Below, one piece after another: positions 1 to 64,000 of a DNA stretch of 64,000 nucleotides. The first letter of the stretch is position 1; each line of letters begins with the position of its first letter. The DNA lies in the IMG/VR virus record IMGVR_UViG_3300036398_002324. One strand, written 5' to 3'. Below the pieces are notes generated by a model. That model was not told where the DNA came from. It was given only the letters and a program-made list of their open reading frames with translations, and made no database searches. A program made the position numbers and the translations under genes. The DNA comes from a virus.

Positions 1-660
1 ATACATTTCGTGCCTTGGGCTTCAAGAATAGGCCAAAAAGTATCTACCACTGGTGTAGTTTCGACATACTCATTGGTAAATACTGGAACCCTTGCTTATT
101 ATGAAGGTGGTGTTCTTGCACCAAATGGTGAAGTACACTTTGTTCCTTTTCTTACTCCTGTTGGACAAAAAATATCAGCATCAGGTGTTGTGTCTACATA
201 TTCATTAGCATATACTACTACTGAAGCCTACGCTGGTGGAGTCATTGCACCCAATGGAGACATACATTTTGTTCCTTATGATGCAAGAGTTGGACAAAAA
301 GTCTCTATTGATGGTGTGGTTTCGACATATTCATTAGCATACACTCGTAACAATGCATACGCTGGAGGTGTTCTTGCACCAAATGGTGAAATTCATTTTG
401 TTCCATTTTGGGCAGCTCGTGATGATTTGGGTGTGGGAATTGGTCAAAAAATATCTTTAAATGGCGTTGCATCTACATATCCAGTTACACCAATTTCTAT
501 GGGCGCAAATCAAGGACCATATTCTTTTGGTGTTTTAGATTTTGATGGTAATATTCATTTTATTCCAGTAGGACAAAACGGCGTATCACAAAAAATATAC
601 ACATTATCTAAACCCCTAGATAGTGAAATAGCACTCGGTTCATTCTTAAATAAGTTATAA
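1..660 (+). CDS. Beta-propeller repeat protein, probable tail/receptor-binding (5' truncated by window edge)
   Basis: Frame is open from base 1 (IHFVPWASRIGQK...); ~43-aa repeats STYSL..Y.GGVLAPNG.IHFVP....GQK; paralogue of the next gene. Confidence 0.7.
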   Translation: MHFVPWASRIGQKVSTTGVVSTYSLVNTGTLAYYEGGVLAPNGEVHFVPFLTPVGQKISASGVVSTYSLAYTTTEAYAGGVIAPNGDIHFVPYDARVGQKVSIDGVVSTYSLAYTRNNAYAGGVLAPNGEIHFVPFWAARDDLGVGIGQKISLNGVASTYPVTPISMGANQGPYSFGVLDFDGNIHFIPVGQNGVSQKIYTLSKPLDSEIALGSFLNKL

Positions 661-663
661 CAT

Positions 664-2085
664 ATGTCATTTATTGTCAGAGATTTGGTTCAAATGGGAA
701 CCGCTACAACAGGTAACAATGATTTATTATTGTTTCCTACCTCTACATCCAAGTATAGAACTTTAAATGCTTCTGATGCTAATAACAAAGTTCATTATTT
801 CGTTACTAGTGGATCGCGTTGGGAAGTTGGAATAGGTACCATTCAAGTAAGTTCACCAGACATTTATTCAAACGTGCAGTTTACCATAACCAGAGATGAA
901 ATTTCGGATTCTCAAGATAATGGTAGAAAAATTAATTTTCCAGCTGGCGTTAAAAATGTTACAATAACTTTTCCTGCAGAACTTGTTCCGGGAACCATAC
1001 CTACTTCAGATGATGCATCAACCACGAATAATTTAATTTCATGGCGTGGTCTAGAGAGGGAATTGAGACAGGGTGTTATAAGAGGTACGCCATTTGATAA
1101 TGGTGGCGTTGGCGGTATAGTATCAACTTATTCGTTAATTTATACAACTTCTCAAGCTTATCGTGGTGGTGTTCTTGCACCTAATGGTGATATTCACTTT
1201 GTTCCAGGTTTCGCAAATAGGGGTCAAAAAGTATCTGCATCTGGTGTTGTATCGACTTATTCGTTAGTTTATACTACTGCTGGTGTTGATGGTCAAGGTG
1301 CATACTGGGGTGGTGTTCTTGCACCAAATGGCGACATCCATTTTATTCCTCATGATGCAAATAGAGGGCAAAAAATATCCGCATCGGGTGTTGTATCAAC
1401 GTATTCTTTAGTTTATTCACTCACATCTGGTTATCTGGGTGGTGTTCTTGCACCAAATGGTGATGTTCATTTTGTGCCTTTTAATGCTGAGAGAGGTCAA
1501 AAAATATCTGCTGCTGGCGTTGTATCAACATATTCATTAGTATACACTAGAACCGTTGCTTATGCAGGTGGCGTTCTTGCACCCAATGGTGACATACATT
1601 TTGTTCCTTCATTTGCTGAGAGAGGTCAAAAAATATCCTCTGCTGGTGTTGTTTCAACTTATTCATTAGTTTATACAACGGCAAATGCTGCATTTTTTGG
1701 AGGCGTTCTTGCACAGAATGGTGATATTCATTTTGTTCCTTATCGTGCCAACAGAGGGCAAAAAATATCCTCTGCTGGTGTCGTATCAACATATTCTTTA
1801 GTTTATACTACTGGTGCGGCTTATTCTGGCGGTGTTCTTGCACCTAATGGTGATATTCATTTTATTCGTTTTAGTGCAATCGTAGGACAAAAAGTGTCTG
1901 CTGATGGCGTTGTAACAACTTATTCTCTAATTACTACTGGAACTCAGCTACATTATGGAGGCGTTCTTGCACAGAATGGTGATATTCATTTTGCTCCTTT
2001 TTCTGGAAACATAGGACAGAAGATTTCAACGGGCATAAATATATCGCCAGGTCGAGTTTTATCGCCATTTTTTAACAAATATTAA
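664..2085 (+). CDS. Tail-fibre-type N-terminal adaptor domain plus 7-repeat beta-propeller (putative receptor-binding protein)
   Basis: N-terminus resembles a common phage fibre anchor (WEVGIGT...TITRD...INFPAGVKNV); seven GGVLAPNGDIHF repeats. Confidence 0.7.
   Translation: MSFIVRDLVQMGTATTGNNDLLLFPTSTSKYRTLNASDANNKVHYFVTSGSRWEVGIGTIQVSSPDIYSNVQFTITRDEISDSQDNGRKINFPAGVKNVTITFPAELVPGTIPTSDDASTTNNLISWRGLERELRQGVIRGTPFDNGGVGGIVSTYSLIYTTSQAYRGGVLAPNGDIHFVPGFANRGQKVSASGVVSTYSLVYTTAGVDGQGAYWGGVLAPNGDIHFIPHDANRGQKISASGVVSTYSLVYSLTSGYLGGVLAPNGDVHFVPFNAERGQKISAAGVVSTYSLVYTRTVAYAGGVLAPNGDIHFVPSFAERGQKISSAGVVSTYSLVYTTANAAFFGGVLAQNGDIHFVPYRANRGQKISSAGVVSTYSLVYTTGAAYSGGVLAPNGDIHFIRFSAIVGQKVSADGVVTTYSLITTGTQLHYGGVLAQNGDIHFAPFSGNIGQKISTGINISPGRVLSPFFNKY
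1117..2030 (+). repeat. Seven ~129-nt coding tandem repeats (propeller blades)
   Basis: Recurrent ggtgttcttgcaccaaatggtgatattcattttgttcc and caaaaaatatc blocks. Confidence 0.85.
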
Positions 2086-2105
2086 TTTTTTAACGTGAGG
2101 AAATT

Positions 2106-3452
2106 ATGTATAATCGAGACAAAATCATTAACACAATGAAAGAGATTTATAGTGAATCTAAAACAATCAAACCGTATGTTGTAATTGCACAGCCGCGAAG
2201 AGACTTAAAAGAAACACCTGCACAAAATTTTGACGGTTATGAGGGTCTTCATATTGATTTGATGGGATTCTCTCACGGTTTCTGCAACATTGGCGGTGAA
2301 AAAGTTGACGTTGCACGAAACTATCTTATTGAACAAGCATTAGAGAGCGGTGCTAAGTATCTTTTGTTTGTTGGCGAAGATACTGTACTTCCTTATGATG
2401 GCTTTAAAAAGCTTATGAAAACTGCTGAAGAGAATCCTGGAGCAGTTGTTACAGGAGTTTATTATATTAAATGCTCCGATGCTATGATTATGGTTCGTGA
2501 AGAAGATTGGATTACTATTCCTAATGTTGATCCCGGTCAAGTCATTGAAGCGTGGCAAACTGGTATGGATGTTATGTTAGTTCCGATTGATTTGCTCAAG
2601 CAAATGAAAGAAGAAGAACCAGAACTTCCTTTCTGTTGTATTGGTAATAACATCAACGACGAAATTCCATTTATCGGTGAAGATAACTTCTTTGTGCATC
2701 GTCTACACAAGAGAGGAACAAAGCTTCTTGTAAATACAGATGTTCAATGTCTACATATGGACTTAGCAACAGGCATGTATACAGCACATCCTTCCGTTGA
2801 TTTAACAAAATATTATACAAATATTAAACCAACTCGTCCACTAACATTGGATGATAAAGAGTTTATTGACCGTCGTTGGATTGATAGATTGCCGGATGGC
2901 ACAAGTTACAAATCTTTCATTCAAAGTAAATTGGATAAAAAAGAACCAATCCGTTTCAATATGGGTTCTGGCGGTGACAAGATTCCAGGATATCTGAGTG
3001 TTGATAAAAACAATAAAGATGCCGACATTAAAGTAGATGTTTTAAAAATGGATTTACCAGAAAATGTTACAGACGAAATTCTTGCAAGTCATTTAATTGA
3101 ACATTTGCCACAACATCGTGCGCCAGAGATTCTGCAAAAATGGCACAAAACATTAAAACCTTCCGGTAAACTTGTTTTAGAAACTCCGAATTTTGATGAA
3201 ATGTGTAGAGATTATGTTCAATCAAAAGATGAGGTTGAAAAAAGAACTTTGATGACATGTATTTTTGGTGCTGCGGCAGAAGAAGAATCTGCTGAGACAC
3301 GGGAAAAAGGTGCGTTATATCCACATCTTTGGGGTTACACACCACAATCACTTACTGATTTGTGTAAAGTAATTGGATTTAAAGACATTAAAATATTGCA
3401 ACCAATAGGAAAGCATCCAGGTAAAAATTTCAGATTGGAAGCTGTTAAATAA
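2106..3452 (+). CDS. GT-A-fold glycosyltransferase-like domain fused to class I SAM methyltransferase
   Basis: N-half VDVARN...YLLFVGEDT...GEDNFF; C-half FNMGSG...SVD...ASHLIEHLP...LKPSGKLVLETP. Confidence 0.7.
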   Translation: MYNRDKIINTMKEIYSESKTIKPYVVIAQPRRDLKETPAQNFDGYEGLHIDLMGFSHGFCNIGGEKVDVARNYLIEQALESGAKYLLFVGEDTVLPYDGFKKLMKTAEENPGAVVTGVYYIKCSDAMIMVREEDWITIPNVDPGQVIEAWQTGMDVMLVPIDLLKQMKEEEPELPFCCIGNNINDEIPFIGEDNFFVHRLHKRGTKLLVNTDVQCLHMDLATGMYTAHPSVDLTKYYTNIKPTRPLTLDDKEFIDRRWIDRLPDGTSYKSFIQSKLDKKEPIRFNMGSGGDKIPGYLSVDKNNKDADIKVDVLKMDLPENVTDEILASHLIEHLPQHRAPEILQKWHKTLKPSGKLVLETPNFDEMCRDYVQSKDEVEKRTLMTCIFGAAAEEESAETREKGALYPHLWGYTPQSLTDLCKVIGFKDIKILQPIGKHPGKNFRLEAVK

Positions 3453-3718
3453 TGATTCTAAAGAAAGAACATGCCAACAAACTAGTTAATGTTGTGAATT
3501 GTGTTCACATAATCATAGAACATGGGGAATTCTCTGAAGGTGATGCCCTAATACTGTTTAACAATAGTGAAGAGTTTCTAACAATACATAGTAACATTTT
3601 CAATACATATCGTTCTGGTGTTGCAAAGAAATGTACCCTGATTGAATTCCCCCCAAGATGTCTAATGAATGCTGTTTTTGTAGATGACGAAACCGTAGTT
3701 TTTGCTAAAGGAATATAA
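3452..3718 (+). CDS. Hypothetical protein
   Basis: 88-aa ORF coupled to the upstream stop (TAATG). Confidence 0.55.
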   Translation: MILKKEHANKLVNVVNCVHIIIEHGEFSEGDALILFNNSEEFLTIHSNIFNTYRSGVAKKCTLIEFPPRCLMNAVFVDDETVVFAKGI

Positions 3719-3826
3719 ATGAGTGGAATACTAATGACGCTTTTTACACGAACAGTAGTCACTGTTAATCCAATTTTAGCGTCTATATCAGCCGCGCCTT
3801 CTGGACAATTACCTTTAGGAAGTTAA
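3719..3826 (+). CDS. Small 35-aa hydrophobic ORF (MSGILMTLFTRTVVTVNPILASISAAPSGQLPLGS)
   Basis: ATG immediately follows the upstream TAA and the ORF fills the gap; below the ORF-track cutoff. Confidence 0.4.
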   Translation: MSGILMTLFTRTVVTVNPILASISAAPSGQLPLGS

Positions 3827-3831
3827 CCAGT

Positions 3832-3876
3832 TTAATTCCCCTTTTGACTAAATAGTACATTAAAAAGGGGAATTAA
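3832..3876 (+). promoter_or_regulatory. 14-bp inverted repeat sequestering the RBS, with late-promoter-like ACTAAATA in the loop
   Basis: TTAATTCCCCTTTT (3832-3845) / AAAAGGGGAATTAA (3863-3876); ACTAAATA 3847-3854; TTG start at 3878. Confidence 0.7.
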
Positions 3877-3877
3877 C

Positions 3878-4213
3878 TTGGCTGCTTATCTAGAACTAAC
3901 GATTGAACAGGGTGCAAATCTAACATCCATAGTCACAGTCAATGACGCACAAGGAGATGCGGTTAATCTTTCAACTTATACCGCATCATCCCAATTACGC
4001 AAATCTTATTATTCTTCATCCGCTAATACTCTTAGTGCGATTGTTACGGGCAATTCCAATGGACAAATAACATTGTCAATGACTGCCGCAAACACTGCTG
4101 TATTGACACCAGGAAGATATGTATATGACTTGGTAATCACAAATTCAGTAGATAATTCTAAGACTAGAGTGATTGAGGGAATTGCGATTGTATTGCCTTC
4201 GGTAACGAGGTAA
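3878..4213 (+). CDS. Small structural beta-sandwich protein (BppU-N-like, tail-associated)
   Basis: ELTIEQGA...ASSQLRKSY...GRYVYDL...TRVIEG pattern typical of T4-like tail accessory proteins; TTG start. Confidence 0.6.
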   Translation: MAAYLELTIEQGANLTSIVTVNDAQGDAVNLSTYTASSQLRKSYYSSSANTLSAIVTGNSNGQITLSMTAANTAVLTPGRYVYDLVITNSVDNSKTRVIEGIAIVLPSVTR

Positions 4214-4216
4214 ATT

Positions 4217-4471
4217 ATGTCATTAGATTTAGGTTCGGTTTCTCTTAGAAATAATACTCTCGGTACGATTACGGTTCAACAACCAAATCGTACTACGCTC
4301 ACTTCTCCAGACTTTAAACCAAAACCGAATATCTCATTATCAGAAATAAATGATGTGTCAACCGTTGGCGTTGAAGATGGAAGATTCTTAGCTTTCAACT
4401 CAGCAAATAATCGTTACGAATTTGAAATTCCTATTGCTGTTATTGAGAAGGTTGACGGAGGCCAATTCTAA
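4217..4471 (+). CDS. Hypothetical tail-associated protein
   Basis: LSEINDV...DG..L.FN repeat motif and C-terminal DGGxF, typical of fibre accessory proteins. Confidence 0.55.
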   Translation: MSLDLGSVSLRNNTLGTITVQQPNRTTLTSPDFKPKPNISLSEINDVSTVGVEDGRFLAFNSANNRYEFEIPIAVIEKVDGGQF

Positions 4472-4474
4472 AAT

Positions 4475-7400
4475 ATGGCAAATACACCCATTCAAATAAA
4501 AAGATCATTAGTAACAAATACACCAGCATCTTTAAATGTTGGTGAACCCGCATATTCTTATTCAAGTAACACCCTATTCATAGGAAGCCCAAACGGAACA
4601 GGAACGATTCCAATTGGTGGATATGATACATATCTTCGTTCAATTAATTCATTAGACCGTGCTAACTCCGCATTCGAGGCTGCAAACAGCACACTCACTG
4701 GGATTACTGCATCATTTATAAAAGCCAATGCTGCATACGATCATGCCAATGCATCTTATCAATCACAAAATGCAACTGGTCAATATGCAAATTCTGCATT
4801 TACAGTGGCAAACGGTGCATTCATACATGCCAATTCAAGTTTTATAAAAACCAATGCATCATTTAATCATGCGAACTCTTCATATGAGTCTCAAAATGCC
4901 ACAGGACAATATGCCAATGCTGCGTTAATTCATGCGAATTCTTCATTTAATTTTGCAAACACCGTAAATGTATTTTCGTATTCAGCATATCATCATGCTA
5001 ATTCTGGATTTATTCAAGCAAATTCAGCATTTATTCATGTAAACTCTTCGTTTAATTTTGCAAATGGTGTTTCAATTGCAGCTAATACGCCATCGAACGT
5101 GGCAAACTCTGCTGCAATTTATGCTAACGGTGCATTTGTTGCTGCAAATATTGCCGATAGTAAGGCAATTAGTGCAGGTGCATATGCAAACTCTGCTTTT
5201 GCACAATCAAATGTAGCACTAATACAAGCAAACTCTGCATTTGTCCATGCGAACTCTTCATATGAGTCTCAAAATGCCACAGGAGAATATGCTAATGCTG
5301 CATTTACAGTAGCAAACGGTGCATTCATTCACGCAAATTCTGGTTTTATTCATGCGAATGCAGCATATCAATCTCAGAATGCGACGGGTCAATATTCTAA
5401 TGCTGCATTTGTTCATGCAAATAGTGCATATCAATCTCAGAATGCAACAGGTCAATATGCCAACAGTGCATTTATACATGCAAATTCTGCATTTATAAAA
5501 ACAAATTCTGCTTTTGACCATGCTAATTCAGCTTTTGCACAATCCAATGTTGCATTAACACAAGCCAATGCATCATTTGATTATGCGAACTCAACATTTA
5601 TTTTTGCAAATGGTGTTTCAATTGCAGCAAACACACCATCACATGTAGCCAATTCTGCTAGTGTATATGCCAACTCTGCATTCAATTCTGCAAACATATC
5701 AGATAGTAAAGCAGTATCAGCCGGTTCTTATGCGAATTCTGCATTCATACATGCTAATTCTGCATTTATTTTTGCAAATGGTGTTTCAATTGCAGCCAAC
5801 ACACCATCACATGTAGCGAACTCTGCTAGTGTATATGCCAATAGTGCTTTTGTTGCTGCTAATATTGCCAAACAAGATTCACTGTCTGCTGGTTCATATG
5901 CAAACTCAGCATTTATACGTGCTAATTCTGCATTTAATTTTGCCAATGGTGCTGCAATTGCAGCCAACACACCATCACATGTAGCAAACTCTGCTGCCAT
6001 ATATGCTAATGGAGCATTTGTAAGAGCAAATACACCCTCGCATGTAGCAAACTCTGCTGCCATATATGCTAATGGAGCATTTATTGCAGCAAACATATCA
6101 AATAGTAAAGCAGTATCAGCCGGTTCTTATGCAAATTCTGCATTCATACATGCTAATTCTGCATTTGAGCATTCCAATTCTGGATTTATTCAAGCGAACT
6201 CTGCATTCATACATGCCAATTCTGCTTATCAATCACAGAATGCAACTGGTCAATATGCTAATGCTGCATTTGTAAGAGCAAACAATTCACTGAATGCGAA
6301 TCTTGGTGGTATAATTACAGCTAATGTTACAATCAATGCTAATCTAACAACGCAAAATGTTTTTGTTGGTTCTTACATTGACCTAAACACAGCACCAAGT
6401 ATTCCTGCAATAAATGAAGGTCGTTTATTTTATGATAATTATGAAAAATCGGTTGCGTTCTATGGTGATTCTGGTGAAACGATTCAAATAGGACAAAGTT
6501 TTATTCGTGTTTGGAACAATACAGGTTCTACAGTCAACAAAGGTAAAGTTGTAAGAATTGGTAACGATGTATCAACAAATGGTTTTCCTTCCATTATACT
6601 TTCATCTGCTGATACAGCACAAAATGCAGAAGCAATTGGCTTCACAATCGCACCAATTGCAAACAATTCATATGGATATGTTTTAGCCACTGGTGAAATT
6701 CATGACATTAACACTTCGTTGTTTAATTCTGGTCAAGAATTATTTCTATCAACAACTCCTGGGGATTATCAAACTACACCACCTGCACCACCAAATGTTC
6801 CTATTGCTGTAGGTTATATTCTAACTTCTGATGTATCTAGTGGTTCTATTCTTGTCAATATTCATTTGATGGAAGGCAAGAACAAATCAAATGGCGCTAT
6901 TCTGTTTGGTCGAAATGGTGCAATTGATCAGGACCCAACTAAACTATATTGGGATTATGTTAATGATCGTTTAGGTATTGATACAGACAGCCCACAAGCA
7001 AATCTACATGTTGCTGGTGATGGTTTGTTTACAGGTAATCTTACTATTACAGGAAATCTTGTAATTAGCAATGCTCAAACAATTACTACAGACCAACTAT
7101 TTGTTGGTGGTAACAATGTAATTTTGAGTGCAAATGTTACTGGTGAACCTTCACTCAATGCTGCAATCATTGTCAATCGTGGCACATCACCTAATGCATA
7201 TATTCTTTGGGATGAAACTGTTAATGAATGGTTAGCATACGAAGGCACTGGTGCAGCTGGCCATATTCTTCTTGCAAATAAAACTGCCAACTCATGGGCA
7301 GTATATAACACTTTCGAAGCATATGAAAAAGAGTTTTATCCTATTGGTGCAAATCTTGCCAACAGTACAAACGAACAAGCTAAAGCAGGATTTGCAACTG

Positions 7401-9337
7401 CCAATATTGCAGAAAATTTAGCAATCGCAAGTTTCAAACACGCAAACTCTGGATTCATTCAGTCTAACTCTGCGTTTATTCACGCAAATTCTGCTTATCA
7501 ATCTCAGAATGCAACAGGTGAATATGCCAACAGTGCATTTACAGTAGCCAATGGTGCATTCATACATGCAAATGCTGCGTTCACATTAGCTAATGGCGCA
7601 TTCATACATGCAAATTCCGCATTTAATAAAGCAAACGGTGTAGTACAAACAGGGTTTACAACAATATCCGCAAATAGTGTCAGTATAACACCAGCAAGTA
7701 ATACAGACACATTAACTATTACTGCTGGTAATAATATTATCATCAATACAAACTCTGGCACAAAAACAATCACAATTGCATCTGTAACATATAGTAATAC
7801 TGACGTAAAAATTTATTTGGAATCATTATCTAATATTGCTATTGGTTCCACAGCCAATAACCAAGGACAATACGCTACAGCAGTTGGCGCTGGCGCAGGT
7901 AGTGACAATCAAGGTACTTATGCCATTGCTATTGGCCAAGAAGCAGGGTTCAGTAACCAGGGAGCTTATGGTACTGCGTTAGGAGTCGGCGCAGCATATC
8001 AAGACCAAGGTAGCCAGGCAATTGCAGTTGGTTATAATGCAGGTCAACTTCTCCAAGGACAGTTTGCTACCGCAATTGGTTATAATGCGGGTCAACAAGT
8101 TCAAGGTGTAGGCACGGTGGCGATTGGATCCAGTGCGGGATCTGTAGGTCAAAGAGAGAGTGCCATTGCTATTGGATCCGCAGCCGGTGAAACCACTCAA
8201 GGTAATACCGCAGTATCCATTGGCTACTATGCAGGCGCAGGTACACAGGGTGAAAACTCAGTAGCAATTGGTGGATTTGCAGGCGAAATGAATCAAGGTT
8301 ACCAGGCAATTGCTATTGGCGCAGTGGCAGGCCAAACAAATCAAGGTAATAGTGCTATTGCTATCGGCGTGGGTGCCGGATATCTAAATCAAAATGATAA
8401 CAGTATTATTATTTCCGCTAATGGACAATTAGATTCTACTACAACTGGGTTCTTTGTTGATCCATTGAGAAACGTGAGTTCTGATGATGTATTATACTAC
8501 AACTCAACAACTAAAGAAATAACATTTGGTGTAGATTTATCTGGAATACATGCTAATGCAGCATTTGATTATGCGAACTCAACATTTATTTTTGCAAATG
8601 CAGGGTTTATTGTAGCAAACTCTGGTTTCATTCAAGCCAATGCTGCATTTGATCACGCTAATTCAGGATTCATTCAAGCCAATGCTGCATTTGATCACGC
8701 TAATTCAGGATTCATTCAAGCCAATACTTCTTTTGCACTTACTAATGCTGCATTCAATCATGCAAACTCAGGATTTACTCAAGCCAATGCTGCATTCGTT
8801 CATGCTAATTCAGGATTCATTCAAGCAAATGCAGCTTTTTCTGTGGCAAATAGTGCTGTTGTTTTTCCTAGTGGAACTGCTATGTTATTTGTTCAAACGA
8901 CAGCACCAACTGGTTGGACAAAATCAACAACACATGATAATAAAGCATTACGAGTAGTTACTGGAACTGCTAGTAGTGGAGGTACAACAAACTTTACTTC
9001 AGTGTTTACAAGTAGAACACCGGCTGGTACTGTTTCTGGTACTAACTCGGGTGGTGCTGTTTCCGATTCGGGTCTAACAGAAGCACAATTAGCATCTCAC
9101 GCACACACCGAACAATTAATGTCATCCGTTGCAACGATGACTACAACCGGTACACGTATTGGTGGTTCCGCTACTGGTACTACAAACAGAACTGCGACAT
9201 CACCCACACTTGGAACAGGTTCGGGTTCGGTACACGGTCACGGTTTTACAAATCCATCATGGTCAGGTTCATTTACTGGAACAGCAATGGATTTTGCTGT
9301 TCAGTATGTTGATGTAATTATAGCAACGAAGGATTAA
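4475..9337 (+). CDS. Long tail fibre/adhesin: Asn-Ala-rich heptad coiled coils, YadA-like head repeats, C-terminal collar/tip
   Basis: N-term IQIKRS...P..L..GEPAY; extensive AFxHANS heptads; 16-aa AIAIGxxAGxxNQG repeats; C-term FPSGTAMLFVQTTAPTGWTK...H.H...YVDVIIATKD. Confidence 0.85.
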   Translation: MANTPIQIKRSLVTNTPASLNVGEPAYSYSSNTLFIGSPNGTGTIPIGGYDTYLRSINSLDRANSAFEAANSTLTGITASFIKANAAYDHANASYQSQNATGQYANSAFTVANGAFIHANSSFIKTNASFNHANSSYESQNATGQYANAALIHANSSFNFANTVNVFSYSAYHHANSGFIQANSAFIHVNSSFNFANGVSIAANTPSNVANSAAIYANGAFVAANIADSKAISAGAYANSAFAQSNVALIQANSAFVHANSSYESQNATGEYANAAFTVANGAFIHANSGFIHANAAYQSQNATGQYSNAAFVHANSAYQSQNATGQYANSAFIHANSAFIKTNSAFDHANSAFAQSNVALTQANASFDYANSTFIFANGVSIAANTPSHVANSASVYANSAFNSANISDSKAVSAGSYANSAFIHANSAFIFANGVSIAANTPSHVANSASVYANSAFVAANIAKQDSLSAGSYANSAFIRANSAFNFANGAAIAANTPSHVANSAAIYANGAFVRANTPSHVANSAAIYANGAFIAANISNSKAVSAGSYANSAFIHANSAFEHSNSGFIQANSAFIHANSAYQSQNATGQYANAAFVRANNSLNANLGGIITANVTINANLTTQNVFVGSYIDLNTAPSIPAINEGRLFYDNYEKSVAFYGDSGETIQIGQSFIRVWNNTGSTVNKGKVVRIGNDVSTNGFPSIILSSADTAQNAEAIGFTIAPIANNSYGYVLATGEIHDINTSLFNSGQELFLSTTPGDYQTTPPAPPNVPIAVGYILTSDVSSGSILVNIHLMEGKNKSNGAILFGRNGAIDQDPTKLYWDYVNDRLGIDTDSPQANLHVAGDGLFTGNLTITGNLVISNAQTITTDQLFVGGNNVILSANVTGEPSLNAAIIVNRGTSPNAYILWDETVNEWLAYEGTGAAGHILLANKTANSWAVYNTFEAYEKEFYPIGANLANSTNEQAKAGFATANIAENLAIASFKHANSGFIQSNSAFIHANSAYQSQNATGEYANSAFTVANGAFIHANAAFTLANGAFIHANSAFNKANGVVQTGFTTISANSVSITPASNTDTLTITAGNNIIINTNSGTKTITIASVTYSNTDVKIYLESLSNIAIGSTANNQGQYATAVGAGAGSDNQGTYAIAIGQEAGFSNQGAYGTALGVGAAYQDQGSQAIAVGYNAGQLLQGQFATAIGYNAGQQVQGVGTVAIGSSAGSVGQRESAIAIGSAAGETTQGNTAVSIGYYAGAGTQGENSVAIGGFAGEMNQGYQAIAIGAVAGQTNQGNSAIAIGVGAGYLNQNDNSIIISANGQLDSTTTGFFVDPLRNVSSDDVLYYNSTTKEITFGVDLSGIHANAAFDYANSTFIFANAGFIVANSGFIQANAAFDHANSGFIQANAAFDHANSGFIQANTSFALTNAAFNHANSGFTQANAAFVHANSGFIQANAAFSVANSAVVFPSGTAMLFVQTTAPTGWTKSTTHDNKALRVVTGTASSGGTTNFTSVFTSRTPAGTVSGTNSGGAVSDSGLTEAQLASHAHTEQLMSSVATMTTTGTRIGGSATGTTNRTATSPTLGTGSGSVHGHGFTNPSWSGSFTGTAMDFAVQYVDVIIATKD
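4720..6290 (+). repeat. Degenerate 21-nt-multiple coding repeats (ANSA heptads)
   Basis: Many near-identical blocks, e.g. acacaccatcacatgtagc and aatgcaacaggtcaatatgc. Confidence 0.85.
8628..8725 (+). repeat. Exact 42-bp tandem duplication in the fibre gene
   Basis: ttcaagccaatgctgcatttgatcacgctaattcaggattca occurs twice in tandem (FIQANAAFDHANSG x2). Confidence 0.85.
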
Positions 9338-9338
9338 C

Positions 9339-9809
9339 ATGATTAACATAAACGATTATAATTTAACTCTTGTAAAAGAAGATGGCGTGGTTTGTTTAAA
9401 TGGTGACTGCATTGACGGATTCGATTTAAGTAATACAATGCCTTCTGATATTACTTTCGTTCACTGGTATGGCCCAAGAGGCTACGGTGAATTACAGCAT
9501 TCAAAAGACGAAAATGAAGTTACTCCTCCAAATACCAGAATAACATCTGTTGATGAATATTTACCTCTGGTTGAAGAGTGGTTAGAAAAAGACGAAATAC
9601 GTAAACAACCATATGTAAATACCGCTGAAGACAATAAAGAAATAGCTAGAGTAAAATTGTTCATGACAGACTATGTTTATCTTCCTGATGTCAACATACT
9701 AAATAAATCAGATTTTGACGCTTATAGAACATTGATTCGTCAGATATTTTTTAATCCTGTTGGTGGTGAAATAGATTGGCCAGTGGTACCAGATCCACAG
9801 TGGGCTTGA
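9339..9809 (+). CDS. Tail fibre assembly chaperone-like protein
   Basis: Directly follows the fibre; C-terminal TDY..LPD...YR..IR...IDWP..P motif. Confidence 0.65.
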   Translation: MININDYNLTLVKEDGVVCLNGDCIDGFDLSNTMPSDITFVHWYGPRGYGELQHSKDENEVTPPNTRITSVDEYLPLVEEWLEKDEIRKQPYVNTAEDNKEIARVKLFMTDYVYLPDVNILNKSDFDAYRTLIRQIFFNPVGGEIDWPVVPDPQWA

Positions 9810-9822
9810 TAATGGAGATACT

Positions 9823-10128
9823 ATGCAAATTAAACCTGGTAATTTTTGTCCGTTAATTAAAAAAGACTGTATTGGTATTCAGTGCAGTTGGTTCACTCAG
9901 ATTAGAGGTACTAATCCAAATACTGGAGCTGAAATTGACGAATGGAATTGTGCAATAACTTGGTTTCCTGTTTTACTAGTAGAAAATAGTCAACAACAAA
10001 GACAAACAGGTGCTGCGATTGAGAGCTTTAGAAATGAGATGGTAAAGGCAAATGAAAATAGTCAACAAGTTTTATTAGAAACAATAAATCAAACATCAAA
10101 GATAACTAACGAAAAATGGCAAAAATAA
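9823..10128 (+). CDS. Hypothetical Cys-rich fibre-associated protein
   Basis: GGAG RBS; CPLIKKDCIGIQCSWF...C motif. Confidence 0.6.
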   Translation: MQIKPGNFCPLIKKDCIGIQCSWFTQIRGTNPNTGAEIDEWNCAITWFPVLLVENSQQQRQTGAAIESFRNEMVKANENSQQVLLETINQTSKITNEKWQK

Positions 10129-11069
10129 GTACAAGACAACAATTTAAAGAATATTGCCTACGCAAGCTAGGTTTTCCGGTTATCGAAATTAATGTTGATG
10201 ATGACCAAGTGGAAGACCGTATTGATGATGCAATATCTTTTTGGCGTGATTACCATTATGATGGAACAGAAAAACTGTTCATGAAACATCAAATCACACA
10301 AGCAGACATTGAACGTCAATGGATTTATTGTCCTGATGCCGTTCAGTTTGTTATTGGAATATTTCCATTTGACCAATCAAATGCGTCAATCAATATGTTT
10401 GATTTGCGTTATCAGTTACGTTTACATGACTTATATGACTTTACATCAGTATCATATGTGTCATATGAAATTACAATGCAACATTTACGTACATTAAATC
10501 TTTTATTCTCAGGAACTCCACAGTTTCGTTTCAATCGTCATCAAAACAAAGTATTCTTAGACATTGACTGGACACGTGACGTTGAGCCTGGAGATTATGT
10601 TATTGTGGAATGTTATCGTGTTTTAAGTCCAGATACTGTAACTCTAACTGGTACAGTTGCAGGTAGTCCATCATCAAATACAATCGTAGGAACAGGAACA
10701 AAATTTGACCAAGAAATTGTTCCATTTGATTTTATCAATATTGGGGGAGAATCTGTTCAAGTAAAGAACATCGCTTCACCAACAAGTTTAACTTTAGCTT
10801 CACCACCAACACAAACGCATACAGCTTCGACTGTGACAATTGATGGTTTAACAGATATTTACAATGACCGTTTTCTAAAAAAATATGCTACTGCAAAAAT
10901 CAAACAACAGTGGGGTAATAATTTGAAAAAGTTTGAAGGTATTCAAATGCCGGGTGGTGTGACATTGAATGGTCAAAAAATATATGAAGAAGCTGAAGAA
11001 GAGCTTAAAACTATGGAAGAAGAAATGTACCAAATGGGTTCATTACCTTCTGAAATATTTATAGGATAA
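10116..11069 (+). CDS. gp13: Neck protein gp13
   Basis: YCLRKLGFPVIEINVDDDQVEDRID; KQQWGNNLKKFEGIQMPGGVTLNG; T4 synteny. Confidence 0.92.
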   Translation: MAKISTRQQFKEYCLRKLGFPVIEINVDDDQVEDRIDDAISFWRDYHYDGTEKLFMKHQITQADIERQWIYCPDAVQFVIGIFPFDQSNASINMFDLRYQLRLHDLYDFTSVSYVSYEITMQHLRTLNLLFSGTPQFRFNRHQNKVFLDIDWTRDVEPGDYVIVECYRVLSPDTVTLTGTVAGSPSSNTIVGTGTKFDQEIVPFDFINIGGESVQVKNIASPTSLTLASPPTQTHTASTVTIDGLTDIYNDRFLKKYATAKIKQQWGNNLKKFEGIQMPGGVTLNGQKIYEEAEEELKTMEEEMYQMGSLPSEIFIG

Positions 11070-11071
11070 TT

Positions 11072-11980
11072 GTGGCTACTAATTTTTATTTTAATCCTTT
11101 TCCATCTCGTTTAGGTAATGGTAATTCCGTTACTCCAGAACAGTTATTGGTGGAAGATTTGGTTATTGAAGCACTTAAAATATACGGATTGGATGTATAT
11201 TATTTACCAAGAACTACAAGAGATGAAGTAGATTACTTATTTGGCGAAGACGTTCTCAAAGAATATCGTACAGCTTGCCCTATTGAAATGTATCTTGAAA
11301 ATGTTACTGGAATGGAAGGTGAAGGTGATTTTATTTCCAAATTTGGTTTAGAGATTCGTGATGAGATTACTTTTCTAGTTTCAAGATTGCGTTTCCGTTA
11401 TGCTGTGAATGGATTGACTCGTCCACGTGAAGGTGATTTAATTTATATTCCAATGATGACTGGACTGTATGAGATTACTTATGTTGAACATGAAAGTAAT
11501 CAAGCAATGTATTATACTTTAGGTCGTGGTCGTGGCGGCAACGTATACGTATATGCATTAAAAATGAAACAATATGTGTTTTCTTCGGAAATTATTGAAA
11601 CTGGAGTTGCTGAGATTGATAACAATATAAGAGCATATTATCCAAGAACTCGTATATCTCTTGCTGCTGGCGGTACAGGTAAGTTTGTTAATGATGAAAT
11701 AGTTTATCAGGGTTCCACTCTTGCTACATCAACAGCACAAGCACTTGTTCTTGATTTTGTTCCAAATACACATATTGACATTTACAGAACACAAGGTAGT
11801 TTTGTGGACACTTCGGCTGTAAAAGGAAATACATCAGGAGCAAATTGGAGTATCACATTAGTTTCTGATACGGAAACACAAAATAATGCATTTGAAGATA
11901 TCATTGATAATGCTCGTATTGAGGCAGCATCAGATGGTATTATTGATTTTTCAGAAACAAATCCTTTTGGTGAGCCATAA
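11072..11980 (+). CDS. gp14: Neck protein gp14
   Basis: EQLLVEDLVIE..KIYG.DVYYLPR; SKFGLEIRD; RPREGDLIY; DFSETNPFG. Confidence 0.92.
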   Translation: MATNFYFNPFPSRLGNGNSVTPEQLLVEDLVIEALKIYGLDVYYLPRTTRDEVDYLFGEDVLKEYRTACPIEMYLENVTGMEGEGDFISKFGLEIRDEITFLVSRLRFRYAVNGLTRPREGDLIYIPMMTGLYEITYVEHESNQAMYYTLGRGRGGNVYVYALKMKQYVFSSEIIETGVAEIDNNIRAYYPRTRISLAAGGTGKFVNDEIVYQGSTLATSTAQALVLDFVPNTHIDIYRTQGSFVDTSAVKGNTSGANWSITLVSDTETQNNAFEDIIDNARIEAASDGIIDFSETNPFGEP

Positions 11981-12981
11981 TGTTAGGTAACGCACAGTTT
12001 TATCATCGCACCATTCGAAAGATGGTCGTAACTTTTGGTACACTTTTTAACGACCTTGAAATTGTTCGTTATACTCAAGCAGGTACACCAAAAGAAAAAC
12101 TAAAAGTACCACTTTCTTATGGTTCAAAAGAAAGATATCTAACACGAATAACATCTGACCCAAATTTAATTAAGACAATCAACACTCTTGTTCCTCGAAT
12201 GTCTTTTAATTTGGAAAATTTGGAATACGATACAAGTCGTAAACAAGTTTCAACATTACGTAACTTTGCAGGTGAAACAGACTCGACTGTAAAAACACAA
12301 TTTGTTCCTGTTCCATATAATTATGAATTTTCTTTATCTGTGTATGTTCGTAATACTGAAGATGGTACTCAAATATTAGAACAGATATTACCATTCTTTA
12401 CACCAGATTTTAGTGTTGTTGTGGATTTTATTCCATCGATGAATCAAAAATATACCGTTCCAATTATATTAAATTCCGTATCATCTACAGTTGATTATGA
12501 GGGAGTTGATGCTGATGGAACAACTCGTTTAATTATTTGGGATTTAAACTTTACAGCAAAAGGCTTTATTTGGCCACCAGTCAAATCTGGCAATCTTATT
12601 ACACGAGCTAATACTCAATTGTTTATTGATTTATCAAATACATCACAACAAAAAGCATATGTTGATTTTGCAAATGGTTATGGAGTATTGACTCAAGGTG
12701 AAACTGTTCGAGATATTGCAAATAATTTTGTTGCTACGGTAGATTATTTTTCTAATACAACTACAGGTGAAATTATACTTACTGGTGCAAATAAAACTCT
12801 TCAGCCAAATTATGTGTTGACTGGAGATTATTCAAATTCCAGATATGCTGTTCAATCTCTTGACCAAAATGCTGTAAAAGCAGTTAAAGTTATTACCGAA
12901 CCTGACCCATTAAATGCAGGACCAGAAGAAGATTTTGGTTTTACTGAAACTATTATAACATATCCGGATACATTATCATGA
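11980..12981 (+). CDS. gp15: Tail sheath stabiliser / tail terminator gp15
   Basis: FYHRTIRK.V..FGTLFND; PRMSF; QILEQILPFF.P; synteny. Confidence 0.92.
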   Translation: MLGNAQFYHRTIRKMVVTFGTLFNDLEIVRYTQAGTPKEKLKVPLSYGSKERYLTRITSDPNLIKTINTLVPRMSFNLENLEYDTSRKQVSTLRNFAGETDSTVKTQFVPVPYNYEFSLSVYVRNTEDGTQILEQILPFFTPDFSVVVDFIPSMNQKYTVPIILNSVSSTVDYEGVDADGTTRLIIWDLNFTAKGFIWPPVKSGNLITRANTQLFIDLSNTSQQKAYVDFANGYGVLTQGETVRDIANNFVATVDYFSNTTTGEIILTGANKTLQPNYVLTGDYSNSRYAVQSLDQNAVKAVKVITEPDPLNAGPEEDFGFTETIITYPDTLS

Positions 12982-13376
12982 AAAAATTAAATCAAAATTT
13001 ATCCGAAATTTTTGATATAGAACCAATTGAAATAAAAGAACAACCAAAAAAAGAATTGACAACAGTGGATTTTGGTACAGATATCGATACTGACACCAAC
13101 TTTGCTAGAGAAAATATTAAACAACTCATTGAAAAAGGTAGTAAATCTTTTGAAGAATTAACTACTGTAGCAAATCAGTCTGAATCTCCAAGAGCTTATG
13201 AAGTTCTTGCTACTATGATGAAGAGTTTAGCAGACATGAATAAAGATTTATTAGAACTTCAAAAACGTAAAAAAGAATTACAGCCAAAAGAATCAACACA
13301 AAATCTGAACATAGATAAAGCTGTGTTTGTTGGTTCAACAGCGGAACTTGTAAAAATGATTAAATCCAACAAATAA
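12978..13376 (+). CDS. gp16: Terminase small subunit gp16
   Basis: ESPRAYEV and VFVGSTAEL motifs. Confidence 0.9.
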   Translation: MKKLNQNLSEIFDIEPIEIKEQPKKELTTVDFGTDIDTDTNFARENIKQLIEKGSKSFEELTTVANQSESPRAYEVLATMMKSLADMNKDLLELQKRKKELQPKESTQNLNIDKAVFVGSTAELVKMIKSNK

Positions 13377-13387
13377 TTGAGGAAACA

Positions 13388-13822
13388 ATGGAACAATTAA
13401 TAGAACAGATGAAAGTTATTCTTGGTACAAATTTTGGTTTGTACTTCAAAGCACACACATTCCATTGGAATGTAGAAGGTCCTAATTTTGCAGAGTATCA
13501 TGGATTTTTAGGAACATTCTATGATGCTGTATTTGACCAAACAGATTCAATTGCAGAACATATTCGTGCATTAGGTTCATACACTCCAACATCATTGGCA
13601 AGAATGATTGAGCTTTCCAAAGTCAACGACTTGGTGGCTATTCCATCACCACTTATTATGATGAGTGAACTTGCAAACGATAATGATAAATTTATTATGG
13701 AACTCCGTTCAGGAATTGCTCTTGCTGATGCTGCTGATGAGCCAGCAGTAGGAAACTTTTTACAAGATATTTTAGATGCTCATCAAAAACACGGATGGAT
13801 GTTGAGAAGTTTTACACGATAA
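13388..13822 (+). CDS. dps: Dps / DNA-protecting ferritin-like protein
   Basis: KAHTFHWNVEGPNF..YH, DSIAEHIRALG, HQKHGWMLRS ferroxidase signature. Confidence 0.88.
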   Translation: MEQLIEQMKVILGTNFGLYFKAHTFHWNVEGPNFAEYHGFLGTFYDAVFDQTDSIAEHIRALGSYTPTSLARMIELSKVNDLVAIPSPLIMMSELANDNDKFIMELRSGIALADAADEPAVGNFLQDILDAHQKHGWMLRSFTR

Positions 13823-13825
13823 AAA

Positions 13826-15457
13826 ATGGAAGACGGATACCTTGGTAATGCCCGGTTAAAAAAAGCCGGTGTTGAAATATCCTATACTGAAGAACAAGTT
13901 TTAGAAATAGCAAAATGTGCTGAAGACCCAGTATATTTTATTCGAAACTATGTAAAGATTGTCAACGTTGACCGTGGTCTTGTGCCATTTGAAATGTGGG
14001 ACTTTCAAGAAAACATGGTTCGCACATTTCATGACAATCGTTTCTGTATTGCAAAGATGCCACGCCAAGTTGGTAAAACAACTACGACTGTTGGTTACAT
14101 GTTATGGTCGGCTTTGTTCAATGAAGAATATGTTATTGGTATTCTTGCAAACAAACTCCAACTTGCACAAGACATCCTAGGCAAAATTCAGAAAGCTTTT
14201 GAATATCTTCCATCATGGCTTCAACAAGGCATCATAAACTGGAATAAACGTTCAATTGAATTAGAAAACGGTTCTAAGATTTATGCATATGCTACATCTT
14301 CTGCGGGTGTTCGTGGCGGTACATATAATTTAATTTTTCTTGATGAGTTTGCGTTCGTTCCACATAACATGGCAGTGGACTTTTTCACTTCTACTTATCC
14401 TGTTATTTCATCTGGTAAATCCTCAAAAGTAATTATTGTTTCTACGCCTAATGGCTTAAATCTGTTTTATAAAATGTGGACAGATGCGATTGAAAATCGG
14501 TCAACATATAAAACACTTGAAGTTCACTGGTCAATGGTACCAGGCCGAGATGAAAAGTGGAAAGAAGAAACGATAAGAAACACTTCGGAAGAACAGTTCC
14601 GACAAGAGTTTGAGACTGAGTTTATTGGTTCGGCTGCTACCCTAATATCTGGTGCCAAACTACGCTCAATGGCGTTCCATGACCCAATGCGTATTGAAGA
14701 TGATGGTCATTTAGCCATATATGAAAATCCTAAACCAGGAAGAATCTACATTGCTACTGTAGACTGCTCGGAAGGTGTTAACCTAGACTATCACACAATC
14801 AATATTATTGATGCAACTGAAGCTCCCTACAAACAAGTTGCACTGTATCGTAATAATAAATTACCGTTAATGTTTTTACCTACGGTAATTTATGCATTGG
14901 CAAATCGGTATAATGAAGCTTATGTTTTGATTGAAACCAATAATGTCGGTCAGCAGGTGGTGGACATACTACATTATGATTTGGAGTACGGAAACATTTA
15001 TAGACTTGAGCATCATCATATCAAAGGTCAAAGTATCTCATCTGGATTCAAACGTTCAGTGGCTTTTGGTATTAAAACCACCAAATCAGTCAAGAAAATT
15101 GGTTGTGCGAACTTAAAAACATTGATAGAAAATGACAAACTAATTATCAATGATTTTAACACCATAGCTGAACTGAACACATTTGTTCGCACCAAAGATA
15201 CTTATGCTGCCGAAGAGGGCAATAATGATGATATCGTTATGGGTTTGGTGGTATATTCTTGGTTGACAGCGCAAGCGTTTTTCAAAGATGAGACACGAAT
15301 TGACATTCGTAAAATTATGCTGGAAGAGCAAAACATGCTTGGAGAAGAAAACATGCTTCCATTTGGTTTTATTGAAGATGGATTGTCTAGAGAAGCTGAG
15401 ATTGCTGATGGAGATTTATGGGAGCCTCCAGCTGGCTATTTATCATCAAATTTATAA
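13826..15457 (+). CDS. gp17: Terminase large subunit gp17
   Basis: PRQVGKTT Walker A, IFLDEFAF Walker B, VSTPNG, nuclease DDIVM. Confidence 0.95.
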   Translation: MEDGYLGNARLKKAGVEISYTEEQVLEIAKCAEDPVYFIRNYVKIVNVDRGLVPFEMWDFQENMVRTFHDNRFCIAKMPRQVGKTTTTVGYMLWSALFNEEYVIGILANKLQLAQDILGKIQKAFEYLPSWLQQGIINWNKRSIELENGSKIYAYATSSAGVRGGTYNLIFLDEFAFVPHNMAVDFFTSTYPVISSGKSSKVIIVSTPNGLNLFYKMWTDAIENRSTYKTLEVHWSMVPGRDEKWKEETIRNTSEEQFRQEFETEFIGSAATLISGAKLRSMAFHDPMRIEDDGHLAIYENPKPGRIYIATVDCSEGVNLDYHTINIIDATEAPYKQVALYRNNKLPLMFLPTVIYALANRYNEAYVLIETNNVGQQVVDILHYDLEYGNIYRLEHHHIKGQSISSGFKRSVAFGIKTTKSVKKIGCANLKTLIENDKLIINDFNTIAELNTFVRTKDTYAAEEGNNDDIVMGLVVYSWLTAQAFFKDETRIDIRKIMLEEQNMLGEENMLPFGFIEDGLSREAEIADGDLWEPPAGYLSSNL

Positions 15458-15460
15458 AAA

Positions 15461-15468
15461 ACTAAATA
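15461..15468 (+). promoter_or_regulatory. T4-type late promoter (ACTAAATA) for gp18
   Basis: Variant of TATAAATA in the intergenic gap, followed by an A-rich leader and AAGGAG. Confidence 0.6.
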
Positions 15469-15513
15469 CAATAACAAAAAGAAAATTGACCCAAACAATA
15501 AAGGAGAAATCCA

Positions 15514-17202
15514 ATGGCATTTCAATTATCACCTGGAGTAAATGTATCAGAGATTGACCTGACTACAGTTATTCCTTCAGTGGGCACTTCTACAGGTGCT
15601 TTTGTAGGACCTTTTGCTTGGGGACCATGTGGTGAAGTTACAACTGTTTCCGATGAAGTTCGTTTAGTCGATTCATTTGGTAAACCAGATAGCACAAATT
15701 ATGAATACTGGTTCTCTGCTGCAAACTTTCTTGCATACGGAAATAATCTAAAAGTCGTTCGTGCATTCAATTCATCATCTACTTTGAATGCTACAGCAAA
15801 CGGTACTGGTTTGTTGATTAAAAATCAAAGCGATTATGAAGAAAATCATACAGGATATGCTGCAAATTCTTATAACGGTTTCGGCGCACGTTGGGCTGGT
15901 GCTTTAGGTAACTCATTAAGCGTTTCTATGGCTGATGCTGCATCATATTCAACTTGGGCATATAAAACTCAATTTACATCTGCACCAAGTAATTCAAGTT
16001 ATGTAGCAGCAAGAAATGGTTCGTTTGACGAACTTCATGTTGTTGTTGTAGACCAAGATGGATTGTTTAGTGGTACAGAAGGCACAGTTCTTGAAAAATA
16101 TTCATTTGTTTCGAAAGCATCTGACGCTAAAGATGACTCTGGAAATTCAAATTACTACAAGAATGTAATTCAATCTAAGTCAAAATATATTTGGTGGTTG
16201 TCACATCCAACACAAAATACTGGTGTAGGAACAGCATGGGGTTCATCAGCGAATGCATCTAGTTTTGCAAACACAACTGGTAATGTAACGTTCTCGTTGT
16301 CTGGTGGAGCAGATGGTACAGTTGATACTTCACAAATTACTACAAGCTGGGACCAATTCAAGAATGCAGAATCAGTAGACATTTCACTCTGTGTAACTGG
16401 CACAGGTAATTCTACAATTTCAAGTTATGTTATTGACAATATTGTAGGAACACGTAAAGATTGCGTTGCATTTGTTTCACCAACCAAAGCAAGTGTTGTG
16501 GACAATTCTGGTAATGAAGTTAGTGACATTACTACATTCCGTAATTCACTTACATCATCTTCATATGCAGTTCTAGATTCTGGTTACAAATATCAATACG
16601 ACAAATACAGTGATGTTTATCGTTGGGTACCATTAAACGGTGACATTGCTGGTCTGTGTGTAAGAACAGACCAAGAACGTGACCCATGGTTTTCACCTGG
16701 TGGTTTAAATCGTGGCGTTATCAAGAACGTTGTAAAACTTGCTTGGAATCCACTAAAATCAGAACGTGATTCATTGTATTCTGTTGGCGTAAATCCTGTT
16801 GTTTCTTTCCCAGGAGAAGGTACAGTTCTGTTCGGTGACAAAACATTACTGAGCAAGCCAAGTGCATTTGATCGTATCAATGTTCGTCGTTTATTCATCA
16901 CTCTTGAAAAAGCAATTTCACGTGCAGCACGTTTCTCGTTGTTTGAATTTAATGATCAATTCACACGCGCACAGTTTGTTGCTCTAGTTGAGCCATTCTT
17001 ACGTGACGTTCAAGGTCGTCGTGGTATCACAGACTATCGAGTTGTGTGTGACGATACAAACAACACTGGAGAAGTTATTGATCGTAATGAATTCGTTGGT
17101 GACATCTATATTAAACCAGCACGTTCTATCAACTTCATTCAATTGAACTTCGTAGCAGTTCGTACGGGAGTATCTTTCAATGAAGTCGTAGGTGCGGCAT
17201 AA
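15514..17202 (+). CDS. gp18: Tail sheath protein gp18
   Basis: QLSPGVNVSEIDLT; PWFSPGGLNRG; FDRINVRRLF; IKPARSINFIQLNF. Confidence 0.96.
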   Translation: MAFQLSPGVNVSEIDLTTVIPSVGTSTGAFVGPFAWGPCGEVTTVSDEVRLVDSFGKPDSTNYEYWFSAANFLAYGNNLKVVRAFNSSSTLNATANGTGLLIKNQSDYEENHTGYAANSYNGFGARWAGALGNSLSVSMADAASYSTWAYKTQFTSAPSNSSYVAARNGSFDELHVVVVDQDGLFSGTEGTVLEKYSFVSKASDAKDDSGNSNYYKNVIQSKSKYIWWLSHPTQNTGVGTAWGSSANASSFANTTGNVTFSLSGGADGTVDTSQITTSWDQFKNAESVDISLCVTGTGNSTISSYVIDNIVGTRKDCVAFVSPTKASVVDNSGNEVSDITTFRNSLTSSSYAVLDSGYKYQYDKYSDVYRWVPLNGDIAGLCVRTDQERDPWFSPGGLNRGVIKNVVKLAWNPLKSERDSLYSVGVNPVVSFPGEGTVLFGDKTLLSKPSAFDRINVRRLFITLEKAISRAARFSLFEFNDQFTRAQFVALVEPFLRDVQGRRGITDYRVVCDDTNNTGEVIDRNEFVGDIYIKPARSINFIQLNFVAVRTGVSFNEVVGAA

Positions 17203-17205
17203 ATA
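17198..17205 (+). promoter_or_regulatory. Late promoter (CATAAATA) for gp19
   Basis: Overlaps the gp18 stop; upstream of AGGAG RBS. Confidence 0.55.
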
Positions 17206-17227
17206 AGAGAGAAACAGGAGAAAATAA

Positions 17228-17773
17228 ATGGCATTTAACGTAAATCAATTCCGCTCTCAACTTCAAAGTGACGGCGCACGTCCTAATCTGTTTGAAGTGA
17301 GTATGCCGTTTCCTGCATTCTCATTACCAGGAAACGCACAAACAAAAATGACGTTCATGTGTAAAACAGCACAACTTCCAGGTTCAACTCTGGGCGTTGT
17401 GCCTGTTCAATACTTCGGTCGTGAATTAAAGTTCGTAGGTAATCGTACTTTTGCAGATTGGACAGTTACAATTATCAACGATGAAGACTTTGCAGTTCGT
17501 AATGCATTTGAACGTTGGATGAATGGCATTAATAGCCATAATCTTAATGTTCGTAATCCAATTGCTGGAACACCACTAGGATATACTGTTGATGGTGAAG
17601 TTACTCAGTTTGGAAAAGCAGGTAACTCAATTAAAAAATATAAATTTGTAGGTTTATTTCCAACAGATATCACTCCAATCGATGTTGATTGGGGCTCAAA
17701 TGATACTATTGAAGAATTTTCTGTAACGCTTACCTATCAGTGGTGGGAAGCAGTAGCAGACGGTGTGGTCTAA
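17228..17773 (+). CDS. gp19: Tail tube protein gp19
   Basis: GARPNLFEV; GRELKFVGNRTFADWTVTIINDEDF; IEEFSVT. Confidence 0.96.
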   Translation: MAFNVNQFRSQLQSDGARPNLFEVSMPFPAFSLPGNAQTKMTFMCKTAQLPGSTLGVVPVQYFGRELKFVGNRTFADWTVTIINDEDFAVRNAFERWMNGINSHNLNVRNPIAGTPLGYTVDGEVTQFGKAGNSIKKYKFVGLFPTDITPIDVDWGSNDTIEEFSVTLTYQWWEAVADGVV

Positions 17774-17799
17774 AAGTAGGGGGGACACCCCTACTTTTT
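17772..17799 (+). terminator. Rho-independent terminator after gp19
   Basis: AAAAGTAGGGG-ggaca-CCCCTACTTTTT. Confidence 0.85.
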
Positions 17800-17824
17800 A
17801 TTATAAAATGAAAGGAAAATTCTA

Positions 17825-19504
17825 GTGGCGATTAAGCTGTTTGGCTTTACTTTAGGTTCGAAAGATGTTGTTCAGAAAGAAAAACCTGAACAATCATCTT
17901 TCGTTCTTCCTTCCGCTGCACAACTAGATGACGGTGCTGTTACTATTACGCAAAATGCGTATTATGGCACATACGTAGATTTAGAAGGTTCAGTTCGTAA
18001 TGAGATAGAACTTATCACTCGTTACCGTGAAATGTCCAATCATCCAGAGTGTCAAATGGCAATTGATGAAATCGTCAATGAAGCCATAACACACGATGAT
18101 AGAGGCAAAGTTGTTGATATTGTTTTAGATAATCTGAAACAACCAGAATCAATTAAGAAAAAAATTATTGAAGAGTTTGATAATGTCCAAAAGATGTTAA
18201 ACTTTTCAAACTTAGCCGACGACTTATTTAAACGTTGGTACATTGACGGTCGCATGTTCTACCATGTGGTAGTTAATGATAAGAATCCAAAAGAAGGTAT
18301 TCAAGAACTCCGTTATATTGACCCACGTAAAATTCGTAAAGTGCGTGAAGTCAAAAAAGAAAGAGATCCCAAAACCGGTGCTTTAATTGTCGAATCTGTT
18401 GCTGAATATTATGTGTACAATGACCGAGGTACAACAACTCAAACGTTTACTGCAAACGTAACTCAAGGTCTTCGTATTGCACCAGAATCCATTATTAATG
18501 TTAATTCAGGTTTGATGGATGCAAAGAATACTTTTGTTATTTCATATCTACACAAAGCAATCAAGCCACTCAATCAGTTACGTATGATTGAAGATGCGAT
18601 TGTTATCTATCGTATTTCACGTGCGCCAGAACGCCGTATTTTCTACATTGACGTTGGTAATTTACCAAAAGGTAAAGCCGAACAATATCTCCGTGATATC
18701 ATGATCAAGTATCGTAACAAAATGGTTTACGATGCCAATACTGGTGAACTGCGTGATGAACGTAAACATTTATCGATGTTGGAAGATTTCTGGTTGCCAC
18801 GTAGAGAAGGTGGTAAAGGAACAGAAATTACTACTTTACCCGCTGGTCAAAATCTTGGTGAATTAGAAGATGTAAAATATTTCCAAAAGAAACTATTACA
18901 ATCACTGAACGTTCCATACTCACGCTTAGAATCGCAAGAAGGTGGAATGGCTGGTCTAGGTCGTTCACAAGAAGTTACACGTGACGAACTAAAATTTGCA
19001 AAATTTGTTATTCGTTTACGTAATAAATTTTCACAACTATTTGATGAGGCTTTAAAAATTCAATTAGTTTTAAAAGGTATTTGTACTCGTGAAGAATGGG
19101 AACAATTCAAAGAAGATATCTATTATGATTTCCGTAAAGATAATAACTTCACTGAACTTCGTGAAGCAGAGTTATTGCAGAATAGATTGCAAATGGTAGG
19201 TTTAGTTGACCCATATATCGGTCGATATTTTTCTCAACAGTATGTTATGAACAAAGTTTTAATGATGACTGATGAGGAAATTGAAGCTATGCGAGAGAAA
19301 ATACAAGAAGAAAAAGAAACGCTACCAGATGATATGCAAGGACCTATAATGCAGCAGGGCGGAGCTGAAGAACAGCAACCGCAATCTGACCAACCTCCAG
19401 TTGACAATACCGTTGAAAATGCCAATGAAACGGAATCATTAACGCCTCAGCTTGATGATGAGGTAAACAAGTCAGTAATTAGTATAAATAATAGACGCAA
19501 ATAA
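17825..19504 (+). CDS. gp20: Portal protein gp20
   Basis: RAPERRIFYIDVGNLPKGKAEQY; EDFWLPRREGGKGTEITTLP. Confidence 0.96.
   Translation: MAIKLFGFTLGSKDVVQKEKPEQSSFVLPSAAQLDDGAVTITQNAYYGTYVDLEGSVRNEIELITRYREMSNHPECQMAIDEIVNEAITHDDRGKVVDIVLDNLKQPESIKKKIIEEFDNVQKMLNFSNLADDLFKRWYIDGRMFYHVVVNDKNPKEGIQELRYIDPRKIRKVREVKKERDPKTGALIVESVAEYYVYNDRGTTTQTFTANVTQGLRIAPESIINVNSGLMDAKNTFVISYLHKAIKPLNQLRMIEDAIVIYRISRAPERRIFYIDVGNLPKGKAEQYLRDIMIKYRNKMVYDANTGELRDERKHLSMLEDFWLPRREGGKGTEITTLPAGQNLGELEDVKYFQKKLLQSLNVPYSRLESQEGGMAGLGRSQEVTRDELKFAKFVIRLRNKFSQLFDEALKIQLVLKGICTREEWEQFKEDIYYDFRKDNNFTELREAELLQNRLQMVGLVDPYIGRYFSQQYVMNKVLMMTDEEIEAMREKIQEEKETLPDDMQGPIMQQGGAEEQQPQSDQPPVDNTVENANETESLTPQLDDEVNKSVISINNRRK
19483..19490 (+). 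promoter_or_regulatory. Late promoter TATAAATA
   Basis: Exact T4 late consensus upstream of the prohead core genes. Confidence 0.75.
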
Positions 19505-19516
19505 TAGGGAGTTACC

Positions 19517-19867
19517 ATGCAAATCCAAGAAGTTATTAATCACATTGCTGCTGGCGATAGCGTGGCAGCAAAAGAAAGCATAGAAAATATTCTATCAGCA
19601 AAAGCGTTTGATGCGCTTCAAACTCGTAAACAAGAAATTGCTTCAACTCTTTTTGGTGGTCAAGAGCAAGAGCAAGAGTATGAAGAGGCGATGGAAGAAG
19701 GTATAAAGGGTGCTGCTATCGGTGGCGCATTAGGTTCAGTTGGTGGTCCAGTTGGTGCTGCTGTTGGTGGTGCATTGGGTCATGTTGCTGGCGAAGGTCT
19801 TGCTAGTTTAAGAAAAAGAACAGTTGCAGCAGGAAAAGCTTTTGCTACAAAACCATCACGTGATTAA
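19517..19867 (+). CDS. Prohead core protein (gp67-like) with C-terminal glycine-zipper extension
   Basis: Position after the portal; acidic helical N-half; GAAIGGALG...GAAVGGALG. Confidence 0.6.
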   Translation: MQIQEVINHIAAGDSVAAKESIENILSAKAFDALQTRKQEIASTLFGGQEQEQEYEEAMEEGIKGAAIGGALGSVGGPVGAAVGGALGHVAGEGLASLRKRTVAAGKAFATKPSRD

Positions 19868-19870
19868 TTA

Positions 19871-20542
19871 ATGAAATCATTATTACAATTTAAATGTATT
19901 GTTGAAGAAGAAAAGTCCGACTACTCAAAGTTGGACATTCTTGTTCGTGCAGGTTTAGCAAACAAAGCACAGCTCCAACGTATTCACAAAATAGTGGATA
20001 AGATGGGCGAAGAACGTCCAGTGTTCAATAATGCTGATCGTGAAATCATGCGTAATCTTTTCAATCGTATGGCTGATTTGATTACAAGCAATAAACAAAT
20101 TTTTACACGTGCAAGACAAGCAGTTAGAGAAGATTTGAACGAAGCACGAAGCGACAGTGTTGGTAGTGCTTTTCCATTAGTACCGGACCCACCGGTTGTT
20201 TTGGTAATCAAACGCAAAGCAGTAAGATTGTATCCAGATGGCACTAGAGTTGCGCTTTATTGGAGCGACAAACTAAAGAAATATTTTAGCGTTCCATATG
20301 GACCAGCCTTAGATTCGACAATTCAAGCTGAGGAATATGTCAGAGAATTTTTAGAGTCCGATGAAATCGCTTTAAATGATGGTAATAATGTTTCTCTAAA
20401 CGAACAAACAAAAGAAATGTTTATAGATGTTTATGGGCGTTTAGATGAGCAAAACAAAGAATATTTTTGGAATCAATTAACAGAATCAGCATCAACATTT
20501 GGAAAACTCTATGAATTTTGTAGAACTAATTCTTCAGAATAA
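19871..20542 (+). CDS. Hypothetical head-associated protein
   Basis: In the head operon; MKSLLQFK..VEE start; several LxE motifs. Confidence 0.6.
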   Translation: MKSLLQFKCIVEEEKSDYSKLDILVRAGLANKAQLQRIHKIVDKMGEERPVFNNADREIMRNLFNRMADLITSNKQIFTRARQAVREDLNEARSDSVGSAFPLVPDPPVVLVIKRKAVRLYPDGTRVALYWSDKLKKYFSVPYGPALDSTIQAEEYVREFLESDEIALNDGNNVSLNEQTKEMFIDVYGRLDEQNKEYFWNQLTESASTFGKLYEFCRTNSSE

Positions 20543-20972
20543 ATTAGACGAAGCCAAAGAACTCATCTATGAAAAATTGGATGAGATAGCTTCTATTAAA
20601 TTAGAAGAGATAAAGCCATTCGTTGTTGATGAGATGTTTGAAGAGATTGAAGTTGACGAAGAAGTATTAGAAGAGGCTGCAAAGAAACGAAATCCAAATG
20701 TTGTTAAAATGGGTAGAGTTCAAAAGATTCGTCGCCGTATTCGTCGCAATAAAAAAGGTAAGATTATCGTACAGAAAAATGTACGCAAATCAGCACTAAA
20801 AGGATATCGTTTGTCTGGCAATACAGTAAAGCGTATACCAGCAACAGTAAGATTACGTAAAGCACGTTTATTGAAACGTGCATGGAAAACAACAAGAAGA
20901 GCAAAACTTAGACGCACATTGTTAAAGAGAAAGATGTCAATGCGCCGTCGTAAATCTATGGGACTAAGATAA
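20511..20972 (+). CDS. Prohead core protein (gp68-like), acidic N-half and Arg/Lys-rich C-half
   Basis: Position before gp21; R/K-rich tail ending RRRKSMGLR; ATG at 20511 preferred over 20499. Confidence 0.6.
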   Translation: MNFVELILQNKLDEAKELIYEKLDEIASIKLEEIKPFVVDEMFEEIEVDEEVLEEAAKKRNPNVVKMGRVQKIRRRIRRNKKGKIIVQKNVRKSALKGYRLSGNTVKRIPATVRLRKARLLKRAWKTTRRAKLRRTLLKRKMSMRRRKSMGLR

Positions 20973-20973
20973 A

Positions 20974-21336
20974 ATGCCATTTGAAATAACTAACAGTTTA
21001 AGAGGAACATCAGTCATTCGTGGTGTCGATGCGGGTACTTACACAATCACACTGAATGATTTAAGAGCCAATACCACAATCGAAAGTGTGTCGGCCGCAG
21101 ATATTAAACGAATCATGTGGTCAACAAACGGTAGCATTACAGTTGTTAGAAACGGTGTTCCACAACTTGCTTTGCATACAGGTGGTGTTATGGATTTTGC
21201 AGACTTTGCACACTCACTTGCAAATAATAATACTCAAAGCATTGTTGTAACAATTAATACAGGCGGTTCTTTTATTATGGAAGTTTCTAAAGTTGCGACA
21301 TACAATGTTGACCCATATACAGGAGCATCCATCTAA
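20974..21336 (+). CDS. Hypothetical structural protein
   Basis: 120-aa beta-rich ORF, stop coupled to the gp21 start. Confidence 0.6.
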   Translation: MPFEITNSLRGTSVIRGVDAGTYTITLNDLRANTTIESVSAADIKRIMWSTNGSITVVRNGVPQLALHTGGVMDFADFAHSLANNNTQSIVVTINTGGSFIMEVSKVATYNVDPYTGASI

Positions 21337-21986
21337 TGAAACTAATTAAAGAACATATTGAAGATGTAAGATATCTTACCGAAAAAACAGAAGACGGTAA
21401 AAAACAAATGTACATTGAAGGTATTTTTCTTGTCGGTGACACAGTTAACCGAAACAATCGCATGTACGAAATGAAAACATTACGTAATGAAGTCGCACGA
21501 TACACAAAAGAACTTATTGAATCTAATCGTGCGCTTGGCGAACTAGGACATCCTGATACACCATCACTCAATCTTGAACGTGTATCTCATAAGATTGTTA
21601 GCCTTAAAGAAGACGGAAATACTTTTGTAGGTAAAGCACTTATTATGGAAACACCTTATGGACAAATAGCCAAGAATTTAATAGATTCTGGTGTAAATCT
21701 GGGTGTTTCTTCACGTGCCCTAGGCTCAGTTGTAATGACTAAAGAGGGTTACAATTTAGTCCAAGATGATTTGCGTCTTGCAACAGCAGCAGACATCGTT
21801 GCTGACCCTTCAGCACCAGGAGCTTTTGTTCAAGGTATTATGGAGAACAAAGAGTGGATGTATGTTGAAGGTCGTTTTGTTGAGTCACATATTGACTACG
21901 CTAAAAAACAGATTCGTCAAGCATCACGCAAAGAAATTGAGACTGTTGGATTACAACTTTTCGAAAATTTTCTACGAAAACTTTAA
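21336..21986 (+). CDS. gp21: Prohead protease gp21
   Basis: ALGELGHP, GVSSRALGS, ADIVADPSAPGAFV. Confidence 0.95.
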   Translation: MKLIKEHIEDVRYLTEKTEDGKKQMYIEGIFLVGDTVNRNNRMYEMKTLRNEVARYTKELIESNRALGELGHPDTPSLNLERVSHKIVSLKEDGNTFVGKALIMETPYGQIAKNLIDSGVNLGVSSRALGSVVMTKEGYNLVQDDLRLATAADIVADPSAPGAFVQGIMENKEWMYVEGRFVESHIDYAKKQIRQASRKEIETVGLQLFENFLRKL

Positions 21987-21990
21987 AATT

Positions 21991-21998
21991 TATAAATA
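21991..21998 (+). promoter_or_regulatory. Late promoter TATAAATA for gp22/gp23
   Basis: Exact consensus followed by AAGGAG. Confidence 0.8.
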
Positions 21999-22020
21999 AG
22001 AAATCATAAGGAGATATTCA

Positions 22021-23124
22021 ATGGCAACAAACAAACTAATGGAAGCAGCGGCAGAAATTCTTGCAGCAAGCAAGTCTTCGGCTCCTGGTATGCCAATGCC
22101 TAAGTTACAGCACGACACTCCAGGCAATTCTGGAACACCTGAAGACTTGGGCGGTCCTACACCACAAAACAACAAACCAAATGATGATTCTAACAAGCTT
22201 TCAAACAAAGCTAAAGACTCAGCTGGTTCAAATAAATCTTCATTGAACATGAAGCCTTCACACGCTTCTGCCGATACACAACTTGGTGACAAGAACATGC
22301 GTCCGGGTTCAGGTACCAACATGATGCCAGAAGATGTTGAAGAAGATGTAGAAATTTTTGATGATAATTCAGCAGTTGAAGAAATGAAAGCTCAGATGAA
22401 AGAAGATATTGATTCTCTTTTTGCTGATGACAAAAACATTTCTGAAGACTTTAAAGCTAAAGCTGTTACTATTTTTGAAGCACGTGTATTTGACCGTGTT
22501 GCTCAAATTCAAGAGCAATTGGAATCAGAATATGCTGGTCAATTGGTAGAAGCTGTTGAAACAATCAAAGCAGAACTAACAGAAAAAGTCGATGACTATC
22601 TCAACTACGTAGTTGAGCAGTGGATGGAAGAAAATCAAATTGCTGTTGAAAGCGGTTTACGTTCCGAAATTACAGAAGACTTTATTGCCGGTCTACGCAA
22701 TCTGTTTGCTGAAAACTATATCAATGTTCCAGAAGACAAAGTTGACCTTGTAGAAGAACTTGCTTCTAAGGTTGAAGAACTGGAAGAAAAATTGAACGAA
22801 GAAATTGAAACTAATATTCAGTATAAAAAACAACTTACTGAAGCAGTCAAAGTACAACTAGTAAATGAAGTGTGTGAAGGTCTCACAGCAACTCAAGTTG
22901 AAAAGATTAAAGCACTCGCAGAGAGTGTAGAATTTTCCACAGAGGAAGAATTCGTAGAAAAACTTGAAACAATTCGTGAGAACTATTTCCCATCAGGCAT
23001 GAAAAAAGCCGATGCAGCACAGCTTCACGAAACAGTTGATGACACTGATGGTAACGAAAAGAAGATGTCTTCTGATCCTTACGTTGCATCAGTCATGCAA
23101 GCAATTTCTAAAACAAAAATTTAA
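22021..23124 (+). CDS. gp22: Prohead core scaffold protein gp22
   Basis: KAVTIFEA, VDDYLNYVVEQWMEEN; acidic coiled coil; synteny. Confidence 0.92.
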   Translation: MATNKLMEAAAEILAASKSSAPGMPMPKLQHDTPGNSGTPEDLGGPTPQNNKPNDDSNKLSNKAKDSAGSNKSSLNMKPSHASADTQLGDKNMRPGSGTNMMPEDVEEDVEIFDDNSAVEEMKAQMKEDIDSLFADDKNISEDFKAKAVTIFEARVFDRVAQIQEQLESEYAGQLVEAVETIKAELTEKVDDYLNYVVEQWMEENQIAVESGLRSEITEDFIAGLRNLFAENYINVPEDKVDLVEELASKVEELEEKLNEEIETNIQYKKQLTEAVKVQLVNEVCEGLTATQVEKIKALAESVEFSTEEEFVEKLETIRENYFPSGMKKADAAQLHETVDDTDGNEKKMSSDPYVASVMQAISKTKI

Positions 23125-23147
23125 TAATAATCAAAGGAGATACAAAG

Positions 23148-24491
23148 ATGTATTTGTCTGAAAATTTACAAAACAAATGGGATGGTGTTCTAAATCATCC
23201 AGACTTGCCAGCGATTGCTGACCCATATCGTAAGGCAGTTACAGCAGTTATCCTGGAAAATCAGGCTACTGAAATGATCAAAGAATCTGGTATGCTGCAA
23301 GAGACCGGTTCACCAACTAACTTTGCTGGTACAGGCGGTTTTGGTGGCGGTGCTGCTGCTGCAGGTCCAGTTGCTGGTTTCGATCCAATTCTTATCAGCT
23401 TAGTTCGTCGTTCATTACCTAATCTGATTGCGTATGACGTTTGCGGCGTTCAGCCAATGACAGGTCCTACAGGTCTGATTTTTGCAATGCGTACTAAGTA
23501 TGCATCACAAGGTGGTGGAGAAGCATTCTACAACGAAGCTAACACAGCATTCTCTGGTGCTAACGGCGCTATCGTTGCTTCTTCAATGACAATTGCTGGT
23601 AACACAACAGATTATCTGTTTACTGGTAACGCTGCTCCTACAGGCGCAATGACTACTGGTTCTGCTGAAGCATTAGGCGACGGTGCAGCTGGTAACACAT
23701 TCCAAGAAATGGCATTCTCAATTGAGAAAGTTACTGTTACAGCACGTACACGTGCATTGAAAGCAGAATACTCAATGGAACTTGCACAAGACTTGAAAGC
23801 AGTTCATGGTCTAGACGCAGAAACAGAATTGGCTAATATCCTTTCTGCTGAAATTCTTGCTGAAATCAACCGTGAAGTTATCCGTACAATCTACAAAGTT
23901 GCTAAACCAGGCTGTCAAGCTGGTACAACAACTCGTGGTGCATTCAACCTTGACACAGATTCAAACGGTCGTTGGATGGTTGAAAAGATTAAAGGTCTTG
24001 CATTCCAGATTGAACGTGAAGCAAACCAAATTGCTAAGACAACTCGTCGTGGTAAAGGTAACATCGTTATCTGTTCTTCAGACGTAGCTTCTGCTCTAGC
24101 GATGTCAGGTATTCTTGATTACAACTCAGCACTTGCTGGTCAAGTTAATCTAACAGTTGATGATACTGGTAATACTTTTGCTGGTACAATCTTCGGTCGT
24201 ATCAAAGTTTACATTGACCCATACTTCCCAACAGGCTCAACATCTGAGTTTGCGGTTGTAGGTTACAAGGGTACTAACGCATACGATGCTGGTATGTTCT
24301 ACTGCCCATACGTTCCTCTACAAATGGTTCGTGCAGTTGATACAGGTACATTCCAGCCAAAGATTGGCTTCAAGACTCGTTACGGTCTAGTTGCTAACCC
24401 ATTTGCTGAAGGTACTGACCAGGGTCTAGGTCGTTTGGATTCACAGTCAAACAACTACTACCGTGGTTTCCGTATTGCAAACTTGATGTAA
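23148..24491 (+). CDS. gp23: Major capsid protein gp23
   Basis: GVQPMTGPTGLIFAMR; RALKAEYSMELAQDLKAVHGLDAE; FQPKIGFKTRYG. Confidence 0.98.
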   Translation: MYLSENLQNKWDGVLNHPDLPAIADPYRKAVTAVILENQATEMIKESGMLQETGSPTNFAGTGGFGGGAAAAGPVAGFDPILISLVRRSLPNLIAYDVCGVQPMTGPTGLIFAMRTKYASQGGGEAFYNEANTAFSGANGAIVASSMTIAGNTTDYLFTGNAAPTGAMTTGSAEALGDGAAGNTFQEMAFSIEKVTVTARTRALKAEYSMELAQDLKAVHGLDAETELANILSAEILAEINREVIRTIYKVAKPGCQAGTTTRGAFNLDTDSNGRWMVEKIKGLAFQIEREANQIAKTTRRGKGNIVICSSDVASALAMSGILDYNSALAGQVNLTVDDTGNTFAGTIFGRIKVYIDPYFPTGSTSEFAVVGYKGTNAYDAGMFYCPYVPLQMVRAVDTGTFQPKIGFKTRYGLVANPFAEGTDQGLGRLDSQSNNYYRGFRIANLM

Positions 24492-24518
24492 TTAAATAAC
24501 CACCGTAGAGTGGGATTT

Positions 24519-24549
24519 AAAGAGGCTTCTTCGGGAGCCTCTTTTTTTT
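24519..24549 (+). terminator. Rho-independent terminator with UUCG loop after gp23
   Basis: AAAGAGGCTTC-TTCG-GGAGCCTCTTTTTTTT. Confidence 0.9.
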
Positions 24550-24552
24550 GTT

Positions 24553-24560
24553 TATAAATA
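24553..24560 (+). promoter_or_regulatory. Late promoter TATAAATA for gp3
   Basis: Exact consensus 5 nt before ATG 24566 (near-leaderless). Confidence 0.75.
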
Positions 24561-24565
24561 AGCAT

Positions 24566-25105
24566 ATGACAGCACTTAATAGAACCCCAACAAATCCAAA
24601 TTCAATTCAACCTAACAAGTTTACGTTGAACTTTAGTCGTGCGCCAAATTTACAATATTTTTGTCAGACTATTTCTTTACCAGGTGTTTCAACATCAGAA
24701 ATACCTATTAACAATCCATTCGTTGAATTATATGCACCAGGTGAAAAGACAATATATGATGTATTAAATATTACTTTTATTGTTGATGCAGAAATGTTAA
24801 GTTGGTTAGAGATTCATGACTGGCTTCGTGCAATGACTTTCCCAACCGAATTTGAAGAGTATCAGTCTTTAGGTAAACTTTCTCAATTCACTAGCGCACA
24901 AGCATCAGCTACACCACAATATGCAGATGGTTCTGTAACAATTCTCTCAGCATCAAATAAACCGTACTACCGTTTTAACTTCAAAGATTTATTTCCAATC
25001 TCACTTTCTGGTTTTATTTTATCTTCAACTGACTCTCCAGAATCAATTGTCACAGCAGACGCAACTTTCAGATTTACCTATTATAACGTAGAAAAATTAT
25101 TTTAA
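24566..25105 (+). CDS. gp3: Tail tube terminator / head-proximal tip gp3
   Basis: YFCQTISLPG, EIHDW, F.DLFP.SLS, ADATFRFTYY; ATG at 24566 preferred over track start 24548. Confidence 0.85.
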   Translation: MTALNRTPTNPNSIQPNKFTLNFSRAPNLQYFCQTISLPGVSTSEIPINNPFVELYAPGEKTIYDVLNITFIVDAEMLSWLEIHDWLRAMTFPTEFEEYQSLGKLSQFTSAQASATPQYADGSVTILSASNKPYYRFNFKDLFPISLSGFILSSTDSPESIVTADATFRFTYYNVEKLF

Positions 25106-25117
25106 ATGTGATATACT
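25089..25117 (+). promoter_or_regulatory. sigma70-type promoter for the uvsY operon
   Basis: TAGAAA-17-TATACT with extended -10 TG. Confidence 0.55.
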
Positions 25118-25136
25118 CCTAATACGGAGGTAAACT

Positions 25137-25571
25137 ATGAGCAAACTTGATGATGTATTACAGATGTGGGCAACTGATTCTATCATTGATAGAACTGAAC
25201 CTGGTAAAGCACTGATTGACATTCCAAAACTTCATTCGAAGTATTTAAACATTCTTTCTTCACATAGATTGTTAGTCAAAGAAGCCGAATTTCAATATAA
25301 CAAATGGCGTAAATTAAAGTGGGAATACTACACTGGCAAACTTGACGAAGAATTGTTGCATCATTATGGATGGCAACCATTTCCTTTTACACTCAAATCT
25401 GAAATCAATACATACTTAGAAGCAGACGAAGATATCAATAAGTATCTTGCTAGAAAACTATTACATGAAGAAATTGTGGAAGTATGCCAAGCAATCATAA
25501 AAGAACTAAACAACCGAACATGGGAGCTTCGGTCATTCATTGACTGGGAAAAGTTTATTCAAGGTGTTTGA
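25137..25571 (+). CDS. uvsY: Recombination mediator UvsY
   Basis: IPKLHSKYL; KWEYYTGK; IDWEKF. Confidence 0.9.
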   Translation: MSKLDDVLQMWATDSIIDRTEPGKALIDIPKLHSKYLNILSSHRLLVKEAEFQYNKWRKLKWEYYTGKLDEELLHHYGWQPFPFTLKSEINTYLEADEDINKYLARKLLHEEIVEVCQAIIKELNNRTWELRSFIDWEKFIQGV

Positions 25572-27045
25572 TTTAATTTTACGAAAACAGAACGAAGCGT
25601 TCATAAGAATTGATTGTGAGAAGAGTGTCGCTTACGAACTCTCTTCTTATTTTGAATTTTTTGTTCCTGGTTATCAGTTCATGCCAACATACAAGAATAA
25701 ATTGTGGGATGGAAAAGTTCGTCTTTTCGATTTGCGTTCACATACAATTTATTCTGGTCTGTTGCCGTACATTGAAAAGTTTTGCGCTGAAAGAGAATAT
25801 AAGTATGAGATTGACTCAGCAATCACTGCAACTGAGAATTTCTCAGCATTAGAAGCTAAAGAGTTTATAGACAGTCTTGAACTGCACAAAACCATTATAC
25901 AAGAAGGTGCAAGAGAATATCAAGTAAAAGCATTCATTTCTGCCGTTAGAAATAGAAGAATGTTGTTATTATCACCGACTGGTTCAGGTAAGTCCTTCAT
26001 TTTGTATCTCATTCTGAGATATGTTCAGCATAAAAAACACAAAAAAGGTTTGTTGATTGTTCCGACAACATCACTTGTTGAACAGATGTACTCCGATTTT
26101 GCATCTTACGGATACGATTCAGAGAAATATTGTCATCGTCAATATTCTGGTAAAGACAAGAACACAGACAAGTTTCTTACAATCACCACATGGCAATCAA
26201 TCTATAAAAATCCACCAGAATACTTTGAGCAGTTTGATTTTGTTTTTGGTGATGAAGCACACCAGTTCAAAGCAAAGTCTCTGACTACCATTATGTCTGG
26301 ATTAAAGAATGCATCTTACAGAATTGGATGTACAGGAACAATTGATGGTACACAAACACACAAACTTGTTCTTGAGGGATTGTTTGGACCAGTTTATCAA
26401 TCAACGACAACAGCTAAACTTATTGAAGATAAGATGTTAGCAGAATTTAAAATAAAATGTTTGATATTAAAATATTCTGAAGAAGTTTGTAAACAGTCCA
26501 GAGCATGGGACTATCAGAGTGAAATAAACTACATAGTTAGTAACAAAGCACGAAATGAATTTATTCGTAATCTTACACTATCACTAGAGGGCAATTCTCT
26601 TGTGCTATTTAATTTGGTTGAAAAACATGGCAAACAACTTCACAAACTCATTGAAGAGAAAGCTAGTAATAGGCATGTTTTTTTTGTGTATGGTGGAACA
26701 GATGTTCAAGTCCGTGAACAAGTTCGTGCCATTACCGAAAAAGAAAATAACGCCATCATCGTGGCTTCTTACGGCACTTTTTCTACCGGTATTAATATAC
26801 GTAATCTTCATAACGTTATTTTTGCCTCACCGTCTAAGTCGAGAGTTAGAAATTTACAATCAATTGGAAGAGGCTTGCGAATTGGAGACAACAAAAAAGA
26901 AGCGGTACTATTTGATATAGCAGATGATTTTCGCATAGGTAAACATGTTAATTTCACATTGAAACATTTTGCCGACCGTGTTAAAATATATGATGGAGAA
27001 AAGTTCAAATACAAATTCTACAACATAGAGGTCAAAAATGCATAA
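25564..27045 (+). CDS. uvsW: SF2 helicase UvsW
   Basis: SPTGSGKS, DEAH, QSIGRGLR; GTG start at 25564 likely. Confidence 0.93.
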   Translation: MFDLILRKQNEAFIRIDCEKSVAYELSSYFEFFVPGYQFMPTYKNKLWDGKVRLFDLRSHTIYSGLLPYIEKFCAEREYKYEIDSAITATENFSALEAKEFIDSLELHKTIIQEGAREYQVKAFISAVRNRRMLLLSPTGSGKSFILYLILRYVQHKKHKKGLLIVPTTSLVEQMYSDFASYGYDSEKYCHRQYSGKDKNTDKFLTITTWQSIYKNPPEYFEQFDFVFGDEAHQFKAKSLTTIMSGLKNASYRIGCTGTIDGTQTHKLVLEGLFGPVYQSTTTAKLIEDKMLAEFKIKCLILKYSEEVCKQSRAWDYQSEINYIVSNKARNEFIRNLTLSLEGNSLVLFNLVEKHGKQLHKLIEEKASNRHVFFVYGGTDVQVREQVRAITEKENNAIIVASYGTFSTGINIRNLHNVIFASPSKSRVRNLQSIGRGLRIGDNKKEAVLFDIADDFRIGKHVNFTLKHFADRVKIYDGEKFKYKFYNIEVKNA

Positions 27046-27454
27046 CGTAAAACTAATAAGAATGCAATCTGGTGAAGATATATTAGCTTCTATGTGTGAA
27101 GAAGAAAATTCCGATATGATTCAGTTGAATGAGCCCATGCGTTTAGTATTTCGAAGAATGCCAACTGGACAAACTGTAATGATGATGATGCCCTGGTTAC
27201 CGGTTGAACTTATCAAAGTTAATAGTGCAAATATATATTATACAGACATTGTTACGATTGTTGAACCTAGAGAAGAAATGATTAGGTATTATGATAAAGT
27301 GATTGAGAAATTATCAAAAGATATGGAAGAATCTGATAAGAAAATAAATGAATTATTAGAAGACCATGACGATAGTGATGAAGAAAATGAAGAAGAAGTA
27401 TACCAAGAAATTCTACAACACATAAATGAAATAAAAAATAAAAAGTTACATTAA
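27038..27454 (+). CDS. Conserved T4-like hypothetical protein (Sm-like fold, acidic tail)
   Basis: KLIRMQSGEDI...PW motif; usual position after uvsW. Confidence 0.6.
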   Translation: MHNVKLIRMQSGEDILASMCEEENSDMIQLNEPMRLVFRRMPTGQTVMMMMPWLPVELIKVNSANIYYTDIVTIVEPREEMIRYYDKVIEKLSKDMEESDKKINELLEDHDDSDEENEEEVYQEILQHINEIKNKKLH

Positions 27455-27468
27455 AGGATTAGTTTATT

Positions 27469-28986
27469 ATGTCAAAAGTGGTGACATTTGTTATACCAAG
27501 CAGTGCTGCACAAGCATATCAGGAACTCTCTAATAAGTATTCTGCTATTGAACCGCCAACATGGGCATTGTTACTTGCTAACGCTGTTCGTGTTGATGGA
27601 TATAATCCTTGTATTTTAGATTTTGATGCTGAACCTACAAGTGTTGAACAAGCAGCAGAGAAAATTGCGGATACAAAAACTGATATAGCAGTCTTTGTTC
27701 TTTATGGACAAAATCCAAACTCAGGCACCACGATGATGATTGGTGCATCAAAACTAGCAAAGCAACTTAAAGCATCACATCCATCAATCAAAACAGTATT
27801 CATCGGCTCACATGCTTCTGCATTGCCATATGATGTTATTGGTTTACCTTATGTTGATTTCGTATTCATCAATGAGGGTGTTTATGGTCTGCTAGATTTG
27901 CTGCAAACAAACTATGTTGATGAACTAGACAAAGTTCGTGGTCTGGTATATAAGAAACATGGCTTTGCTGCGACGGGTGCTCCTGGTGAGATTGTTCAAA
28001 CGAAAGATATGGACAGAGTTATGCCAGGTTATGCATGGGATTTGCTACCAAAAGATAACAACTTATTAGACAAATACAGAGCGCATTATTGGCATTCATA
28101 TTTCAAAGACGAAGGTCGTACACCATTTGCTGCAATCTCAACATCACTGGGTTGTTCATTTGGTTGCAACTTCTGTATGATTAATATCGTCAATAGAACA
28201 TCATATCAACAAGGCACAGTATCATCCGATACTCGTGGTATGCGTTTCTGGTCACCAGAATTAATGTTGAAAGAATTTGAATATCTATGGGAAAATGGTG
28301 TACGCACAGTTCGTTTGACTGATGAGATGTTTTTTCTAAACAAAAAATATTATGTTCCTATTCTGCAAGGTCTGGTTGACCGTGGAATGAAGTTTAATTT
28401 CTGGGCATATGCACGTGTAGATTCCGTTCGAAAAGACCAACTAGAATTGTTCAAAGAAGCTGGAGTAAATTGGCTTGCACTTGGTATCGAAGCAGGTAAT
28501 CCACAAGTTCGTTTAGAAATTGATAAAGGTCGATTCAAGCAAGTTGATATTCGTGAAGTTGTACAAGACATTAAAGATGCTGGTATCAATGTGTTGGGCA
28601 ATTACATGTTTGGTTTTCCAGAAGATACACAAGAGACAATGCAAGAAACTTTAGACCTTGCACTTGAGTTAAACTGTGAACATGCAAACTTCTATGCAGC
28701 AATGGCATTACCTGGTAGTCCACTTTATATGGAAGCAGTTAATAATAAATGGGAATTACCACAGACGTTCGATGAGTTCGCATTTCTATCATATGACTGT
28801 AAACCACTCAGAACAAAAGCACTAACTGGTGCTGAAGTATTGAAGTTTCGTGATGATGCTTGGCACAAATACTTTTCACATGGACCATTCTTGAATCTTG
28901 TTGAAAACAAATTTGGAATTGATTCACGTAAAAATATTGAAGAGATGTCCAAGATTAGATTGAAAAGGAAAATTCTAGGTGACTAA
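27469..28986 (+). CDS. Cobalamin-binding radical SAM enzyme
   Basis: N-terminal B12-binding-like domain (EPP.W...GSHASALP...GEG-like); CSFGCNFC; DEMF, YARVD, GIEAG, GFPEDT. Confidence 0.88.
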   Translation: MSKVVTFVIPSSAAQAYQELSNKYSAIEPPTWALLLANAVRVDGYNPCILDFDAEPTSVEQAAEKIADTKTDIAVFVLYGQNPNSGTTMMIGASKLAKQLKASHPSIKTVFIGSHASALPYDVIGLPYVDFVFINEGVYGLLDLLQTNYVDELDKVRGLVYKKHGFAATGAPGEIVQTKDMDRVMPGYAWDLLPKDNNLLDKYRAHYWHSYFKDEGRTPFAAISTSLGCSFGCNFCMINIVNRTSYQQGTVSSDTRGMRFWSPELMLKEFEYLWENGVRTVRLTDEMFFLNKKYYVPILQGLVDRGMKFNFWAYARVDSVRKDQLELFKEAGVNWLALGIEAGNPQVRLEIDKGRFKQVDIREVVQDIKDAGINVLGNYMFGFPEDTQETMQETLDLALELNCEHANFYAAMALPGSPLYMEAVNNKWELPQTFDEFAFLSYDCKPLRTKALTGAEVLKFRDDAWHKYFSHGPFLNLVENKFGIDSRKNIEEMSKIRLKRKILGD

Positions 28987-29578
28987 ACAAGAACTTATCG
29001 CATTCGAAGATAAGATTGCTGATCATTTCAACAATGGCAGAATTCGTGCGCCAATTCATCTGTACTATGGCAATGAGAATGAAATGATAAAAATCTTCAA
29101 AAACATTCGGTCAATAGATTGGGTGTTTTGTTCATGGCGTTCACATTATCAATGTCTGTTGAAAGGTGTGCCGCCAGATGTTTTAGAAAAAGATATTTTG
29201 GAAGGCAAGTCAATCTCACTTTGTTATCCACAATACAACATATACTCATCAGCAATTGTTGGTGGCAATATTCCTATTGCAGTAGGAACTGCGATGGCAA
29301 TGAAACGTAAAAAGATTGACACGAAGGTGTATTGCTTTGTTGGTGACATGACATCAGAATCTGGCATCTTCATGGAAAACTTCAAGTATTCTATTCAACA
29401 TGAACTGCCTATCAAATTTATTGTTGAAGATAATGGCAAATCTGTTTGTACTGATACAAATAAAACTTGGGGTGTATCAGAATCATCATATAAGAATTGT
29501 GAACACGAATCCATTTATTATTATGAATATGAAACAAAATATCCACATGCTGGTGCGGGAATGAGGGTACAATTTTGA
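28979..29578 (+). CDS. TPP-dependent E1-alpha-like subunit (short)
   Basis: HLYYGNE, WRSH, SAIVGGNIPIAVG, TPP motif GDM...EDN. Confidence 0.85.
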   Translation: MTKQELIAFEDKIADHFNNGRIRAPIHLYYGNENEMIKIFKNIRSIDWVFCSWRSHYQCLLKGVPPDVLEKDILEGKSISLCYPQYNIYSSAIVGGNIPIAVGTAMAMKRKKIDTKVYCFVGDMTSESGIFMENFKYSIQHELPIKFIVEDNGKSVCTDTNKTWGVSESSYKNCEHESIYYYEYETKYPHAGAGMRVQF

Positions 29579-30105
29579 AATACTTTGACGAACTAAAACG
29601 TGCAATGAACATGCTTGCTGGTGATCCAAGAGTTATCTTTATGGGTCAAGCAGTAGAGTATGCTGGTACAGCAATGTCTAACACACTAAAAGATGTTCCT
29701 AAAGAACAATTATTAGAAATGCCTGTGTTTGAAGACACACAAATGGGCATGACATTGGGTTTAGCACTTGCTGGTTATATTCCTGTGAGCATTTATCCAC
29801 GTTGGAATTTTCTAGTGTGTGCAACAAATCAGTTAGTCAATCACGTAGATAAAATTACGATGATGTCCGATTACAAGCCAAGAATTATCATAAGAACTGG
29901 TATTGGTTCTGAAAGACCTTTACATCCACAACATCAACATGTCGGTGATTATACAGATGCCTATAGACTTCTTTGCCCAAATACTGATATAATTAAGTTA
30001 GAAGAACCAAGACATGTCTACGATGCATACTGCACAGCATATCTGAGAAGAGATGGAAAATCTACCATATTGGTTGAGTATGGTGATTATTATAATGAAA
30101 AATGA
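29575..30105 (+). CDS. TPP-dependent E1-beta/transketolase pyrimidine-binding subunit (no C-terminal domain)
   Basis: VIFMGQ, EMPVFED..MG...GLAL.G, NQLVN, HPQHQH. Confidence 0.82.
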   Translation: MKYFDELKRAMNMLAGDPRVIFMGQAVEYAGTAMSNTLKDVPKEQLLEMPVFEDTQMGMTLGLALAGYIPVSIYPRWNFLVCATNQLVNHVDKITMMSDYKPRIIIRTGIGSERPLHPQHQHVGDYTDAYRLLCPNTDIIKLEEPRHVYDAYCTAYLRRDGKSTILVEYGDYYNEK

Positions 30106-31085
30106 TCATATCTAAAACACCGTATCGTTTATCTTTATTTGGAGGTGGCACAGATTATCCAGCATGGTATGAAAAACATCCATCTAGAGTAATCTCTGCT
30201 GCAATGGCTCATTATTGCTATATAAGTTTAAAGAAGTTACCGCCTTATTTTGAACATGCTAATCGGATTATCTATTCAAAGATAGAAACTGTTGATGACA
30301 TATCTGAGATAGAACATCCTTCAGTAAGGGAGTGTTTAAAGTATTATGATATATCTAATGGTATTTCTATTAGCCACGACGGCGACCTTCCTGCTCGTTC
30401 TGGCATTGGATCATCTTCTGCATTTACTGTTGGACTGGTAAATGCCATCACAACTTATCTAGGCAAATCAAATCATGCATATGACCTTGCTAGAGCAGCA
30501 ATAGATATTGAACAGAATCGAATTGGTGAATCTGTCGGTGTACAAGATCAGATTGCAGCCGCTTATGGTGGTTTAAATGTTATTGAACTTTCAAAAGACA
30601 AAATAAAAGTTTTATCTTTAGATGTATCTTTTGAATACGAAAACAATTTAGAAAAGCATATTATGTTAGGCTTTTCTGGTATTGATAGATTTTCTGATGT
30701 TCATGCTAAACAACAAGTTGAAAATATTAAATCAGGCAAATCGGAAAAATATTTGGATGCTATATCCAGAGTATCAAATTGTGCATATGATTTAATGATT
30801 GATGAACAACCGATGAAAGAGTTAGGCGACCTTCTTGTTGAACAGTGGTACTACAAAAGAGAACTAACAAATGATGTAACGAGTGAGTATATAGATACAA
30901 TATATAACAAAGCAATAAAAGCTGGTGCATATGGTGGTAAATTGATGGGTGCTGGTGGTGGTGGTTTCTTTATGTTTCTTGCTCCGCCTGATGCACATGA
31001 AAAAATTAAACTAGCAATACCTGAAATCAACGTGTGGGTGCCATTTAAATTTGACTATAGTGGCAGCACAATTATCATGGAGTGA
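30102..31085 (+). CDS. GHMP sugar kinase, HddA (heptose-7-phosphate kinase)-like
   Basis: SKTPYRLSLFGGGTD, DLPARSGIGSSSA, G.QDQ, GKLMGAGGGGF. Confidence 0.85.
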   Translation: MIISKTPYRLSLFGGGTDYPAWYEKHPSRVISAAMAHYCYISLKKLPPYFEHANRIIYSKIETVDDISEIEHPSVRECLKYYDISNGISISHDGDLPARSGIGSSSAFTVGLVNAITTYLGKSNHAYDLARAAIDIEQNRIGESVGVQDQIAAAYGGLNVIELSKDKIKVLSLDVSFEYENNLEKHIMLGFSGIDRFSDVHAKQQVENIKSGKSEKYLDAISRVSNCAYDLMIDEQPMKELGDLLVEQWYYKRELTNDVTSEYIDTIYNKAIKAGAYGGKLMGAGGGGFFMFLAPPDAHEKIKLAIPEINVWVPFKFDYSGSTIIME

Positions 31086-32263
31086 CGATGAAGTATCCTT
31101 TAATGTCTGATAATATTACAAGAGAAGATTTAGATTTGGTAATAGAACATCTCAAAAAAGATAATCCAAAACTTACGAATGGACCAGAGTGTCGTGCTTT
31201 TGAAGAAGCATGGTCTAAATGGTTGGGTGTAAAGTATTCAGTCTTTGTCAATTCCGGTGCTTCTGCAAATCTATTGTCAATGACAATGTTGAAGATTAAA
31301 CATCCAGAAGGTGGTGAAGTGATTGTGCCGCCATTTACATGGGTATCTGATATCGCTTCTATTCTTCAATGCGGATTCACTCCAGTATTTGTTGACATCG
31401 ACTTAGACACTCTTGGTATGAATGAGGATGGCATACTAAATGCTATCACAGATAAGACACGTGCTGTCTTTATAACTTACGCTCAAGGCTTCGACTGCTT
31501 ATCTGACAGAGTATTAGAAGTTCTTCGTCATCGTAACATTCCTTTGATTGAAGATGTGTGTGAATCGCATGGTGCAACACATAATCAAAAGCTTTTGGGT
31601 AGCTTTGGTTGGATGTCAAACTTCTCATTTTATTTTGCACACCACATGTCAACGATTGAAGGTGGTATGGTTTGTACAAATGATGAAGAAGTTTATCACA
31701 CAGTTCGTATGCTCCGTTCACACGGTATGGTACGTGAATGCGGTAGTTCAAAGATGTCTGAAAAATATAAAGCAGAAAATCCAGAATTAAATCCAGATTT
31801 CATTTTCGCATATCCAGCATACAACATGCGTAACAATGAAATTGGCGGTATACTTGGTCAAAATCAGTTGAAATATCTGGATGAAAATGTTAAACTTAGA
31901 AATAAAAATCTATTTCACTTCTTATCAAAGCTAGACCAGAAAAAGTATAAGGTAGATTTTAGATTGATAGGATGTAGTAACTATGCGTTTAACATAGTGC
32001 TACAGCATGACTATTGTACAGAATATTTTGTAAATCGTTTGATGGGTAAAATGCGTGATGAAGGAATTGAGTTTCGTCGTGGCTCTGCTGGTGGTGGAAA
32101 TCAATTGAGACAACCATATTTGAAAAATATTGTACCAGAAAATCATTATAGGAACTTTCCGAATACTGACCACATGCATTTTTATTCGTTCTACATTGGA
32201 AATTATCCAACACTAAAAGAATCAGCAATCAATGAAATCGTAAACATTTTAAATAGGGTATAA
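31082..32263 (+). CDS. DegT/DnrJ-family PLP enzyme, ColD-like NDP-4-keto-6-deoxysugar 3-dehydratase
   Basis: VNSGASANL, EDVCESHG, FSFYFAHHMSTIEGG with His at the usual Schiff-base Lys position. Confidence 0.82.
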   Translation: MTMKYPLMSDNITREDLDLVIEHLKKDNPKLTNGPECRAFEEAWSKWLGVKYSVFVNSGASANLLSMTMLKIKHPEGGEVIVPPFTWVSDIASILQCGFTPVFVDIDLDTLGMNEDGILNAITDKTRAVFITYAQGFDCLSDRVLEVLRHRNIPLIEDVCESHGATHNQKLLGSFGWMSNFSFYFAHHMSTIEGGMVCTNDEEVYHTVRMLRSHGMVRECGSSKMSEKYKAENPELNPDFIFAYPAYNMRNNEIGGILGQNQLKYLDENVKLRNKNLFHFLSKLDQKKYKVDFRLIGCSNYAFNIVLQHDYCTEYFVNRLMGKMRDEGIEFRRGSAGGGNQLRQPYLKNIVPENHYRNFPNTDHMHFYSFYIGNYPTLKESAINEIVNILNRV

Positions 32264-32264
32264 T

Positions 32265-33206
32265 ATGGGACAGTGGCGAGTATTAGTAACTGGTGGAGCT
32301 GGTTACATTGGTTGTATTCTAGTAGAATACTTATTGCAAATAGGATGTAAAGTTACTGTATTGGATAACTTTATGTTTCGTCAAAGTGGATTGAATCATC
32401 TTTGTGAAAATAAAGACTTGACCATCGTGAATGGTGATATTCGTAATCCAGCACATATGGCACAACTGCTGAAAGAAGCAGATATTATTATTCCTCTTGC
32501 TGCACTTGTTGGCGCACCATTGTGTAACAAAGATGTTGTTGGTGCAGACACAACAAATAAAGATGCAATGTTCTGGATGCTAAAGAATGTATCAAATGAA
32601 CAGCGCATCATTATGCCTACAACAAATTCTGCTTATGGTACCGGTGATGAAAATAACTTCTGTACAGAAGATTCTCCACTACGTCCTATTTCAAAGTATG
32701 CGGTCGATAAAGTTGCAGTAGAAAAAGAATTAATGCAGCGTGAAAATTCAATCAGCTATCGTCTTGCTACAGTATTCGGTATGTCACCGCGTATGCGTAC
32801 AGATTTGTTGGTTAATGACTTGACATATCGTGCAGTGAATGATGGTTATACTATCATCTTTGAGGGTCACTTCAAACGTAATTATGTCCATGTGCGTGAT
32901 GTATGTGAAGCATTCTTACACGCAATTCATCAGTTTGAAAATATGCGTGGTAATATTTACAACGTAGGTCTTTCTTCAGCAAACGTTTCTAAATTAGAGT
33001 TGTGTGAAATTATTAAGAAACATATTCCAAGCTTTACAATCGTAGAAGGCGATATCAAGAAAGACCCTGACCAACGTAACTATATCGTTTCAAATGAAAA
33101 GTTAGAAGCAACTGGATGGATGCCATATCATACACTTGATGATGGTATTGTTGAACTTATTAAGGGATACACATACATCAAGAACAATATTCATGGTAAT
33201 GTATAA
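32265..33206 (+). CDS. NAD-dependent sugar epimerase/reductase (extended SDR)
   Basis: VTGGAGYIG, YAVDK (YxxxK), RLATVFG. Confidence 0.88.
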   Translation: MGQWRVLVTGGAGYIGCILVEYLLQIGCKVTVLDNFMFRQSGLNHLCENKDLTIVNGDIRNPAHMAQLLKEADIIIPLAALVGAPLCNKDVVGADTTNKDAMFWMLKNVSNEQRIIMPTTNSAYGTGDENNFCTEDSPLRPISKYAVDKVAVEKELMQRENSISYRLATVFGMSPRMRTDLLVNDLTYRAVNDGYTIIFEGHFKRNYVHVRDVCEAFLHAIHQFENMRGNIYNVGLSSANVSKLELCEIIKKHIPSFTIVEGDIKKDPDQRNYIVSNEKLEATGWMPYHTLDDGIVELIKGYTYIKNNIHGNV

Positions 33207-33742
33207 TGGCAACCCATTACGTAAACAACGCTGATTTTTTAGCAGCATTAATAAAATATAAAGAAGATTGCGTCATATCGGAGAGAGATGGAACACCAGA
33301 ACCAAAAGTTCCAAATTACATTGGCGAATGTTTTCTAAAAATTGCGGAACATCTATCAAGAAAACCAAACTTCATATCATATACTTATCGTGATGAGATG
33401 ATATCTGATGGTGTTGAAAATTGTTTGATGTACTTCCGCAATTTTGACCCGGCAAAATCAACAAATCCATTTGCTTATTTTACACAGATAATATATTATG
33501 CATTCTTACGTAGAATTATGCGTGAGAAGAAACAGTTATATGTTAAGTATAAAGCAACACAACAATTTGGATTACTTGATGAGGGAGAGATGTTTGAAGA
33601 TGAAGATGGAAACATGAGGCAATTTGAATTGTATGATAACATCTCAGAATTTATCCATAATTTTGAAGAGAATAAGAAAAAGAAAAGCGTAAAGAAAGCA
33701 ACTGGACTTGAACAATTTTTGGATGATGAGACTGAAAAATGA
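33206..33742 (+). CDS. gp55: Late sigma factor gp55
   Basis: HYVNN, YIGECFLKIA.HLS.KPNF, NPFAYFTQIIYYAFLRRI. Confidence 0.95.
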   Translation: MATHYVNNADFLAALIKYKEDCVISERDGTPEPKVPNYIGECFLKIAEHLSRKPNFISYTYRDEMISDGVENCLMYFRNFDPAKSTNPFAYFTQIIYYAFLRRIMREKKQLYVKYKATQQFGLLDEGEMFEDEDGNMRQFELYDNISEFIHNFEENKKKKSVKKATGLEQFLDDETEK

Positions 33743-34179
33743 AAGTAGGATTTAATTGCAGTACATTTGATTTGTTTCATGCAGGTCATGTAACGATGTT
33801 GAGAGAAGAAAAAAGATATTGTGACTATCTTATTGTTGCAATTCAAGTTGACCCAACCGTTGATAGACCAGACACAAAAAATAAACCCATAATGTCCATT
33901 TATGAACGTTATGTCTGTGTCTCAGCATGTAAATATGTTGATGAAGTGATTGTTTATCACACCGAAGAAGACTTGTTGAATCTTTTGAAGACACAGCACA
34001 TCGATATCCGTTTTCTTGGTGATGAGTATAAAACAAAAGACTTCACTGGAAAACAGTGGTGTTTAGATCATGGCATAGAATTACATTATCATAATAGAGA
34101 ACACCCATACAGCAGTTCTTCATTACGAAAACGCATTTACGAAGCTGAACTAGCTAAACTGGAAAATAAATCTAAATGA
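33739..34179 (+). CDS. Cytidylyltransferase (TagD-like)
   Basis: FDLFHAGHV (HxGH) and R.H.YSSSSLR motifs. Confidence 0.85.
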   Translation: MKVGFNCSTFDLFHAGHVTMLREEKRYCDYLIVAIQVDPTVDRPDTKNKPIMSIYERYVCVSACKYVDEVIVYHTEEDLLNLLKTQHIDIRFLGDEYKTKDFTGKQWCLDHGIELHYHNREHPYSSSSLRKRIYEAELAKLENKSK

Positions 34180-35246
34180 AACTATGTATTTTAGGTGATA
34201 CGCATTTTGGTATGCGTAATGATTCGTTGGACTTTCATAAATATGCAGAGAAGTTTTACAACGATGTATTTTTTCCTTACCTAAAAGAAAATGGTATTTC
34301 AACCATTATACAACTGGGCGATTTATTCGACCGCCGTAAGTTTATCAACTTTAATTCACTATACTTGTGTCGTGAATATTTTTTTGATAAACTTAAAGAG
34401 AACAACATCACACTTTATACATTGCTTGGTAACCATGATGTTGCGTTCAAAAACACCCTTCAAGTTAATTCATCACAATTACTTCTAGACGGATATGATA
34501 ACATTACTGTATTGGATACTTTTACTACAATGCAGTTTGATGGGATTGATGTTGATATTGTACCTTGGATATGTGACGATAACGAAGCTGAAATCTTATC
34601 TGAGATAAAAAAATCAAAGTCACAAATTTGTTTTGGACATTTCGAACTTGCTGGTTTCGAAATGGACCGTGGAAATATTTGTCATGAAGGTCTAGATAAA
34701 AAGAAGATTGACAAATATGATGTTGTTCTTACTGGACATTTTCACCACAAATCAACTGACGGTACAATCACTTATGTTGGTACGCCATATGAAATAACTT
34801 GGGCAGACTATAACGACCCAAGAGGATTTCATATCTTTGATACCAATACAAGAGAACTTGAGTTCATACGAAATCCACATCGTATGTTCTACAAACTAAA
34901 TTATAAAGATGATTTGGAACATTTTGCAGAAAACTACAGAACATTTGATTATTCCATCTATACAGGAAGTTATGTGAAAGTTGTTGTTCTATGTAAACAA
35001 AACCCATTCTTGTTTGATATTGTGATAGATAATCTTTATAAAGCTGGCGTAGCAGACTTGTCGATTGTTGAAGACTTTGGTGATGTAGAAAATGGAAACG
35101 ATGATACTTCCATCGATGAAGCGGAAGATACAATGACAATTCTTTCTAAGTACATAGATAACTTGACACTTGATGTAGAGTCTGTTAAACTTAAAAACAT
35201 TATGCACGAACTTTACATTGAAGCGTTAAGCACTGATACTGAATGA
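34176..35246 (+). CDS. gp47: Recombination endonuclease gp47 (Mre11/SbcD-like)
   Basis: DTHFG, GDLFDRRK, GNHD, GHFH. Confidence 0.93.
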   Translation: MKLCILGDTHFGMRNDSLDFHKYAEKFYNDVFFPYLKENGISTIIQLGDLFDRRKFINFNSLYLCREYFFDKLKENNITLYTLLGNHDVAFKNTLQVNSSQLLLDGYDNITVLDTFTTMQFDGIDVDIVPWICDDNEAEILSEIKKSKSQICFGHFELAGFEMDRGNICHEGLDKKKIDKYDVVLTGHFHHKSTDGTITYVGTPYEITWADYNDPRGFHIFDTNTRELEFIRNPHRMFYKLNYKDDLEHFAENYRTFDYSIYTGSYVKVVVLCKQNPFLFDIVIDNLYKAGVADLSIVEDFGDVENGNDDTSIDEAEDTMTILSKYIDNLTLDVESVKLKNIMHELYIEALSTDTE

Positions 35247-36952
35247 TACTATTCAAAAAATTACGTTGGAAAAATCTACTATCTACCGGCAACCACTTCA
35301 CAGAAATTTTACTGAATGGTAACTCCAACACACTGATTGTCGGCTCAAATGGCTCAGGTAAATCCACGATGCTAGATGCATTGTGTTTTGTGCTATTTGG
35401 CAAACCATTCCGTAATGTCAACAAACCGAATCTTCTAAATAGTATTAACGGCAGAGATTGTGTCGTTGAGATTGAGTTTTCTATTGGTAATAAAGAATAT
35501 AAGATTATTCGTGGTATAAAACCAAATACGTTTGAGATATACCAAGACCAAGTTTTGCTGAACCAAGACGCGGCTGTAAGAGATTATCAAGACTATCTAG
35601 AGAAGTTTATTCTCAAACTAAACTATAAGTCTTTTACACAGATTGTAATCCTTGGTTCAGCATCCTTTACTCCTTTCATGCAGCTATCTGCTGCTGACCG
35701 TCGAGCAATCATAGAAGATTTGCTTGACATTCAAATCTTCTCCACAATGAATAGTCTTGTTAAAGAGAGACTTTCAAATAATAAAGACTTGATGATTCAA
35801 AAGAAGAATGAAATTGAATTATACAAGCAACGTTATGATTTGAAGAAAGAGCATCTAGACAAACTCAATCAAAACAATGAAGAGAAGATAAAAGAATATG
35901 AGAAAGAGATACAGAGTAGTAGAGAAAGCATTGTCTCCTTATCAAATGAAATTGACTTGTTGGGCAAAACCATCACCGAGTTGGATGCCCACGTGGCAAA
36001 AGCACCTGAAGTTGAGAAGAAGATTGCTGCGTTTAGAAAGATTGAGTCGCAAATTGAAAGCAAGATATCCAAAGTGGAACATGATAGACATTTCTACGAA
36101 CACAATCCTGATTGCCCAACCTGTAGGCAAGCCATTACCCTGGAGTTTAAAGAGGGGCAGCTTTCAGAACTTCAATCGAAAGAGCAAGAACTGTCTGGTG
36201 GTATAGGAGAACTGAGAACAAAAATTACTGAACAAGAAAATATTCTAACAGTTATACGTGATGATGAAAAGAAATTAAATACATTAAAGATTGAAGTTGC
36301 TACCAAGAAGACTGGTATGCAGGGCTTGCAAACTGCAATCACCAAATTAGAGAAACAAATTAAAGAATTACAAACGACTGAGAAAGAAGATTCAAATCAA
36401 AACGAATTAGTTACAATTCAGAATCAGATCAAACAAGCACAGAGTGAATTGAAACAGTTAATTGATGATAAAGCATATTATGATGTTGCTTCAACATTAC
36501 TCAAAGATACTGGTATCAAAACCAATATTGTAAAACAGTATTTACCAGTCATCAATAAACTGGTTAACAAATATCTGTCTAGCATGGACTTCTTTGTCAA
36601 CTTTAATTTGGATGAATCGTTTAAAGAAACAATCAAGTCAAGACATCGTGATGATTTCAGCTATCATAATTTCTCAGAGGGTGAGAAACAACGTATTGAT
36701 ATGTCATTGATGTTGACATGGAGAGCGATTGCTAAGTTAAAAAATTCCATAAATACGAACTTGTTGATACTTGATGAAGTGTTTGATTCAAGCCTTGATG
36801 TTGGTGGTACAGAAGACTTGATGAAAATATTGCATACACTAAATGACGCTAATCTTTTTGTTATAAGTCATAAGGGTGATATACTGCAAGATAAATTTGC
36901 TAATACAATTCGATTTGAGAAATCAAAGAACTTTTCGAGGATAATGAAATGA
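35243..36952 (+). CDS. gp46: Recombination ATPase gp46 (Rad50/SbcC-like)
   Basis: GSNGSGKST, CPTC hook, FSEGEK, LILDEVFDSSLD. Confidence 0.95.
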   Translation: MILFKKLRWKNLLSTGNHFTEILLNGNSNTLIVGSNGSGKSTMLDALCFVLFGKPFRNVNKPNLLNSINGRDCVVEIEFSIGNKEYKIIRGIKPNTFEIYQDQVLLNQDAAVRDYQDYLEKFILKLNYKSFTQIVILGSASFTPFMQLSAADRRAIIEDLLDIQIFSTMNSLVKERLSNNKDLMIQKKNEIELYKQRYDLKKEHLDKLNQNNEEKIKEYEKEIQSSRESIVSLSNEIDLLGKTITELDAHVAKAPEVEKKIAAFRKIESQIESKISKVEHDRHFYEHNPDCPTCRQAITLEFKEGQLSELQSKEQELSGGIGELRTKITEQENILTVIRDDEKKLNTLKIEVATKKTGMQGLQTAITKLEKQIKELQTTEKEDSNQNELVTIQNQIKQAQSELKQLIDDKAYYDVASTLLKDTGIKTNIVKQYLPVINKLVNKYLSSMDFFVNFNLDESFKETIKSRHRDDFSYHNFSEGEKQRIDMSLMLTWRAIAKLKNSINTNLLILDEVFDSSLDVGGTEDLMKILHTLNDANLFVISHKGDILQDKFANTIRFEKSKNFSRIMK

Positions 36953-37527
36953 GTGAAATTCTAACAATTGATACATCTGCTGGTCTACAAACAGCCGAAA
37001 GAATTGATCCTCTTCGTGTATACGGAGAAGATTTTTCTATGCTTGGTCAAAAAATACCAGAATATACTGGTACGTTTCCAGCACCAGCATTAGTTACACT
37101 GAGTAAACGATTGAAGATGACGATGAAGCTTTATGCTGGTCTTGGTCTTTCAGCAAATCAGTGTGGTGTTGCTGAAAGAATGTTTGTAATTGGAACAGAA
37201 GAGTTTCAACTAGTATGCATCAATCCAAAAGTTACCGCAGCTGGTCCATTTGTAAAAGATAAAGAAGGTTGTCTTTCTTTTCCTGCATTGTTTTTGAATG
37301 TTGACCGTCCATCTTGGATTGAAGCAGAGTTTTTGGATGAAAACGGTGAAACAAAACAAGTGAGATTAGAAGGTCTTTCTGCACGTTGTTTCCTACATGA
37401 ACTTGACCACCTTGATGGAATAAGATATACTGAGTATGTTAAACCACTTGCATTAAAAATGGCAAGACAGAAAGCTAATAAGATGGTAAAGAAAATTATT
37501 AGAGGAAAGAAAAATGAAAAAGTCTGA
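36949..37527 (+). CDS. def: Peptide deformylase
   Basis: GLGLSANQ, EGCLS, HELDH motifs. Confidence 0.92.
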   Translation: MSEILTIDTSAGLQTAERIDPLRVYGEDFSMLGQKIPEYTGTFPAPALVTLSKRLKMTMKLYAGLGLSANQCGVAERMFVIGTEEFQLVCINPKVTAAGPFVKDKEGCLSFPALFLNVDRPSWIEAEFLDENGETKQVRLEGLSARCFLHELDHLDGIRYTEYVKPLALKMARQKANKMVKKIIRGKKNEKV

Positions 37528-37864
37528 GATTCAAGAAACTGGCACATATGAAAATTGTATGGAGTTGCTTACTGATGAATATCAACCACCAACTCTAAAT
37601 CGTTTTTTTGGTGAGAGTGATGATGACAATGAAGGCGTTGATGTTCAAAATGCCGAATGGCAAAAGCATTGGGTTGGTATGCCAATGTTTGAACAGAATG
37701 ATAAGAAAACATATAAAACAATCTATCTTCATTTCCGAAACAAAGAAGATTATGAAGCGTTTGCAAAATTGGTGGACCAAAATCTTACAGAGAAAACAAA
37801 ATCAATCTGGTATCCAAAACTTGAAAGAGATGAAAACTCTTTGAAGAGATGGATTGAGGCATGA
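37514..37864 (+). CDS. Small hypothetical protein of the type found beside phage DNA glycosyltransferases
   Basis: W.GMP.F.Q...HF....D...F..L..Q.LT.KTKSIWYP; internal TLNRFF. Confidence 0.6.
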   Translation: MKKSEIQETGTYENCMELLTDEYQPPTLNRFFGESDDDNEGVDVQNAEWQKHWVGMPMFEQNDKKTYKTIYLHFRNKEDYEAFAKLVDQNLTEKTKSIWYPKLERDENSLKRWIEA

Positions 37865-38661
37865 GTCAAGTAGATTTTCTTAAAGAAAAGCCTCAAGTAT
37901 TGTTTGAGTATTTTCTCAAAGATTATGGCAGTTTGTTTTCTATAGATGCCGAAGAGTGTCGAGCAATTCGAAAGACTGATAAAATCTTTCAAGAATTGTC
38001 GAACAAATGGTATGATGATTTAGCAAATACAGATACCGGAAACATCTATGAGGTTTACAATCATGACTACTATTTTATTGATGTGTTCAATTGTTTTGTC
38101 TCATATAGTCGAGACTACGTTAAAAGAATTTTAAAGTCATCACACTTTGGAGAACTGAAAGAACCTAAAGTTATTGTTGATATTGGTTGTGGTATAAGTT
38201 ACAGCACAAGTTTATTGAAACAGTTATTTCCTGAAGCCAAAGTTTATGCAATCAATCTAAGAGATACTAAACAATGGAAGTTCTGTGAAATAATGGCAGA
38301 AAGAATGAACTTCAATCTAGTTGGCTCAATTACTGAGATTGGCGAACCTGTTGATATATTATTTGCTTCAGAATACTTTGAACACATTTATAATCCGATT
38401 GAACACGTTGACGATATTATTGGTACTCTAAAACCGAAACATATGATAATTGCAAACTCATTCAACACATGGGGGATGGGACACTTTACACAATATGATG
38501 TTTATGGTACAATGGTGAGTCAAGAAAAAATAAGCAAGATGTTTAATCAGCATTTGAAAAGAAGACACTATGATAACATCAAATGTGGAATATGGAATAA
38601 CAAACCTTTGATATGGAAAAGAAATGACGAATCCGACACATCCAGTTTATATCGTTTCTAA
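37861..38661 (+). CDS. Class I SAM-dependent methyltransferase
   Basis: IVDIGCG motif I; FASEYFEH. Confidence 0.75.
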   Translation: MSQVDFLKEKPQVLFEYFLKDYGSLFSIDAEECRAIRKTDKIFQELSNKWYDDLANTDTGNIYEVYNHDYYFIDVFNCFVSYSRDYVKRILKSSHFGELKEPKVIVDIGCGISYSTSLLKQLFPEAKVYAINLRDTKQWKFCEIMAERMNFNLVGSITEIGEPVDILFASEYFEHIYNPIEHVDDIIGTLKPKHMIIANSFNTWGMGHFTQYDVYGTMVSQEKISKMFNQHLKRRHYDNIKCGIWNNKPLIWKRNDESDTSSLYRF

Positions 38662-39520
38662 GGGTCGTTCTGATACAATGATTACGTCAAAATCATTGTC
38701 CAGAATGAAAGTACCTCATTATATTGTGATTGAACCACAAGATGAAGAAGCGTATGATAAAGCATTAGATAAATTTAATATTCGTGATTATGTCACGTTG
38801 ATTGTTGCACCATTCAGTAATCATGGTGATGGCCCTGGTCGTGCAAGAAACTTTGCATGGGATCATTCTATTTCTATTGGTGCAGATAAACATTGGGTAC
38901 TTGATGATAATATTTCTGATTTCTATAGACTGCATCAAAACTATCGTATCCGTGTAGAGTCTGGTGTTATCTTCAAAGCAGCAGAAGATTTTGTTGACCG
39001 ATTTGAGAATGTACCAATCTCTGGTTTTCAGTATCGATTCTTTATTGCACCAAATCAAAGTTATCCACCTTATGTAAAGAATACTCGAATCTATTCTACA
39101 CTGTTGATAGATAACAATTGTAAACATCGTTGGCGTGGTCGTTACAATGAAGACACTGATATCTGTCTGCGTGTTTTGAAAGATGGTGATTGTACTATTC
39201 AGTTCAATGCATTCTTGCAAGGTAAAGCAGCAACACAAACTGTTAAGGGTGGTAACACTGAAGAGTTTTATCACAAAGAAGGTATTGAAAAGAATGTTTG
39301 GATTGATGGTGTGAATGCTGAAGGTACGAGAAACAAATCTGAGATGCTGGTAAGAATGCATCCAGATGTTGCACGAATGGTCTGGCGATACAAACGCTGG
39401 CATCATTACGTAGACTATTCACCATTCAAGAAGAATGAACTGCGTTACAAAAAAGACATCATTTTACCAAAAGAACCAAACGAATATGGTATGAAACTTG
39501 TAACGAATTTCAAAGCTTGA
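38624..39520 (+). CDS. TET-associated/GREB1-like GT-A glycosyltransferase (putative DNA-base modifying)
   Basis: PVYIVSKGR, ARNFAWDH, HWVLDDNI, RGRYNEDTD, GGNT, RWHHYVDY. Confidence 0.7.
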   Translation: MTNPTHPVYIVSKGRSDTMITSKSLSRMKVPHYIVIEPQDEEAYDKALDKFNIRDYVTLIVAPFSNHGDGPGRARNFAWDHSISIGADKHWVLDDNISDFYRLHQNYRIRVESGVIFKAAEDFVDRFENVPISGFQYRFFIAPNQSYPPYVKNTRIYSTLLIDNNCKHRWRGRYNEDTDICLRVLKDGDCTIQFNAFLQGKAATQTVKGGNTEEFYHKEGIEKNVWIDGVNAEGTRNKSEMLVRMHPDVARMVWRYKRWHHYVDYSPFKKNELRYKKDIILPKEPNEYGMKLVTNFKA

Positions 39521-39545
39521 CAATCCATTTATCTCCGATTATACT
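39517..39545 (+). promoter_or_regulatory. sigma70 early promoter
   Basis: TTGACA-17-TATACT. Confidence 0.8.
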
Positions 39546-39573
39546 AGATGTATAGTGATGATTGGAGATAAAG

Positions 39574-39762
39574 ATGTCAACTTTACAAGATGTTGTTGAT
39601 GAAAATGAAATTGGTTATCAATATGCTATTCTTGATATCAAAAATGCAATAAGTAATTACGGCATAGATATAGTTCTGGAAGCAATTGATTCTTATGTAA
39701 ATGATAACGTCAATTTAGACTTGACAAACATTTATATCCCTGATACTATTACATTTCAATAG
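39574..39762 (+). CDS. Small hypothetical early protein
   Basis: GGAG RBS then ATG at 39574; downstream of the promoter. Confidence 0.55.
   Translation: MSTLQDVVDENEIGYQYAILDIKNAISNYGIDIVLEAIDSYVNDNVNLDLTNIYIPDTITFQ
39721..39749 (+). promoter_or_regulatory. sigma70 early promoter
   Basis: TTGACA-17-TACTAT with extended TG. Confidence 0.7.
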
Positions 39763-39777
39763 TAAACGAGGTTTCAA

Positions 39778-42132
39778 ATGAACAACATTCAAAATCAAAA
39801 GTCTGGTCTTGCCAAACTGATGGCAACCGAGAATCTCACTGTTCAACATGCCAAAACTTATACGGCATCATTTGATCCTAAAAATCGTATTCTAACATGT
39901 CCTATCTGGACAGAAATGTCTGGCGATCTTTATGACTTGCTAATGGGTCATGAAGTTGGTCACGCTATCGATACACCTGCCGATGGTTGGCATGGTGCTG
40001 TTCATGACCGCGGTCGTAGTTACAAGGGCTTTCTCAATGTGGTTGAAGATGCACGAATTGAGAAGCGCCAAAAACGCCGTTATCCTGGTCTACGTAAATC
40101 TTTTATCAACGGCTTCAGTGAACTAATGAACCGTGACTTCTTTGGTCTAAAGGGTCGTGATATCAATTCAATGTCATTCATTGACCGACTGAACTTATAC
40201 ACAAAGTCCAGTTATACAATGGACATTCAGTTCAATGACATTGAAAAAGATTTTGTTGAACGTGTTCAGGCTTGTGAATCTTTTGAAGAAGCCTTGAAAT
40301 TGACGGATGAAATTTGGGACTATTCAAAAGAAGAACAACAACAAACCGAAATGCCTCAAGATGATTTTGGCTATGAGTTTGATGAAGATGGTGAAGAATC
40401 TGAAGTCGGTTCTGGTGACGGTGATGCCGAGACTGATGGCAAAGGTAAACAAAAAGCAAAAACAAAAGCGAACGGTCAAGATGGTGACCAAGATTCTGAT
40501 GATTCATCTGACGGTGATGGTGAAGAATCCGATGAAGATGGTGAAGGTACAAAATCCGCAAAGTCTGACGGTGAATCTGAAGATGATGAATCTTTCGAAG
40601 AATCTGAACAGGGTAATGCTATCAATCGTTATAAAGAATCGAAAAGCCTTTCAGAGGGCTTAGATGACTTTGAACCTCGGTGTGAAACTGATGAAAACTT
40701 TCGTGCAAATGAATCTAGTCTTATTGCAAAAAATTCACGTGAATATGTTTATGTAAACATTCCTGCGCCGAATCTGAAAAACATTGTCACGCCAGCAAAA
40801 CGTGTTCAGGAACTTTTGACTGAAGATTTTTCCAAACAACGGCAAGATTATCAGCAAGTTGCCAATAATTTGTATGCAGATTTTCGTAAGAAAAATGAAC
40901 GGTATATCTCTCTTCTGGCAAAAGAATTTGAGATGCGTAAGGCTGCACAACGGTTTGCAAAAGCAAAAACTGCGTCCACTGGTGATATTGATATCAGCCG
41001 TGTATTCAAATATCAGATTGATGATAATATCTTCAAAAAAATCATGCGTGTTCCTAAGGGTAAGTCGCACGGTTTGGTTCTGTTACTTGATAAGTCTGGT
41101 TCAATGTCCGAAAATCTTACGGCATCATTAGAACAAATTCTGATTCTGGCATTGTTCTGCCGTAAAGTAAGCATTCCGTTCAGTGCATATGGTTTTGGTA
41201 ATGCAGAGAATGTCCGACACATGGATTTTCCTTCGGACCCATCGTTTGATGAGTACGGTAATGTAATTCTGAAAAGCTACAGCACTGGTTGCTTTTCTGA
41301 AAAAGAAGGTGACTTGCAACTTTCTAGTGTGTACCTGCGTGAGATGATTAATTCGAAAATGAGTAATTCTGAATTTTCGAATGCCGTGAAAAACATTCTG
41401 TGCGTTATGGATGCGTTTCAATACAGATATTCGTATGGTAAATTCTTTCAGCGTCCTAAGAGTGAAAGTTTATCAAACACACCATTGACTGAGGCTTTGA
41501 TTGCTTCTCAGCCAGTCATCAAAGAATTTCGCAAATTGAACAATCTTGATATTGTCAATCTGTGTGTGGTTCACGATGGCGATGCTGATACAACAACTAG
41601 CTATCATAATAATGGCACAAGAAATTATTATCGTGTGGGTTATCAGAATGTTTTTCTGTGCGACAAAAAAGAAAAACTGCAATTTGAATTGTCTGATGAT
41701 GAGAACGGTGCCAGAATTGCGGTATCAAAGTGGTTGACTAAAACCACTGGTGCTAAAATAATTGGTTTCTATCTTGCACCAGATTCACAAGTTAGAAATG
41801 TTATTCGCCGTCGGTTTGTGAATGATGAAGTTCTTGCTGCCGATGATAGTAACAAAAAATATACTTGGGAATGGAAGTGTGCTACTAATGAAGTTTATAG
41901 CAAGTATGCAAAAATCTTCCGTAAAAATAAGTATCTTGAATCCAAAAATGATGGCTACGAATCATTTTTCATCATTGCTGGTGGTAATGATTTGAATGTT
42001 GGTGATGACACGTTTGATGCACCCGATAAAGTTACCGCAACTAGTCTGTCAAAAGCATTTGGTAAGTTTACCAAAAATCGTCAAGTGAATCGGGTTCTGG
42101 TTTCACGATTCATTGGTATGATTGCTGCTTGA
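39778..42132 (+). CDS. CobT-like protein: HExxH peptidase-like domain, acidic linker, VWA domain
   Basis: HEVGHA...NVVEDARIE; D/E-rich linker; MIDAS DKSGS, TPL, HDGD. Confidence 0.8.
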   Translation: MNNIQNQKSGLAKLMATENLTVQHAKTYTASFDPKNRILTCPIWTEMSGDLYDLLMGHEVGHAIDTPADGWHGAVHDRGRSYKGFLNVVEDARIEKRQKRRYPGLRKSFINGFSELMNRDFFGLKGRDINSMSFIDRLNLYTKSSYTMDIQFNDIEKDFVERVQACESFEEALKLTDEIWDYSKEEQQQTEMPQDDFGYEFDEDGEESEVGSGDGDAETDGKGKQKAKTKANGQDGDQDSDDSSDGDGEESDEDGEGTKSAKSDGESEDDESFEESEQGNAINRYKESKSLSEGLDDFEPRCETDENFRANESSLIAKNSREYVYVNIPAPNLKNIVTPAKRVQELLTEDFSKQRQDYQQVANNLYADFRKKNERYISLLAKEFEMRKAAQRFAKAKTASTGDIDISRVFKYQIDDNIFKKIMRVPKGKSHGLVLLLDKSGSMSENLTASLEQILILALFCRKVSIPFSAYGFGNAENVRHMDFPSDPSFDEYGNVILKSYSTGCFSEKEGDLQLSSVYLREMINSKMSNSEFSNAVKNILCVMDAFQYRYSYGKFFQRPKSESLSNTPLTEALIASQPVIKEFRKLNNLDIVNLCVVHDGDADTTTSYHNNGTRNYYRVGYQNVFLCDKKEKLQFELSDDENGARIAVSKWLTKTTGAKIIGFYLAPDSQVRNVIRRRFVNDEVLAADDSNKKYTWEWKCATNEVYSKYAKIFRKNKYLESKNDGYESFFIIAGGNDLNVGDDTFDAPDKVTATSLSKAFGKFTKNRQVNRVLVSRFIGMIAA

Positions 42133-42157
42133 CAAAGTGTGGAACTTTCTTTATAAT
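42129..42157 (+). promoter_or_regulatory. Consensus sigma70 promoter
   Basis: TTGACA-17-TATAAT, perfect match. Confidence 0.88.
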
Positions 42158-42188
42158 GTAGTTTCTACTGTGATGAGGAGTTTATATT

Positions 42189-43382
42189 ATGGCAAGTCGT
42201 TCTGCTAAACGCCAGGTTTTTATTGATGCACTTATTGCAACTGGCAAATCTGAAGTTACAAAAGTTGATGTTGTTGCAATTGCTGAAAAGCTAAGTATTC
42301 CCGTTCCTCAGTGGTTCGTGAATGATGAATCTAACAAAGTAAAGCGTGGTGTTTATCGTGTTCCCGCTGCATCCAACGCGGCACCGGCTGCGTCCGTGGC
42401 TATCAATATGGCTGCACAAGTGATTCCGCTTGCAAAGCCTGAGCCAGTCGCTGGTAATCGTATTGCAAATGTGACAACTGACCTAGAAGTTACTGATTTG
42501 ATACCAACGCAGTATTCAAACTATGTACCTTTTGGCAACTTTGCTGATGTGTTGTCAATTGTACAATCAAATATGTTCTTCCCTGTTTTCGTTACGGGTC
42601 ATTCTGGTAACGGTAAAACAATGTCAATTGAGCAAGCTTGTGCCAAAGCAAAACGTAAATTCGTTTGTGTATCAATGACACCAGAAACCGATGAAGGCGA
42701 TCTTCTTGGTAACTATGTTCTGATCAACGGTCAGATGGAATGGCGTGATGGTCCTGTTACCGTTGCAGCCCGCCAGGGTGCTGTATTGTGTATTGATGAG
42801 ATTGATTACGGCGCACAAAATCTGTCCTGCCTTCAGCGTGTCCTTGAGGGTAAGCCGTTTCTTTTGAAAAAGAAAAACGAAATTGTTGCTCCTGCTCCTG
42901 GCTTTACTGTGTTTGCTACTGCTAACACAAAGGGTAAGGGTTCTGAAGATGGTCGCTATATGTTTACCAACGTATTGAACGAGGCGTTTCTTGAGCGTTT
43001 TCCTAATACGATGGAACAAGAATGGCCTCCTGCGAAAGTTGAACAGAAAATCATTGAAAAAGAATTGAAGTCGGTTAATCGTGAAGATGATGACTTCGCC
43101 AAAAAGCTTGTGACTTGGGCTACAGTGATTCGTAATACTTTCACTGAAGGTGGTTGTGATGAGGTTATCTCGACCCGCCGTTTGGTACATATCGTTAAAA
43201 CATACGGTATCTACGGTGATAAAATCAAAGCAATTAAGTATTGCTTGAATCGTTTTGATGTTGATACTTCGGTTACTTTCCTTGACTTGTATACCAAAGT
43301 TGATGGTGGTGCTGATGTTGATTCTATCAAAACTGCCGAAACACCTACAGCAGAAACAAATACGGAAGAAATTCCTTTCTAA
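42189..43382 (+). CDS. CobS/MoxR-family AAA+ ATPase
   Basis: GHSGNGKT, CIDEID, ATANTKG, NEAFLERF, ISTRRL. Confidence 0.88.
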   Translation: MASRSAKRQVFIDALIATGKSEVTKVDVVAIAEKLSIPVPQWFVNDESNKVKRGVYRVPAASNAAPAASVAINMAAQVIPLAKPEPVAGNRIANVTTDLEVTDLIPTQYSNYVPFGNFADVLSIVQSNMFFPVFVTGHSGNGKTMSIEQACAKAKRKFVCVSMTPETDEGDLLGNYVLINGQMEWRDGPVTVAARQGAVLCIDEIDYGAQNLSCLQRVLEGKPFLLKKKNEIVAPAPGFTVFATANTKGKGSEDGRYMFTNVLNEAFLERFPNTMEQEWPPAKVEQKIIEKELKSVNREDDDFAKKLVTWATVIRNTFTEGGCDEVISTRRLVHIVKTYGIYGDKIKAIKYCLNRFDVDTSVTFLDLYTKVDGGADVDSIKTAETPTAETNTEEIPF

Positions 43383-43395
43383 GCTAACATTTACC

Positions 43396-43427
43396 AAGGG
43401 GAGTGTTGACACACTCCCCTTTTTTTT
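43396..43427 (+). terminator. Rho-independent terminator after the CobS-like gene
   Basis: AAGGGGAGTGT-TGAC-ACACTCCCCTT plus T-run. Confidence 0.88.
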
Positions 43428-43434
43428 ATATACT
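43406..43434 (+). promoter_or_regulatory. sigma70 promoter embedded in the terminator
   Basis: TTGACA (43406-11)-17-TATACT (43429-34). Confidence 0.8.
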
Positions 43435-43442
43435 GACAATAT

Positions 43443-43484
43443 GTAGAGAACAGTCGCCTCTACTATTTCTTTTTTTGTGCGACT
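43443..43484 (+). promoter_or_regulatory. Predicted H-type RNA pseudoknot in the 5' UTR
   Basis: S1 GTAGAG/CTCTAC (43443-48/43458-63); S2 AGTCGC/GCGACT (43452-57/43479-84). Confidence 0.6.
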
Positions 43485-43506
43485 ATTTTTTAATGGAGTA
43501 AATTGA

Positions 43507-43770
43507 ATGTCTGCTAAACAGAAAATTCTAAACTATCTTTCTAAAGATTCTGGCTACAACACACTCACTGCGGCACAAATTCGTGCCCGTTTTGGTATCA
43601 CTAATGTTGGTGCCCGCATTGAAGAACTTCGTTCTGAAGGTCACTGCATTTATACCAACAAGAAAACCCTCGATAACGGTAAGACAATCACTTACTATCG
43701 TCTTGGCAAACCTAGCCGCGAAATGGTTGCAGCAGCACATGCAGTTTTTGGCGCAGAAGTTTTTGCCTAA
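43507..43770 (+). CDS. Small winged-helix DNA/RNA-binding protein
   Basis: KILNYL...LTAAQIRARFGITNVGARIEELRSEG..I; GGAG RBS. Confidence 0.7.
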   Translation: MSAKQKILNYLSKDSGYNTLTAAQIRARFGITNVGARIEELRSEGHCIYTNKKTLDNGKTITYYRLGKPSREMVAAAHAVFGAEVFA

Positions 43771-43785
43771 AAAGAAGTGAGTTTT

Positions 43786-43827
43786 AGAGTAGGAGCATAT
43801 ATATAATATGTGTTTCTACTCTTTTTT
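43786..43827 (+). terminator. Hairpin terminator after the wHTH gene
   Basis: AGAGTAGGAGCATAT...ATGTGTTTCTACTCT (15 bp, 3 GU) plus T-run. Confidence 0.7.
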
Positions 43828-43838
43828 ATGGATAAATT

Positions 43839-44654
43839 ATGCAGATACAAGTCAACCTTGAAGACCTAAGAAAAAACAAACTGTTCATTGCGACACCCAT
43901 GTATGGTGGAATGAATCACGGTTTGTACATGAAATCTTGTCTCGACCTTCAGACCATTATGATTAAGTATGGTATTGAAGTCAAATTTTCTTTCCTTTTT
44001 AATGAATCACTCATTACACGAGCAAGAAATTATCTAGTAGATGAATTTCTACGCTCAGATTATACCCATATGATGTTTATCGATTCAGATATTCATTTTG
44101 ACCCAAATGATGTTGTTGCATTGATGGCTCTCGATAAAGATGTTATTGGTGGTCCATATCCGAAGAAATCAATCAATTGGCAAAACATTGCCGATACTGC
44201 TCGGCGTCATCCAGATTTGAATCCTCGTGAACTTGAAAATCTTGTTGGCGAATATGTGTTCAATGTTGTGAAGGGTACGCAACAATTTCAAGTATCCGAA
44301 CCACTTGAAGTTATGGAGATTGGTACTGGTCATATGATGATTAAGCGTCATGTGTTCGAAAAGCTTGCAACAGAATTTCCAAAGATTCGTTACAAGCCAG
44401 ACCATGTTGGACAAGCACACTTTGATGGTTCACGTTACATTCATGCATACTTTGATACAGTGATTGATACTACTGACAGTTATACTGGTGGTGGTTCTGA
44501 CCGTTATCTATCTGAAGATTACATGTTCTGCCAAATGTGGCGTAAGATTGGTGGACAAGTTTGGTTATGTCCTTGGATGAGAACTCAACACATTGGTACA
44601 TATGCATTCACTGGTAATATGCCTGCTGTTGCACAATATACAGGAAAACTATAA
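43839..44654 (+). CDS. GT-A-fold glycosyltransferase-like protein
   Basis: FIATPMYGG, ESLITRARN, MFIDSDI (DxD), YLSEDYMFC. Confidence 0.7.
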   Translation: MQIQVNLEDLRKNKLFIATPMYGGMNHGLYMKSCLDLQTIMIKYGIEVKFSFLFNESLITRARNYLVDEFLRSDYTHMMFIDSDIHFDPNDVVALMALDKDVIGGPYPKKSINWQNIADTARRHPDLNPRELENLVGEYVFNVVKGTQQFQVSEPLEVMEIGTGHMMIKRHVFEKLATEFPKIRYKPDHVGQAHFDGSRYIHAYFDTVIDTTDSYTGGGSDRYLSEDYMFCQMWRKIGGQVWLCPWMRTQHIGTYAFTGNMPAVAQYTGKL

Positions 44655-45004
44655 TGGTTTATGATAAAATGTATGAGGTTGTTGATGATGAAAAACTTGA
44701 AATAGAAACCTTTGATATATCATCTTTGAATAAATCTATTAACTATAAATTTAGTGAAGACCGTATTCTTAAAGAATTGAAAGAATATATCGATAAGACA
44801 TATGGTCAACATTATGCTCAAAATAAATTCCAAGCATCAGAATTCATCGTTGATTCTGGACACGGTGAAGGATTTTTTATTGGAAATATTTTGAAGTATA
44901 CACAGCGATACGGTAAAAAGAATGGCTACAATAGAGATGACTTGATGAAAGTTGTTCACTATGCTATACTTGCATTACACAATCACGATTTGACAAGGAA
45001 ATAA
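44654..45004 (+). CDS. DUF3310-like conserved phage protein
   Basis: TYGQHY...GFFIGNILKY..RYGKK.G....DL.K..HY. Confidence 0.7.
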   Translation: MVYDKMYEVVDDEKLEIETFDISSLNKSINYKFSEDRILKELKEYIDKTYGQHYAQNKFQASEFIVDSGHGEGFFIGNILKYTQRYGKKNGYNRDDLMKVVHYAILALHNHDLTRK

Positions 45005-45007
45005 ATT

Positions 45008-45685
45008 ATGAAACTCTCTGATAACACACTTACGTTGCTGAAGAATTTTGCAACAATCAATCAAGGTATTATGTTCAAAAAAGGTAAGACACTCCGTACA
45101 GTGTCTAGTCAAAAGAACGTAATGGCTGAAGCAACAATCAATGAAGAAATTCCTACAGACTTTGGTGTATTTGATTTGAACAATTTTCTCTCAGTTCTTT
45201 CTCTACACAAAGATGATCCAGTCCTAGACTTTCAAGACAATAATGTTTTGATTTCTGGTCTACAGGGTCGTAGTAAAATCAAGTATCGATTCTGTGCGCC
45301 ACATATGCTTGTTGCTGCACCAGATAAAGCAATTGCAATGCCTGAGCCAGAGATTTCTTTTACTCTGAATCAGGAAGATTTTGACTGGATTCTTAAAGCA
45401 GCGTCAGTTCTCTCTTCACCGTTCATTGCAATTGAATCTGATGGCTCAAAACTTTCTGTGACAACATTTGACCCACAGAATGATGCAGCACATACAGAAT
45501 CACTTGAGATTGCAACCAGCAACAAGAAGTTCAAGATGTTGTTTAAGGTTGAGAATCTTAAAATGATTTCTGGTGCTTATGATGTTAAGATTTCATCGAA
45601 AGGTATTTCAAACTTTAAACATAAAACATTGAATCTTCAATACTGGATTGCAACTGAAACTGGTTCAAAATACGAGGGTGAATAA
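45008..45685 (+). CDS. gp45: Sliding clamp gp45
   Basis: MKLS..TL..LKNFATINQGI; FGVFDLNNFL; YWIATE. Confidence 0.93.
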   Translation: MKLSDNTLTLLKNFATINQGIMFKKGKTLRTVSSQKNVMAEATINEEIPTDFGVFDLNNFLSVLSLHKDDPVLDFQDNNVLISGLQGRSKIKYRFCAPHMLVAAPDKAIAMPEPEISFTLNQEDFDWILKAASVLSSPFIAIESDGSKLSVTTFDPQNDAAHTESLEIATSNKKFKMLFKVENLKMISGAYDVKISSKGISNFKHKTLNLQYWIATETGSKYEGE

Positions 45686-45855
45686 TGTTAGTATGGTTTA
45701 CTGATACGGATGGAAAGTCCGTAGCGATTGATAATCGTTATGTTGTAAGTGTTTTTGAAGAAGATGGTTCTAGTATTATTGATACTATGACAGGAGTTAT
45801 TATTGTTGAGGGGTCATCTCTTGATGTTGTAGCTCGACTTAACACTGCTCAGTAG
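45685..45855 (+). CDS. 56-aa small protein, FlbD/SwrD-like pattern
   Basis: TAATG-coupled to gp45; MLVWFTDTDGKSVAIDNRYVVSVFEEDGSSIIDTMTGVIIVEGSSLDVVARLNTAQ; not in the ORF track. Confidence 0.6.
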   Translation: MLVWFTDTDGKSVAIDNRYVVSVFEEDGSSIIDTMTGVIIVEGSSLDVVARLNTAQ

Positions 45856-45894
45856 TATTATTTTTTTTTATTATGATTATTGTGAGGAAATTCA

Positions 45895-46824
45895 ATGGAA
45901 CATCTCCTGTGGACCGAACGTTATCGTCCCCAAACGGTAGAAGATTGCATTCTACCAGAACGCTTGAAAGAAACTTTTCAACAGTACGTACAGCAGAAGG
46001 AGATACCAAATCTTCTTCTGACTGGTGGGGCGGGCGTAGGCAAGACAACAATTGCCAAAGCAATGTGCAACGAAATCGGTTGCGACTACATGATTCTCAA
46101 TGGTTCTGATGAGAATGGTGTTGACACAATTCGTGTAAAAATCAAGAACTATGCATCATCAATGTCGTTTACTGGTGGTCGTAAAGTTGTCATCCTAGAT
46201 GAAGCTGACTATCTAACTCCAAACGCACAAGCAATTCTAAGAAATGCCATTGAAGAGTTTGCAGTAAACTGTTCATTCATTTTCACTTGTAATTTCAAAA
46301 GCAGAATCATTGAGCCACTACACAGTCGGTGCGCTGTAATCGATTTTCGTTTGCAGAATGGTGAAAAAACCAAAATGGCATCAGCGTTTTTCAAACGCAT
46401 CACACACATACTAAACACAGAAAAAGTAGAATATGATGAGAAAGTGATTGCTGAACTTATCAAAAAACACTTTCCAGATTTTCGTCGTGCTATCAATGAA
46501 CTACAACGCTACTCTCAACTCGGCAAGATTGATGTAGGCATCCTCTCTCAGATTGGTGACATTTCTATTTCACAGATTGTCAAACATCTGAAAGAAAAAG
46601 ACTTTACGTCCGTCCGTAAATGGGCAGCGACAACTGATATTGATAGCACGACATTCTTTCGTAAACTATATGATGCTTTGTATGACATTGCAAAGCCTCA
46701 GAGTATTCCACAAGCAGTAGTTATCATTGCAGACTATCAATATAAACAAGCATTCGTTGCTGACCAAGAAATCAATCTTGTTGCTTGTCTGACTGAACTG
46801 ATGGCCAACGTGGAGTTTAAATGA
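45895..46824 (+). CDS. gp44: Clamp loader large subunit gp44
   Basis: WTERYRP, GAGVGKTT, ILDEAD, SRC motif. Confidence 0.95.
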   Translation: MEHLLWTERYRPQTVEDCILPERLKETFQQYVQQKEIPNLLLTGGAGVGKTTIAKAMCNEIGCDYMILNGSDENGVDTIRVKIKNYASSMSFTGGRKVVILDEADYLTPNAQAILRNAIEEFAVNCSFIFTCNFKSRIIEPLHSRCAVIDFRLQNGEKTKMASAFFKRITHILNTEKVEYDEKVIAELIKKHFPDFRRAINELQRYSQLGKIDVGILSQIGDISISQIVKHLKEKDFTSVRKWAATTDIDSTTFFRKLYDALYDIAKPQSIPQAVVIIADYQYKQAFVADQEINLVACLTELMANVEFK

Positions 46825-47207
46825 GCGACCCATTTGACTACGTTAAAGCTATTCTTCAGTCCAAAAAGCAACTGATTGTTGACGATTTGTCCGAGAAAGA
46901 TTATCAACCTTTTCTGACCAATCGTGCTTTGTCTCAACATAGTGACTGTGTTCTTTTTGCCAACGAGATGAATCGTCGGCATCACCTGGACAAAAAGCTT
47001 CAAAACGACTTTTTACTAAATACCATAAGGTCTATGAAAAGACCGTTTGCGAAGTGGGCTAAGGCAGAAAAAAACGATGATTTGGAATGTATCAAACTGG
47101 CTTTTGGCCTGTCTAATTCCAAAGCAAGAGAAGCTTTGCGCCTTCTTAGCGAAAAACAAATCCAACAAATAAAAGAAGAAACCCATAGAGGTGGATTAGG
47201 AAAATGA
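46821..47207 (+). CDS. gp62: Clamp loader small subunit gp62
   Basis: YQPFLTNRALS, FANEMN, KRPFAKW; synteny. Confidence 0.88.
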   Translation: MSDPFDYVKAILQSKKQLIVDDLSEKDYQPFLTNRALSQHSDCVLFANEMNRRHHLDKKLQNDFLLNTIRSMKRPFAKWAKAEKNDDLECIKLAFGLSNSKAREALRLLSEKQIQQIKEETHRGGLGK

Positions 47208-47208
47208 T

Positions 47209-47613
47209 ATGGTTGATTTATCCAAATTCGTTGAAGTCGTTCTAAAACATGAAGATGACTTTTTAAAAGTTCGTGAAACTTTGACACGTATTGGAGTGTC
47301 GAGTAGAAAAGAACGTGTTCTTTATCAATCCTGTCACATTCTTCATAAACAAGGTAAATATTACATAGTTCATTTTAAAGAATTGTTTGCACTGGACGGT
47401 AAACTGTCAACTATTACCGAAAATGATATACAAAGACGAAATGCAATTGCTAATTTACTTGAAGAATGGGGCTTGCTAAAGATTGTAAACTATGATATAC
47501 TAAAAGAAAATATGGCACCAATTCATCAAATTAAAATTATTTCTTTTAAAGAAAAAGATGATTGGGAACTTGTTGCTAAATATAATATAGGTAAAAAAGG
47601 TAGACCTGACTAA
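47209..47613 (+). CDS. regA: Translational repressor RegA
   Basis: DDFLKVRETLTRIG, LYQSCHILHKQGKYYIVHFKELF. Confidence 0.96.
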   Translation: MVDLSKFVEVVLKHEDDFLKVRETLTRIGVSSRKERVLYQSCHILHKQGKYYIVHFKELFALDGKLSTITENDIQRRNAIANLLEEWGLLKIVNYDILKENMAPIHQIKIISFKEKDDWELVAKYNIGKKGRPD

Positions 47614-47625
47614 GGACAACTTGTC

Positions 47626-47808
47626 ATGAATAAAGTGAAAGCCAATCATGTGAAACTAATTAATAAGTATACCAAAGAAGAAGTGTATACTAGGGATTAT
47701 GATGATGTAATGCGTGAAGGAAACAATGAGTTTATTCGTGTGTTTCAATTATCTAATCCCAATCGAACTTATCTTGTCAATCGTACAGCGTTTACGGTTG
47801 CCAAGTGA
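47626..47808 (+). CDS. Hypothetical protein
   Basis: AAGGA RBS; 60 aa. Confidence 0.55.
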   Translation: MNKVKANHVKLINKYTKEEVYTRDYDDVMREGNNEFIRVFQLSNPNRTYLVNRTAFTVAK

Positions 47809-47810
47809 GT

Positions 47811-47865
47811 CGTGATGCCTTCGGGGTCACGTAATTTAACTTGCTTAATTAAGGAGAAAACTATG
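47811..47865 (+). promoter_or_regulatory. ROSE-like RNA thermometer in the hsp20 leader
   Basis: 5' hairpin CGTGATGCC-TTCG-GGGTCACG; CTTGCTT (47840-46) pairs with SD AAGGAG (47851-56), leaving a bulged G. Confidence 0.7.
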
Positions 47866-48348
47866 ACTATCACTCGTATTAGCCCACTACTACATCAAAC
47901 TTTAGGCTTTGATCGTTTCTTTGACGATATTGAGAAATTGTTGTCTACTACGCCAGCACAACAAACAATCAACACATTTCCATATCACAATATTATCAGA
48001 GTAGATGAGAATCGCTACATTGTTGAACTTGCAGTTGCTGGTTTCAGCAAAGATGACATTGAAATTACTAGAGAAAAAAATACTCTTGTAATTAAAGGTG
48101 TCAAAGAAGAAGATGAGATGGGACAAGCGACATATCTTCATAGAGGTATTGCTGCACGTAATTTTACAAAAACAATTACTGTTGCTGATACTATCGAAGT
48201 ACACAGTTCAGAACTCAAAGATGGTATTCTGCGTGTGGGTCTTATCAATATTATTCCAGAACATCAGAAACCAAAACGTATTGAAATTGGTAACGAACTA
48301 AAATTCTTTGAGCCTCAACTTCTACAAGAAGAGAAAAAAGCAGCGTAA
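47863..48348 (+). CDS. hsp20: Small heat-shock protein Hsp20 (IbpA-like)
   Basis: GFDRFF, FPYHNI, ELAVAGF, YLHRGIAARNF, DGIL, KPKRIEI; start at 47863 follows the SD. Confidence 0.92.
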   Translation: MTITRISPLLHQTLGFDRFFDDIEKLLSTTPAQQTINTFPYHNIIRVDENRYIVELAVAGFSKDDIEITREKNTLVIKGVKEEDEMGQATYLHRGIAARNFTKTITVADTIEVHSSELKDGILRVGLINIIPEHQKPKRIEIGNELKFFEPQLLQEEKKAA

Positions 48349-48351
48349 TAC

Positions 48352-48373
48352 AGTGGGGCGCAAGCCCCACTTT
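48352..48373 (+). terminator. GNRA-loop hairpin terminator after hsp20
   Basis: AGTGGGGC-GCAA-GCCCCACT-TT; short U tract. Confidence 0.7.
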
Positions 48374-48388
48374 AAATAACCTAAAATT

Positions 48389-49240
48389 ATGAAATCTATT
48401 TTGACGTTGAGTCACTTTCACAGTGACTATCCTTTTAACTTTCATTCTTCTTGGATGAAAGTATCTCATGCTGGTGATGTTGCATTTCAAAATCCTCAGT
48501 TCGAACAATATTCAATCAACACATCATTAGCAGAAGACCGCATTCAGAAATATCAAAAGTATTATCCTGACGTTTCTGAAAAGAATTTTTTGAAAGCAAT
48601 GGGACAACAAGCTACCGAATATTGGCTTTGGAAAAATTGTAATGCAGACTACATTGGCTGCACAACCTACCGTCGCTATCTGTTAATAGAAGGCGCACAG
48701 CCAGAAGATGTAGACACCGCAAAGATTGTTTATCCAACAGACCCAAATCATATTAATTTTCTTTCTTCCGACATTCAGAAAGAAAAAGCACTTGATATTC
48801 TGGACAGTTATGATATAATAACAAATACACGTTCGATTATACCCTGGTCAGTTGAACGACAATATTTGGCATCTGAGCCACAAGAATATTGGGATTTGTT
48901 TATAGAAGGAATTCTAGAATTATTTCCAGAGTATAAGAAATCGATTGATTGGTTTCAAGGTAACCATGTAAACTATGAGACAACTTACATCATGCGTAAA
49001 GATTATTTCAGAAAATACGCAAGTGAATACTTTGCAATAATGGAATATATTTGGCAGAAAACTGACAACACGTATCCGACACAAGAATATTTGATTCAGA
49101 ACAATAAAACGTTAGGATGGTATCATCATCAAGGAAGTCCATGGCGTTATCCTGGATTTTTAGGCGAAAGATTCTTTCCTTTCTTTGTTGCGGCTAATGA
49201 AATGAAAGCACACTATGTCCCTTTGGTTTTGTTTACTTGA
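48389..49240 (+). CDS. DUF4422-like putative glycosyltransferase
   Basis: YWLWKN..ADYIG...YRRY; YIMRK..F..Y; GFLGERF. Confidence 0.6.
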   Translation: MKSILTLSHFHSDYPFNFHSSWMKVSHAGDVAFQNPQFEQYSINTSLAEDRIQKYQKYYPDVSEKNFLKAMGQQATEYWLWKNCNADYIGCTTYRRYLLIEGAQPEDVDTAKIVYPTDPNHINFLSSDIQKEKALDILDSYDIITNTRSIIPWSVERQYLASEPQEYWDLFIEGILELFPEYKKSIDWFQGNHVNYETTYIMRKDYFRKYASEYFAIMEYIWQKTDNTYPTQEYLIQNNKTLGWYHHQGSPWRYPGFLGERFFPFFVAANEMKAHYVPLVLFT

Positions 49241-49279
49241 TTTTTCGATGATTCCTACATAGCGAGTGAGTGCTTACTT

Positions 49280-49768
49280 ATGAAATATAAATTTATCAAA
49301 GCGCACATGAAAGCGGCAGAAGTATATGCTGAACTTTCAACAGCAAAAAGATTGCAAGTGGGATGCGTAATCGTCAAAGAGAATACAATCATTGGTATTG
49401 GTTATAATGGTATGCCCAGTGGATGGGACAATGATTGTGAAGAAATCGAGTATGTCTTAAAAGATGAATGTCAACAGAGTGACCGATTTATGCTACACAA
49501 TGGCTATACCGAAAATGCTCATGGTTGGAGTAAATTACATTCTAAAAAAGAAGTTCTTCATGCTGAGACAAATGCAATTGCTAAAGTTTCTCGGTCAACA
49601 AACACAAGTGACGGTGCAAGTTTATTTGTTACTCACGCACCATGCTTAGAGTGTGCTAAAATAATATATCAAGCAGGAATTAAGGAGGTGTATTACAAGA
49701 ATGATTATCGAAGTGTAGATGGTATTAATTTTCTAAAAAAATGTGAAATTGAAGTTGTTCAAGTTTAA
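49280..49768 (+). CDS. dCMP deaminase
   Basis: VGCVIV, GYNG.P, HAETNAI, PCLEC. Confidence 0.9.
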   Translation: MKYKFIKAHMKAAEVYAELSTAKRLQVGCVIVKENTIIGIGYNGMPSGWDNDCEEIEYVLKDECQQSDRFMLHNGYTENAHGWSKLHSKKEVLHAETNAIAKVSRSTNTSDGASLFVTHAPCLECAKIIYQAGIKEVYYKNDYRSVDGINFLKKCEIEVVQV

Positions 49769-49787
49769 TAACAAAAAGGAGAGCGTT

Positions 49788-50018
49788 ATGAGCATTATCG
49801 CCAAAATCGCAAAGCAACTTGCTGAAGCTAATCCAAAACTTCCTAAAGCTTACAAGTATGACCTTGCAATGAGAGAGTTCGACAACAAAGTGGAACTTAT
49901 TGGTCTGGTTGATGACCCAACTTATAATATCGAAGACTTTCGCGGCCGCGAAATGTTGTTTCCTAAAAAATGGGTAACACTTGATGTTCTTGAATCTACT
50001 ACACAGGTGACAGTATGA
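49788..50018 (+). CDS. Hypothetical protein
   Basis: AAGGAG RBS before ATG 49788. Confidence 0.6.
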   Translation: MSIIAKIAKQLAEANPKLPKAYKYDLAMREFDNKVELIGLVDDPTYNIEDFRGREMLFPKKWVTLDVLESTTQVTV

Positions 50019-50323
50019 GTGAAATTAAATGTTTTACTTTTAAAACTCATCAAACTATCATGGGTGAAGTCACAGATGATGGTAATATTGGCTTCACACT
50101 TAAAAATCCTATGCAAGTGATTGCTGTTCCACCACGTTCAGCAAATGATTCTGGTGGAGTTGGTTTTGCACCATATCTTGCTTTTGTTGAAGAGTTTGAT
50201 AGAGGAATCAATTTTAAATATGATGATGTTCTGACTGTCAATACACCCGTGGCGGATTTACTCAGTCAATATAATCGCATGTTTAGTCGTATTGAAATCG
50301 CACCAGCAGGATTAAAATTGTAA
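50015..50323 (+). CDS. Conserved T4-like hypothetical protein (Sm-like)
   Basis: Coupled on both sides; P...L..QY...FS.I pattern common before gp43. Confidence 0.6.
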   Translation: MSEIKCFTFKTHQTIMGEVTDDGNIGFTLKNPMQVIAVPPRSANDSGGVGFAPYLAFVEEFDRGINFKYDDVLTVNTPVADLLSQYNRMFSRIEIAPAGLKL

Positions 50324-52866
50324 TGTCAAAATATTACACGAATGTTTGTGTCCACAACAATCACATATTGTTTCGTGGTGTAAATAACGGTCGGAGAGTA
50401 AAGAGCAAAGTCAAATACTCTCCGACTTTGTTTTTGAAGTCTAATAAACCGTCCAAATGGAATTCATTATTCAATGAACCATTGGAGCCAATGACCTTTG
50501 ATACTATTAGGGAGGCACGTGATTTTGTCAAACGTTATGAAGATGTTTCAAACTTTCAAATCTTTGGCAATACAAGGTATGAATACGCCTTTATTGCTGA
50601 CAATTTTAGAGGTAACATTGATTGGGATATTTCTGATTTATCTATCGCTTTCATAGATATCGAAGTTGGTTCTGAAAATGGATTTCCTGACCCATACAAA
50701 GCAACAGAACCAATCACTGCAATTGGTATTCATCAGTTAAATGGTGGTACTACAGTCTATGGTTGTGGAACTTATAAAAATAATCGTGATGATGTTGACT
50801 ACATTTTATGTGAAGATGAAATTGACCTTTGTGAAAAGTTTCTTGCTGATTGGACAAGCAATTGCCCTGATGTTCTTACTGGTTGGAATATCAAGTTCTT
50901 TGATGTTCCTTATCTTATCAATCGTTTCAAACGTATACTTGGCGAAGATGATGTAAAGAAACTCTCTCCTTGGGAAATCATTTCCGACCGTGAGTTGACT
51001 TTCAAAGGTAAGAAACAAACCGCATATGAAATCGTTGGCGTTGCAGCACTTGATTATCTTGAGTTGTACCAATGGTATGCTCCTGGTGGTAAGAATGTTG
51101 AAAACTACAAACTTGAAACGATTGCAAGTAATGAGTTGGATGAAACTAAGTTGTCATATGATGAGTATGATAATCTTCATCAGCTATACAAGTTAGACTA
51201 TCAAAAGTTTATTGACTATAATATCAAAGACGTTCATCTTGTTCTTGCACTTGAAGATAAGTTGAAGTTGATTGAACTTGCACTTACTCTTGCATATGAT
51301 ACCAAATCAAACTTCGGCGATGTATTTGCACAAACAAGAATGTGGGATGCATTGATTTATAACTATCTGCTTGATAAACAAATCATCGTACCACCAAGAA
51401 GAGTTGTAAAAAAGAACGAAGCTTTTGAGGGTGCGTATGTCAAAGACCCGCAAGTTGGTTTGCATGATTATGTGGCATCGTTTGACTTGAACAGTCTGTA
51501 TCCACACCTAATCATGCAGTACAATATTAGTCCCGAAACGTTGATTGATAACTCAAACTATTCTCCGGATATGCGTAAGCTTTCATCTGAGGCTTCTGTA
51601 GATAGTTTGCTTGATAAAAGAGTAGACACATCGGTGCTAAAAGATGTGACGATTACTCCGAACGGACAATTCTTTCGTACAGATAAACAGGGCTTTCTTC
51701 CTAAGATGATGTCTGAGATGTATGATGACCGAAAGAAGTTCAAGAAAGAGATGCTGAAGGCTCAACAAGAATATGAGAATGAAACAGACAAGAAAAAGAG
51801 AAAAGAAATTGAAAAACTGATTGCACGTTATAACAATCTACAACTTGCAAAGAAAGTTTCATTGAACTCTGCTTATGGTATCATGGGTTCACAATACTTC
51901 CGTTTCTATGATTTGCGTATTGCTCTTGCTGTAACACAAACCGGTCAGCTATCGATTCGTTGGATTGAAAACAAGCTGAATGAGTATATGAATGATGTAC
52001 TCAAATCAAATAATGATTATGTAATTGCATCAGACACAGATTCGATTTATTTAAATCTTGGTCCTCTTGTAAAGAAAGTATATGGCGTAGATGGTAAAGT
52101 AACTTTGTCTGGTGCAAAAGCAATTGAATTCATGGACAAAGTTTGTGAGCAAAAAATTCAGCCATATATTGACAAGTCATATCAAGAACTTGCTGATTAC
52201 GTTCATGCGTATGAACAGAAGATGCAGATGAAACGTGAGGGTCTTTCAGACAAAGGTATCTGGACTGCAAAGAAAAGATACATTCTGAATGTGTATAACA
52301 ACGAAGGTGTTCAGTACGCCAAACCAAAACTCAAAGTTATGGGTCTTGAGATGGTAAAGTCATCAACACCAACTGTTGTGCGTGACAAGATGTATAAGCT
52401 GATTGATTTGGTAGTCAACACAGATGAAGAAACAGTTCAACAATTTATTGCCGACTTCAGAGAAGAGTTTAAAACATTACCTGTAGAAGATGTATCTTTT
52501 CCTCGTGGATGCAATGGTCTGTCTGAATATTCTGATTCCGTTACAATATATAAAAAGGGAACACCAATTCATGTCAAGGGTGCGATACTATACAATCACT
52601 ATCTAAAACAGTATAAGCTTACCAACAAGTATCCATCTGTAAAAGAAGGTGAGAAGTTAAAGTTTACTTACTTGAAAACACCAAATCCAATCAGAGATAT
52701 GGTAATATCTTTCCCAACGAGATTGCCAAAAGAGTTTGACCTACAAGAATATATTGATTATGATATGCAGTTTGAAAAAACTTTTCTAGACCCAATCAAA
52801 TTGATTTTAAATTGTATTGATTGGAAAACAGAAAAGCAATCTACACTTGAAGACTTTTTCTCATGA
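50323..52866 (+). CDS. gp43: Family B DNA polymerase gp43
   Basis: DIEV exonuclease, SFDLNSLYPH, KVSLNSAYG, SDTDS, KKRY; unsplit, no intein. Confidence 0.97.
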   Translation: MSKYYTNVCVHNNHILFRGVNNGRRVKSKVKYSPTLFLKSNKPSKWNSLFNEPLEPMTFDTIREARDFVKRYEDVSNFQIFGNTRYEYAFIADNFRGNIDWDISDLSIAFIDIEVGSENGFPDPYKATEPITAIGIHQLNGGTTVYGCGTYKNNRDDVDYILCEDEIDLCEKFLADWTSNCPDVLTGWNIKFFDVPYLINRFKRILGEDDVKKLSPWEIISDRELTFKGKKQTAYEIVGVAALDYLELYQWYAPGGKNVENYKLETIASNELDETKLSYDEYDNLHQLYKLDYQKFIDYNIKDVHLVLALEDKLKLIELALTLAYDTKSNFGDVFAQTRMWDALIYNYLLDKQIIVPPRRVVKKNEAFEGAYVKDPQVGLHDYVASFDLNSLYPHLIMQYNISPETLIDNSNYSPDMRKLSSEASVDSLLDKRVDTSVLKDVTITPNGQFFRTDKQGFLPKMMSEMYDDRKKFKKEMLKAQQEYENETDKKKRKEIEKLIARYNNLQLAKKVSLNSAYGIMGSQYFRFYDLRIALAVTQTGQLSIRWIENKLNEYMNDVLKSNNDYVIASDTDSIYLNLGPLVKKVYGVDGKVTLSGAKAIEFMDKVCEQKIQPYIDKSYQELADYVHAYEQKMQMKREGLSDKGIWTAKKRYILNVYNNEGVQYAKPKLKVMGLEMVKSSTPTVVRDKMYKLIDLVVNTDEETVQQFIADFREEFKTLPVEDVSFPRGCNGLSEYSDSVTIYKKGTPIHVKGAILYNHYLKQYKLTNKYPSVKEGEKLKFTYLKTPNPIRDMVISFPTRLPKEFDLQEYIDYDMQFEKTFLDPIKLILNCIDWKTEKQSTLEDFFS

Positions 52867-53408
52867 AGAATATACGAATCATCAAAACTGGTATTAATGT
52901 TTCAAAAATACTGAAACAACTGAATGATAATCCTGGAGATTGGAATTATCAACAAAAGATGCCAGATACCAAAGTATTAGACCCACACACTTATATAAGT
53001 CAAGCTGCTGTTCTTCAACTTGTTATTGGCACAATCACTCATCCAGATGAATATGTTTTTGACTCTGAGGGATGTATTCCTGCGCCACCATATCAACGTC
53101 ACACTGAAGCTGTTGGTTTTCTGAAGAGGCACTTTAAAGAGTTTAAACGTGCTGGATTCTTAGCATTACCACCAGGCGGTGTAACTGGCGCACATGTAGA
53201 CTTTGGTAAGTATTATCTGAATAAAGATAGATATCATCTTTCAATACAAGGCACTTATGAATATGTTGTTGGTGATGAAAAAATTATTGTTGAGCCAGGA
53301 ACTCTATTTTGGTTTAATAATAAGTTAGAACACTCAGCAAAAAATATTGGAACTATTGATAGAATTGTTTTAGTGTTTGATGTTCCACACGCAAAAGAAA
53401 ATCCATGA
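52863..53408 (+). CDS. Fe(II)/2OG oxygenase, Asp/Asn beta-hydroxylase-like
   Basis: HVDFG (HxD), RYHLSI, WFNNK..HSA.N....RI.LVFD. Confidence 0.75.
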   Translation: MKNIRIIKTGINVSKILKQLNDNPGDWNYQQKMPDTKVLDPHTYISQAAVLQLVIGTITHPDEYVFDSEGCIPAPPYQRHTEAVGFLKRHFKEFKRAGFLALPPGGVTGAHVDFGKYYLNKDRYHLSIQGTYEYVVGDEKIIVEPGTLFWFNNKLEHSAKNIGTIDRIVLVFDVPHAKENP

Positions 53409-54304
53409 TACAAGTCATCTTACCTTTTTTGACTGCACTTGCGCTGTCTGGTATTGCAGCATACTATTCAGTGATAGGTCTTGCTCAGATATTTCCTGGC
53501 TCATACTGGCCAATTATCATTATGGGTTCTGTACTTGAAGCAGCAAAACTAGTAACTGTATCATGGGTATACAATCATTGGAAAGAAACATTCTCTGCTT
53601 TAAAAGTCTATTTCTTGATTGCTGTAATATTACTCATGGGAATCACTTCAATGGGCATTTTTGGTTATCTTTCAAAAGCACACATTGAACATTCATCAAC
53701 GATTGCACCACAAGTAGCAAAGGTAGAAATATATGACGAAAAAATTAAATCGCTCCAAGCGACCATTGAGAGGAATGACAAGAACCTTAATCAGTATGAT
53801 GAAGCTGTCGACCAAATTATGGGCAGGTCGAAAGACGAAAGGGGTGCCGAGAGGGCATCACAGATACGCAAAGCCCAACAGAAAGACCGTCAGAGAATCG
53901 CTGCTGAGAATGCAGGGCTTCAAAAAGAGATTCAGAAACTTACAGAAGAAAAGCTTCCTTTATCCTTGGAAGTTAAGAAGGCTGAATCAGACTTGGGACC
54001 TATCAAGTACGTTGCCGAGGTAGTATATGGTACGCAAGACCATGATTTAATTGACAAAGCAGTTCGATTGGTAATCTTTGTCATTATTATTGTTTTTGAC
54101 CCACTTGCTGTGTTGTTATTAATTGCAGCAAATCAAACATACCGTGGATTGAAAAAAGAAGAACCCGAACTAGTAAAAAAGGTTACAAAGAAAAAAAAGA
54201 TTGACACAACACCAACAAATAGTTTAGAATCATTCTTTAATGACAAAGTTACAATACACAAAGATAATATAGCAAATATCGGAGATAAGTTGGATGAAAC
54301 ATGA
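53405..54304 (+). CDS. Membrane protein with coiled coil
   Basis: Three N-terminal and one C-terminal hydrophobic helices; GIFGYLSKAH; FDPLAV. Confidence 0.7.
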   Translation: MIQVILPFLTALALSGIAAYYSVIGLAQIFPGSYWPIIIMGSVLEAAKLVTVSWVYNHWKETFSALKVYFLIAVILLMGITSMGIFGYLSKAHIEHSSTIAPQVAKVEIYDEKIKSLQATIERNDKNLNQYDEAVDQIMGRSKDERGAERASQIRKAQQKDRQRIAAENAGLQKEIQKLTEEKLPLSLEVKKAESDLGPIKYVAEVVYGTQDHDLIDKAVRLVIFVIIIVFDPLAVLLLIAANQTYRGLKKEEPELVKKVTKKKKIDTTPTNSLESFFNDKVTIHKDNIANIGDKLDET

Positions 54305-55106
54305 TTTTGAAATAAAGCAGATATCAAAATTTGATGCGACTGAGTTTATTCAAAAATATCATTATTCTCCTGTTATGCCCTCTATAACAAAACATTTTTT
54401 AGGTTTTTTTATAAAAGAAGAATTGAAGGGTGTTTTAACTCTAGGTTGGGGCACACAACCCAGACAAACTATTAATAAGATGTTTCCTGGTCTTGAATCA
54501 AAAGACTATTTTGAGATAGGTAAAATGTGTATGTCTGAAGATATGCCACGAAATTCTGAATCTCAAATGATTTCCGGCATCATAAAATGGATGAAACAAA
54601 ATACTAAATGTTTATTCCTATACACCATGGCAGACGGAATAATGGGAAAATGTGGCTACGTATATCAAGCATCAAATTTTTATTTTGGTGAAAAATATTG
54701 GACAAGTGTTTATATGATGGAAAATGGTGAAAAATTGCATCCAAGGTCAACTAAAGAATTGTGTAAAGAAAATGCCATTTTTTCTAATAAATCTAAAATT
54801 TTTTGGTTAACCAAAGACTTTATGAAACAAAAAGGTATTAAAAAAATTAATGGTTATATGTTTCGTTACATCTATCCTCTTAATAAAACAGCGAAGAATA
54901 TGATGAAAACTAAGTCATCTTTGGATTGGACTCTGAACTATCCAAAAGATAAAGATTTAGAATGGTATGATGTAACAGATACAAAAAATAAACAAAAAAT
55001 CCAACAACCAGCTTTTACTTTTGAAGCCGCCAAATATAATATCAAAAATATTGAGTCACATAAGAGAAACGTATCATCGACATTAGAAGAATTTTTTGTG
55101 GAATAA
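54294..55106 (+). CDS. Mom-like GNAT-fold DNA-modifying acyltransferase
   Basis: FIQKYHYS, EIGKMC....PRNSES..IS, YTMAD...G..GYVYQASNF match Mom-family motifs. Confidence 0.7.
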   Translation: MKHDFEIKQISKFDATEFIQKYHYSPVMPSITKHFLGFFIKEELKGVLTLGWGTQPRQTINKMFPGLESKDYFEIGKMCMSEDMPRNSESQMISGIIKWMKQNTKCLFLYTMADGIMGKCGYVYQASNFYFGEKYWTSVYMMENGEKLHPRSTKELCKENAIFSNKSKIFWLTKDFMKQKGIKKINGYMFRYIYPLNKTAKNMMKTKSSLDWTLNYPKDKDLEWYDVTDTKNKQKIQQPAFTFEAAKYNIKNIESHKRNVSSTLEEFFVE

Positions 55107-55108
55107 TT

Positions 55109-55555
55109 ATGGCTAAATTAACTGATGCATCAAAAGCAAACAAAAGCGGTCAAGAGTTGGAACGTAAACTTATGGATTTCTTAATTGAGAAAAAAATACC
55201 TTTTAAGAGACAGAGACCTAGACAACCCGAAATAGACTTTGTTATTGATAACACAATTTATGCGGATTGCACAAATCAGAATGTAGAAGGTTCGGTGCAA
55301 GAAAAAATACCACATAAGATATGGAAATATTATAAAAAATACGGTTACAAAGAAGTGTATATAATACGTGGTTTTCATATTCCCGACAGAAGCGTTATAC
55401 AACATTGTGATGAAATAGCAGAAAAATTTAACTTCAAATGGCATTTAGTAACTTTTGAAGAGTTTTGTGAAATTCTTGGATATGAAAGACCGAAATCTGC
55501 TTTTGGAAATCTTGAAAATTTTATTATAGAGGAAGAAGAAAATGAGTGTGCTTGA
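55109..55555 (+). CDS. PD-(D/E)XK restriction-endonuclease-like protein
   Basis: SGQELE (motif I), EIDFVI (II), ADCTNQ..EGS.QEK (III variant). Confidence 0.55.
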   Translation: MAKLTDASKANKSGQELERKLMDFLIEKKIPFKRQRPRQPEIDFVIDNTIYADCTNQNVEGSVQEKIPHKIWKYYKKYGYKEVYIIRGFHIPDRSVIQHCDEIAEKFNFKWHLVTFEEFCEILGYERPKSAFGNLENFIIEEEENECA

Positions 55556-56606
55556 TAAACTAAAAAAGAGTTCGACAATTAAAGAAAGTTCCATACTTTC
55601 AAAGTCGCAATTCTTTACAGAAAAAGATATGATACAGACAGATGTTCCTATGGTGAACGTTGCTTTGTCTGGTAGTTTAGACGGTGGTTTGACACCAGGA
55701 CTAACTATGTTTGCTGGACCATCAAAACATTTTAAAACAGCGTTTGCTTTGTTGATGGCATCTGCGTACATGAAGAAGTATAAAGATGCTGTTGTTTTGT
55801 TTTATGATTCAGAGTTTGGTACACCACAGAAATACTTTGAAACTTTCAACATCGATACTGACCGTGTACTACACACACCAATCACTGACGTTGAACAGTT
55901 AAAACATGATATCATGAATCAACTACAAAGTATTGAAAAGAATGACCGAGTAATTATTATTCTCGATTCGATTGGCAATCTTGCATCAAAGAAAGAAGTT
56001 GATGATGCAACAGAAGGTAAGTCTGTTGCAGATATGTCACGTGCCAAACAAATCAAGAGTTTGTTTCGTATGATTACACCACATCTAACACTCAAAGATA
56101 TTCCTATGATTGTTGTCAATCACACATACAAAGAGATTGGCATGTTCCCTAAAGATATCGTTGGTGGTGGTACAGGTTCTTACTACTCTGCTGATACGAT
56201 TTGGATTCTTGGACGTCAACAAGATAAAGATGGCACTGAAATTGTAGGTTATAACTTTATCATTAATGTGGAAAAATCAAGATATGTTCGTGAAAAATCT
56301 AAGATACCTGTTACTGTATCTTTTGACGGTGGTATTAACAAGTGGTCTGGTCTTATGGATATTGCACTCGAAAGCAATTTCGTAACTAAGCCAAGTAATG
56401 GTTGGTATGCAAAGGTTGACCAAGATACGGGTGAAGTTTTGGAAAAAAAGCGTCTTGCAGATACACAAACTGAAGAATTTTGGAAAGATATCATTGCCGA
56501 CGAGAAATTCAAAGAATATGTGAGAAAAAAATATGAAATCACTTATAGCAACATTATGGGCGAAAATATTATTTTGGAAGAGGATGAAGACCCAGCTACA
56601 GCATAA
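55542..56606 (+). CDS. uvsX: RecA-like recombinase UvsX
   Basis: AGPSKHFKT, FYDSEFG, DSIGNLASKKE, ADMSRAK. Confidence 0.95.
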   Translation: MSVLDKLKKSSTIKESSILSKSQFFTEKDMIQTDVPMVNVALSGSLDGGLTPGLTMFAGPSKHFKTAFALLMASAYMKKYKDAVVLFYDSEFGTPQKYFETFNIDTDRVLHTPITDVEQLKHDIMNQLQSIEKNDRVIIILDSIGNLASKKEVDDATEGKSVADMSRAKQIKSLFRMITPHLTLKDIPMIVVNHTYKEIGMFPKDIVGGGTGSYYSADTIWILGRQQDKDGTEIVGYNFIINVEKSRYVREKSKIPVTVSFDGGINKWSGLMDIALESNFVTKPSNGWYAKVDQDTGEVLEKKRLADTQTEEFWKDIIADEKFKEYVRKKYEITYSNIMGENIILEEDEDPATA

Positions 56607-56907
56607 TGTTGATTACGTTTTAATTGATTCTGACGATGGTAAAAAAACGGGTGTCGGCATACTCAGAGGTAAGTATGCCGGCATTTTATATCATTATGGT
56701 AAAGTAAAGATTACCGAAGAAGAGATGTTTGCCAAGATGACTTTCGATTATAATATAGTCACTAGTCCAAAGATTGTAGTTGAGGAACTTATGAAAGACG
56801 ATGAGTTTCTTAACGTAATAGGTGATATACTAACAGATATTTTGATGAACCAAAGGACAAAGAATGAAGAGACTCGAAACTACGATTCTGAAGAATTTGA
56901 TATTTAA
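56584..56907 (+). CDS. Hypothetical protein between uvsX and gp41
   Basis: G.Y.GI.YHYG.V motif; ATG at 56584 likely; overlaps both neighbours. Confidence 0.6.
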   Translation: MKTQLQHNVDYVLIDSDDGKKTGVGILRGKYAGILYHYGKVKITEEEMFAKMTFDYNIVTSPKIVVEELMKDDEFLNVIGDILTDILMNQRTKNEETRNYDSEEFDI

Positions 56908-58270
56908 TGAAGATTTTGCAAGAAAAATTTTACCATTCATTAAAGCTGAATACTTCACAGACTCCGTAGAAAAAATCGTTTTCAATGAAATTAATGACCA
57001 CATACAAGAATACAAACATCTTCCTACATATGAATCACTTGTAATCAATTTTACAGAATCTAAAAAACTTTCAGAAGACCAGGTCAGCGAATCTATTCAA
57101 ATGATTCGTGAGATTAATGTTGATAGAGAAGAGCCAACAGATGTAGAATGGTTAATCAATCAAACTGAAAAATTCTGTCAAGACCGTGCGTTGTATAATG
57201 CTATTATGCAATCCGTAAAAATTCTTGATGATAAGACCAAGAAAGAAGACAAAGGTTCAATTCCAAAACTGCTGAGTGATGCTCTTGGTGTATCTTTTGA
57301 TGCATCGGTGGGTCATGATTATATTGATGATTCATCATCACGATATGACTTTTATCATCGGCACGAATCAAAAATACCTTTTGACTTGGACTTGTTCAAT
57401 AAGATTACAAAAGGTGGTTTGCCCAAAAAGACTTTGAACATTGCACTTGCTGGCACTGGTGTTGGTAAATCTTTGTTCATGTGTCACGTTGCAGGTTCTT
57501 GTTTGTCACAAGGCCTGAATGTTTTGTACATCACAATGGAAATGGCAGAAGAACGTATTGCAGAACGTATTGATGCCAATCTATTGAATATTGATATTGC
57601 AGACTTGAATTCTATTTCAAAGCAGGACTATGACCGCAAATTTTCTGCGTTGAGGGTAAAGACTCAGGGTAAACTTATCATCAAAGAGTATCCTACTGCA
57701 TCAGCATCAGCACTTCATTTTCGTGCTTTGTTAAATGAATTGCAACTCAAAAAGAGTTTCAAACCTGATATCATCTTCATCGACTATCTTAACATTTGTG
57801 CAAGCGCCAGAATCAAGCCTGGTGCTAACGTAAATAGTTATTCTTATATTAAGGCAATTGCCGAAGAACTCCGGGGTCTGGCCGTCGAGTTTGACGTTCC
57901 CATCATGTCAGCTACACAGACCACACGAAGCGGCTTCACCAGCTCGGACCCAGGCTTGGAAGATACGTCAGAATCGTTTGGTCTGCCAGCCACAGCCGAC
58001 TTTATGTTCGCTTTGATAAGTACCGAAGAGTTAGAACAATTGAATCAGTTAATGATTAAGCAACTCAAGAATCGATATAACGACCCAAGCTATTTCAAAC
58101 GATTCGTGGTAGGTATTGACAGGGCAAAGATGAAGCTGTATGATGTAGAACAGACTGCACAAGATGATTTGGTAGATGCGGGTCAAGTTGATGATAAACC
58201 TTTGAATACATTCGGTGAGCGTGAAAGACTATCTGGAACAAAAAATAAGTTCGGAGGTTTTAAAGTATAA
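56864..58270 (+). CDS. gp41: Replicative helicase gp41
   Basis: AGTGVGKS, MEMAEE, IDYLNI, ATQTTRSG, SESFGLPATAD, QLKNRY. Confidence 0.96.
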   Translation: MKRLETTILKNLIFNEDFARKILPFIKAEYFTDSVEKIVFNEINDHIQEYKHLPTYESLVINFTESKKLSEDQVSESIQMIREINVDREEPTDVEWLINQTEKFCQDRALYNAIMQSVKILDDKTKKEDKGSIPKLLSDALGVSFDASVGHDYIDDSSSRYDFYHRHESKIPFDLDLFNKITKGGLPKKTLNIALAGTGVGKSLFMCHVAGSCLSQGLNVLYITMEMAEERIAERIDANLLNIDIADLNSISKQDYDRKFSALRVKTQGKLIIKEYPTASASALHFRALLNELQLKKSFKPDIIFIDYLNICASARIKPGANVNSYSYIKAIAEELRGLAVEFDVPIMSATQTTRSGFTSSDPGLEDTSESFGLPATADFMFALISTEELEQLNQLMIKQLKNRYNDPSYFKRFVVGIDRAKMKLYDVEQTAQDDLVDAGQVDDKPLNTFGERERLSGTKNKFGGFKV

Positions 58271-58273
58271 ATA
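58266..58273 (+). promoter_or_regulatory. Late promoter TATAAATA
   Basis: Exact consensus overlapping the gp41 stop; AAGGAG follows. Confidence 0.75.
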
Positions 58274-58294
58274 TGCCATTAAGGAGAATTATTA

Positions 58295-59047
58295 ATGGCT
58301 GCTCAACAAGGATTTCAGTACGAAATCAATGCTGCAAAGGTGTTGAAACCTTTAGGACTAGTTCCTAAAAGTTTTGTTCCTGCGGGTGCTGGTCATGACC
58401 AACCAGATTTGATGTTGGAATATAAAAAAATCAAAGCTGGATGTGAATTAAAAATCACTGCTGCATCTGCGGGTTCTTTAGTATTGAAGTATGATTCATC
58501 AGATAAGAAAAATCCATGGAAATTTGGTGACATTAAAAAAGATGATGACGAAAAAATGTTTATTAAAGAACTGGCTGAAGAAGTTGGCTTATTTGATTTT
58601 ATTAAGAAACAGTGGAAAGAAGTTCCATATAAACGAGATAAAGATTTGAAATGGGAAGCAACTGCTGGAAAAATGACTCCGCAACAAAGATATGAACGAG
58701 ACCGTGATACATTCAAAGATATTCGTGGAGAAATCTCAGCGACAAAAATTGAACAATATTATAACAAAAAAGCCACTTACTATGTTAATGTTGGAACGCA
58801 TGGTTTCTATTTAATGGGTAAAAAAAATCCATTAAAATTAAAGAATGTTCCCGCTTTTGGTTCTTCAGCAAAAGCAACATATCGTGCCCGTGTACAATAT
58901 AAAGGAAGTGGAAATTATCAGTTCACATTTGAAATGCAATTTGCAATACCTTCAGCAAAAAAATCACCATATAATATTGCTCCAGTCAATGGAAAAAATG
59001 TGACCATAATAACCAAAGATTTAAATCTAAGTTGCTTCGACATATGA
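58295..59047 (+). CDS. Basic PD-(D/E)XK nuclease-like protein
   Basis: GFQYE...QPDLML...CELK arrangement; Lys-rich. Confidence 0.5.
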   Translation: MAAQQGFQYEINAAKVLKPLGLVPKSFVPAGAGHDQPDLMLEYKKIKAGCELKITAASAGSLVLKYDSSDKKNPWKFGDIKKDDDEKMFIKELAEEVGLFDFIKKQWKEVPYKRDKDLKWEATAGKMTPQQRYERDRDTFKDIRGEISATKIEQYYNKKATYYVNVGTHGFYLMGKKNPLKLKNVPAFGSSAKATYRARVQYKGSGNYQFTFEMQFAIPSAKKSPYNIAPVNGKNVTIITKDLNLSCFDI

Positions 59048-60267
59048 AATTTAAAGAATACTTAAAGGAAAGTATGGAAGGAAAAAACCTTCATTTGGAA
59101 CATTTGGAAGATAATGTATTGAATCGTGGTGTTTCTGGCGCACGTGAATCGATAGATTTTTTACGTTCATTGCGTAATATGTTAGCTGGACATACTGGCT
59201 CAAAGATAAATGTCACCACAAAGTGGGATGGTGCTCCTGCTATCTTTGCTGGCACGAATCCAGAAAATGGAGAATTTTTCGTTGGTACTAAATCAGTGTT
59301 TGCAAAAAATGCAAAATTGAATTATACTGATAAAGATATCGATGAGAATCATCCTGGTGAGGGACTTAATCAGAAACTTAAACTTGCACTTGCATATTTA
59401 CCTAAGTTAGGCATTAAAGGTGTGTTGCAAGGTGATATGATGTTCTCTAAGGGAGACATCTCAAAAGAAACGATTGACGGTGAAGAATATATTATATTTC
59501 AACCAAATACGATTGTGTATGCTGTGCCAGTTAAATCTAAATTAGCACAGGCGATGCTTGCTGCACAGATTGGTGTGGTATTTCATACAGCATATTCGGG
59601 TAAATCGTTAGATACGATGAAAGCATCATTTAATATTGATATTGGACATTTAAAACAAACTAAAGATGTTTGGTTTCGTGACGCATCATTTACTGACGCA
59701 TCGGGTTCAGTCACATTTACTGAAGGAGAAACTGCTGAGATTACATCGATTCTCTCACAAGCTGGTAGAACATTTCAGACTATACCTGCATTGACGCTAA
59801 ATCGAATTTCAGCATCAGATGTTTTTTTGACACAAATTAAAACATTTAATAATACAAAAGTACGTGAGGGTAAAAAAATTGCTGACACAAGAATTCACAC
59901 ACAAGAATTATTAAATTGGGTTGAAGCAAAACTAAACAAAGAGATTCTTGCAGCAAAGAAAGAAGATACAAAACAAAAACGTATAAAAGAAAAAAATGAA
60001 GTCATGCGTTTTTATCGTTCAAATGCTGTGCAACTTAAAATGATTTTTGATTTGATGAATTTAATTGTAGATGCGAAGCTCATGATTATTCGTAAACTAG
60101 AAACTATAAGAAGTATTGGCACATTTGTTCGTACAGACGATGGTTTTAGAATTACTGCTCCTGAAGGATTCGTTGCGGTGGACCATTTAGGTAAAGCACT
60201 TAAATTGGTGGATAGATTGGAATTTAGCAGACAAAATTTTAACGCACAGAAAGCATGGGACAAATAA
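59044..60267 (+). CDS. Conserved T4-like hypothetical protein (HLEHLED...KWDGAP...PEGFV)
   Basis: ATGA-coupled; KWDG and EGFV...KLVDR are reminiscent of ligase-like nucleotidyltransferase motifs. Confidence 0.65.
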   Translation: MKFKEYLKESMEGKNLHLEHLEDNVLNRGVSGARESIDFLRSLRNMLAGHTGSKINVTTKWDGAPAIFAGTNPENGEFFVGTKSVFAKNAKLNYTDKDIDENHPGEGLNQKLKLALAYLPKLGIKGVLQGDMMFSKGDISKETIDGEEYIIFQPNTIVYAVPVKSKLAQAMLAAQIGVVFHTAYSGKSLDTMKASFNIDIGHLKQTKDVWFRDASFTDASGSVTFTEGETAEITSILSQAGRTFQTIPALTLNRISASDVFLTQIKTFNNTKVREGKKIADTRIHTQELLNWVEAKLNKEILAAKKEDTKQKRIKEKNEVMRFYRSNAVQLKMIFDLMNLIVDAKLMIIRKLETIRSIGTFVRTDDGFRITAPEGFVAVDHLGKALKLVDRLEFSRQNFNAQKAWDK

Positions 60268-60539
60268 TGGAATACGATATTAATAAAATTTTAGCAGAAT
60301 ATGCAGACGATGATTTCGGCTTCACAGCAGTTGATGAGGCGGAGTATGAAGCAGTCATCGCAGAGAAAGATGAAACTGTTGAAGAATACAAAGCAAGACT
60401 TCAACAATTAGAAAAGATTATTATGCCATTTCTTACTAATTTATACAAAACAGCAAGTCAGCCATACATCCACTGGCCAAATCGTGGTCCAGTAATTGAA
60501 AAACAAATGCAAAAAATTCTGACATTGACAAGAGGCTAA
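60267..60539 (+). CDS. Hypothetical protein
   Basis: TAATG-coupled; DDFGFT...YIHWPNR. Confidence 0.6.
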   Translation: MEYDINKILAEYADDDFGFTAVDEAEYEAVIAEKDETVEEYKARLQQLEKIIMPFLTNLYKTASQPYIHWPNRGPVIEKQMQKILTLTRG

Positions 60540-60863
60540 ATGATTACGATATCCGATTCAGCAGCAAAGAAAATAAAATCTATTATTGATGAAGAAGATT
60601 CATCTTTGAAGCTGCGTGTTTTCGTACAGGGCGGTGGTTGTTCTGGATTTCAATATGGATTTTCCTTAGAAGAACTACCACCAGCAGATGATGATTTTAC
60701 TTTTAATAAAGACGGAATTGGCGTTGTCATAGATAGTATGAGTATGCAATACATGAATGAAGCAGAGATTGATTATAAAGAAGATTTGATGGGTGCTTCA
60801 TTTACAATTAAAAATCCAAATGCAACTGCAACTTGTGGTTGCGGTTCATCATTCACGGTATGA
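60540..60863 (+). CDS. erpA: A-type Fe-S carrier ErpA/IscA (HesB family)
   Basis: [17 protein letters not shown] and [14 protein letters not shown]. Confidence 0.9.
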
Positions 60864-61045
60864 AAACTTTTAAAGATTTCTTAAAGGTTGATAAAAAACA
60901 ACCACAAGAGTTTGTCTCTCAAGCTGGCGCAGGAGAATGGGGTCGCCCAGAACTAACGGCTAAATACGTTGACGATACTCCTGGACAGAGTAAAGAACAA
61001 TACAAAAAATTCACAACTAACTGGAATACAACAGACAGAAATTAA
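60860..61045 (+). CDS. Small protein with IP-like N-terminus (MKTFKDFLK)
   Basis: ATGA-coupled to erpA; GAGEWG...TPGQ. Confidence 0.6.
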
Positions 61046-61060
61046 ATTACTGGAGATATT

Positions 61061-61903
61061 ATGAAAGACTTGATAGTGGGCTGTGCGACCAATTATGATT
61101 GGTCAAAATTAAAATTTTGGGTTAACTCAATCAATGCATCAGGATTTGAAGGTGATAAAGTCCTGATTCTCATGAACTGCGATAAAGATACTGTACAAAA
61201 AGTAACTGACGCAGGCTTTTCAATTATTGCATTCAATCAAGACGCTGACGGTAATCTTATATATCAATCACAGTTGATGGTACACGTTGAACGTTTTGTT
61301 CATATCTATAAACTACTCAAAGATAATCAATATCGATTTGTAATTACTACAGATGTTAAAGATGTTATTTTTCAAAAGAATCCGATTGAATGGATTGAGA
61401 AAAATTTACCTGAAAAAGAAGATTTGATTTTTTCTTCTGAAAGCTTAAAATACAAAGATGAGCCATGGGGCCGTGAGAATCTAACACAGTGCTATGGACA
61501 GGGCATTTATGAAGATTTTAAGAACAATACTATTTTTAATGTAGGTGTTCTTGCTGGTCGTGGACATGCAATGAAAGATTTGGTACTTCAATTGTTTTTG
61601 AATTGTATCAATCGTCCAATTCCTATCGTTGACCAAGCGGTATTCAACGTAATGATTTCAAGACATCCATATATCAATTCATCAATGTATACAACATCCG
61701 AAACGGGATGGGCATGTCAATTAGGCACAACTGCTGACCCAAGCAAAATAGATTTATTTAAACCAGTGCTACTTGAACCATCACCGAAATTAGAGGGTGA
61801 TAAAGTTGTAACTTCAGAAGGAATAAAGTATACTATTGTACATCAGTACGACAGAGTTCCCGACTGGAAGAAAGTGATTGAGGCAAAATATGACGACAAA
61901 TAA
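61061..61903 (+). CDS. GT-A-fold glycosyltransferase-like protein
   Basis: VERF, TTDVKDVIFQKNP, NVGVLAG, DQAVFN, IVHQYDR. Confidence 0.65.
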   Translation: MKDLIVGCATNYDWSKLKFWVNSINASGFEGDKVLILMNCDKDTVQKVTDAGFSIIAFNQDADGNLIYQSQLMVHVERFVHIYKLLKDNQYRFVITTDVKDVIFQKNPIEWIEKNLPEKEDLIFSSESLKYKDEPWGRENLTQCYGQGIYEDFKNNTIFNVGVLAGRGHAMKDLVLQLFLNCINRPIPIVDQAVFNVMISRHPYINSSMYTTSETGWACQLGTTADPSKIDLFKPVLLEPSPKLEGDKVVTSEGIKYTIVHQYDRVPDWKKVIEAKYDDK

Positions 61904-62597
61904 AATTGTAGATTTATATCTAAAGCTTGAAAAAGGTTGTTCAAAGTGGTCAGGCTATTTTGATGTTTATGAGAAACATCTGAGCAAGTTTGTAGGCAAA
62001 GCACCAAGAATCTTGGAAATTGGAGTTCTTAATGGTGGTTCTATTGAATTATGGCAAAAATATTTTGGTGAAGGCACAACAATTGTTGCCGTTGATATTG
62101 ATGAGAATTGTAAACGACATCAATATGAAGGTAATGTTGAGATTGTAATTGGTGATCAAGGAGATGAAAACTTCTGGAACGATTTGCTATCAAAGCAAGA
62201 TAAGTTTGACATTGTGATTGATGATGGTTCACATATTATGAATCATCAGATTGTAACAATGAATAAAGTTTTTCCTCATGTAAATGAGGGTGGCGTTTTT
62301 ATCTGTGAAGATACTCATACAAGTTATTGGACACAGTGGGGTGGTTCATTCCGTGGTCCAAATACTTTCCTTGAACACTCAAAACGAGTTACTGATACAA
62401 TCAATCAACAACATTTCTATGCTCCTGCTTATCAGATGCATAGCACTGGAACGCCTCTTTCTACAGAAGCACTGATAACTTATAATAATCTATACTCAGT
62501 AACATTTTATAATAGTATGGTTGTGATGGAAAAAGAAAACCTGAAACCATTTGGTATTGTTGATAATGGACAGAACGTAGGACTTGAATTACTATGA
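61890..62597 (+). CDS. SAM-dependent (sugar O-)methyltransferase
   Basis: KWSGYF.VYE, ILEIGV..GGS, GDQ, DIVIDDGSH, EDTHTSYW. Confidence 0.8.
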   Translation: MTTNKIVDLYLKLEKGCSKWSGYFDVYEKHLSKFVGKAPRILEIGVLNGGSIELWQKYFGEGTTIVAVDIDENCKRHQYEGNVEIVIGDQGDENFWNDLLSKQDKFDIVIDDGSHIMNHQIVTMNKVFPHVNEGGVFICEDTHTSYWTQWGGSFRGPNTFLEHSKRVTDTINQQHFYAPAYQMHSTGTPLSTEALITYNNLYSVTFYNSMVVMEKENLKPFGIVDNGQNVGLELL

Positions 62598-63307
62598 AGA
62601 TAGCACTTTGTATTTCTGGTCAACCTCGTATGTGGGAAAAAGGATATGAGTATCATTACAAAAATATCATTAAAGGAAATGATGTAACTGTATTTCTTCA
62701 CTCTTGGGAAATGCCAGCAGAACAAATGCAAGCAATCTCCGCAAAGTATAATGCAGCAAGTTTTATTACTTCACCAAATCCTACAGTCGATTTATCAAAA
62801 TATACGAATACGCCACCGCCATCACCAAACTGGAAAGTAAAAGATGGTCGTATGTCAACATATGCTCAGTTGCTTGCTATCAATGAATGTATGCGAACCA
62901 AACGAGAGTACGAAGAATATAACGATATGAAGTTTGATTGGGTCGTTCGGTCAAGATTTGATTTTGCAATCAACACTCCAATACCTTTTGATATTTTAAA
63001 TCCTAACAAACTATACATTCCAAATTGCAGAGTAACGCCTGGACGAGATTTTGGTAATGACCAATTTGCATTCTCATCATCAGAAAATATGGACAAATAT
63101 GCAGATGCATATAATCATATTGACAAATTCTATGATTCTGGTGTACAATATATGATGGAAGATTTTATGAGTGCTAATTGGAAATTACATGGCCTTGTGG
63201 GTGAAAATCTTGTGTATTGTGATGTCAATCATCCATTTCCACCAGGTCCATACAATGGAACATGGCATTCGTTACTACGTGAGGACTTTGAAGAATGGCT
63301 CAAGTAA
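62594..63307 (+). CDS. Putative glycosyltransferase-like protein
   Basis: KIALCISGQPR, VFLHSW, VVRSRFD, NDQFA. Confidence 0.55.
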   Translation: MKIALCISGQPRMWEKGYEYHYKNIIKGNDVTVFLHSWEMPAEQMQAISAKYNAASFITSPNPTVDLSKYTNTPPPSPNWKVKDGRMSTYAQLLAINECMRTKREYEEYNDMKFDWVVRSRFDFAINTPIPFDILNPNKLYIPNCRVTPGRDFGNDQFAFSSSENMDKYADAYNHIDKFYDSGVQYMMEDFMSANWKLHGLVGENLVYCDVNHPFPPGPYNGTWHSLLREDFEEWLK

Positions 63308-64000
63308 ATCTTGTTATTTGCATGGCGGGTTATAACACCCGCTTTCATGATGTTGGCTTTGACATTCCAAAGTATCTGTTGCCATGGAATGACACAACGA
63401 TTATTCATGAAATTCTAAAGAACTTTGGTAATACACAGCAAACTATTCTTGTTGCAAACAAACGTGATATCTATTTTAAAGAACAGTTACTTGAAACAAT
63501 CAAGCCACTTGGTCTAAACGAAAACAATATTCTTTACATTGGTGACACACAAGGTCAAGCACATACGGCAGCGATTGGTGTGGCTCAATTGTATCAAAAT
63601 TCTTTACCAACATTCATTCATAATGCAGACACGATTGTTATTGGTAGAAATTTAGAGTCACTTTCTTTAAATATGCGGGGTGAATACTACAATGGATATG
63701 TTGATGTGTTCATAGGCAATTCACCAAAGTATTCATACGTTCGTGCATATGAAGAGAATGTAATTGAGATTATAGAAAAGAAACAAATCTCACCTTATGC
63801 ATCATCAGGACTGTATGGTTTTTCATCAGCAGACATTTACATGGCACATTATGATAAATTACTTCAAACAAACTATGAATTATATGTTTCTGATGTTCTT
63901 CAAAATATGATTTTATCTGGCAAGAAAATTTTTATGAATGGTCTAACTAATGCTCAAGAAACCATTGTATTAGGAAGTCCACAAGAATATGGAATTGAGA
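63295..64000 (+). CDS. Sugar nucleotidyltransferase (NTP-transferase family), 3' truncated
   Basis: Translated by hand: MAQVNLVICMAGYNTRF....IPKYLL...TQGQA.T...HNADT...YSYV...EKK.IS..ASSGLY; open to the window end. Confidence 0.75.
   Translation, partial: MAQVNLVICMAGYNTRFHDVGFDIPKYLLPWNDTTIIHEILKNFGNTQQTILVANKRDIYFKEQLLETIKPLGLNENNILYIGDTQGQAHTAAIGVAQLYQNSLPTFIHNADTIVIGRNLESLSLNMRGEYYNGYVDVFIGNSPKYSYVRAYEENVIEIIEKKQISPYASSGLYGFSSADIYMAHYDKLLQTNYELYVSDVLQNMILSGKKIFMNGLTNAQETIVLGSPQEYGIE

Follow-up and report, generated by a model that had tools for sequence, protein, structure and literature searches.

A six-gene sugar island in an uncultured T4-like phage and its possible route to a branched 3-deoxy-heptose

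Six genes for sugar enzymes lie between uvsW and the late sigma factor gene gp55 of an uncultured T4-like phage, and their presence there raises the question of which sugar they would make and what would receive it. The window analysed here is a stretch of 64,000 nucleotides (IMG/VR record IMGVR_UViG_3300036398_002324). The block occupies positions 27469-33206, where an ORF check finds six plus-strand reading frames exactly as in the original prediction: a B12-binding radical SAM enzyme, two subunits of a ThDP enzyme, a sugar kinase, a DegT-family enzyme and an SDR. The genes overlap or abut (junctions of -8, -4, -4, -4 and +1 nt), and the stop codon of the SDR gene and the start codon of gp55 share TAATG, which couples the cassette to gp55 (33206-33742, plus strand). 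This downstream border is identified by DNA matches to annotated cyanophage gp55 genes. The upstream border is orf138 (27038-27454, plus strand), a conserved gene after uvsW that adjoins it whether or not a relative carries the cassette. In close relatives orf138 directly abuts gp55; the block is therefore an insert in the uvsW-gp55 region, as had been proposed, and is dispensable in these relatives. The enzyme assigned to each gene, including the His-type 3-dehydratase, is likewise borne out by domain searches and PDB matches.

The order of the cassette genes is kept in 80 IMG/VR contigs, retained out of 160 relatives, and the cassette proteins are 52-98% identical across them against 43-82% for the neighbouring orf138. 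This conserved order, together with identities that exceed those of orf138, argues that the block is not a chance arrangement. The orf138-gp55 junction is a hot spot. Among relatives it is empty, or it holds other sugar cassettes or variants of this one. Variant B encodes a true split transketolase. Variant D, in relative L190, has an ALS-like enzyme of 619 aa, belonging to the YerE family, at the position of the ThDP genes. Variant E, seen in one relative, keeps the radical SAM and kinase genes, as well as a GT111 glycosyltransferase gene described below, and is devoid of the SDR, ColD-like and ThDP genes. In the phages the cassette is compact and free of introns, and its natural variants either exchange the ThDP enzyme or lose half of the pathway. 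The timing of expression, given as pre-late in the original prediction, is not readable from sequence; a T4-type late-promoter motif, TATAAATA, stands directly past the gp23 terminator and heads the entire gene array.

The same gene set is present in 80 bacterial loci of many phyla, at 45-70% identity. ColD-type genes occur in 66 of these loci, GHMP kinase genes in 65, SDR genes in 57, and the genes for the two ThDP subunits, E1α and E1β, in 52 and 48; 15 of the 80 have a split transketolase instead, and a nucleotidyltransferase gene is found in 47. One nucleotidyltransferase that was tested matches HddC best (1.8e-48), and the adjoining SIS protein matches GmhA best (1.6e-51). An Fcl-like reductase, glycosyltransferases and Wzm/Wzt exporters are encoded in two sampled loci, and the bacterial homologues sit in polysaccharide loci. 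The module is distributed over Nitrospira, methanotrophs, Verrucomicrobiota, Planctomycetota, Omnitrophota, SAR11 relatives and an entire clade of T4-like phages, and a literature search found no publication on it or its product. The six genes are best explained as an accessory island that the phage took up from bacteria into a recombination hot spot, its genes copied from a widespread bacterial surface-sugar pathway.

The ThDP enzyme is a minimal one. Its ThDP-binding (PP) subunit is an E1-alpha-like protein of 199 aa (28979-29578, plus strand) in which PF00676 covers residues 5-163 only, the E1_dh match spanning profile positions 5-172 of 300. The pyrimidine-binding (PYR) subunit is E1-beta-like, with 176 aa (29575-30105, plus strand) and PF02779 at residues 13-168; in the domain search Transket_pyr fills the protein and PF02780 (Transketolase_C) is absent. 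Alignment to BCKDH E1-alpha places the GD...DNG ThDP motif in the 199-aa subunit, and the cofactor-activating Glu of the 176-aa subunit aligns with E1-beta structures (..MPVFEDTQMG.. vs ..TPLNEGGILG..). The pair scores best against 2-oxoacid E1 enzymes, with 84 bits (cut-off 394) and 38 bits (cut-off 321) for the NCBIfam 2-oxoacid dehydrogenase E1 α and β equivalogs. By its motifs and domains the pair is a ThDP enzyme, yet not the E1 of a dehydrogenase complex. The TPP_enzyme_N/M/C architecture of YerE is not found in it either; it is E1-like instead.

Three ThDP classes, the minimal E1αβ pair, the split transketolase and the ALS-like enzyme, share one cassette slot among relatives. This interchange, in which one class is ALS-like and of the YerE family, favours carbon branching, and the original proposal of a ThDP enzyme adding a carbon branch is probably right. 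The enzyme of L190 supports a YerE-like mode of action for the window's pair, not its membership in that family. YerE-type ThDP enzymes branch 4-keto-3-deoxy sugars (PMC9306805). The pair might instead act upstream as a transketolase, providing sedoheptulose 7-phosphate or another ketose phosphate, so that the product would be an unbranched 3-deoxy-heptose. The split transketolase of variant B agrees with such a role, and so does a fused homologue (E1α and E1β in one protein) of cyanophages P-TIM68 and S-SM2, encoded beside a kinase, nucleotidyltransferases and a phosphoheptose isomerase. However, cells already produce sedoheptulose 7-phosphate, the ALS-like family of variant D is not known for making sedoheptulose phosphate, and the minimal pair, with its 2-oxoacid E1 likeness, has no transketolase C domain. 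The transketolase role is thus unlikely.

The radical SAM enzyme (505 aa; 27469-28986, plus strand) has an N-terminal B12-binding domain (PF02310, E 3e-9) and a radical SAM core with a CxxxCxxC motif (PF04055, E 4e-21), both matches above their cut-offs, which is the architecture of class B. Across 26 relatives the motif cysteines C229, C233 and C236 never vary. The protein scores below every NCBIfam equivalog cut-off. A profile of the family run against the PDB finds AprD4 (1e-27), 9CCB (3e-22), TsrM (4e-16), OxsB (6e-16) and TokK (2e-13). The closest solved relative is therefore a diol dehydratase, AprD4, with the methylases TsrM, TokK and CysS scoring lower. C-methylation, the chemistry first assigned to this enzyme, becomes one option, AprD4-like dehydration or rearrangement being the others.

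The cassette itself encodes no glycosyltransferase. A GT111/DUF4422-type glycosyltransferase gene lies 15 kb away (48389-49240, plus strand; PF14393, 72 bits against a cut-off of 25). The AF2 model of its product has a pLDDT of 90 and WbbM (6U4B) as best fold match (Foldseek E 3.9e-14, TM 0.69); the DUF4422 domain and the WbbM-like fold place the protein in GT111. The gene follows the cassette closely: in 23 contigs both are present in 15, neither in 8, and none is discordant. On a core-gene tree their joint state changes at least five times, just two of these contrasts falling on well-supported branches, with which a sign test cannot reach significance. The GT111 enzyme is probably the transferase for the cassette product. 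Since variant E keeps its gene without the SDR, ColD-like and ThDP genes, it may not require a branched product.

Phage DNA is another conceivable acceptor, DNA hypermodification having been named in the original prediction beside host-surface remodelling; the cassette would then supply a donor sugar for transfer by TAGT or another DNA glycosyltransferase. The cassette does lie amid replication and recombination genes, and the window has a Mom-type enzyme and, downstream of the cassette, a DNA-type TAGT glycosyltransferase (38624-39520; PF20691, E 1e-43), and the two contigs in which TAGT turns up, the window and G010, both bear the cassette. However, the syntenic regions of G001 and G002, read through, carry no TAGT, and both contigs bear the cassette. 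The co-varying transferase is the GT111-type enzyme, from a family known only from O-antigen synthesis (PMC12269835), and it has no clamp-binding-like tail of the kind present on gp43, gp55, Mom and a nuclease. No hydroxymethylase or TET-type gene is seen in the window. With the bacterial homologues in polysaccharide loci, DNA as the target finds no support, and we regard DNA hypermodification as improbable. A small cytidylyltransferase-like enzyme is encoded at 33739-34179 (plus strand; PF01467, E 5e-15; TIGR02199, E 2.5e-20, below cut-off). It is closest to RfaE domain II and TagD, absent in most cassette-bearing relatives and present in the cassette-free L179, G026 and G006. Neither TAGT nor the cytidylyltransferase follows the cassette in its distribution.

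The remaining three enzymes bear on the scaffold sugar. The kinase (327 aa; 30102-31085, plus strand) has GHMP N and C domains. Its top NCBIfam match is HddA (NF049969) at 144 bits, far below the 600-bit cut-off, and it is therefore named HddA-like, not HddA. HddA and WcbL structures are its best PDB matches (3K85, 2e-34; 4N3O, 1e-30; WcbL 4USM, 1e-27). It is probably an anomeric kinase for heptose 7-phosphate. The extended SDR (313 aa; 32265-33206, plus strand) matches PDB entries 6VO6 and 6VO8 over residues 5-311 with E 4e-103 and about 60% identity, while the next-best structures reach only 1e-19 and 4,6-dehydratases 1e-17 or weaker. Entry 6VO6 carries a generic name; we take it to be Cj1427, a GDP-heptose C4-dehydrogenase, and the phage SDR is probably of this type. 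Cj1427 oxidises GDP-heptose by a ping-pong mechanism in which α-ketoglutarate recycles the tightly bound NAD(H), and together with the C. jejuni C3-dehydratase it yields GDP-D-glycero-3-deoxy-4-keto-heptose in vitro (PMC10680097).

The DegT protein (393 aa; 31082-32263, plus strand) is closest to ColD (PDB 2GMS, E 8e-56), and its predicted activity is that of a PMP-dependent NDP-4-keto-sugar 3-dehydratase drawing on glutamate. The first H of its FAHHMST motif aligns with the ColD position that reads YSHH in the wild type (2GMS), YSNH in the variant entry 3B8X and YSKH in the variant entry 2R0T. A histidine thus replaces the Schiff-base lysine of DegT aminotransferases, as is characteristic of ColD/E1-type enzymes. 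It is kept in 58 bacterial DegT homologues of the fetched loci, where 11 other, more distant DegT genes encode lysine.

The closeness of the SDR to 6VO6 and the HddC and GmhA of sampled bacterial modules point to GDP-heptose as the scaffold, and the product is most likely a 3-deoxy sugar and no 3,6-dideoxyhexose. Of the two sugar types put forward originally, the heptose is the likelier. The 3,6-dideoxyhexose, in its main version, was a yersiniose-like C-methylated, C4-branched sugar made from a CDP-, GDP- or ADP-hexose with a 4,6-dehydratase encoded elsewhere. His-type DegT enzymes, with ColD the top structural match here, do classically act on NDP-4-keto-6-deoxyhexoses; ThDP enzymes are known to branch such sugars (PMC9306805), and a different insert at the orf138-gp55 junction in relatives encodes a GMD-type 4,6-dehydratase and a sugar C-methyltransferase. 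However, the SDR is far from 4,6-dehydratases, the kinase is HddA-like, the sampled bacterial modules with HddC and GmhA are without hexose-1-phosphate enzymes, and a 4,6-dehydratase is not among the genes recurrent in the bacterial loci. The 3,6-dideoxyhexose is decidedly improbable, and with an SDR of this kind the pathway lacks no 4,6-dehydratase. The cassette itself has no gene for a guanylyltransferase, GmhA or GmhB, and only a distant NTP_transferase is seen, at the end of the window. A metabolic weapon or decoy that drains or converts host heptose precursors, crippling LPS or capsule synthesis or blunting defence with no transfer of the product, would suit a cassette that is itself without glycosyltransferase or nucleotidyltransferase and is dispensed with by close relatives, but it is very improbable, as a drain would not call for six enzymes with elaborate tailoring at the end, the presence of a glycosyltransferase gene follows that of the cassette, and the sampled bacterial loci pair the module with glycosyltransferases and exporters.

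From the enzyme families, the conservation of the module and the co-variation of genes, we infer a substrate, an order of steps, a branch, a radical SAM reaction and an acceptor. The HddA-like kinase would place a 1-phosphate on D-glycero-D-manno-heptose 7-phosphate, the isomerase, 7-phosphatase and guanylyltransferase coming from outside the cassette, supplied by the host or by another part of the phage genome. The SDR would then oxidise GDP-heptose at C4 as Cj1427 does, and the ColD-like enzyme would remove the 3-hydroxyl to give GDP-3-deoxy-4-keto-heptose. The ThDP pair may attach a short branch, acyl or hydroxyalkyl, at the C4 ketone, in the manner of YerE or of E1-like sugar-branching enzymes, and the B12-radical SAM enzyme would perform a further radical step on the sugar, whether C-methylation, dehydration or rearrangement. 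Finally, the GT111-type enzyme would probably transfer the product, or a radical-SAM-modified heptose formed earlier in the route, with a glycan or protein a likelier acceptor than DNA. We consider this route to a branched 3-deoxy-heptose, encoded by a captured island at a hot spot, somewhat more probable than its negation.

The module would join four cofactor chemistries, NAD, PMP, ThDP and B12/radical SAM, on one sugar, and the phage variants offer a convenient entry for reconstituting them. The hot spot and the GT111 gene together form a testable pathway and transferase pair for asking what lytic aquatic phages glycosylate during infection. A bolder version of the favoured route, which we consider unlikely, is that phage and bacteria share an undescribed branched, radical-SAM-modified 3-deoxy-heptose which the phage GT111 enzyme puts on virion proteins or phage DNA. 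If true, the phage would be decorating itself in a new way, not remodelling the host envelope.

Among known systems, the capsular GDP-heptose pathways of C. jejuni (GmhA, HddA, GmhB, HddC, Cj1427 and the HS:5 C3-dehydratase) have an HddA-type kinase, a Cj1427-like SDR and a ColD-type 3-dehydratase in common with the cassette. They use no ThDP or B12-radical SAM enzyme and end with epimerases and C4-reductases, whereas the phage cassette is without GmhA, GmhB, HddC, an epimerase and a separate reductase. In the yersiniose, erwiniose and caryophyllose routes, an E1/ColD-type 3-dehydratase is followed by YerE-type ThDP branching and the reductase YerF. The likeness lies in a 3-deoxy-4-keto sugar nucleotide that then undergoes ThDP carboligation at C4. 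However, CDP-glucose and a 4,6-dehydratase open these routes, which lead to 3,6-dideoxyhexose cores and include no radical SAM step, and the window's minimal E1αβ pair is unlike the ALS-like YerE, a family that variant D does use. AviB1/AviB2 of avilamycin and their aldgarose and paulomycin equivalents are likewise ThDP enzymes built from E1-type α and β subunits and encoded in NDP-sugar clusters, and the attachment of a C2 branch to a keto sugar is ascribed to them. Their subunits are of normal E1 size, which sets apart the 199- and 176-aa pair of the phage and bacterial modules, with no β C-domain. The minimal pair occurs in Gram-negative polysaccharide loci and phages, the AviB1/AviB2 type in actinomycete antibiotic clusters.

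The N-terminal GT111 domain of WbbM from Klebsiella pneumoniae O2a has DUF4422 and its fold in common with the phage transferase. WbbM adds galactofuranose from UDP-Galf in O-antigen polymerisation and has a second, GT8 domain. The sugar or 'LPS' islands of T4-like cyanophages and pelagimyophages (P-TIM68, S-SM2; PMC7029224) also bring accessory nucleotide-sugar genes into hypervariable regions of related myoviruses, and those of P-TIM68 and S-SM2 include the fused homologue of the minimal ThDP enzyme. Unlike these islands, the present one lies within the conserved uvsW-gp55 core, not in the tail-fibre hypervariable region, and has a defined six-gene bacterial counterpart.

The window derives from an uncultured T4-like myovirus whose DNA polymerase shares no more than about 51% identity with the enzymes of cultured cyanomyoviruses. 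In the search of cultured phages, no near-identical record was found, and cassette homologues were limited to distant matches (the radical SAM protein in Streptomyces phage SF3, E1α in P-TIM68 and S-SM2). The genes follow the order gp23 (23148-24491), a tail-tube-like gene, uvsY, uvsW (25540-27045), the conserved gene orf138 (27038-27454), the six-gene cassette (27469-33206, plus strand), the late sigma factor gene gp55 (33206-33742), a small cytidylyltransferase-like gene (33739-34179), gp47, gp46 and peptide deformylase. A strong terminator hairpin lies 3' of gp23 and is directly followed by the T4-type late-promoter motif TATAAATA (24519-24560, motif at 24553). The motif stands at the head of a compact gene array, which includes the cassette and extends to the deformylase gene. 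The scan for sigma-70-type promoters gave matches no commoner than in shuffled sequence. Timing is not readable from the sequence, and with a late-promoter motif at the head of the array and sigma-70-like matches at the shuffled level, the proposed pre-late operon is not upheld.

All six open reading frames of the cassette are real and have exactly the predicted coordinates. Their junctions are overlaps of 8, 4, 4 and 4 nt and a last spacing of 1 nt, and the stop codon of the SDR gene shares one A with the start of gp55 (TAATG). Domain assignments were checked against Pfam and NCBIfam, and the results confirm all six predicted enzyme types. The first protein carries Radical_SAM and B12-binding domains. 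The E1 pair consists of a 199-aa protein that matches the ThDP-binding half of E1α only and a 176-aa protein that is a bare Transket_pyr domain, without the C-terminal domain; the pair has the GD...DNG motif for ThDP, and its PYR subunit has the Glu that activates the cofactor. The fourth protein is a GHMP kinase with HddA as its best family and HddA and WcbL as its closest structures. The fifth has the DegT fold, with ColD as its best likeness (E 8e-56). The first His of its FAHHMST motif aligns with the ColD residue occupied by His in 2GMS but by Asn (3B8X) or Lys (2R0T) in the variants, and this His is retained in 58 bacterial homologues. The sixth protein is an extended SDR.

Scanning IMG/VR, we find 160 contigs that encode a relative of the radical SAM protein, and in every one of the best 80 of these the block sits between orf138 and gp55. 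A second search was started from uvsW. In equally close relatives, orf138 directly adjoins gp55 and the cassette is absent (e.g. L179, with gp23 94% identical, and G026, a complete 172-kb genome), confirming that the cassette is an insert. The same site can hold other sugar cassettes (L181:10907-14738, L329:3122-6953 and L186:3325-6918). One alternative content is a GMD-type 4,6-dehydratase with a TylC3-like sugar C-methyltransferase and a 2OG-Fe(II) oxygenase; another is a Lys-type DegT aminotransferase with an SDR. The cassette is an accessory island, and its site a hot spot. More distant cassette-bearing relatives have a YunG-like protein and an FkbM-type methyltransferase around gp55 (L068:15700-16155 and 16985-17614).

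The cassette itself occurs in five variants. Variant A is that of the window, with the minimal E1αβ pair. Variant B (L031) replaces the pair by a split transketolase (258 + 305 aa), and variant C (L209) has a larger E1α/β together with cupin, HAD phosphatase and DJ-1 genes. Variant D (L190) encodes an ALS-like ThDP enzyme of 619 aa and a methyltransferase, and variant E (L328) only the radical SAM enzyme, DJ-1 and the kinase. The radical SAM protein tree groups A with B and places C, D and E in a separate clade beside Omnitrophota and Planctomycetota, which implies two or more acquisitions of the gene by phages.

The slot beside the same dehydrogenase and dehydratase thus accepts ThDP enzymes of three classes that are unrelated or only very distantly related. 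E1-type pairs have been assigned a sugar-branching role in antibiotic sugars, AviB1/B2 being the pair named in the original prediction. The ALS-like class belongs to the family of YerE, which adds a pyruvate-derived C2 branch to CDP-4-keto-3,6-dideoxyglucose (PMC9306805). Because three classes, one of them of the YerE family, share the slot, the ThDP step would be a carboligation onto the C4 ketone, and this interchangeability is the best evidence for it. A transketolase that makes sedoheptulose phosphate instead of branching the sugar would suit variant B as well as the islands in cyanophages P-TIM68 and S-SM2, but it fits the ALS-like variant poorly, and we consider it improbable. Carboligation at the C4 ketone is the reading we retain.

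In the radical SAM family, both the B12 domain and the cysteines of the cluster are present. When its profile is compared with solved structures, the diol dehydratase AprD4 scores best (1e-27), followed by the uncharacterised entry 9CCB and then by methylases (TsrM, TokK, CysS) and OxsB, a ring-contracting enzyme. Since AprD4 outscores the methylases, the predicted C-methylation becomes only one possibility. The gene accompanies the kinase both in bacteria and in variant E. This gene content hints at a possible action of the enzyme on the heptose that does not depend on 3-deoxygenation or branching.

Relatives of the radical SAM protein number in the thousands, and 358 cluster representatives score below 1e-30. 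Many of them (P0123-P0125, P0130, P0132 and others) have lengths of 640-940 aa and align to the query in two parts, split near residue 230, close to CxxxCxxC; these look like large insertions, possibly inteins. The bacterial scan used a nine-sequence alignment of the protein and one genome per species, and it returned 80 loci whose radical SAM protein shares 45-58% identity with that of the window. Among the hosts are Nitrospira, methanotrophs, Verrucomicrobiota, Planctomycetota, Omnitrophota, Burkholderiales, Pelagibacteraceae, Chloroflexota and Actinomycetota. Partner genes were counted up to 10 kb from the radical SAM gene, gene orders being shuffled among the loci, and the counts are lower bounds because contig ends cut many of the 80 loci. 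The ColD-like partner is present in at least 66 loci, the kinase in at least 65, the SDR in at least 57, and the minimal E1α and E1β in at least 52 and 48, respectively; a split transketolase replaces the minimal E1 in at least 15. A nucleotidyltransferase is the seventh recurrent gene (47 of 80 loci); for the single copy tested, HddC is the best-scoring family. An SIS gene that scores as GmhA occurs in 12 loci, and the Nitrospira loci add an Fcl-type reductase. Glycosyltransferases are present in one Methylomicrobium locus and in one Nitrospira locus, the latter also with Wzm/Wzt, including the Wzt C-domain. From the recurrent gene set and this polysaccharide context, we conclude that it is a widespread surface-polysaccharide sugar module, six genes of which are present in the phage. 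Literature searches found no description of the module; the pathway is built of known kinds of enzyme, in a combination for which they returned no characterisation. The nearest radical SAM relative outside the viral collection (58%) is sister to the phage clade in the tree and lies on L087, a 7-kb contig of the Pelagibacteraceae single-cell assembly AG-359-J06, where it is followed by E1α and E1β. This contig may be a phage fragment in a SAR11 cell or may carry a host gene.

Downstream gene content was compared between contigs with and without the cassette. The comparison singled out one gene, encoding a DUF4422 protein (48389-49240) between an hsp20-like gene and o162. Co-variation was counted in the 23 contigs that span both sites, and none is discordant. 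Cassette and DUF4422 gene are both present in 15 (the window, G001, G002, G008, G011, G013-G016, G018, G030, G037, G040, G041 and the variant E contig G035) and both absent in eight (G006, G007, G026-G029, G032 and G033). When the joint state is mapped on a small tree of core genes from 18 of the 23 contigs, it changes five times or more, but only two contrasts lie on branches with good support; the link is thus suggestive and stops short of proof. The model of the protein (pLDDT 90) matches best the GT111 domain of WbbM (E 4e-14, TM 0.69). WbbM, an O-antigen galactofuranosyltransferase, is the sole characterised DUF4422 member (PMC12269835). GT111 homologues were not found within 10 kb in the bacterial loci.

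Two other candidate transferases were rejected. A TAGT-type DNA glycosyltransferase domain is confirmed at 38624-39520, in a variable trio with a small ORF and a methyltransferase (37514-39520). The trio is no obligatory partner of the cassette: reading through the syntenic regions of G001 and G002, which carry the cassette, showed no copy of it. Among ten further contigs only G010 has it (92% identical), and it is absent also in G006-G009. The Anp1-like protein of 271 aa (43839-44654) is a core gene product in relatives with and without the cassette. Encoded just before gp45, it matches Anp1 (mannosyltransferase-type) weakly and is 80-93% conserved in all relatives checked. At 43-54% identity, it has homologues in phages that infect Stenotrophomonas, Caulobacter, Sinorhizobium and Rhizobium, with further matches in Synechococcus and Pelagibacter phage records; the gene is apparently a core one that lacks annotation. 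The DUF4422 protein is without the clamp-binding-like tail carried by the polymerase, gp55, Mom and nuclease of the phage. Together with its GT111 fold and the bacterial polysaccharide context, this tilts the putative acceptor toward a glycan or protein rather than DNA. Nothing supports the proposed DNA target, and the TAGT trio does not track the cassette.

A guanylyltransferase, an isomerase and a phosphatase are not among the six cassette genes, and these steps are probably supplied by the host. The small cytidylyltransferase-like gene that follows gp55 is similar to domains of heptose-1-phosphate adenylyltransferase. It was rejected as a cassette member, being absent in most cassette-bearing relatives and present in cassette-free L179, G026 and G006. 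An NTP_transferase gene that starts at 63295 and runs past the window end is unrelated to the bacterial HddC-like genes. It belongs to a second sugar-type cluster (61061-64000), with a 280-aa protein (weak GT_PLOD match), a methyltransferase and DUF7796. In the relative G001 (L084:4857-11247), the cluster extends further, and genes for an APH-type kinase, an enzyme like dehydroquinate synthase (sugar phosphate cyclase-type) and a short-chain dehydrogenase come after the NTP_transferase; this resembles a pathway to a nucleotide-activated cyclitol.

The scaffold of the cassette sugar is indicated by the SDR. It matches PDB entries 6VO6 and 6VO8 over its full length (E 4e-103, about 60% identity), far above every other solved structure, with E-values for ordinary epimerases and 4,6-dehydratases no better than 1e-19. 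The deposit title of 6VO6 reads 'putative sugar-nucleotide epimerase/dehydratase'; we take this entry to be Cj1427, a GDP-heptose C4-dehydrogenase. With a dehydrogenase/dehydratase pair of this type and an HddA-like kinase, the 4,6-dehydratase listed as missing in the original prediction is not needed. The product is likely a 3-deoxy sugar on a heptose scaffold, not a 3,6-dideoxy sugar on a hexose. The predicted outline, a deoxygenated and ThDP-branched sugar encoded on an insert, stands, while the probable identity of the sugar is corrected to a GDP-heptose-derived 3-deoxy one. In vitro, Raushel's group has converted GDP-heptose to GDP-D-glycero-3-deoxy-4-keto-heptose, a species of m/z 616.08, with Cj1427 and the HS:5 C3-dehydratase (PMC10680097). 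The phage cassette has exactly such a pair as these Campylobacter jejuni enzymes, plus the HddA-like kinase.

Follow-up and report, generated by a model that had tools for sequence, protein, structure and literature searches.

Here, we identify three overlapping genes of a marine T4-like phage as a member of a phage module that is widely conserved and that occurs with permuted gene orders and in split and fused forms. The genes encode a small protein (N-protein), a methyltransferase and a TAGT-family glycosyltransferase (TAGT). On balance, we favor a function of this module in the post-replicative decoration of DNA, in which a clamp-tethered TAGT would act together with the conserved domain of the N-protein (N-domain) and with the methyltransferase.

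Layout, products and occurrence of the module

The window, i.e., the whole 64,000-nucleotide stretch of viral DNA that was analyzed (IMG/VR record IMGVR_UViG_3300036398_002324), carries the three genes on the same strand at 37514-39520, 3' of gp55 (phrog_234, 1.5e-61), gp47, gp46 and def, as a preliminary description had placed them (Table 1). The motifs cited in that description were all found in the translations, i.e., TLNRFF at residues 27-32 of the N-protein, and YIVSKGR (residues 9-15), LDDNI (93-97), RYNED (173-177) and GGNT (209-212) in TAGT. The def gene overlaps the N-protein gene by 14 nt, the N-protein gene overlaps the methyltransferase gene by 4 nt, and the methyltransferase gene overlaps the TAGT gene by 38 nt. 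The best promoter match in the scanned region 32000-40500 lies directly 3' of the TAGT stop, a position that fits the end of an operon. A gp45 identical to that of this phage is present on a 160-kb contig, and the phage genome is probably ~160 kb.

Table 1. Positions of the module, its motifs and the features compared with it in the window
Feature	Positions	Strand	Description
Sugar-nucleotide-type cluster	27469..34179	+	possible donor pathway; Pfam matches
gp55 C-terminal tail	33704..33739	+	GLEQFLDDETEK; comparator, late sigma factor of the same phage; includes GLEQFLDD
N-protein gene (N)	37514..37864	+	116 aa ORF
N-terminal motif, residues 8-16	37535..37561	+	E-[ST]-x-E-Y-[DE]-N-[CF]-[LIM]; conserved among orthologues
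TLNRFF + GESDDD, residues 27-38	37592..37627	+	hydrophobic-acidic peptide, putative gp45 clamp-binding type
Conserved N-domain, residues 49-114	37658..37855	+	W..W.GMP.F ... F....D...FA.L..Q.lt.KTKSiWyP
Methyltransferase gene (M)	37861..38661	+	266 aa ORF
TAGT gene (G)	38624..39520	+	298 aa ORF
Sigma-70-like promoter match	39517..39545	+	TTGACA-17-TATACT, 11/12; consensus match only
gp45 sliding clamp	45008..45685	+	proposed docking partner; Pfam gp45-slide_C, DNA_PPF
gp43 C-terminal tail	52840..52863	+	STLEDFFS; comparator, DNA polymerase of the same phage

The occurrence of the genes in other phages supports the idea that they form one functional unit. First, N, M and G are adjacent and co-directional in 64 of 87 loci that were independently fetched through the methyltransferase, which is far beyond chance; the gene order is NMG in 42 of these 64 loci, GNM in 11, MNG in 7 and NGM in 4. 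Second, TAGT is present in all three complete genomes that have the methyltransferase, and the trio is adjacent in two of the complete relatives with both proteins. Third, the two enzymes are fused in one case (P0341). Loci that appeared to have the methyltransferase alone are poor evidence for an independent role of this protein, as several of them proved to have a divergent TAGT as well, either close by or at another place in the record. In two T4-like lineages, the module occupies the interval from def to gp45 or immediately follows gp43. A cupin/Asp-Arg-hydroxylase-like protein (52863-53408) and Mom (54294-55106) were rejected as further parts of the module, being absent from the records of five relatives including the complete G001, an absence that is weak evidence as these searches were empty everywhere.

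The third gene is firmly assigned by its sequence to the TAGT family, as previously proposed. Its product matches PF20691 over profile positions 2-205 of 205, scoring 150.2 bits where the cut-off is 27.5 (9.5e-44; Pfam), as well as phrog_842 (2.1e-46), and the catalytic motifs are kept. In an alignment of 21 diverse module TAGTs, K13, R15, D94, D95, N96, N175, D177, G209 and G210 are invariant; the first seven of these residues fit the pattern R...DD(D/N)...(N)ED that the available text of a preprint gives for JGT-like GT-A enzymes (bioRxiv 10.1101/2023.12.21.572611), and a GT-A fold has been described for the TAGT family (PMC13216743). The closest cultured relatives, from T4-like phages of Aeromonas, are 52% identical, and no match was found among PDB sequences. 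A search of 50,697 phage records (tblastn, E <= 1e-5) matched 26 records, none of them from a T-even phage. Accordingly, and because the window has no ThyA-fold gene, we rejected orthology to the T2/T6 enzyme and read the RefSeq homologue label as a family-level name only.

Judged from its sequence and predicted fold, the second gene encodes a class I SAM-dependent methyltransferase that is O-methyltransferase-like, in agreement with the class proposed before. The protein matches Methyltransf_31 (27.5 against a cut-off of 27), Methyltransf_11 (21.6 against 21.2) and Methyltransf_23, and PF00145 (DNA cytosine-5 methyltransferase) is absent from its Pfam matches. The invariant residues include D107, G109 and G111 of the SAM-binding motif DxGxGxG, as well as E171, E174, H175 and H208, and the AF2 model is confident (pLDDT 91.7). 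The nearest structures are natural-product O-methyltransferases (Z 13.3-12.6), with TnmJ among the top neighbors (Z 13.3, rmsd 3.8 over 212 residues); however, the list is flat, falling from 13.3 down to 11.4, and thus singles out no substrate class. The methyltransferase had no match in the 50,697 phage records, and no cultured phage carrying the full trio was found.

The N-protein and its putative link to the sliding clamp

The small protein had initially been taken for an adaptor that tethers the complex to gp45. While its clamp-type peptide stands, the idea of a generic adaptor does not: by sequence comparison, the N-protein is a detached N-terminal accessory domain of TAGT, preceded by a variable N-terminal arm with the clamp-type peptide. 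In BLASTP, it matches the N-terminus of the fused TAGT proteins of the phages Aeh1 and PTm1 (5e-13 and 1e-11), and in all 15 phage records with matches to the small protein, these matches fall within the TAGT gene. N::TAGT fusions also occur among metagenomic proteins (P0083, P0100, P0111 and P0152). A second type of fusion, ParB_N::N, was confirmed by Pfam in two loci (L076 and L083), and residues 49-114 are the part of the N-protein that aligns with both the fused TAGT proteins and the ParB_N fusions. In the arm, the motif at residues 8-16 is conserved at Y12 in 30/32 orthologues, at E8 in 26/32 and at N14 in 25/32.

The N-protein has 2273 relatives among 1.8e9 cluster representatives, and its N-domain matched no Pfam family. 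The AF2 model of the N-protein has a mean pLDDT of 70, its confident part being limited to about residues 70-100, and with this model Foldseek found no match in the PDB. When PDB sequences were searched with a profile, the only matches were weak and UPF3 RRM-like (E 0.08-0.2), and in the ESM Atlas only unnamed viral clusters were matched.

The arm of the N-protein suggests how the module could be brought to replicating DNA. The peptide PPTLNRFFGESDDD resembles the C-terminal tails of gp43 and gp55 of the same phage (Table 1), and TLNRFFGESDDD has the short hydrophobic-acidic character of the gp43, gp55 and gp33 tails, whose clamp-binding role in T4 has been reviewed (PMC2988020). The gp43 tails of relatives read TLEDFFC, SLESFFG, SLEDFFG and SLESFFA, and the locus L022 has ATLEDFFD. 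L28 is conserved in 26/32 orthologues and F31 in 22/32, and position 32 is hydrophobic in 30/32, while the flanking linker is variable; a loose form of the motif is present in 25/32 orthologues, whereas shuffling gave 2.8 on average and 9 at most. The motif of the N-protein is internal (residues 27-38 of 116), unlike in gp43, gp55 and gp33, in which it is located at the extreme C-terminus. However, an internal gp55 epitope is functional in gp55-gp33 fusions (PMC2988020), and in paralogous N-domain proteins the motif is at the C-terminus, i.e., TLENFFE in the second N copy of the locus L051 and GLASLFDI in Aeh1p092, for which the corresponding end of Aeh1 gp43 is ASLSDLFGDM.

The preliminary description had called TLNRFF clamp-like, and the likeness to the phage's own tails and the conservation in orthologues support this; a complex prediction adds weak support. 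For the gp45 trimer with residues 1-50 of the N-protein, and using alignments made for this analysis, the score was 0.56, whereas the best of three controls scored 0.00. The mark for this verdict is passed by 58/80 solved complexes and by 2/110 mismatched pairs, and scores <=0.60 include only 7/80 solved complexes and also both mismatches that passed. Contact agreement between runs was at least 40% and the pLDDT of the partner at least 41. Because an RB69 clamp-peptide complex has already been solved, the model may recall a likeness. Together, sequence and model suggest that the N-protein may bind gp45 via its TLNRFF-type peptide.

We, therefore, suggest the following mechanism. Because natural N::TAGT fusions exist, we propose that the conserved C-terminal part of the N-protein docks on TAGT. 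The flexible arm has TLNRFF-GESDDD, a peptide like those by which gp43 and gp55 bind gp45, which would allow the enzyme to travel with the clamp in the wake of the replication fork. Where a phage lacks a T4-type clamp, the N-domain is instead fused to ParB_N or bears QxxLF-like peptides. TAGT, as a GT-A glycosyltransferase related to the base-J glucosyltransferase, would use a nucleotide sugar as donor and glycosylate a hydroxyl-bearing group of the phage DNA, and the methyltransferase is an optional third component tied to TAGT.

Acceptor, sugar and methyl group

With DNA as the inferred acceptor of the sugar, the question arises which base would carry the hydroxyl group. The statement that no hydroxymethylase or TET gene is evident in the window holds, as neither a ThyA-fold enzyme nor a TET/JBP protein nor a C5-methyltransferase was found in these 64 kb of a probably ~160-kb genome. 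The proposed acceptor, a hydroxymethyl-pyrimidine, is a candidate, and none of the three was found in complete relatives with the methyltransferase and TAGT either. Specifically, a ThyA-fold enzyme is lacking in G001 and G007, two complete genomes with the module, and PF00145 gave no match in the records of five relatives. Tet_JBP (PF12851) gave no match over the cut-off in the window or in complete relatives, a search of unproven sensitivity as it had no such match in any control genome either. Aeh1, which encodes an N::TAGT fusion, carries only td, and according to one report it has no gene 42 and probably unmodified cytosine (PMC2993671).

The main competing explanation is that a hydroxymethylase or a TET-like dioxygenase encoded outside the window provides 5-hydroxymethyl-cytosine or -uracil as the acceptor, that the sugar is the product of 27469-33206, and that the methyltransferase caps this sugar. 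We consider this possible but doubtful. The available accounts of characterized TAGT/JGT-like enzymes have them act on hydroxymethyl-pyrimidines or their glucosides, a dCMP deaminase gene is located 5' of the trio in many loci, and in L003/L004 a ThyA-family gene lies directly 5' of it. However, the L003 protein has both PCH and the Asn of PFNIASY and looks like an ordinary dUMP-specific thymidylate synthase. Similarly, a gene for a PF13640 2OG-Fe(II) oxygenase is found in G001, G002 and G007 alike, the G007 copy having a faint Tet_JBP signal of 16 bits, below the cut-off, and thousands of phage 5mYOX-like contigs escape PF12851, with glycosyltransferases, ParBs, O-methyltransferases and epimerases co-occurring with 5mYOX (PMC13229309). 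On the other hand, the PF13640 proteins are of the prolyl-hydroxylase type and common in marine phages, and homologues are missing from the window as well as from Aeh1 and PTm1; we rejected them as the missing hydroxylase and keep them as a lead.

The origin of the sugar also bears on this explanation. The cluster at 27469-34179 encodes a B12 radical SAM enzyme, a split TPP enzyme, a GHMP kinase, a DegT aminotransferase, an SDR epimerase/dehydratase and a cytidylyltransferase-like protein, with gp55 inside the cluster, 5' of the cytidylyltransferase-like gene. The earlier suggestion that its product (27469-33206) is the sugar transferred is in line with the recurrence of SDR enzymes beside the module: SDR epimerase/dehydratase genes adjoin it in L079/L084 and L083, and in the GNM lineage it is followed 3' by a 309-aa gene and then by a UDP-glucose dehydrogenase gene and an SDR gene. 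However, the module-adjacent SDR proteins are only 21-29% identical across lineages, and we rejected them as one orthologous partner; moreover, the seven-gene cluster is restricted to the clade of the window, where it separates uvsW from gp47. Thus, the idea that this cluster supplies the sugar is loosely supported. For the methyl group, we infer the sugar or its precursor as the target; most likely, the methyltransferase would O-methylate or methyl-esterify the transferred sugar or the nucleotide-sugar precursor.

Combining these elements, the module of marine T4-like and other phages could make an undescribed methylated (O-methyl or methyl-ester) glycosyl modification of DNA, added during replication by an enzyme pair tethered through a dedicated adaptor domain to the sliding clamp or, in other phages, to ParB or the host beta clamp, on an acceptor that arises neither via a ThyA-type hydroxymethylase nor via a recognizable TET protein. 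In this fully specified form, the proposal is rather improbable.

An unlikely alternative substrate is a protein associated with the replisome or the DNA, to which the clamp or ParB tether would bring the enzymes for glycosylation and methylation. The animal protein GREB1 has a related glycosyltransferase domain and is reported to O-GlcNAcylate a protein (PMC7968844), complete relatives yielded no base-hydroxylating enzyme, and the function of "solitary" TAGT homologues, present in 288/753 phage genomes in a 2026 study, is undefined (PMC13216743). Nevertheless, the characterized phage members of the family all act on DNA as far as described, a DNA substrate is the simpler fit to the clamp and ParB_N links and to the location within replication gene blocks, and in the compared loci no protein that could be the target co-varies with the module. 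That the module is unrelated to DNA and modifies a small molecule, a host envelope glycan or a virion component, with TLNRFF a chance likeness, is very improbable: the methyltransferase is most like small-molecule O-methyltransferases, sugar-nucleotide genes and other glycosyltransferase genes (43839-44654 and 48389-49240) are nearby and the motif is short, but this motif is conserved in orthologues and matches gp43 and gp55 tails of the same genome, the ParB_N fusions and the sites beside def and gp45 or gp43 argue for DNA, and the control complexes scored 0.00.

Relation to known systems and implications

Post-replicative DNA decoration by the module would have partial precedents. The T2/T6 beta-glucosyl-HMC-alpha-glucosyltransferase is a TAGT member acting on DNA (PMC13216743, PMC13390438) and shares PF20691, phrog_842, the GT-A fold expected of the family and a place among the replication genes of a T4-like phage. 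However, it adds a second glucose to alpha-glucosyl-hmC and depends on gene 42 and alpha-gt, none of which was seen here, and no separate N-protein or methyltransferase partner has been described for it. The TET-associated GT-A enzymes of 5mYOX systems (Pyle et al.), which have R..DDD..EDY/F motifs and glycosylate 5hmC, and the trypanosome base-J glucosyltransferase have the same R..DD(D/N)..ED active-site pattern, and 5mYOX loci have clamp, ParB-like, methyltransferase, epimerase and dCMP deaminase neighbors, as far as the available text of the preprint goes (bioRxiv 10.1101/2023.12.21.572611). By contrast, these pathways, as outlined there, use a C5-methyltransferase with 5mYOX, or a ThyA homologue, none of which was found here or in complete relatives, and that text mentions no fixed trio in which such an enzyme is combined with an N-domain of its own and a class I methyltransferase. 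The closest cultured homologues are the fused N::TAGT proteins of Aeh1, 65 and phiAS5 (Aeromonas) and PTm1 (Tenacibaculum), with 45-53% TAGT identity and the same N-domain order; they differ in being single polypeptides without a methyltransferase, and gene 42 is reportedly missing from Aeh1 and 65.

The T4 alpha-glucosyltransferase associates with gp45 (Sommer 2004), as was confirmed later (PMC13216743). Like the enzyme proposed here, it glycosylates the DNA of a T4-type phage in association with the sliding clamp; however, it is a GT-B enzyme (GT72) of unrelated sequence and fold that binds the clamp itself, while here a separate accessory protein has the putative peptide. ParB activates phage thymine dioxygenases on dsDNA (PMC13229309), and this pairing of a DNA-modifying enzyme with a ParB-type partner is reminiscent of the N-domain relatives fused to ParB_N, except that the enzyme is an oxygenase rather than a glycosyltransferase and that the module in the window has a clamp-type peptide and not ParB.

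DNA hypermodification affects how phages withstand restriction, CRISPR and DNA-glycosylase defences, and it is a source of enzymes for epigenomics. The module gives solitary TAGTs a testable three-part architecture of a glycosyltransferase, a detachable targeting domain and an optional methyltransferase, in which the handles of the targeting domain, i.e., a gp45 peptide, ParB_N or QxxLF-like peptides, would be interchangeable. Because cultured phages of Aeromonas and Tenacibaculum carry the fused form, its core can be tested directly. If the acceptor indeed arises without a ThyA-type hydroxymethylase or a recognizable TET protein, this would be a new route to a glycosylatable base. If confirmed, the proposed function would show a coupling of DNA-modifying enzymes to the replisome, and it predicts methylated sugars on the DNA of abundant marine phages.

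Composition and conservation of the trio

Here, we describe three overlapping genes that encode a 116-aa protein (N), a 266-aa methyltransferase (M) and a 298-aa glycosyltransferase (G) in part of a marine T4-like myovirus, the gp46 of which is ~48% identical to gp46 of Synechococcus phages and of Methylophilales phage Melnitz. The three open reading frames lie exactly where the preliminary description placed them and contain every motif cited there; N/M and M/G overlap by 4 nt and 38 nt, and N overlaps the preceding def by 14 nt. Upstream lie, in order, genes for an SDR epimerase, gp55 (phrog_234, 1.5e-61), a cytidylyltransferase-like protein, gp47, gp46 and def. The best sigma-70-like promoter match in the stretch scanned (32000-40500) lies directly 3' of the G stop codon. 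In most T4-like loci, the module is followed by a 784-aa protein and an ATPase, which we take to be a CobT/CobS-like pair common in marine myoviruses; the 784-aa protein also has a weak cobalamin-biosynthesis-like match.

Profile searches assign G unambiguously to the TAGT family (PF20691, 150 bits; phrog_842), as had been proposed. The four motifs previously singled out in G correspond to residues that are invariant in an alignment of 21 diverse homologues, and they agree with R..DDD..EDY/F, the pattern given for JGT-like GT-A DNA glycosyltransferases (bioRxiv 10.1101/2023.12.21.572611). M is a class I SAM methyltransferase, also as called earlier, with borderline Pfam scores and a confident AF2 model (pLDDT 91.7). 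The solved structures nearest to this model are natural-product O-methyltransferases, with carboxyl, N- and C-methyltransferases also present in a flat list of neighbors (Z 13.3 to 11.4). A DNA cytosine-5 methyltransferase was considered for M and rejected. M has 65 close relatives in metagenomes and no match in cultured phages (50,697 phage records).

The trio is a conserved module. Among 87 loci collected via the methyltransferase and tabulated with HMMs that we built, N, M and G are all adjacent and co-directional in 64, in the orders N-M-G (42), G-N-M (11), M-N-G (7) and N-G-M (4). The module lies 3' of def in two T4-like clades and directly 3' of gp43, the DNA polymerase gene, in one further T4-like clade, and in small non-T4 phages its neighbors are terminase, DnaB or RecT-type genes. 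In one protein, TAGT and methyltransferase are fused (TAGT::methyltransferase), all three complete genomes carrying the methyltransferase also encode a TAGT, and at some seemingly methyltransferase-only loci a divergent TAGT is present nearby. N and TAGT occur without the methyltransferase in Aeromonas phage Aeh1 and Tenacibaculum phage PTm1. Therefore, N-TAGT forms the core, to which the methyltransferase is an addition seldom present without TAGT.

Features of the window and of compared loci
Source	Feature	Position	Strand	Match or detail
Window	Sugar-nucleotide-type cluster, seven genes	27469-34179	+	Pfam
Window	N, 116 aa	37514-37864	+	
Window	N-terminal motif of N, E-[ST]-x-E-Y-[DE]-N-[CF]-[LIM]	37535-37561	+	Y12 in 30/32 orthologues
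Window	M, 266 aa	37861-38661	+	
Window	G, 298 aa	38624-39520	+	
Window	784-aa protein and AAA_5/CbbQ_C ATPase	39778-43382	+	phrog_459 'peptidase'; phrog_249 'porphyrin biosynthesis'
Window	Anp1-like glycosyltransferase-like gene	43839-44654	+	phrog_1574
Window	DUF4422 glycosyltransferase-like gene	48389-49240	+	
Window	dCMP deaminase	49280-49768		
Window	Cupin / Asp-Arg-hydroxylase-like 2OG oxygenase	52863-53408	+	PF05118, 8.5e-10; phrog_32420
Window	Mom-family protein	54294-55106	+	PF25680, 4.7e-56
Aeh1 (L001)	Aeh1p092, 66 aa, extra stand-alone N-domain gene	6903-7103		C-terminal GLASLFDI
T4-like locus L003	ThyA-family gene directly 5' of trio	4798-5679		
Small phage contig L080	130-aa protein	2907-3299		N-terminal KQFSMFGDE
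PTm1 (L096), NC_049340.1	Second ThyA-family frame	123231-123866		37 bits, divergent, one in-frame TAA

The N-domain and putative targeting

N matches no Pfam or PHROG family. However, its residues 49-114 align with the N-terminal extensions of the Aeh1 and PTm1 TAGT proteins (5e-13 and 1e-11), and in all 15 phage records matched by N the match lies inside a TAGT gene. An exhaustive search yielded 2273 N-domain relatives, which occur as stand-alone proteins, fused N-terminally to TAGT, as tandem duplicates and C-terminally in fusions with ParB_N. Together, these alignments and domain forms identify N, at the level of sequence, as a TAGT accessory domain that is made separately, with the methyltransferase gene between both halves. 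The N-terminal motif of N is also present in three tandem-domain relatives (P0085, P0090 and P0102).

In T4, gp43, gp55 and gp33 bind the sliding clamp gp45 through hydrophobic-acidic C-termini that are interchangeable, and the binding peptide also functions as an internal copy in gp55-gp33 fusions (PMC2988020). The C-terminal residues of gp43 in the window are STLEDFFS and those of gp55, the late sigma factor, are GLEQFLDDETEK; N carries a peptide of like type, PPTLNRFFGESDDD. Across 32 orthologues (31-55% identity to the N of the window), 26 retain the Leu, 22 have Phe at the first aromatic position and 30 have a hydrophobic residue directly after it; an acidic run lies behind, and the linker around the peptide varies freely. 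The peptide reads ATLEDFFD in the N-protein of one locus (L022), and a second N copy (L051) ends in TLENFFE. Of the earlier proposal that the small protein is tethered to gp45, the clamp-type peptide gains comparative support from this conservation and from its match to the gp43 and gp55 tails. A complex predicted for residues 1-50 of N and the gp45 trimer scored 0.56 ("weak support"; best control, 0.00), a band that in the calibration of the tool held few true complexes and both false passes. In this prediction, the partner reached a pLDDT of 41 or more and contacts agreed in 40% or more; because a similar clamp-peptide complex has already been solved, the model may recall a likeness. There is precedent for clamp binding in the T4 alpha-glucosyltransferase, which binds gp45 (PMC13216743), and we lean toward N binding the clamp. 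Aeh1p092 lies directly 3' of the fused N::TAGT gene, and its end resembles the Aeh1 gp43 tail, ASLSDLFGDM.

In non-T4 phages, the N-domain is fused to ParB_N or preceded by QxxLF-like peptides. The latter pattern, present in 5/9 sequences versus a shuffle mean of 0.45, is only suggestive because it was picked after inspection of the data. Phage thymine dioxygenases are activated on dsDNA by a ParB-type partner (PMC13229309). In L080, the methyltransferase and a divergent TAGT flank a protein that is not related to the N-domain and whose N-terminus resembles a bacterial beta-clamp-binding pentapeptide.

Sugar donor and other modification candidates

Phages with arabinosyl-5-hydroxycytosine provide a precedent for nucleotide-sugar pathways that are encoded by the phage beside DNA glycosyltransferases. 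The window cluster, an insertion between uvsW and gp47 in this clade only, encodes a B12-binding radical SAM protein, a split TPP enzyme (E1 alpha/beta-like), a GHMP kinase, a DegT aminotransferase, an SDR epimerase and a cytidylyltransferase-like protein. That its product is the sugar used by the TAGT, as suggested previously, is plausible; just as well, it could serve two further glycosyltransferase-like genes of the window. The Anp1-like one lies beside DUF3310 and gp45 in every T4-like locus seen. SDR epimerase/dehydratase genes directly adjoin the module in L079/L084 and L083, and 3' of the module the G-N-M lineage has a 309-aa gene without assigned function and then UDP-glucose dehydrogenase and SDR genes. 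Identity among these SDR enzymes, and between them and the window copy, is only 21-29%. Thus, the association is recurrent but not orthologous, which suggests that different lineages use different sugar donors.

The Mom-family protein, encoded two genes 3' of gp43, is a second, independent candidate for DNA modification, of the kind known from phage Mu (adenine N6-carbamoylmethylation); it had no match in the records of five relatives, in a search that gave no match anywhere. The cupin-like oxygenase gene, not found in the relatives searched, lies directly 3' of gp43; the next gene encodes a 299-aa protein with a weak Tetraspanin match.

Acceptor and overall reading

As the preliminary description had stated for hydroxymethylase and TET genes, no ThyA-fold enzyme, TET/JBP or C5-methyltransferase was found in the 64-kb window. 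The search was extended to two complete module-bearing genomes, G001 (149.6 kb, T4-like) and G007 (43.3 kb). No ThyA-fold enzyme was found in either one, which rules out the dCMP and dUMP hydroxymethylases as well as 5-hydroxy-dCMP synthase there, all of these being ThyA homologues; nor did any Tet_JBP match pass the cut-off, in a search with a weak control. G001 has ThyX and no C5-methyltransferase. In Aeh1, td is the sole ThyA-type gene, and Aeh1 and phage 65 are reported to lack gene 42 (PMC2993671). From its PCH and PFNIASY motifs, we read the ThyA-family gene of L003 as a standard dUMP-specific thymidylate synthase. The PTm1 frame, additional to a split td gene, may encode a ThyA homologue that modifies bases, and this phage carries the fused N::TAGT. 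A PF13640 2OG oxygenase in G001, G002 and G007 is no more than a lead for the missing hydroxylase. Many phage pyrimidine-oxidizing dioxygenases (5mYOX) escape PF12851 (PMC13229309). For the PF13640 protein, no homologue was found in the window, which covers ~40% of the genome. Alternatively, though less probably, the acceptor may be a protein, because the related GREB1 reportedly glycosylates a protein (PMC7968844).

Altogether, the hypermodification reading is partly supported and is sharpened: its TAGT, methyltransferase, conserved unit and clamp-type peptide hold, and a source of the usual acceptor was found nowhere searched. The module is a putative phage DNA glycosyl-hypermodification system of a known kind, relying on a TAGT enzyme. 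It differs from systems described before in having a tightly linked class I methyltransferase and a detachable putative targeting domain whose handles are of clamp or ParB type, and in that no source of the usual acceptor could be recognized.

Follow-up and report, generated by a model that had tools for sequence, protein, structure and literature searches.

Clamp-type C-terminal tails on a putative Mom-family DNA modifier and an adjacent PDDEXK_11 nuclease in a T4-like phage

To our knowledge, Mom-type adenine hypermodification has been studied almost solely in Mu, and neither DNA modifiers of the Mom type nor PDDEXK_11-type nucleases are known as clients of the gp45 sliding clamp. T4 combines the hmC/glucosyl-hmC modification of its DNA with degradation of host DNA by EndoII and EndoIV (denA/denB), and in eukaryotes Dnmt1 and PCNA provide an example of a DNA modifier that is physically associated with a sliding clamp. 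Mom proteins joined to a restriction endonuclease (REase) have been predicted to form restriction-modification (R-M)-like 'momylation systems' on the basis of jumbo-phage fusions (Iyer et al. 2021, PMC7824862). The C-terminal tails of T4 gp43 and gp55 were found to bind gp45 and to act as interchangeable clamp-binding motifs (PMC2988020), while T4 alpha-glucosyltransferase (alpha-GT) also binds gp45, with clamp binding not the main determinant of the modification level (Sommer 2004; PMC13216743). The locus described here was compared with these systems and, as proposed, would resemble: (i) the jumbo-phage fusions, in combining a Mom modifier with a nuclease of the REase fold that is predicted to act on unmodified DNA; (ii) T4 denA/denB, where phage nucleases destroy unmodified host DNA and the modified phage DNA is spared; and (iii) T4 alpha-GT with gp45, where a DNA-modifying enzyme on the sliding clamp provides replication-coupled marking. 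It differs from the first in that Mom and the nuclease are separate genes, the PDDEXK_11 nuclease also pairs with methyltransferases, and both partners carry a clamp-type tail, which is the new element; from the second, which relies on pre-replicative cytosine replacement, unrelated nuclease folds and no clamp tails; and from the third, which has another fold and chemistry and no obvious SLDFL-type tail. Literature searches on Mom-like proteins with cyanophage, and on PDDEXK_11, returned no results.

The window (the whole 64,000-nt stretch analyzed, IMG/VR record IMGVR_UViG_3300036398_002324) comes from a T4-like, Kyanoviridae-type phage of marine or freshwater origin. Its relevant features are:

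33206-33742, + strand: gp55 late sigma factor, with LEQFL at nt 33707-33721 followed by an acidic tail
45008-45685, + strand: gp45 sliding clamp, the proposed docking partner, identified by homology to gp45 genes beside gp44/gp62 in many related contigs
50323-52866, + strand: gp43 DNA polymerase, with a C-terminal LEDFF at nt 52846-52860 that is used as the reference for clamp-binding tails
53405-54304, + strand: 299-aa membrane/coiled-coil protein upstream of Mom, with SLESFF in a subterminal position at nt 54224-54238
54294-55106, + strand: gene for a Mom-family GNAT of 270 aa, putatively acting as an aminoacyl/acyl transferase on adenine-N6 in DNA
54303-54914, + strand: Mom catalytic domain (residues 4-207), aligned to Mu Mom
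54915-55103, + strand: Mom C-terminal extension (residues 208-270), with conserved NYPKDKDL.W and YN.KN blocks and then the tail
55083-55097, + strand: candidate gp45-binding motif in the Mom tail, L264-E-E-F-F268
55109-55555, + strand: PDDEXK_11-family small nuclease gene (148 aa)
55124-55483, + strand: nuclease core (residues 6-125), modeled as alpha-beta-beta-beta-alpha-beta-alpha-beta-alpha (AF2 pLDDT about 80-94)
55511-55525, + strand: candidate gp45-binding motif in the nuclease tail, L135-E-N-F-I139, with a stretch of acidic residues after it
55542-56606: uvsX, directly downstream of the nuclease gene

The Mom open reading frame (ORF) shares 11 nt with the gene before it; a gap of 2 nt lies between it and the nuclease ORF, which in turn overlaps uvsX by 14 nt. 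A first-pass annotation, made from the letters of the window, had described two adjacent genes with a 2-nt gap in an AT-richer block; both ORFs were recovered on the + strand, and GC content was 0.275-0.32 over 54000-55600 compared with about 0.35-0.41 in the flanks. The gene for the membrane/coiled-coil protein is kept in synteny with Mom within the clade of the window; whether it belongs to a module with Mom and the nuclease is uncertain. Mu mom is a late gene, whereas Mom of the window lies in the replication module, and no T4-type late promoter (TATAAATA) was found near the Mom-nuclease pair. A sigma-70-like site at 54201-54230 did not exceed what shuffling of the region would give.

The Mom ORF was matched to Pfam PF25680 over residues 4-207 (E 4.7e-56; 190.1 bits, where the cut-off is 27.1), to PHROG 1384 'Mom-like DNA modification protein' (E 1e-39) and to Mu Mom in PDB 8BV8 (E 2.2e-16, residues 5-207), in agreement with the family first proposed for this gene; PADLOC and NCBIfam had no match for Mom or the nuclease. 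Beyond the shared Pfam family, the GNAT core is alignable with that of Mu Mom over about 200 residues at about 31% identity, and the HYS (23-25), PRNSES (85-90) and YTMADGIMGKCGYVYQASNF (110-129) motifs are in place. The HYS, PRNSES, AD and YQASNF blocks align to 8BV8 without gaps and at high posterior probability, such that the PRNSE-S and AD..G patterns of Mu are kept, and Mu residues H58, Y59, S124, D149 and Y159 all have conserved equivalents. On these sequence matches, the ORF at 54294-55106 is a Mom-family GNAT. Its differences from Mu Mom include (i) an additional 63-residue C-terminal extension with a gp43-like tail; and (ii) replacement of R111 by K77, of R151 by I116 and of W181 by K, with K119 at the position of R154. 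K77, I116 and K119 are invariant throughout the 13-member Mom subfamily. In Mu Mom, the activity of R111K was strongly reduced and R151A was dead (PMC13219725). Since two arginines essential in Mu are replaced, Mom chemistry is not assured for this protein, and the donor, product or activity may differ. The region of the HTH-like insertion aligns with gaps to Mu residues about 175-209, and the AF2 model of Mom was of low confidence (mean pLDDT 60, with residues 241-270 at pLDDT < 50); a fold search with this model was dropped because of its poor quality.

The nuclease of the window scored slightly under the cut-off of Pfam PF20472 (21.3 bits against 23.7, E 2.4e-4); PF20472 is carried by most of its 32 homologues, including those at 47-70% identity, and distant matches of the nuclease profile score 43-83 bits. 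In the ESM Atlas it falls in viral clusters that bear the name PDDEXK_11, with Mrr_cat and AlwI REases as structural neighbors. In the AF2 model, the order of secondary-structure elements begins H6-27, E32-34, E44-46, E50-54, H62-78 and E82-87. The best matches of the core by VIA-align were type II REases at Z 7.5-8.3, a level near 8 that the tool itself calls common, and included Ecl18kI (8.3), the R.BspD6I small subunit (8.2), EcoRII-C (8.1) and PspGI (7.7) as well as BstEII and FokI. The alignments to the Ecl18kI/EcoRII/PspGI group and the R.BspD6I small subunit cover 115-134 residues at Z 7.7-8.3, whereas identity to these enzymes is 8-18%, the Z scores are borderline and the 120-residue core lacks recognition or dimerization extensions, having no separate DNA-recognition domain. 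Hjc was seen among the weaker fold matches. Foldseek of the model against PDB found no match at E <= 0.001, the nuclease profile matched no PDB sequence, and 50,697 phage records searched by tblastn contained no homologue. From its homologues and its model, the ORF at 55109-55555 is probably a member of the small viral PDDEXK_11 family and is predicted to adopt a type II REase-like fold, consistent with the PD-(D/E)XK assignment made earlier. The AlphaFold modeling that the first-pass annotation had proposed for both proteins was thus informative for the nuclease, which models as an REase-type fold, and not for Mom.

The motifs described for the nuclease were also located, including SGQELE (13-18), IDF (42-44) and DCTNQNVEGSVQEK (53-66). 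In the family alignment, E18, D43, D53 and K66 vary little or not at all, and H69 and K70 are almost invariant. The motifs quoted for both genes at first reading were all present, except that the Q-to-GS spacing of the nuclease motif had been given one residue too short. The position of the canonical (D/E)XK lysine is occupied by threonine (D53-C-T55) and a conserved lysine, K66, lies on the next helix, so that the motif reads D..D-x-T plus a helix lysine rather than the arrangement usual for type II REases; our guess from the alignment is that K66 may act as the catalytic lysine.

Genomic neighborhoods were examined for linkage of the nuclease with adenine-N6 modifiers. Mom and the nuclease were found paired in either order and in no fewer than five genomic contexts, including gp43-..-Mom-nuclease-uvsX, gp47-nuclease-Mom-gp46, gp44-Mom-nuclease-gp62, gp43-nuclease-Mom and gp62..nuclease-Mom. 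In phages without Mom the nuclease abuts MT-A70, and one distant member of the family abuts a D12 methyltransferase. An exhaustive profile search identified three PDDEXK_11-D12 fusion proteins, with the nuclease part N-terminal, and no fusion to Mom; in the word-indexed database, neither extended nor fused versions of the nuclease turned up. Among 30 distinct nucleases, 18 are adjacent to Mom, 5 are adjacent to or near MT-A70 and 7 have neither at the locus, although the genome of one of these encodes Mom at a distance of 13 kb. In a complete jumbo phage of 335 kb, a nuclease homologue that lacks the tail lies beside PolB, and a check for Mom and MT-A70 found neither. DruA-like (PF14236) neighbors of Mom or MT-A70 in relatives were considered as possible kin of Mom and set aside (hhalign probability 0.1). 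More than 500 stretches of IMG/VR viral contigs contain Mom relatives. Among the 80 closest of these, 54 have T4-type replication genes no more than 3 kb away, and the majority end in a polymerase-like tail. The nuclease is present in 10 of 80 Mom loci related to that of the window and absent from 70. The two genes are linked in several contexts, but Mom has the nuclease as an optional and not an obligatory partner. The pairing or fusion of the nuclease with Mom, MT-A70 and D12 supports a coupling of the nuclease to adenine-N6 modifiers that is R-M-like, and the asymmetry, by which Mom without the nuclease is common and the nuclease without a nearby modifier is rare, fits R-M logic.

The C-termini of the two proteins, STLEEFFVE for Mom and NLENFIIEEE for the nuclease, had been likened to STLEDFFS of gp43 in the first-pass annotation, and these sequences were correctly quoted. 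The pattern LE.F[FLIM] occurs 6 times in the 73 proteins (20,181 aa) of the window, 4 of them within the last 12 residues (gp55, gp43, Mom and the nuclease) compared with 0.1 expected, a pattern defined post hoc from these examples and for which orthologue conservation provides independent support. Within the window, a C-terminal LExF-hydrophobic motif is confined to these four proteins. All 13 orthologues compared, which represent 3 genomic arrangements, have L264, E265 and F267 of the Mom tail, with codons that vary synonymously, indicating conservation at the amino acid level. The strict motif was found in 36 and a broader motif in 67 of 77 related complete Mom ORFs. In the nuclease, F138 is nearly invariant over 22 family members, and the tail (residues 128-148) is disordered in the AF2 model. 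Non-T4-like Mom homologues (about 50% identity) are tail-less, the closest ending about 15 residues earlier, and the motif is absent from the non-T4-like nuclease homologues L040-L045. T4 gp43 ends in SLDFLFG and T4 gp55 in SLDFLYEAND, at the same positions as the motif in gp43 and gp55 of the window, such that the tails of Mom and the nuclease match the position-equivalent clamp-binding tails. As in the T4 gp43/gp55/gp33 tails (PMC2988020), a short hydrophobic/acidic motif is placed at the extreme C-terminus after a variable linker; the differences are that the T4 consensus is SLDFL[FY] rather than the [ST]LExF[FL] of this phage, and that here the tail is on a DNA-modifying enzyme and a nuclease, with clamp binding predicted. 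Complex prediction of gp45 with Mom residues 205-270 scored 0.54 compared with 0.37 for the control, and is given no weight here in either direction. From the sequence comparisons, the tails of Mom and the nuclease are candidate gp45 clamp-binding elements.

These results are compatible with a replication-coupled, R-M-like adenine modification module formed by Mom and the nuclease in a T4-like phage, a reading to which we give about an even chance. By analogy with Mu Mom, which uses glycine from Gly-tRNA, the first protein would transfer an aminoacyl group to N6 of adenine in double-stranded DNA; its flexible tail would dock on gp45, and phage DNA would receive the modification as it is made, at the fork or a short distance behind it. 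The second protein, also tailed, would cut DNA without the adenine-N6 mark, be it of the host or of a co-infecting phage, and would spare fully or hemi-modified phage DNA, while Mom without the nuclease would serve in anti-restriction. The R-M logic of the pair is drawn from fold, neighborhood and fusions, and we assume that hemi-modified DNA is resistant, as a clamp-tethered nuclease would otherwise be risky at forks. Weighing against this reading are the replaced arginines of Mom, the missing canonical lysine, sub-threshold Pfam score and borderline structural matches of the nuclease, its lack of a recognition domain, its dispensability, and the jumbo phage with a tail-less homologue and neither Mom nor MT-A70. 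In outline, this was also the interpretation of the first-pass annotation, which is supported: all of its parts that could be checked in silico held, including the modeling of the second ORF as a nuclease and the linkage of the two genes elsewhere.

An alternative that we regard as unlikely is that the nuclease acts in replication, recombination or repair while associated with the clamp, as an Hjc- or NucS/EndoMS-like enzyme specific for DNA structures or mismatches, or as a MutH-like nickase; in the MutH-like variant, hemi-modified adenine would identify the nascent strand, and Mom or the methyltransferase would provide a strand mark rather than self-protection. PCNA-bound PD-(D/E)XK nucleases are known in archaea. 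The conserved clamp-type tail is in keeping with such a role, as are the constant placement of the gene in the replication/recombination module (beside gp43, gp44/62, gp46/47 or uvsX), the location of non-T4-like homologues directly upstream of a family B polymerase, the minimal core without a recognition domain with Hjc among its weaker fold matches, and a tie to post-replicative adenine-N6 marks that resembles Dam/MutH. However, type II REases, and not Hjc, MutH or NucS, give the closest structural matches, the fusion to a D12 methyltransferase has the form expected of R-M fusions, neither MutS nor MutL was seen as a partner, and the gene is dispensable between near-identical phages.

The last of these observations also bears on a second alternative, namely that the nuclease is a freestanding homing-type selfish endonuclease, with the adjacency of Mom or MT-A70 reflecting hitch-hiking cargo and no shared pathway. 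PD-(D/E)XK homing endonucleases exist, such as I-Ssp6803I. Loci L132 and L133 are identical at 433 of 460 flank positions (94%), with the nuclease ORF cleanly present in one and absent from the other and ATAATG stop/start repeats as the junctions, and the gene occupies many different slots between conserved replication genes; the same slots in T4 hold a modification gene and a homing endonuclease (b-gt-segA-uvsX and a-gt-mobB). Nonetheless, we judge this distinctly improbable, as the core is 47-89% identical across lineages and is accompanied by a conserved clamp-type tail, which argues for a host-beneficial function, and no long-target DNA-binding domain or extension is visible in the 148-aa protein. 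In addition, the recurrent partners are all adenine-N6 modifiers of three unrelated folds, with fusions included, a pattern not predicted by hitch-hiking.

There is little chance, in our view, that the shared tail instead serves another partner or as a degradation or localization signal, and that the genes are uncoupled neighbors in a hyperplastic region. The post hoc definition of the motif, the predicted status of clamp binding, the family members without the motif and the variability of the gp43-uvsX interval among relatives would allow it; yet the motif of gp43 and gp55 is placed where T4 has proven clamp-binding tails, the tails of Mom and the nuclease are found in T4-like contexts only, and the adjacency recurs in both orders across the contexts given above. 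Least probable of all is a catalytically inactive PD-(D/E)XK protein acting as a DNA-binding or targeting accessory subunit of adenine modifiers, which would fit the missing canonical lysine in D53-C-T55, the small domain that is N-terminal in the D12 fusions and the resemblance to the partner-dependent R.BspD6I small subunit, but not the near-invariance of E18, D43 and D53 with K66, H69 and K70, as in an active metal-dependent site, or the occurrence of Mom mostly without the nuclease.

Returning to the replication-coupled R-M-like module, docking of the tail on gp45 would provide a simple and portable coupling of DNA marking and of a mark-reading nuclease to replication, for which T4 alpha-GT with gp45 and eukaryotic Dnmt1 with PCNA are the known parallels. 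The uncharacterized viral PDDEXK_11 family would gain a testable role as the nuclease partner of the unrelated Mom, MT-A70 and D12 modifiers. A stronger form of the proposal, which we consider rather doubtful, is that self/non-self marking is built into the replisome, with the writer and a mark-sensitive enforcer both on gp45 through interchangeable gp43-type tails. This would apply to a large group of T4-like phages from marine and freshwater habitats, in which the writer would hypermodify adenine in a tRNA-dependent manner. Nascent phage DNA would be marked, and the enforcer would cut any DNA without the mark that the clamp encounters, whether from the host, from a co-infecting phage or on the wrong strand. 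As the two Mu-essential arginines are replaced across the subfamily, the mark may be a new adenine adduct and not ncm6A. Such a modification would be directly testable in Melnitz, a cultured Kyanoviridae phage on OM43, which has no nuclease homologue and whose Mom carries the tail, ending in ATLEGFF where its gp43 ends in TTLEDFFG.

The Mom-family gene (ORF1) and its partner (ORF2) were located between gp43 and uvsX of a T4-like phage whose nearest named relatives are Kyanoviridae, namely phage C48C1 (uvsX 70% nucleotide identity) and Methylophilales phage Melnitz. The gene order was as follows:

50323-52866, plus strand, gp43
52863-53408, plus strand, cupin/Asp-Arg-hydroxylase-like gene
53405-54304, plus strand, gene for a 299-aa membrane/coiled-coil protein
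54294-55106, plus strand, ORF1
55109-55555, plus strand, ORF2
55542-56606, plus strand, uvsX
3′ of uvsX, plus strand, a small ORF, then gp41

ORF1 and ORF2 are separated by 2 nt, each overlaps its outer neighbor, and the GC content of the region falls to 0.275-0.32. No late promoter was found near the pair, consistent with expression together with the replication genes. The best sigma-70-like match of the region (54201-54230, TTGACA-18-TAGAAT, 11/12), not significant against shuffles, precedes the Mom start by 64 nt and overlaps the codons for SLESFF in the preceding gene. Downstream of gp41, a sequence of the T4 late promoter type, TATAAATA (58266-58273), directly precedes a 250-aa gene (58295-59047, PHROG 26930); a late gene would be unexpected here, within the replication module. 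The protein of 299 aa, which has transmembrane segments at its N terminus and a coiled coil, is encoded between gp43/cupin and Mom in the window's clade, a position taken in T4 by imm/imm.1; it carries SLESFF about 21 residues before its C terminus, as do most orthologues, those of the L006/L023 type excepted.

On sequence grounds ORF1 is assigned to the Mom family, as the first-pass annotation had proposed, based on matches to (i) Pfam Mom (PF25680; E 4.7e-56, 190 bits, cut-off 27 bits); (ii) PHROG 1384, 'Mom-like DNA modification protein'; and (iii) the Mu Mom crystal structure 8BV8 (E 2e-16, residues 5-207). When residues functionally important in Mu Mom (PMC13219725) were examined by alignment to 8BV8, H58, Y59, S124, D149, and Y159 were found to be kept; R111 is replaced by K77 and R151 by I116 of ORF1, a lysine occupies the R154 position, and W181 is replaced by K. 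These replacements are invariant across the ORF1 subfamily; thus, identity of donor or product with the Gly-tRNA-derived ncm6A of Mu cannot be assumed. Past the Mom domain is a 63-residue extension ending in STLEEFFVE. ORF2 scored slightly under the cut-off for PF20472 (PDDEXK_11), a domain detected in the majority of its homologues (32, at 47-99% identity). When 1.84 billion representatives were searched exhaustively with a profile, only 98 clusters were recovered, nearly all of 125-185 aa; the clusters in the ESM Atlas are viral (Uroviricota and some Nucleocytoviricota). An AF2 model from a 22-sequence alignment had a confident core (residues 6-125) of alpha-beta-beta-beta-alpha-beta order and a disordered tail (128-148). 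VIA-align ranked Ecl18kI, the R.BspD6I small subunit, EcoRII-C, PspGI, BstEII, FokI, BsaWI, and SgrAI highest, at Z 7-8.3 (borderline by the tool's own warning); Foldseek returned no significant match to the model. Little or no variation is seen at E18, D43, D53, K66, H69, and K70, but the canonical lysine position is taken by T55. ORF2 is read as a predicted active minimal restriction-type nuclease, the homologues and the restriction-type fold of the core bearing out the earlier PD-(D/E)XK call.

Linkage was surveyed in the encoding contigs and by IMG/VR scans, and the suggested co-occurrence across phage genomes was found in several arrangements. The pair was seen again in the slot that it occupies in the window (gp43..uvsX) and also as gp47-nuclease-Mom-gp46 (L010, L025, L028), gp44-Mom-nuclease-gp62 (L029, L166), gp43-nuclease-Mom (L140), and gp62..nuclease-Mom (L158, L168); therefore, it exists in both gene orders, and the stop and start codons usually overlap. 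In relatives that lack Mom, an MT-A70 N6-adenine methyltransferase adjoins the nuclease (L034-L037) or is one gene away (L026, L030). A D12 Dam-like methyltransferase gene precedes a distant family member by 19 nt, and in three longer members (P0097, P0109, P0123; L214) PDDEXK_11 forms the N-terminal part of a fusion with a D12-class N6-adenine DNA methyltransferase. The P0097 gene neighbors KOW/SPT5-like and NOX-type domain genes, suggesting a giant-virus or eukaryote-like contig. Among 30 distinct nucleases, 18 were Mom-adjacent, 5 were adjacent to or near MT-A70, and 7 had neither in the locus; for one of these seven, Mom is encoded 13 kb away in its 137-kb genome. In that genome (L197/L038, IMGVR_UViG_3300020457_000004) Mom is between gp45 and gp44 and ends in GGGASLRGIL, the nuclease homologue is tail-less, and gp43 ends in the variant TLESLF. 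In the nuclease tree, members associated with D12 fell on one side; the lineages associated with Mom and with MT-A70 were intermixed, and the backbone was unresolved. The recurrence of three unrelated adenine-N6 modifiers as partners, together with the D12 fusions, is the strongest argument that nuclease function is tied to an adenine-N6 mark. In several T4-like phages (L030:5597-6697, L038:2578-3690, L134:2157-3362), DruA-like (PF14236/DUF4338) proteins of ~370-400 aa are also encoded next to an MT-A70 or Mom gene; hhalign detected no relation of these proteins to Mom.

The motifs and tails quoted in the first-pass annotation were all present in ORF1, ORF2, and gp43. LE.F[FLIM] occurs six times in the 20,181 residues of window proteins, four within the last 12 residues: gp43 (LEDFFS), gp55 (LEQFLDDETEK), Mom (LEEFFVE), and the nuclease (LENFIIEEEENECA). 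Of the other two, one is in the upstream membrane protein, 21 residues before its C terminus, and one is internal in gp46. The equivalent ends of gp43 and gp55 in T4 are SLDFLFG and SLDFLYEAND, and the T4 gp43, gp55, and gp33 tails are interchangeable gp45-binding motifs (PMC2988020). Mom and the nuclease keep the motif in every arrangement, and since synonymous variation is seen in its codons for Leu, Glu, and Phe, selection acts on the peptide and not on a DNA element. Complete related Mom ORFs carried the strict motif in 36 of 77 cases and a broader one in 67 of 77; in Melnitz, Mom ends in ATLEGFF and gp43 in TTLEDFFG. Outside the T4-like phages, the closest homologues of Mom, from Edwardsiella and Psychrobacter phages (50-53% identity), terminate ~15 residues earlier and do not have the motif, nor do non-T4-like nuclease homologues (L040-L045). 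Such a gain, specific to the lineage and seen on two unrelated proteins, provides good comparative evidence, not proof, for docking of both on the gp45 clamp. An MT-A70 near the nuclease (L026:2793-3359) ends in HSTLEEHMI, a near-copy with His for Phe; the MT-A70 of the L030 type lacks a tail of this kind. A restriction-modification-like Mom-nuclease system and a clamp-bound DNA modifier each have precedents, in a prediction by Iyer et al. (PMC7824862) and in the gp45-bound T4 alpha-glucosyltransferase (Sommer 2004; confirmed in PMC13216743), respectively. In the literature we found no description of (i) a gp43-type tail on Mom and its partner nuclease; (ii) PDDEXK_11 as that partner; or (iii) the spread of tailed Mom in T4-like phages of aquatic metagenomes.

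Mom relatives were detected in more than 543 IMG/VR stretches. At loci L187-L205 the Mom-like gene is between gp45 and gp44. Among the 80 closest, 54 were within 3 kb of gp41, 43, 44, 45, 62, or uvsX and only 10 had the nuclease; the coupling is optional and one-sided. Loci L132 (3600-4500) and L133 (3340-3800), identical at 433 of 460 flank positions (94%), differ by clean presence or absence of a 435-bp nuclease ORF with junctions at ATAATG stop/start repeats, and in the nuclease-less form the Mom frame continues to SLEGFFNNEYS. Loss of the nuclease with retention of the modifier is the safe direction if Mom marks phage DNA and the nuclease cuts unmarked DNA; a mobile selfish gene predicts it equally. 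A homing endonuclease is a real rival because T4 places a modification gene directly beside one in the slots used by the marine cassettes, namely b-gt-segA between gp43 and uvsX and a-gt-mobB next to gp47 in the gp47-gp55 interval (L212, T4 NC_000866 20000-45000). A clamp-bound repair or recombination nuclease is another. However, the methyltransferase fusions, three-fold partner pattern, and restriction-type fold count against both, and the restriction-modification-like reading is ranked above them for these reasons. At L147 (1790-2605), upstream of gp45, a Mom homologue is spread over two ORFs, 1790-2305 and 2321-2605; either the gene may be broken or the assembly faulty.
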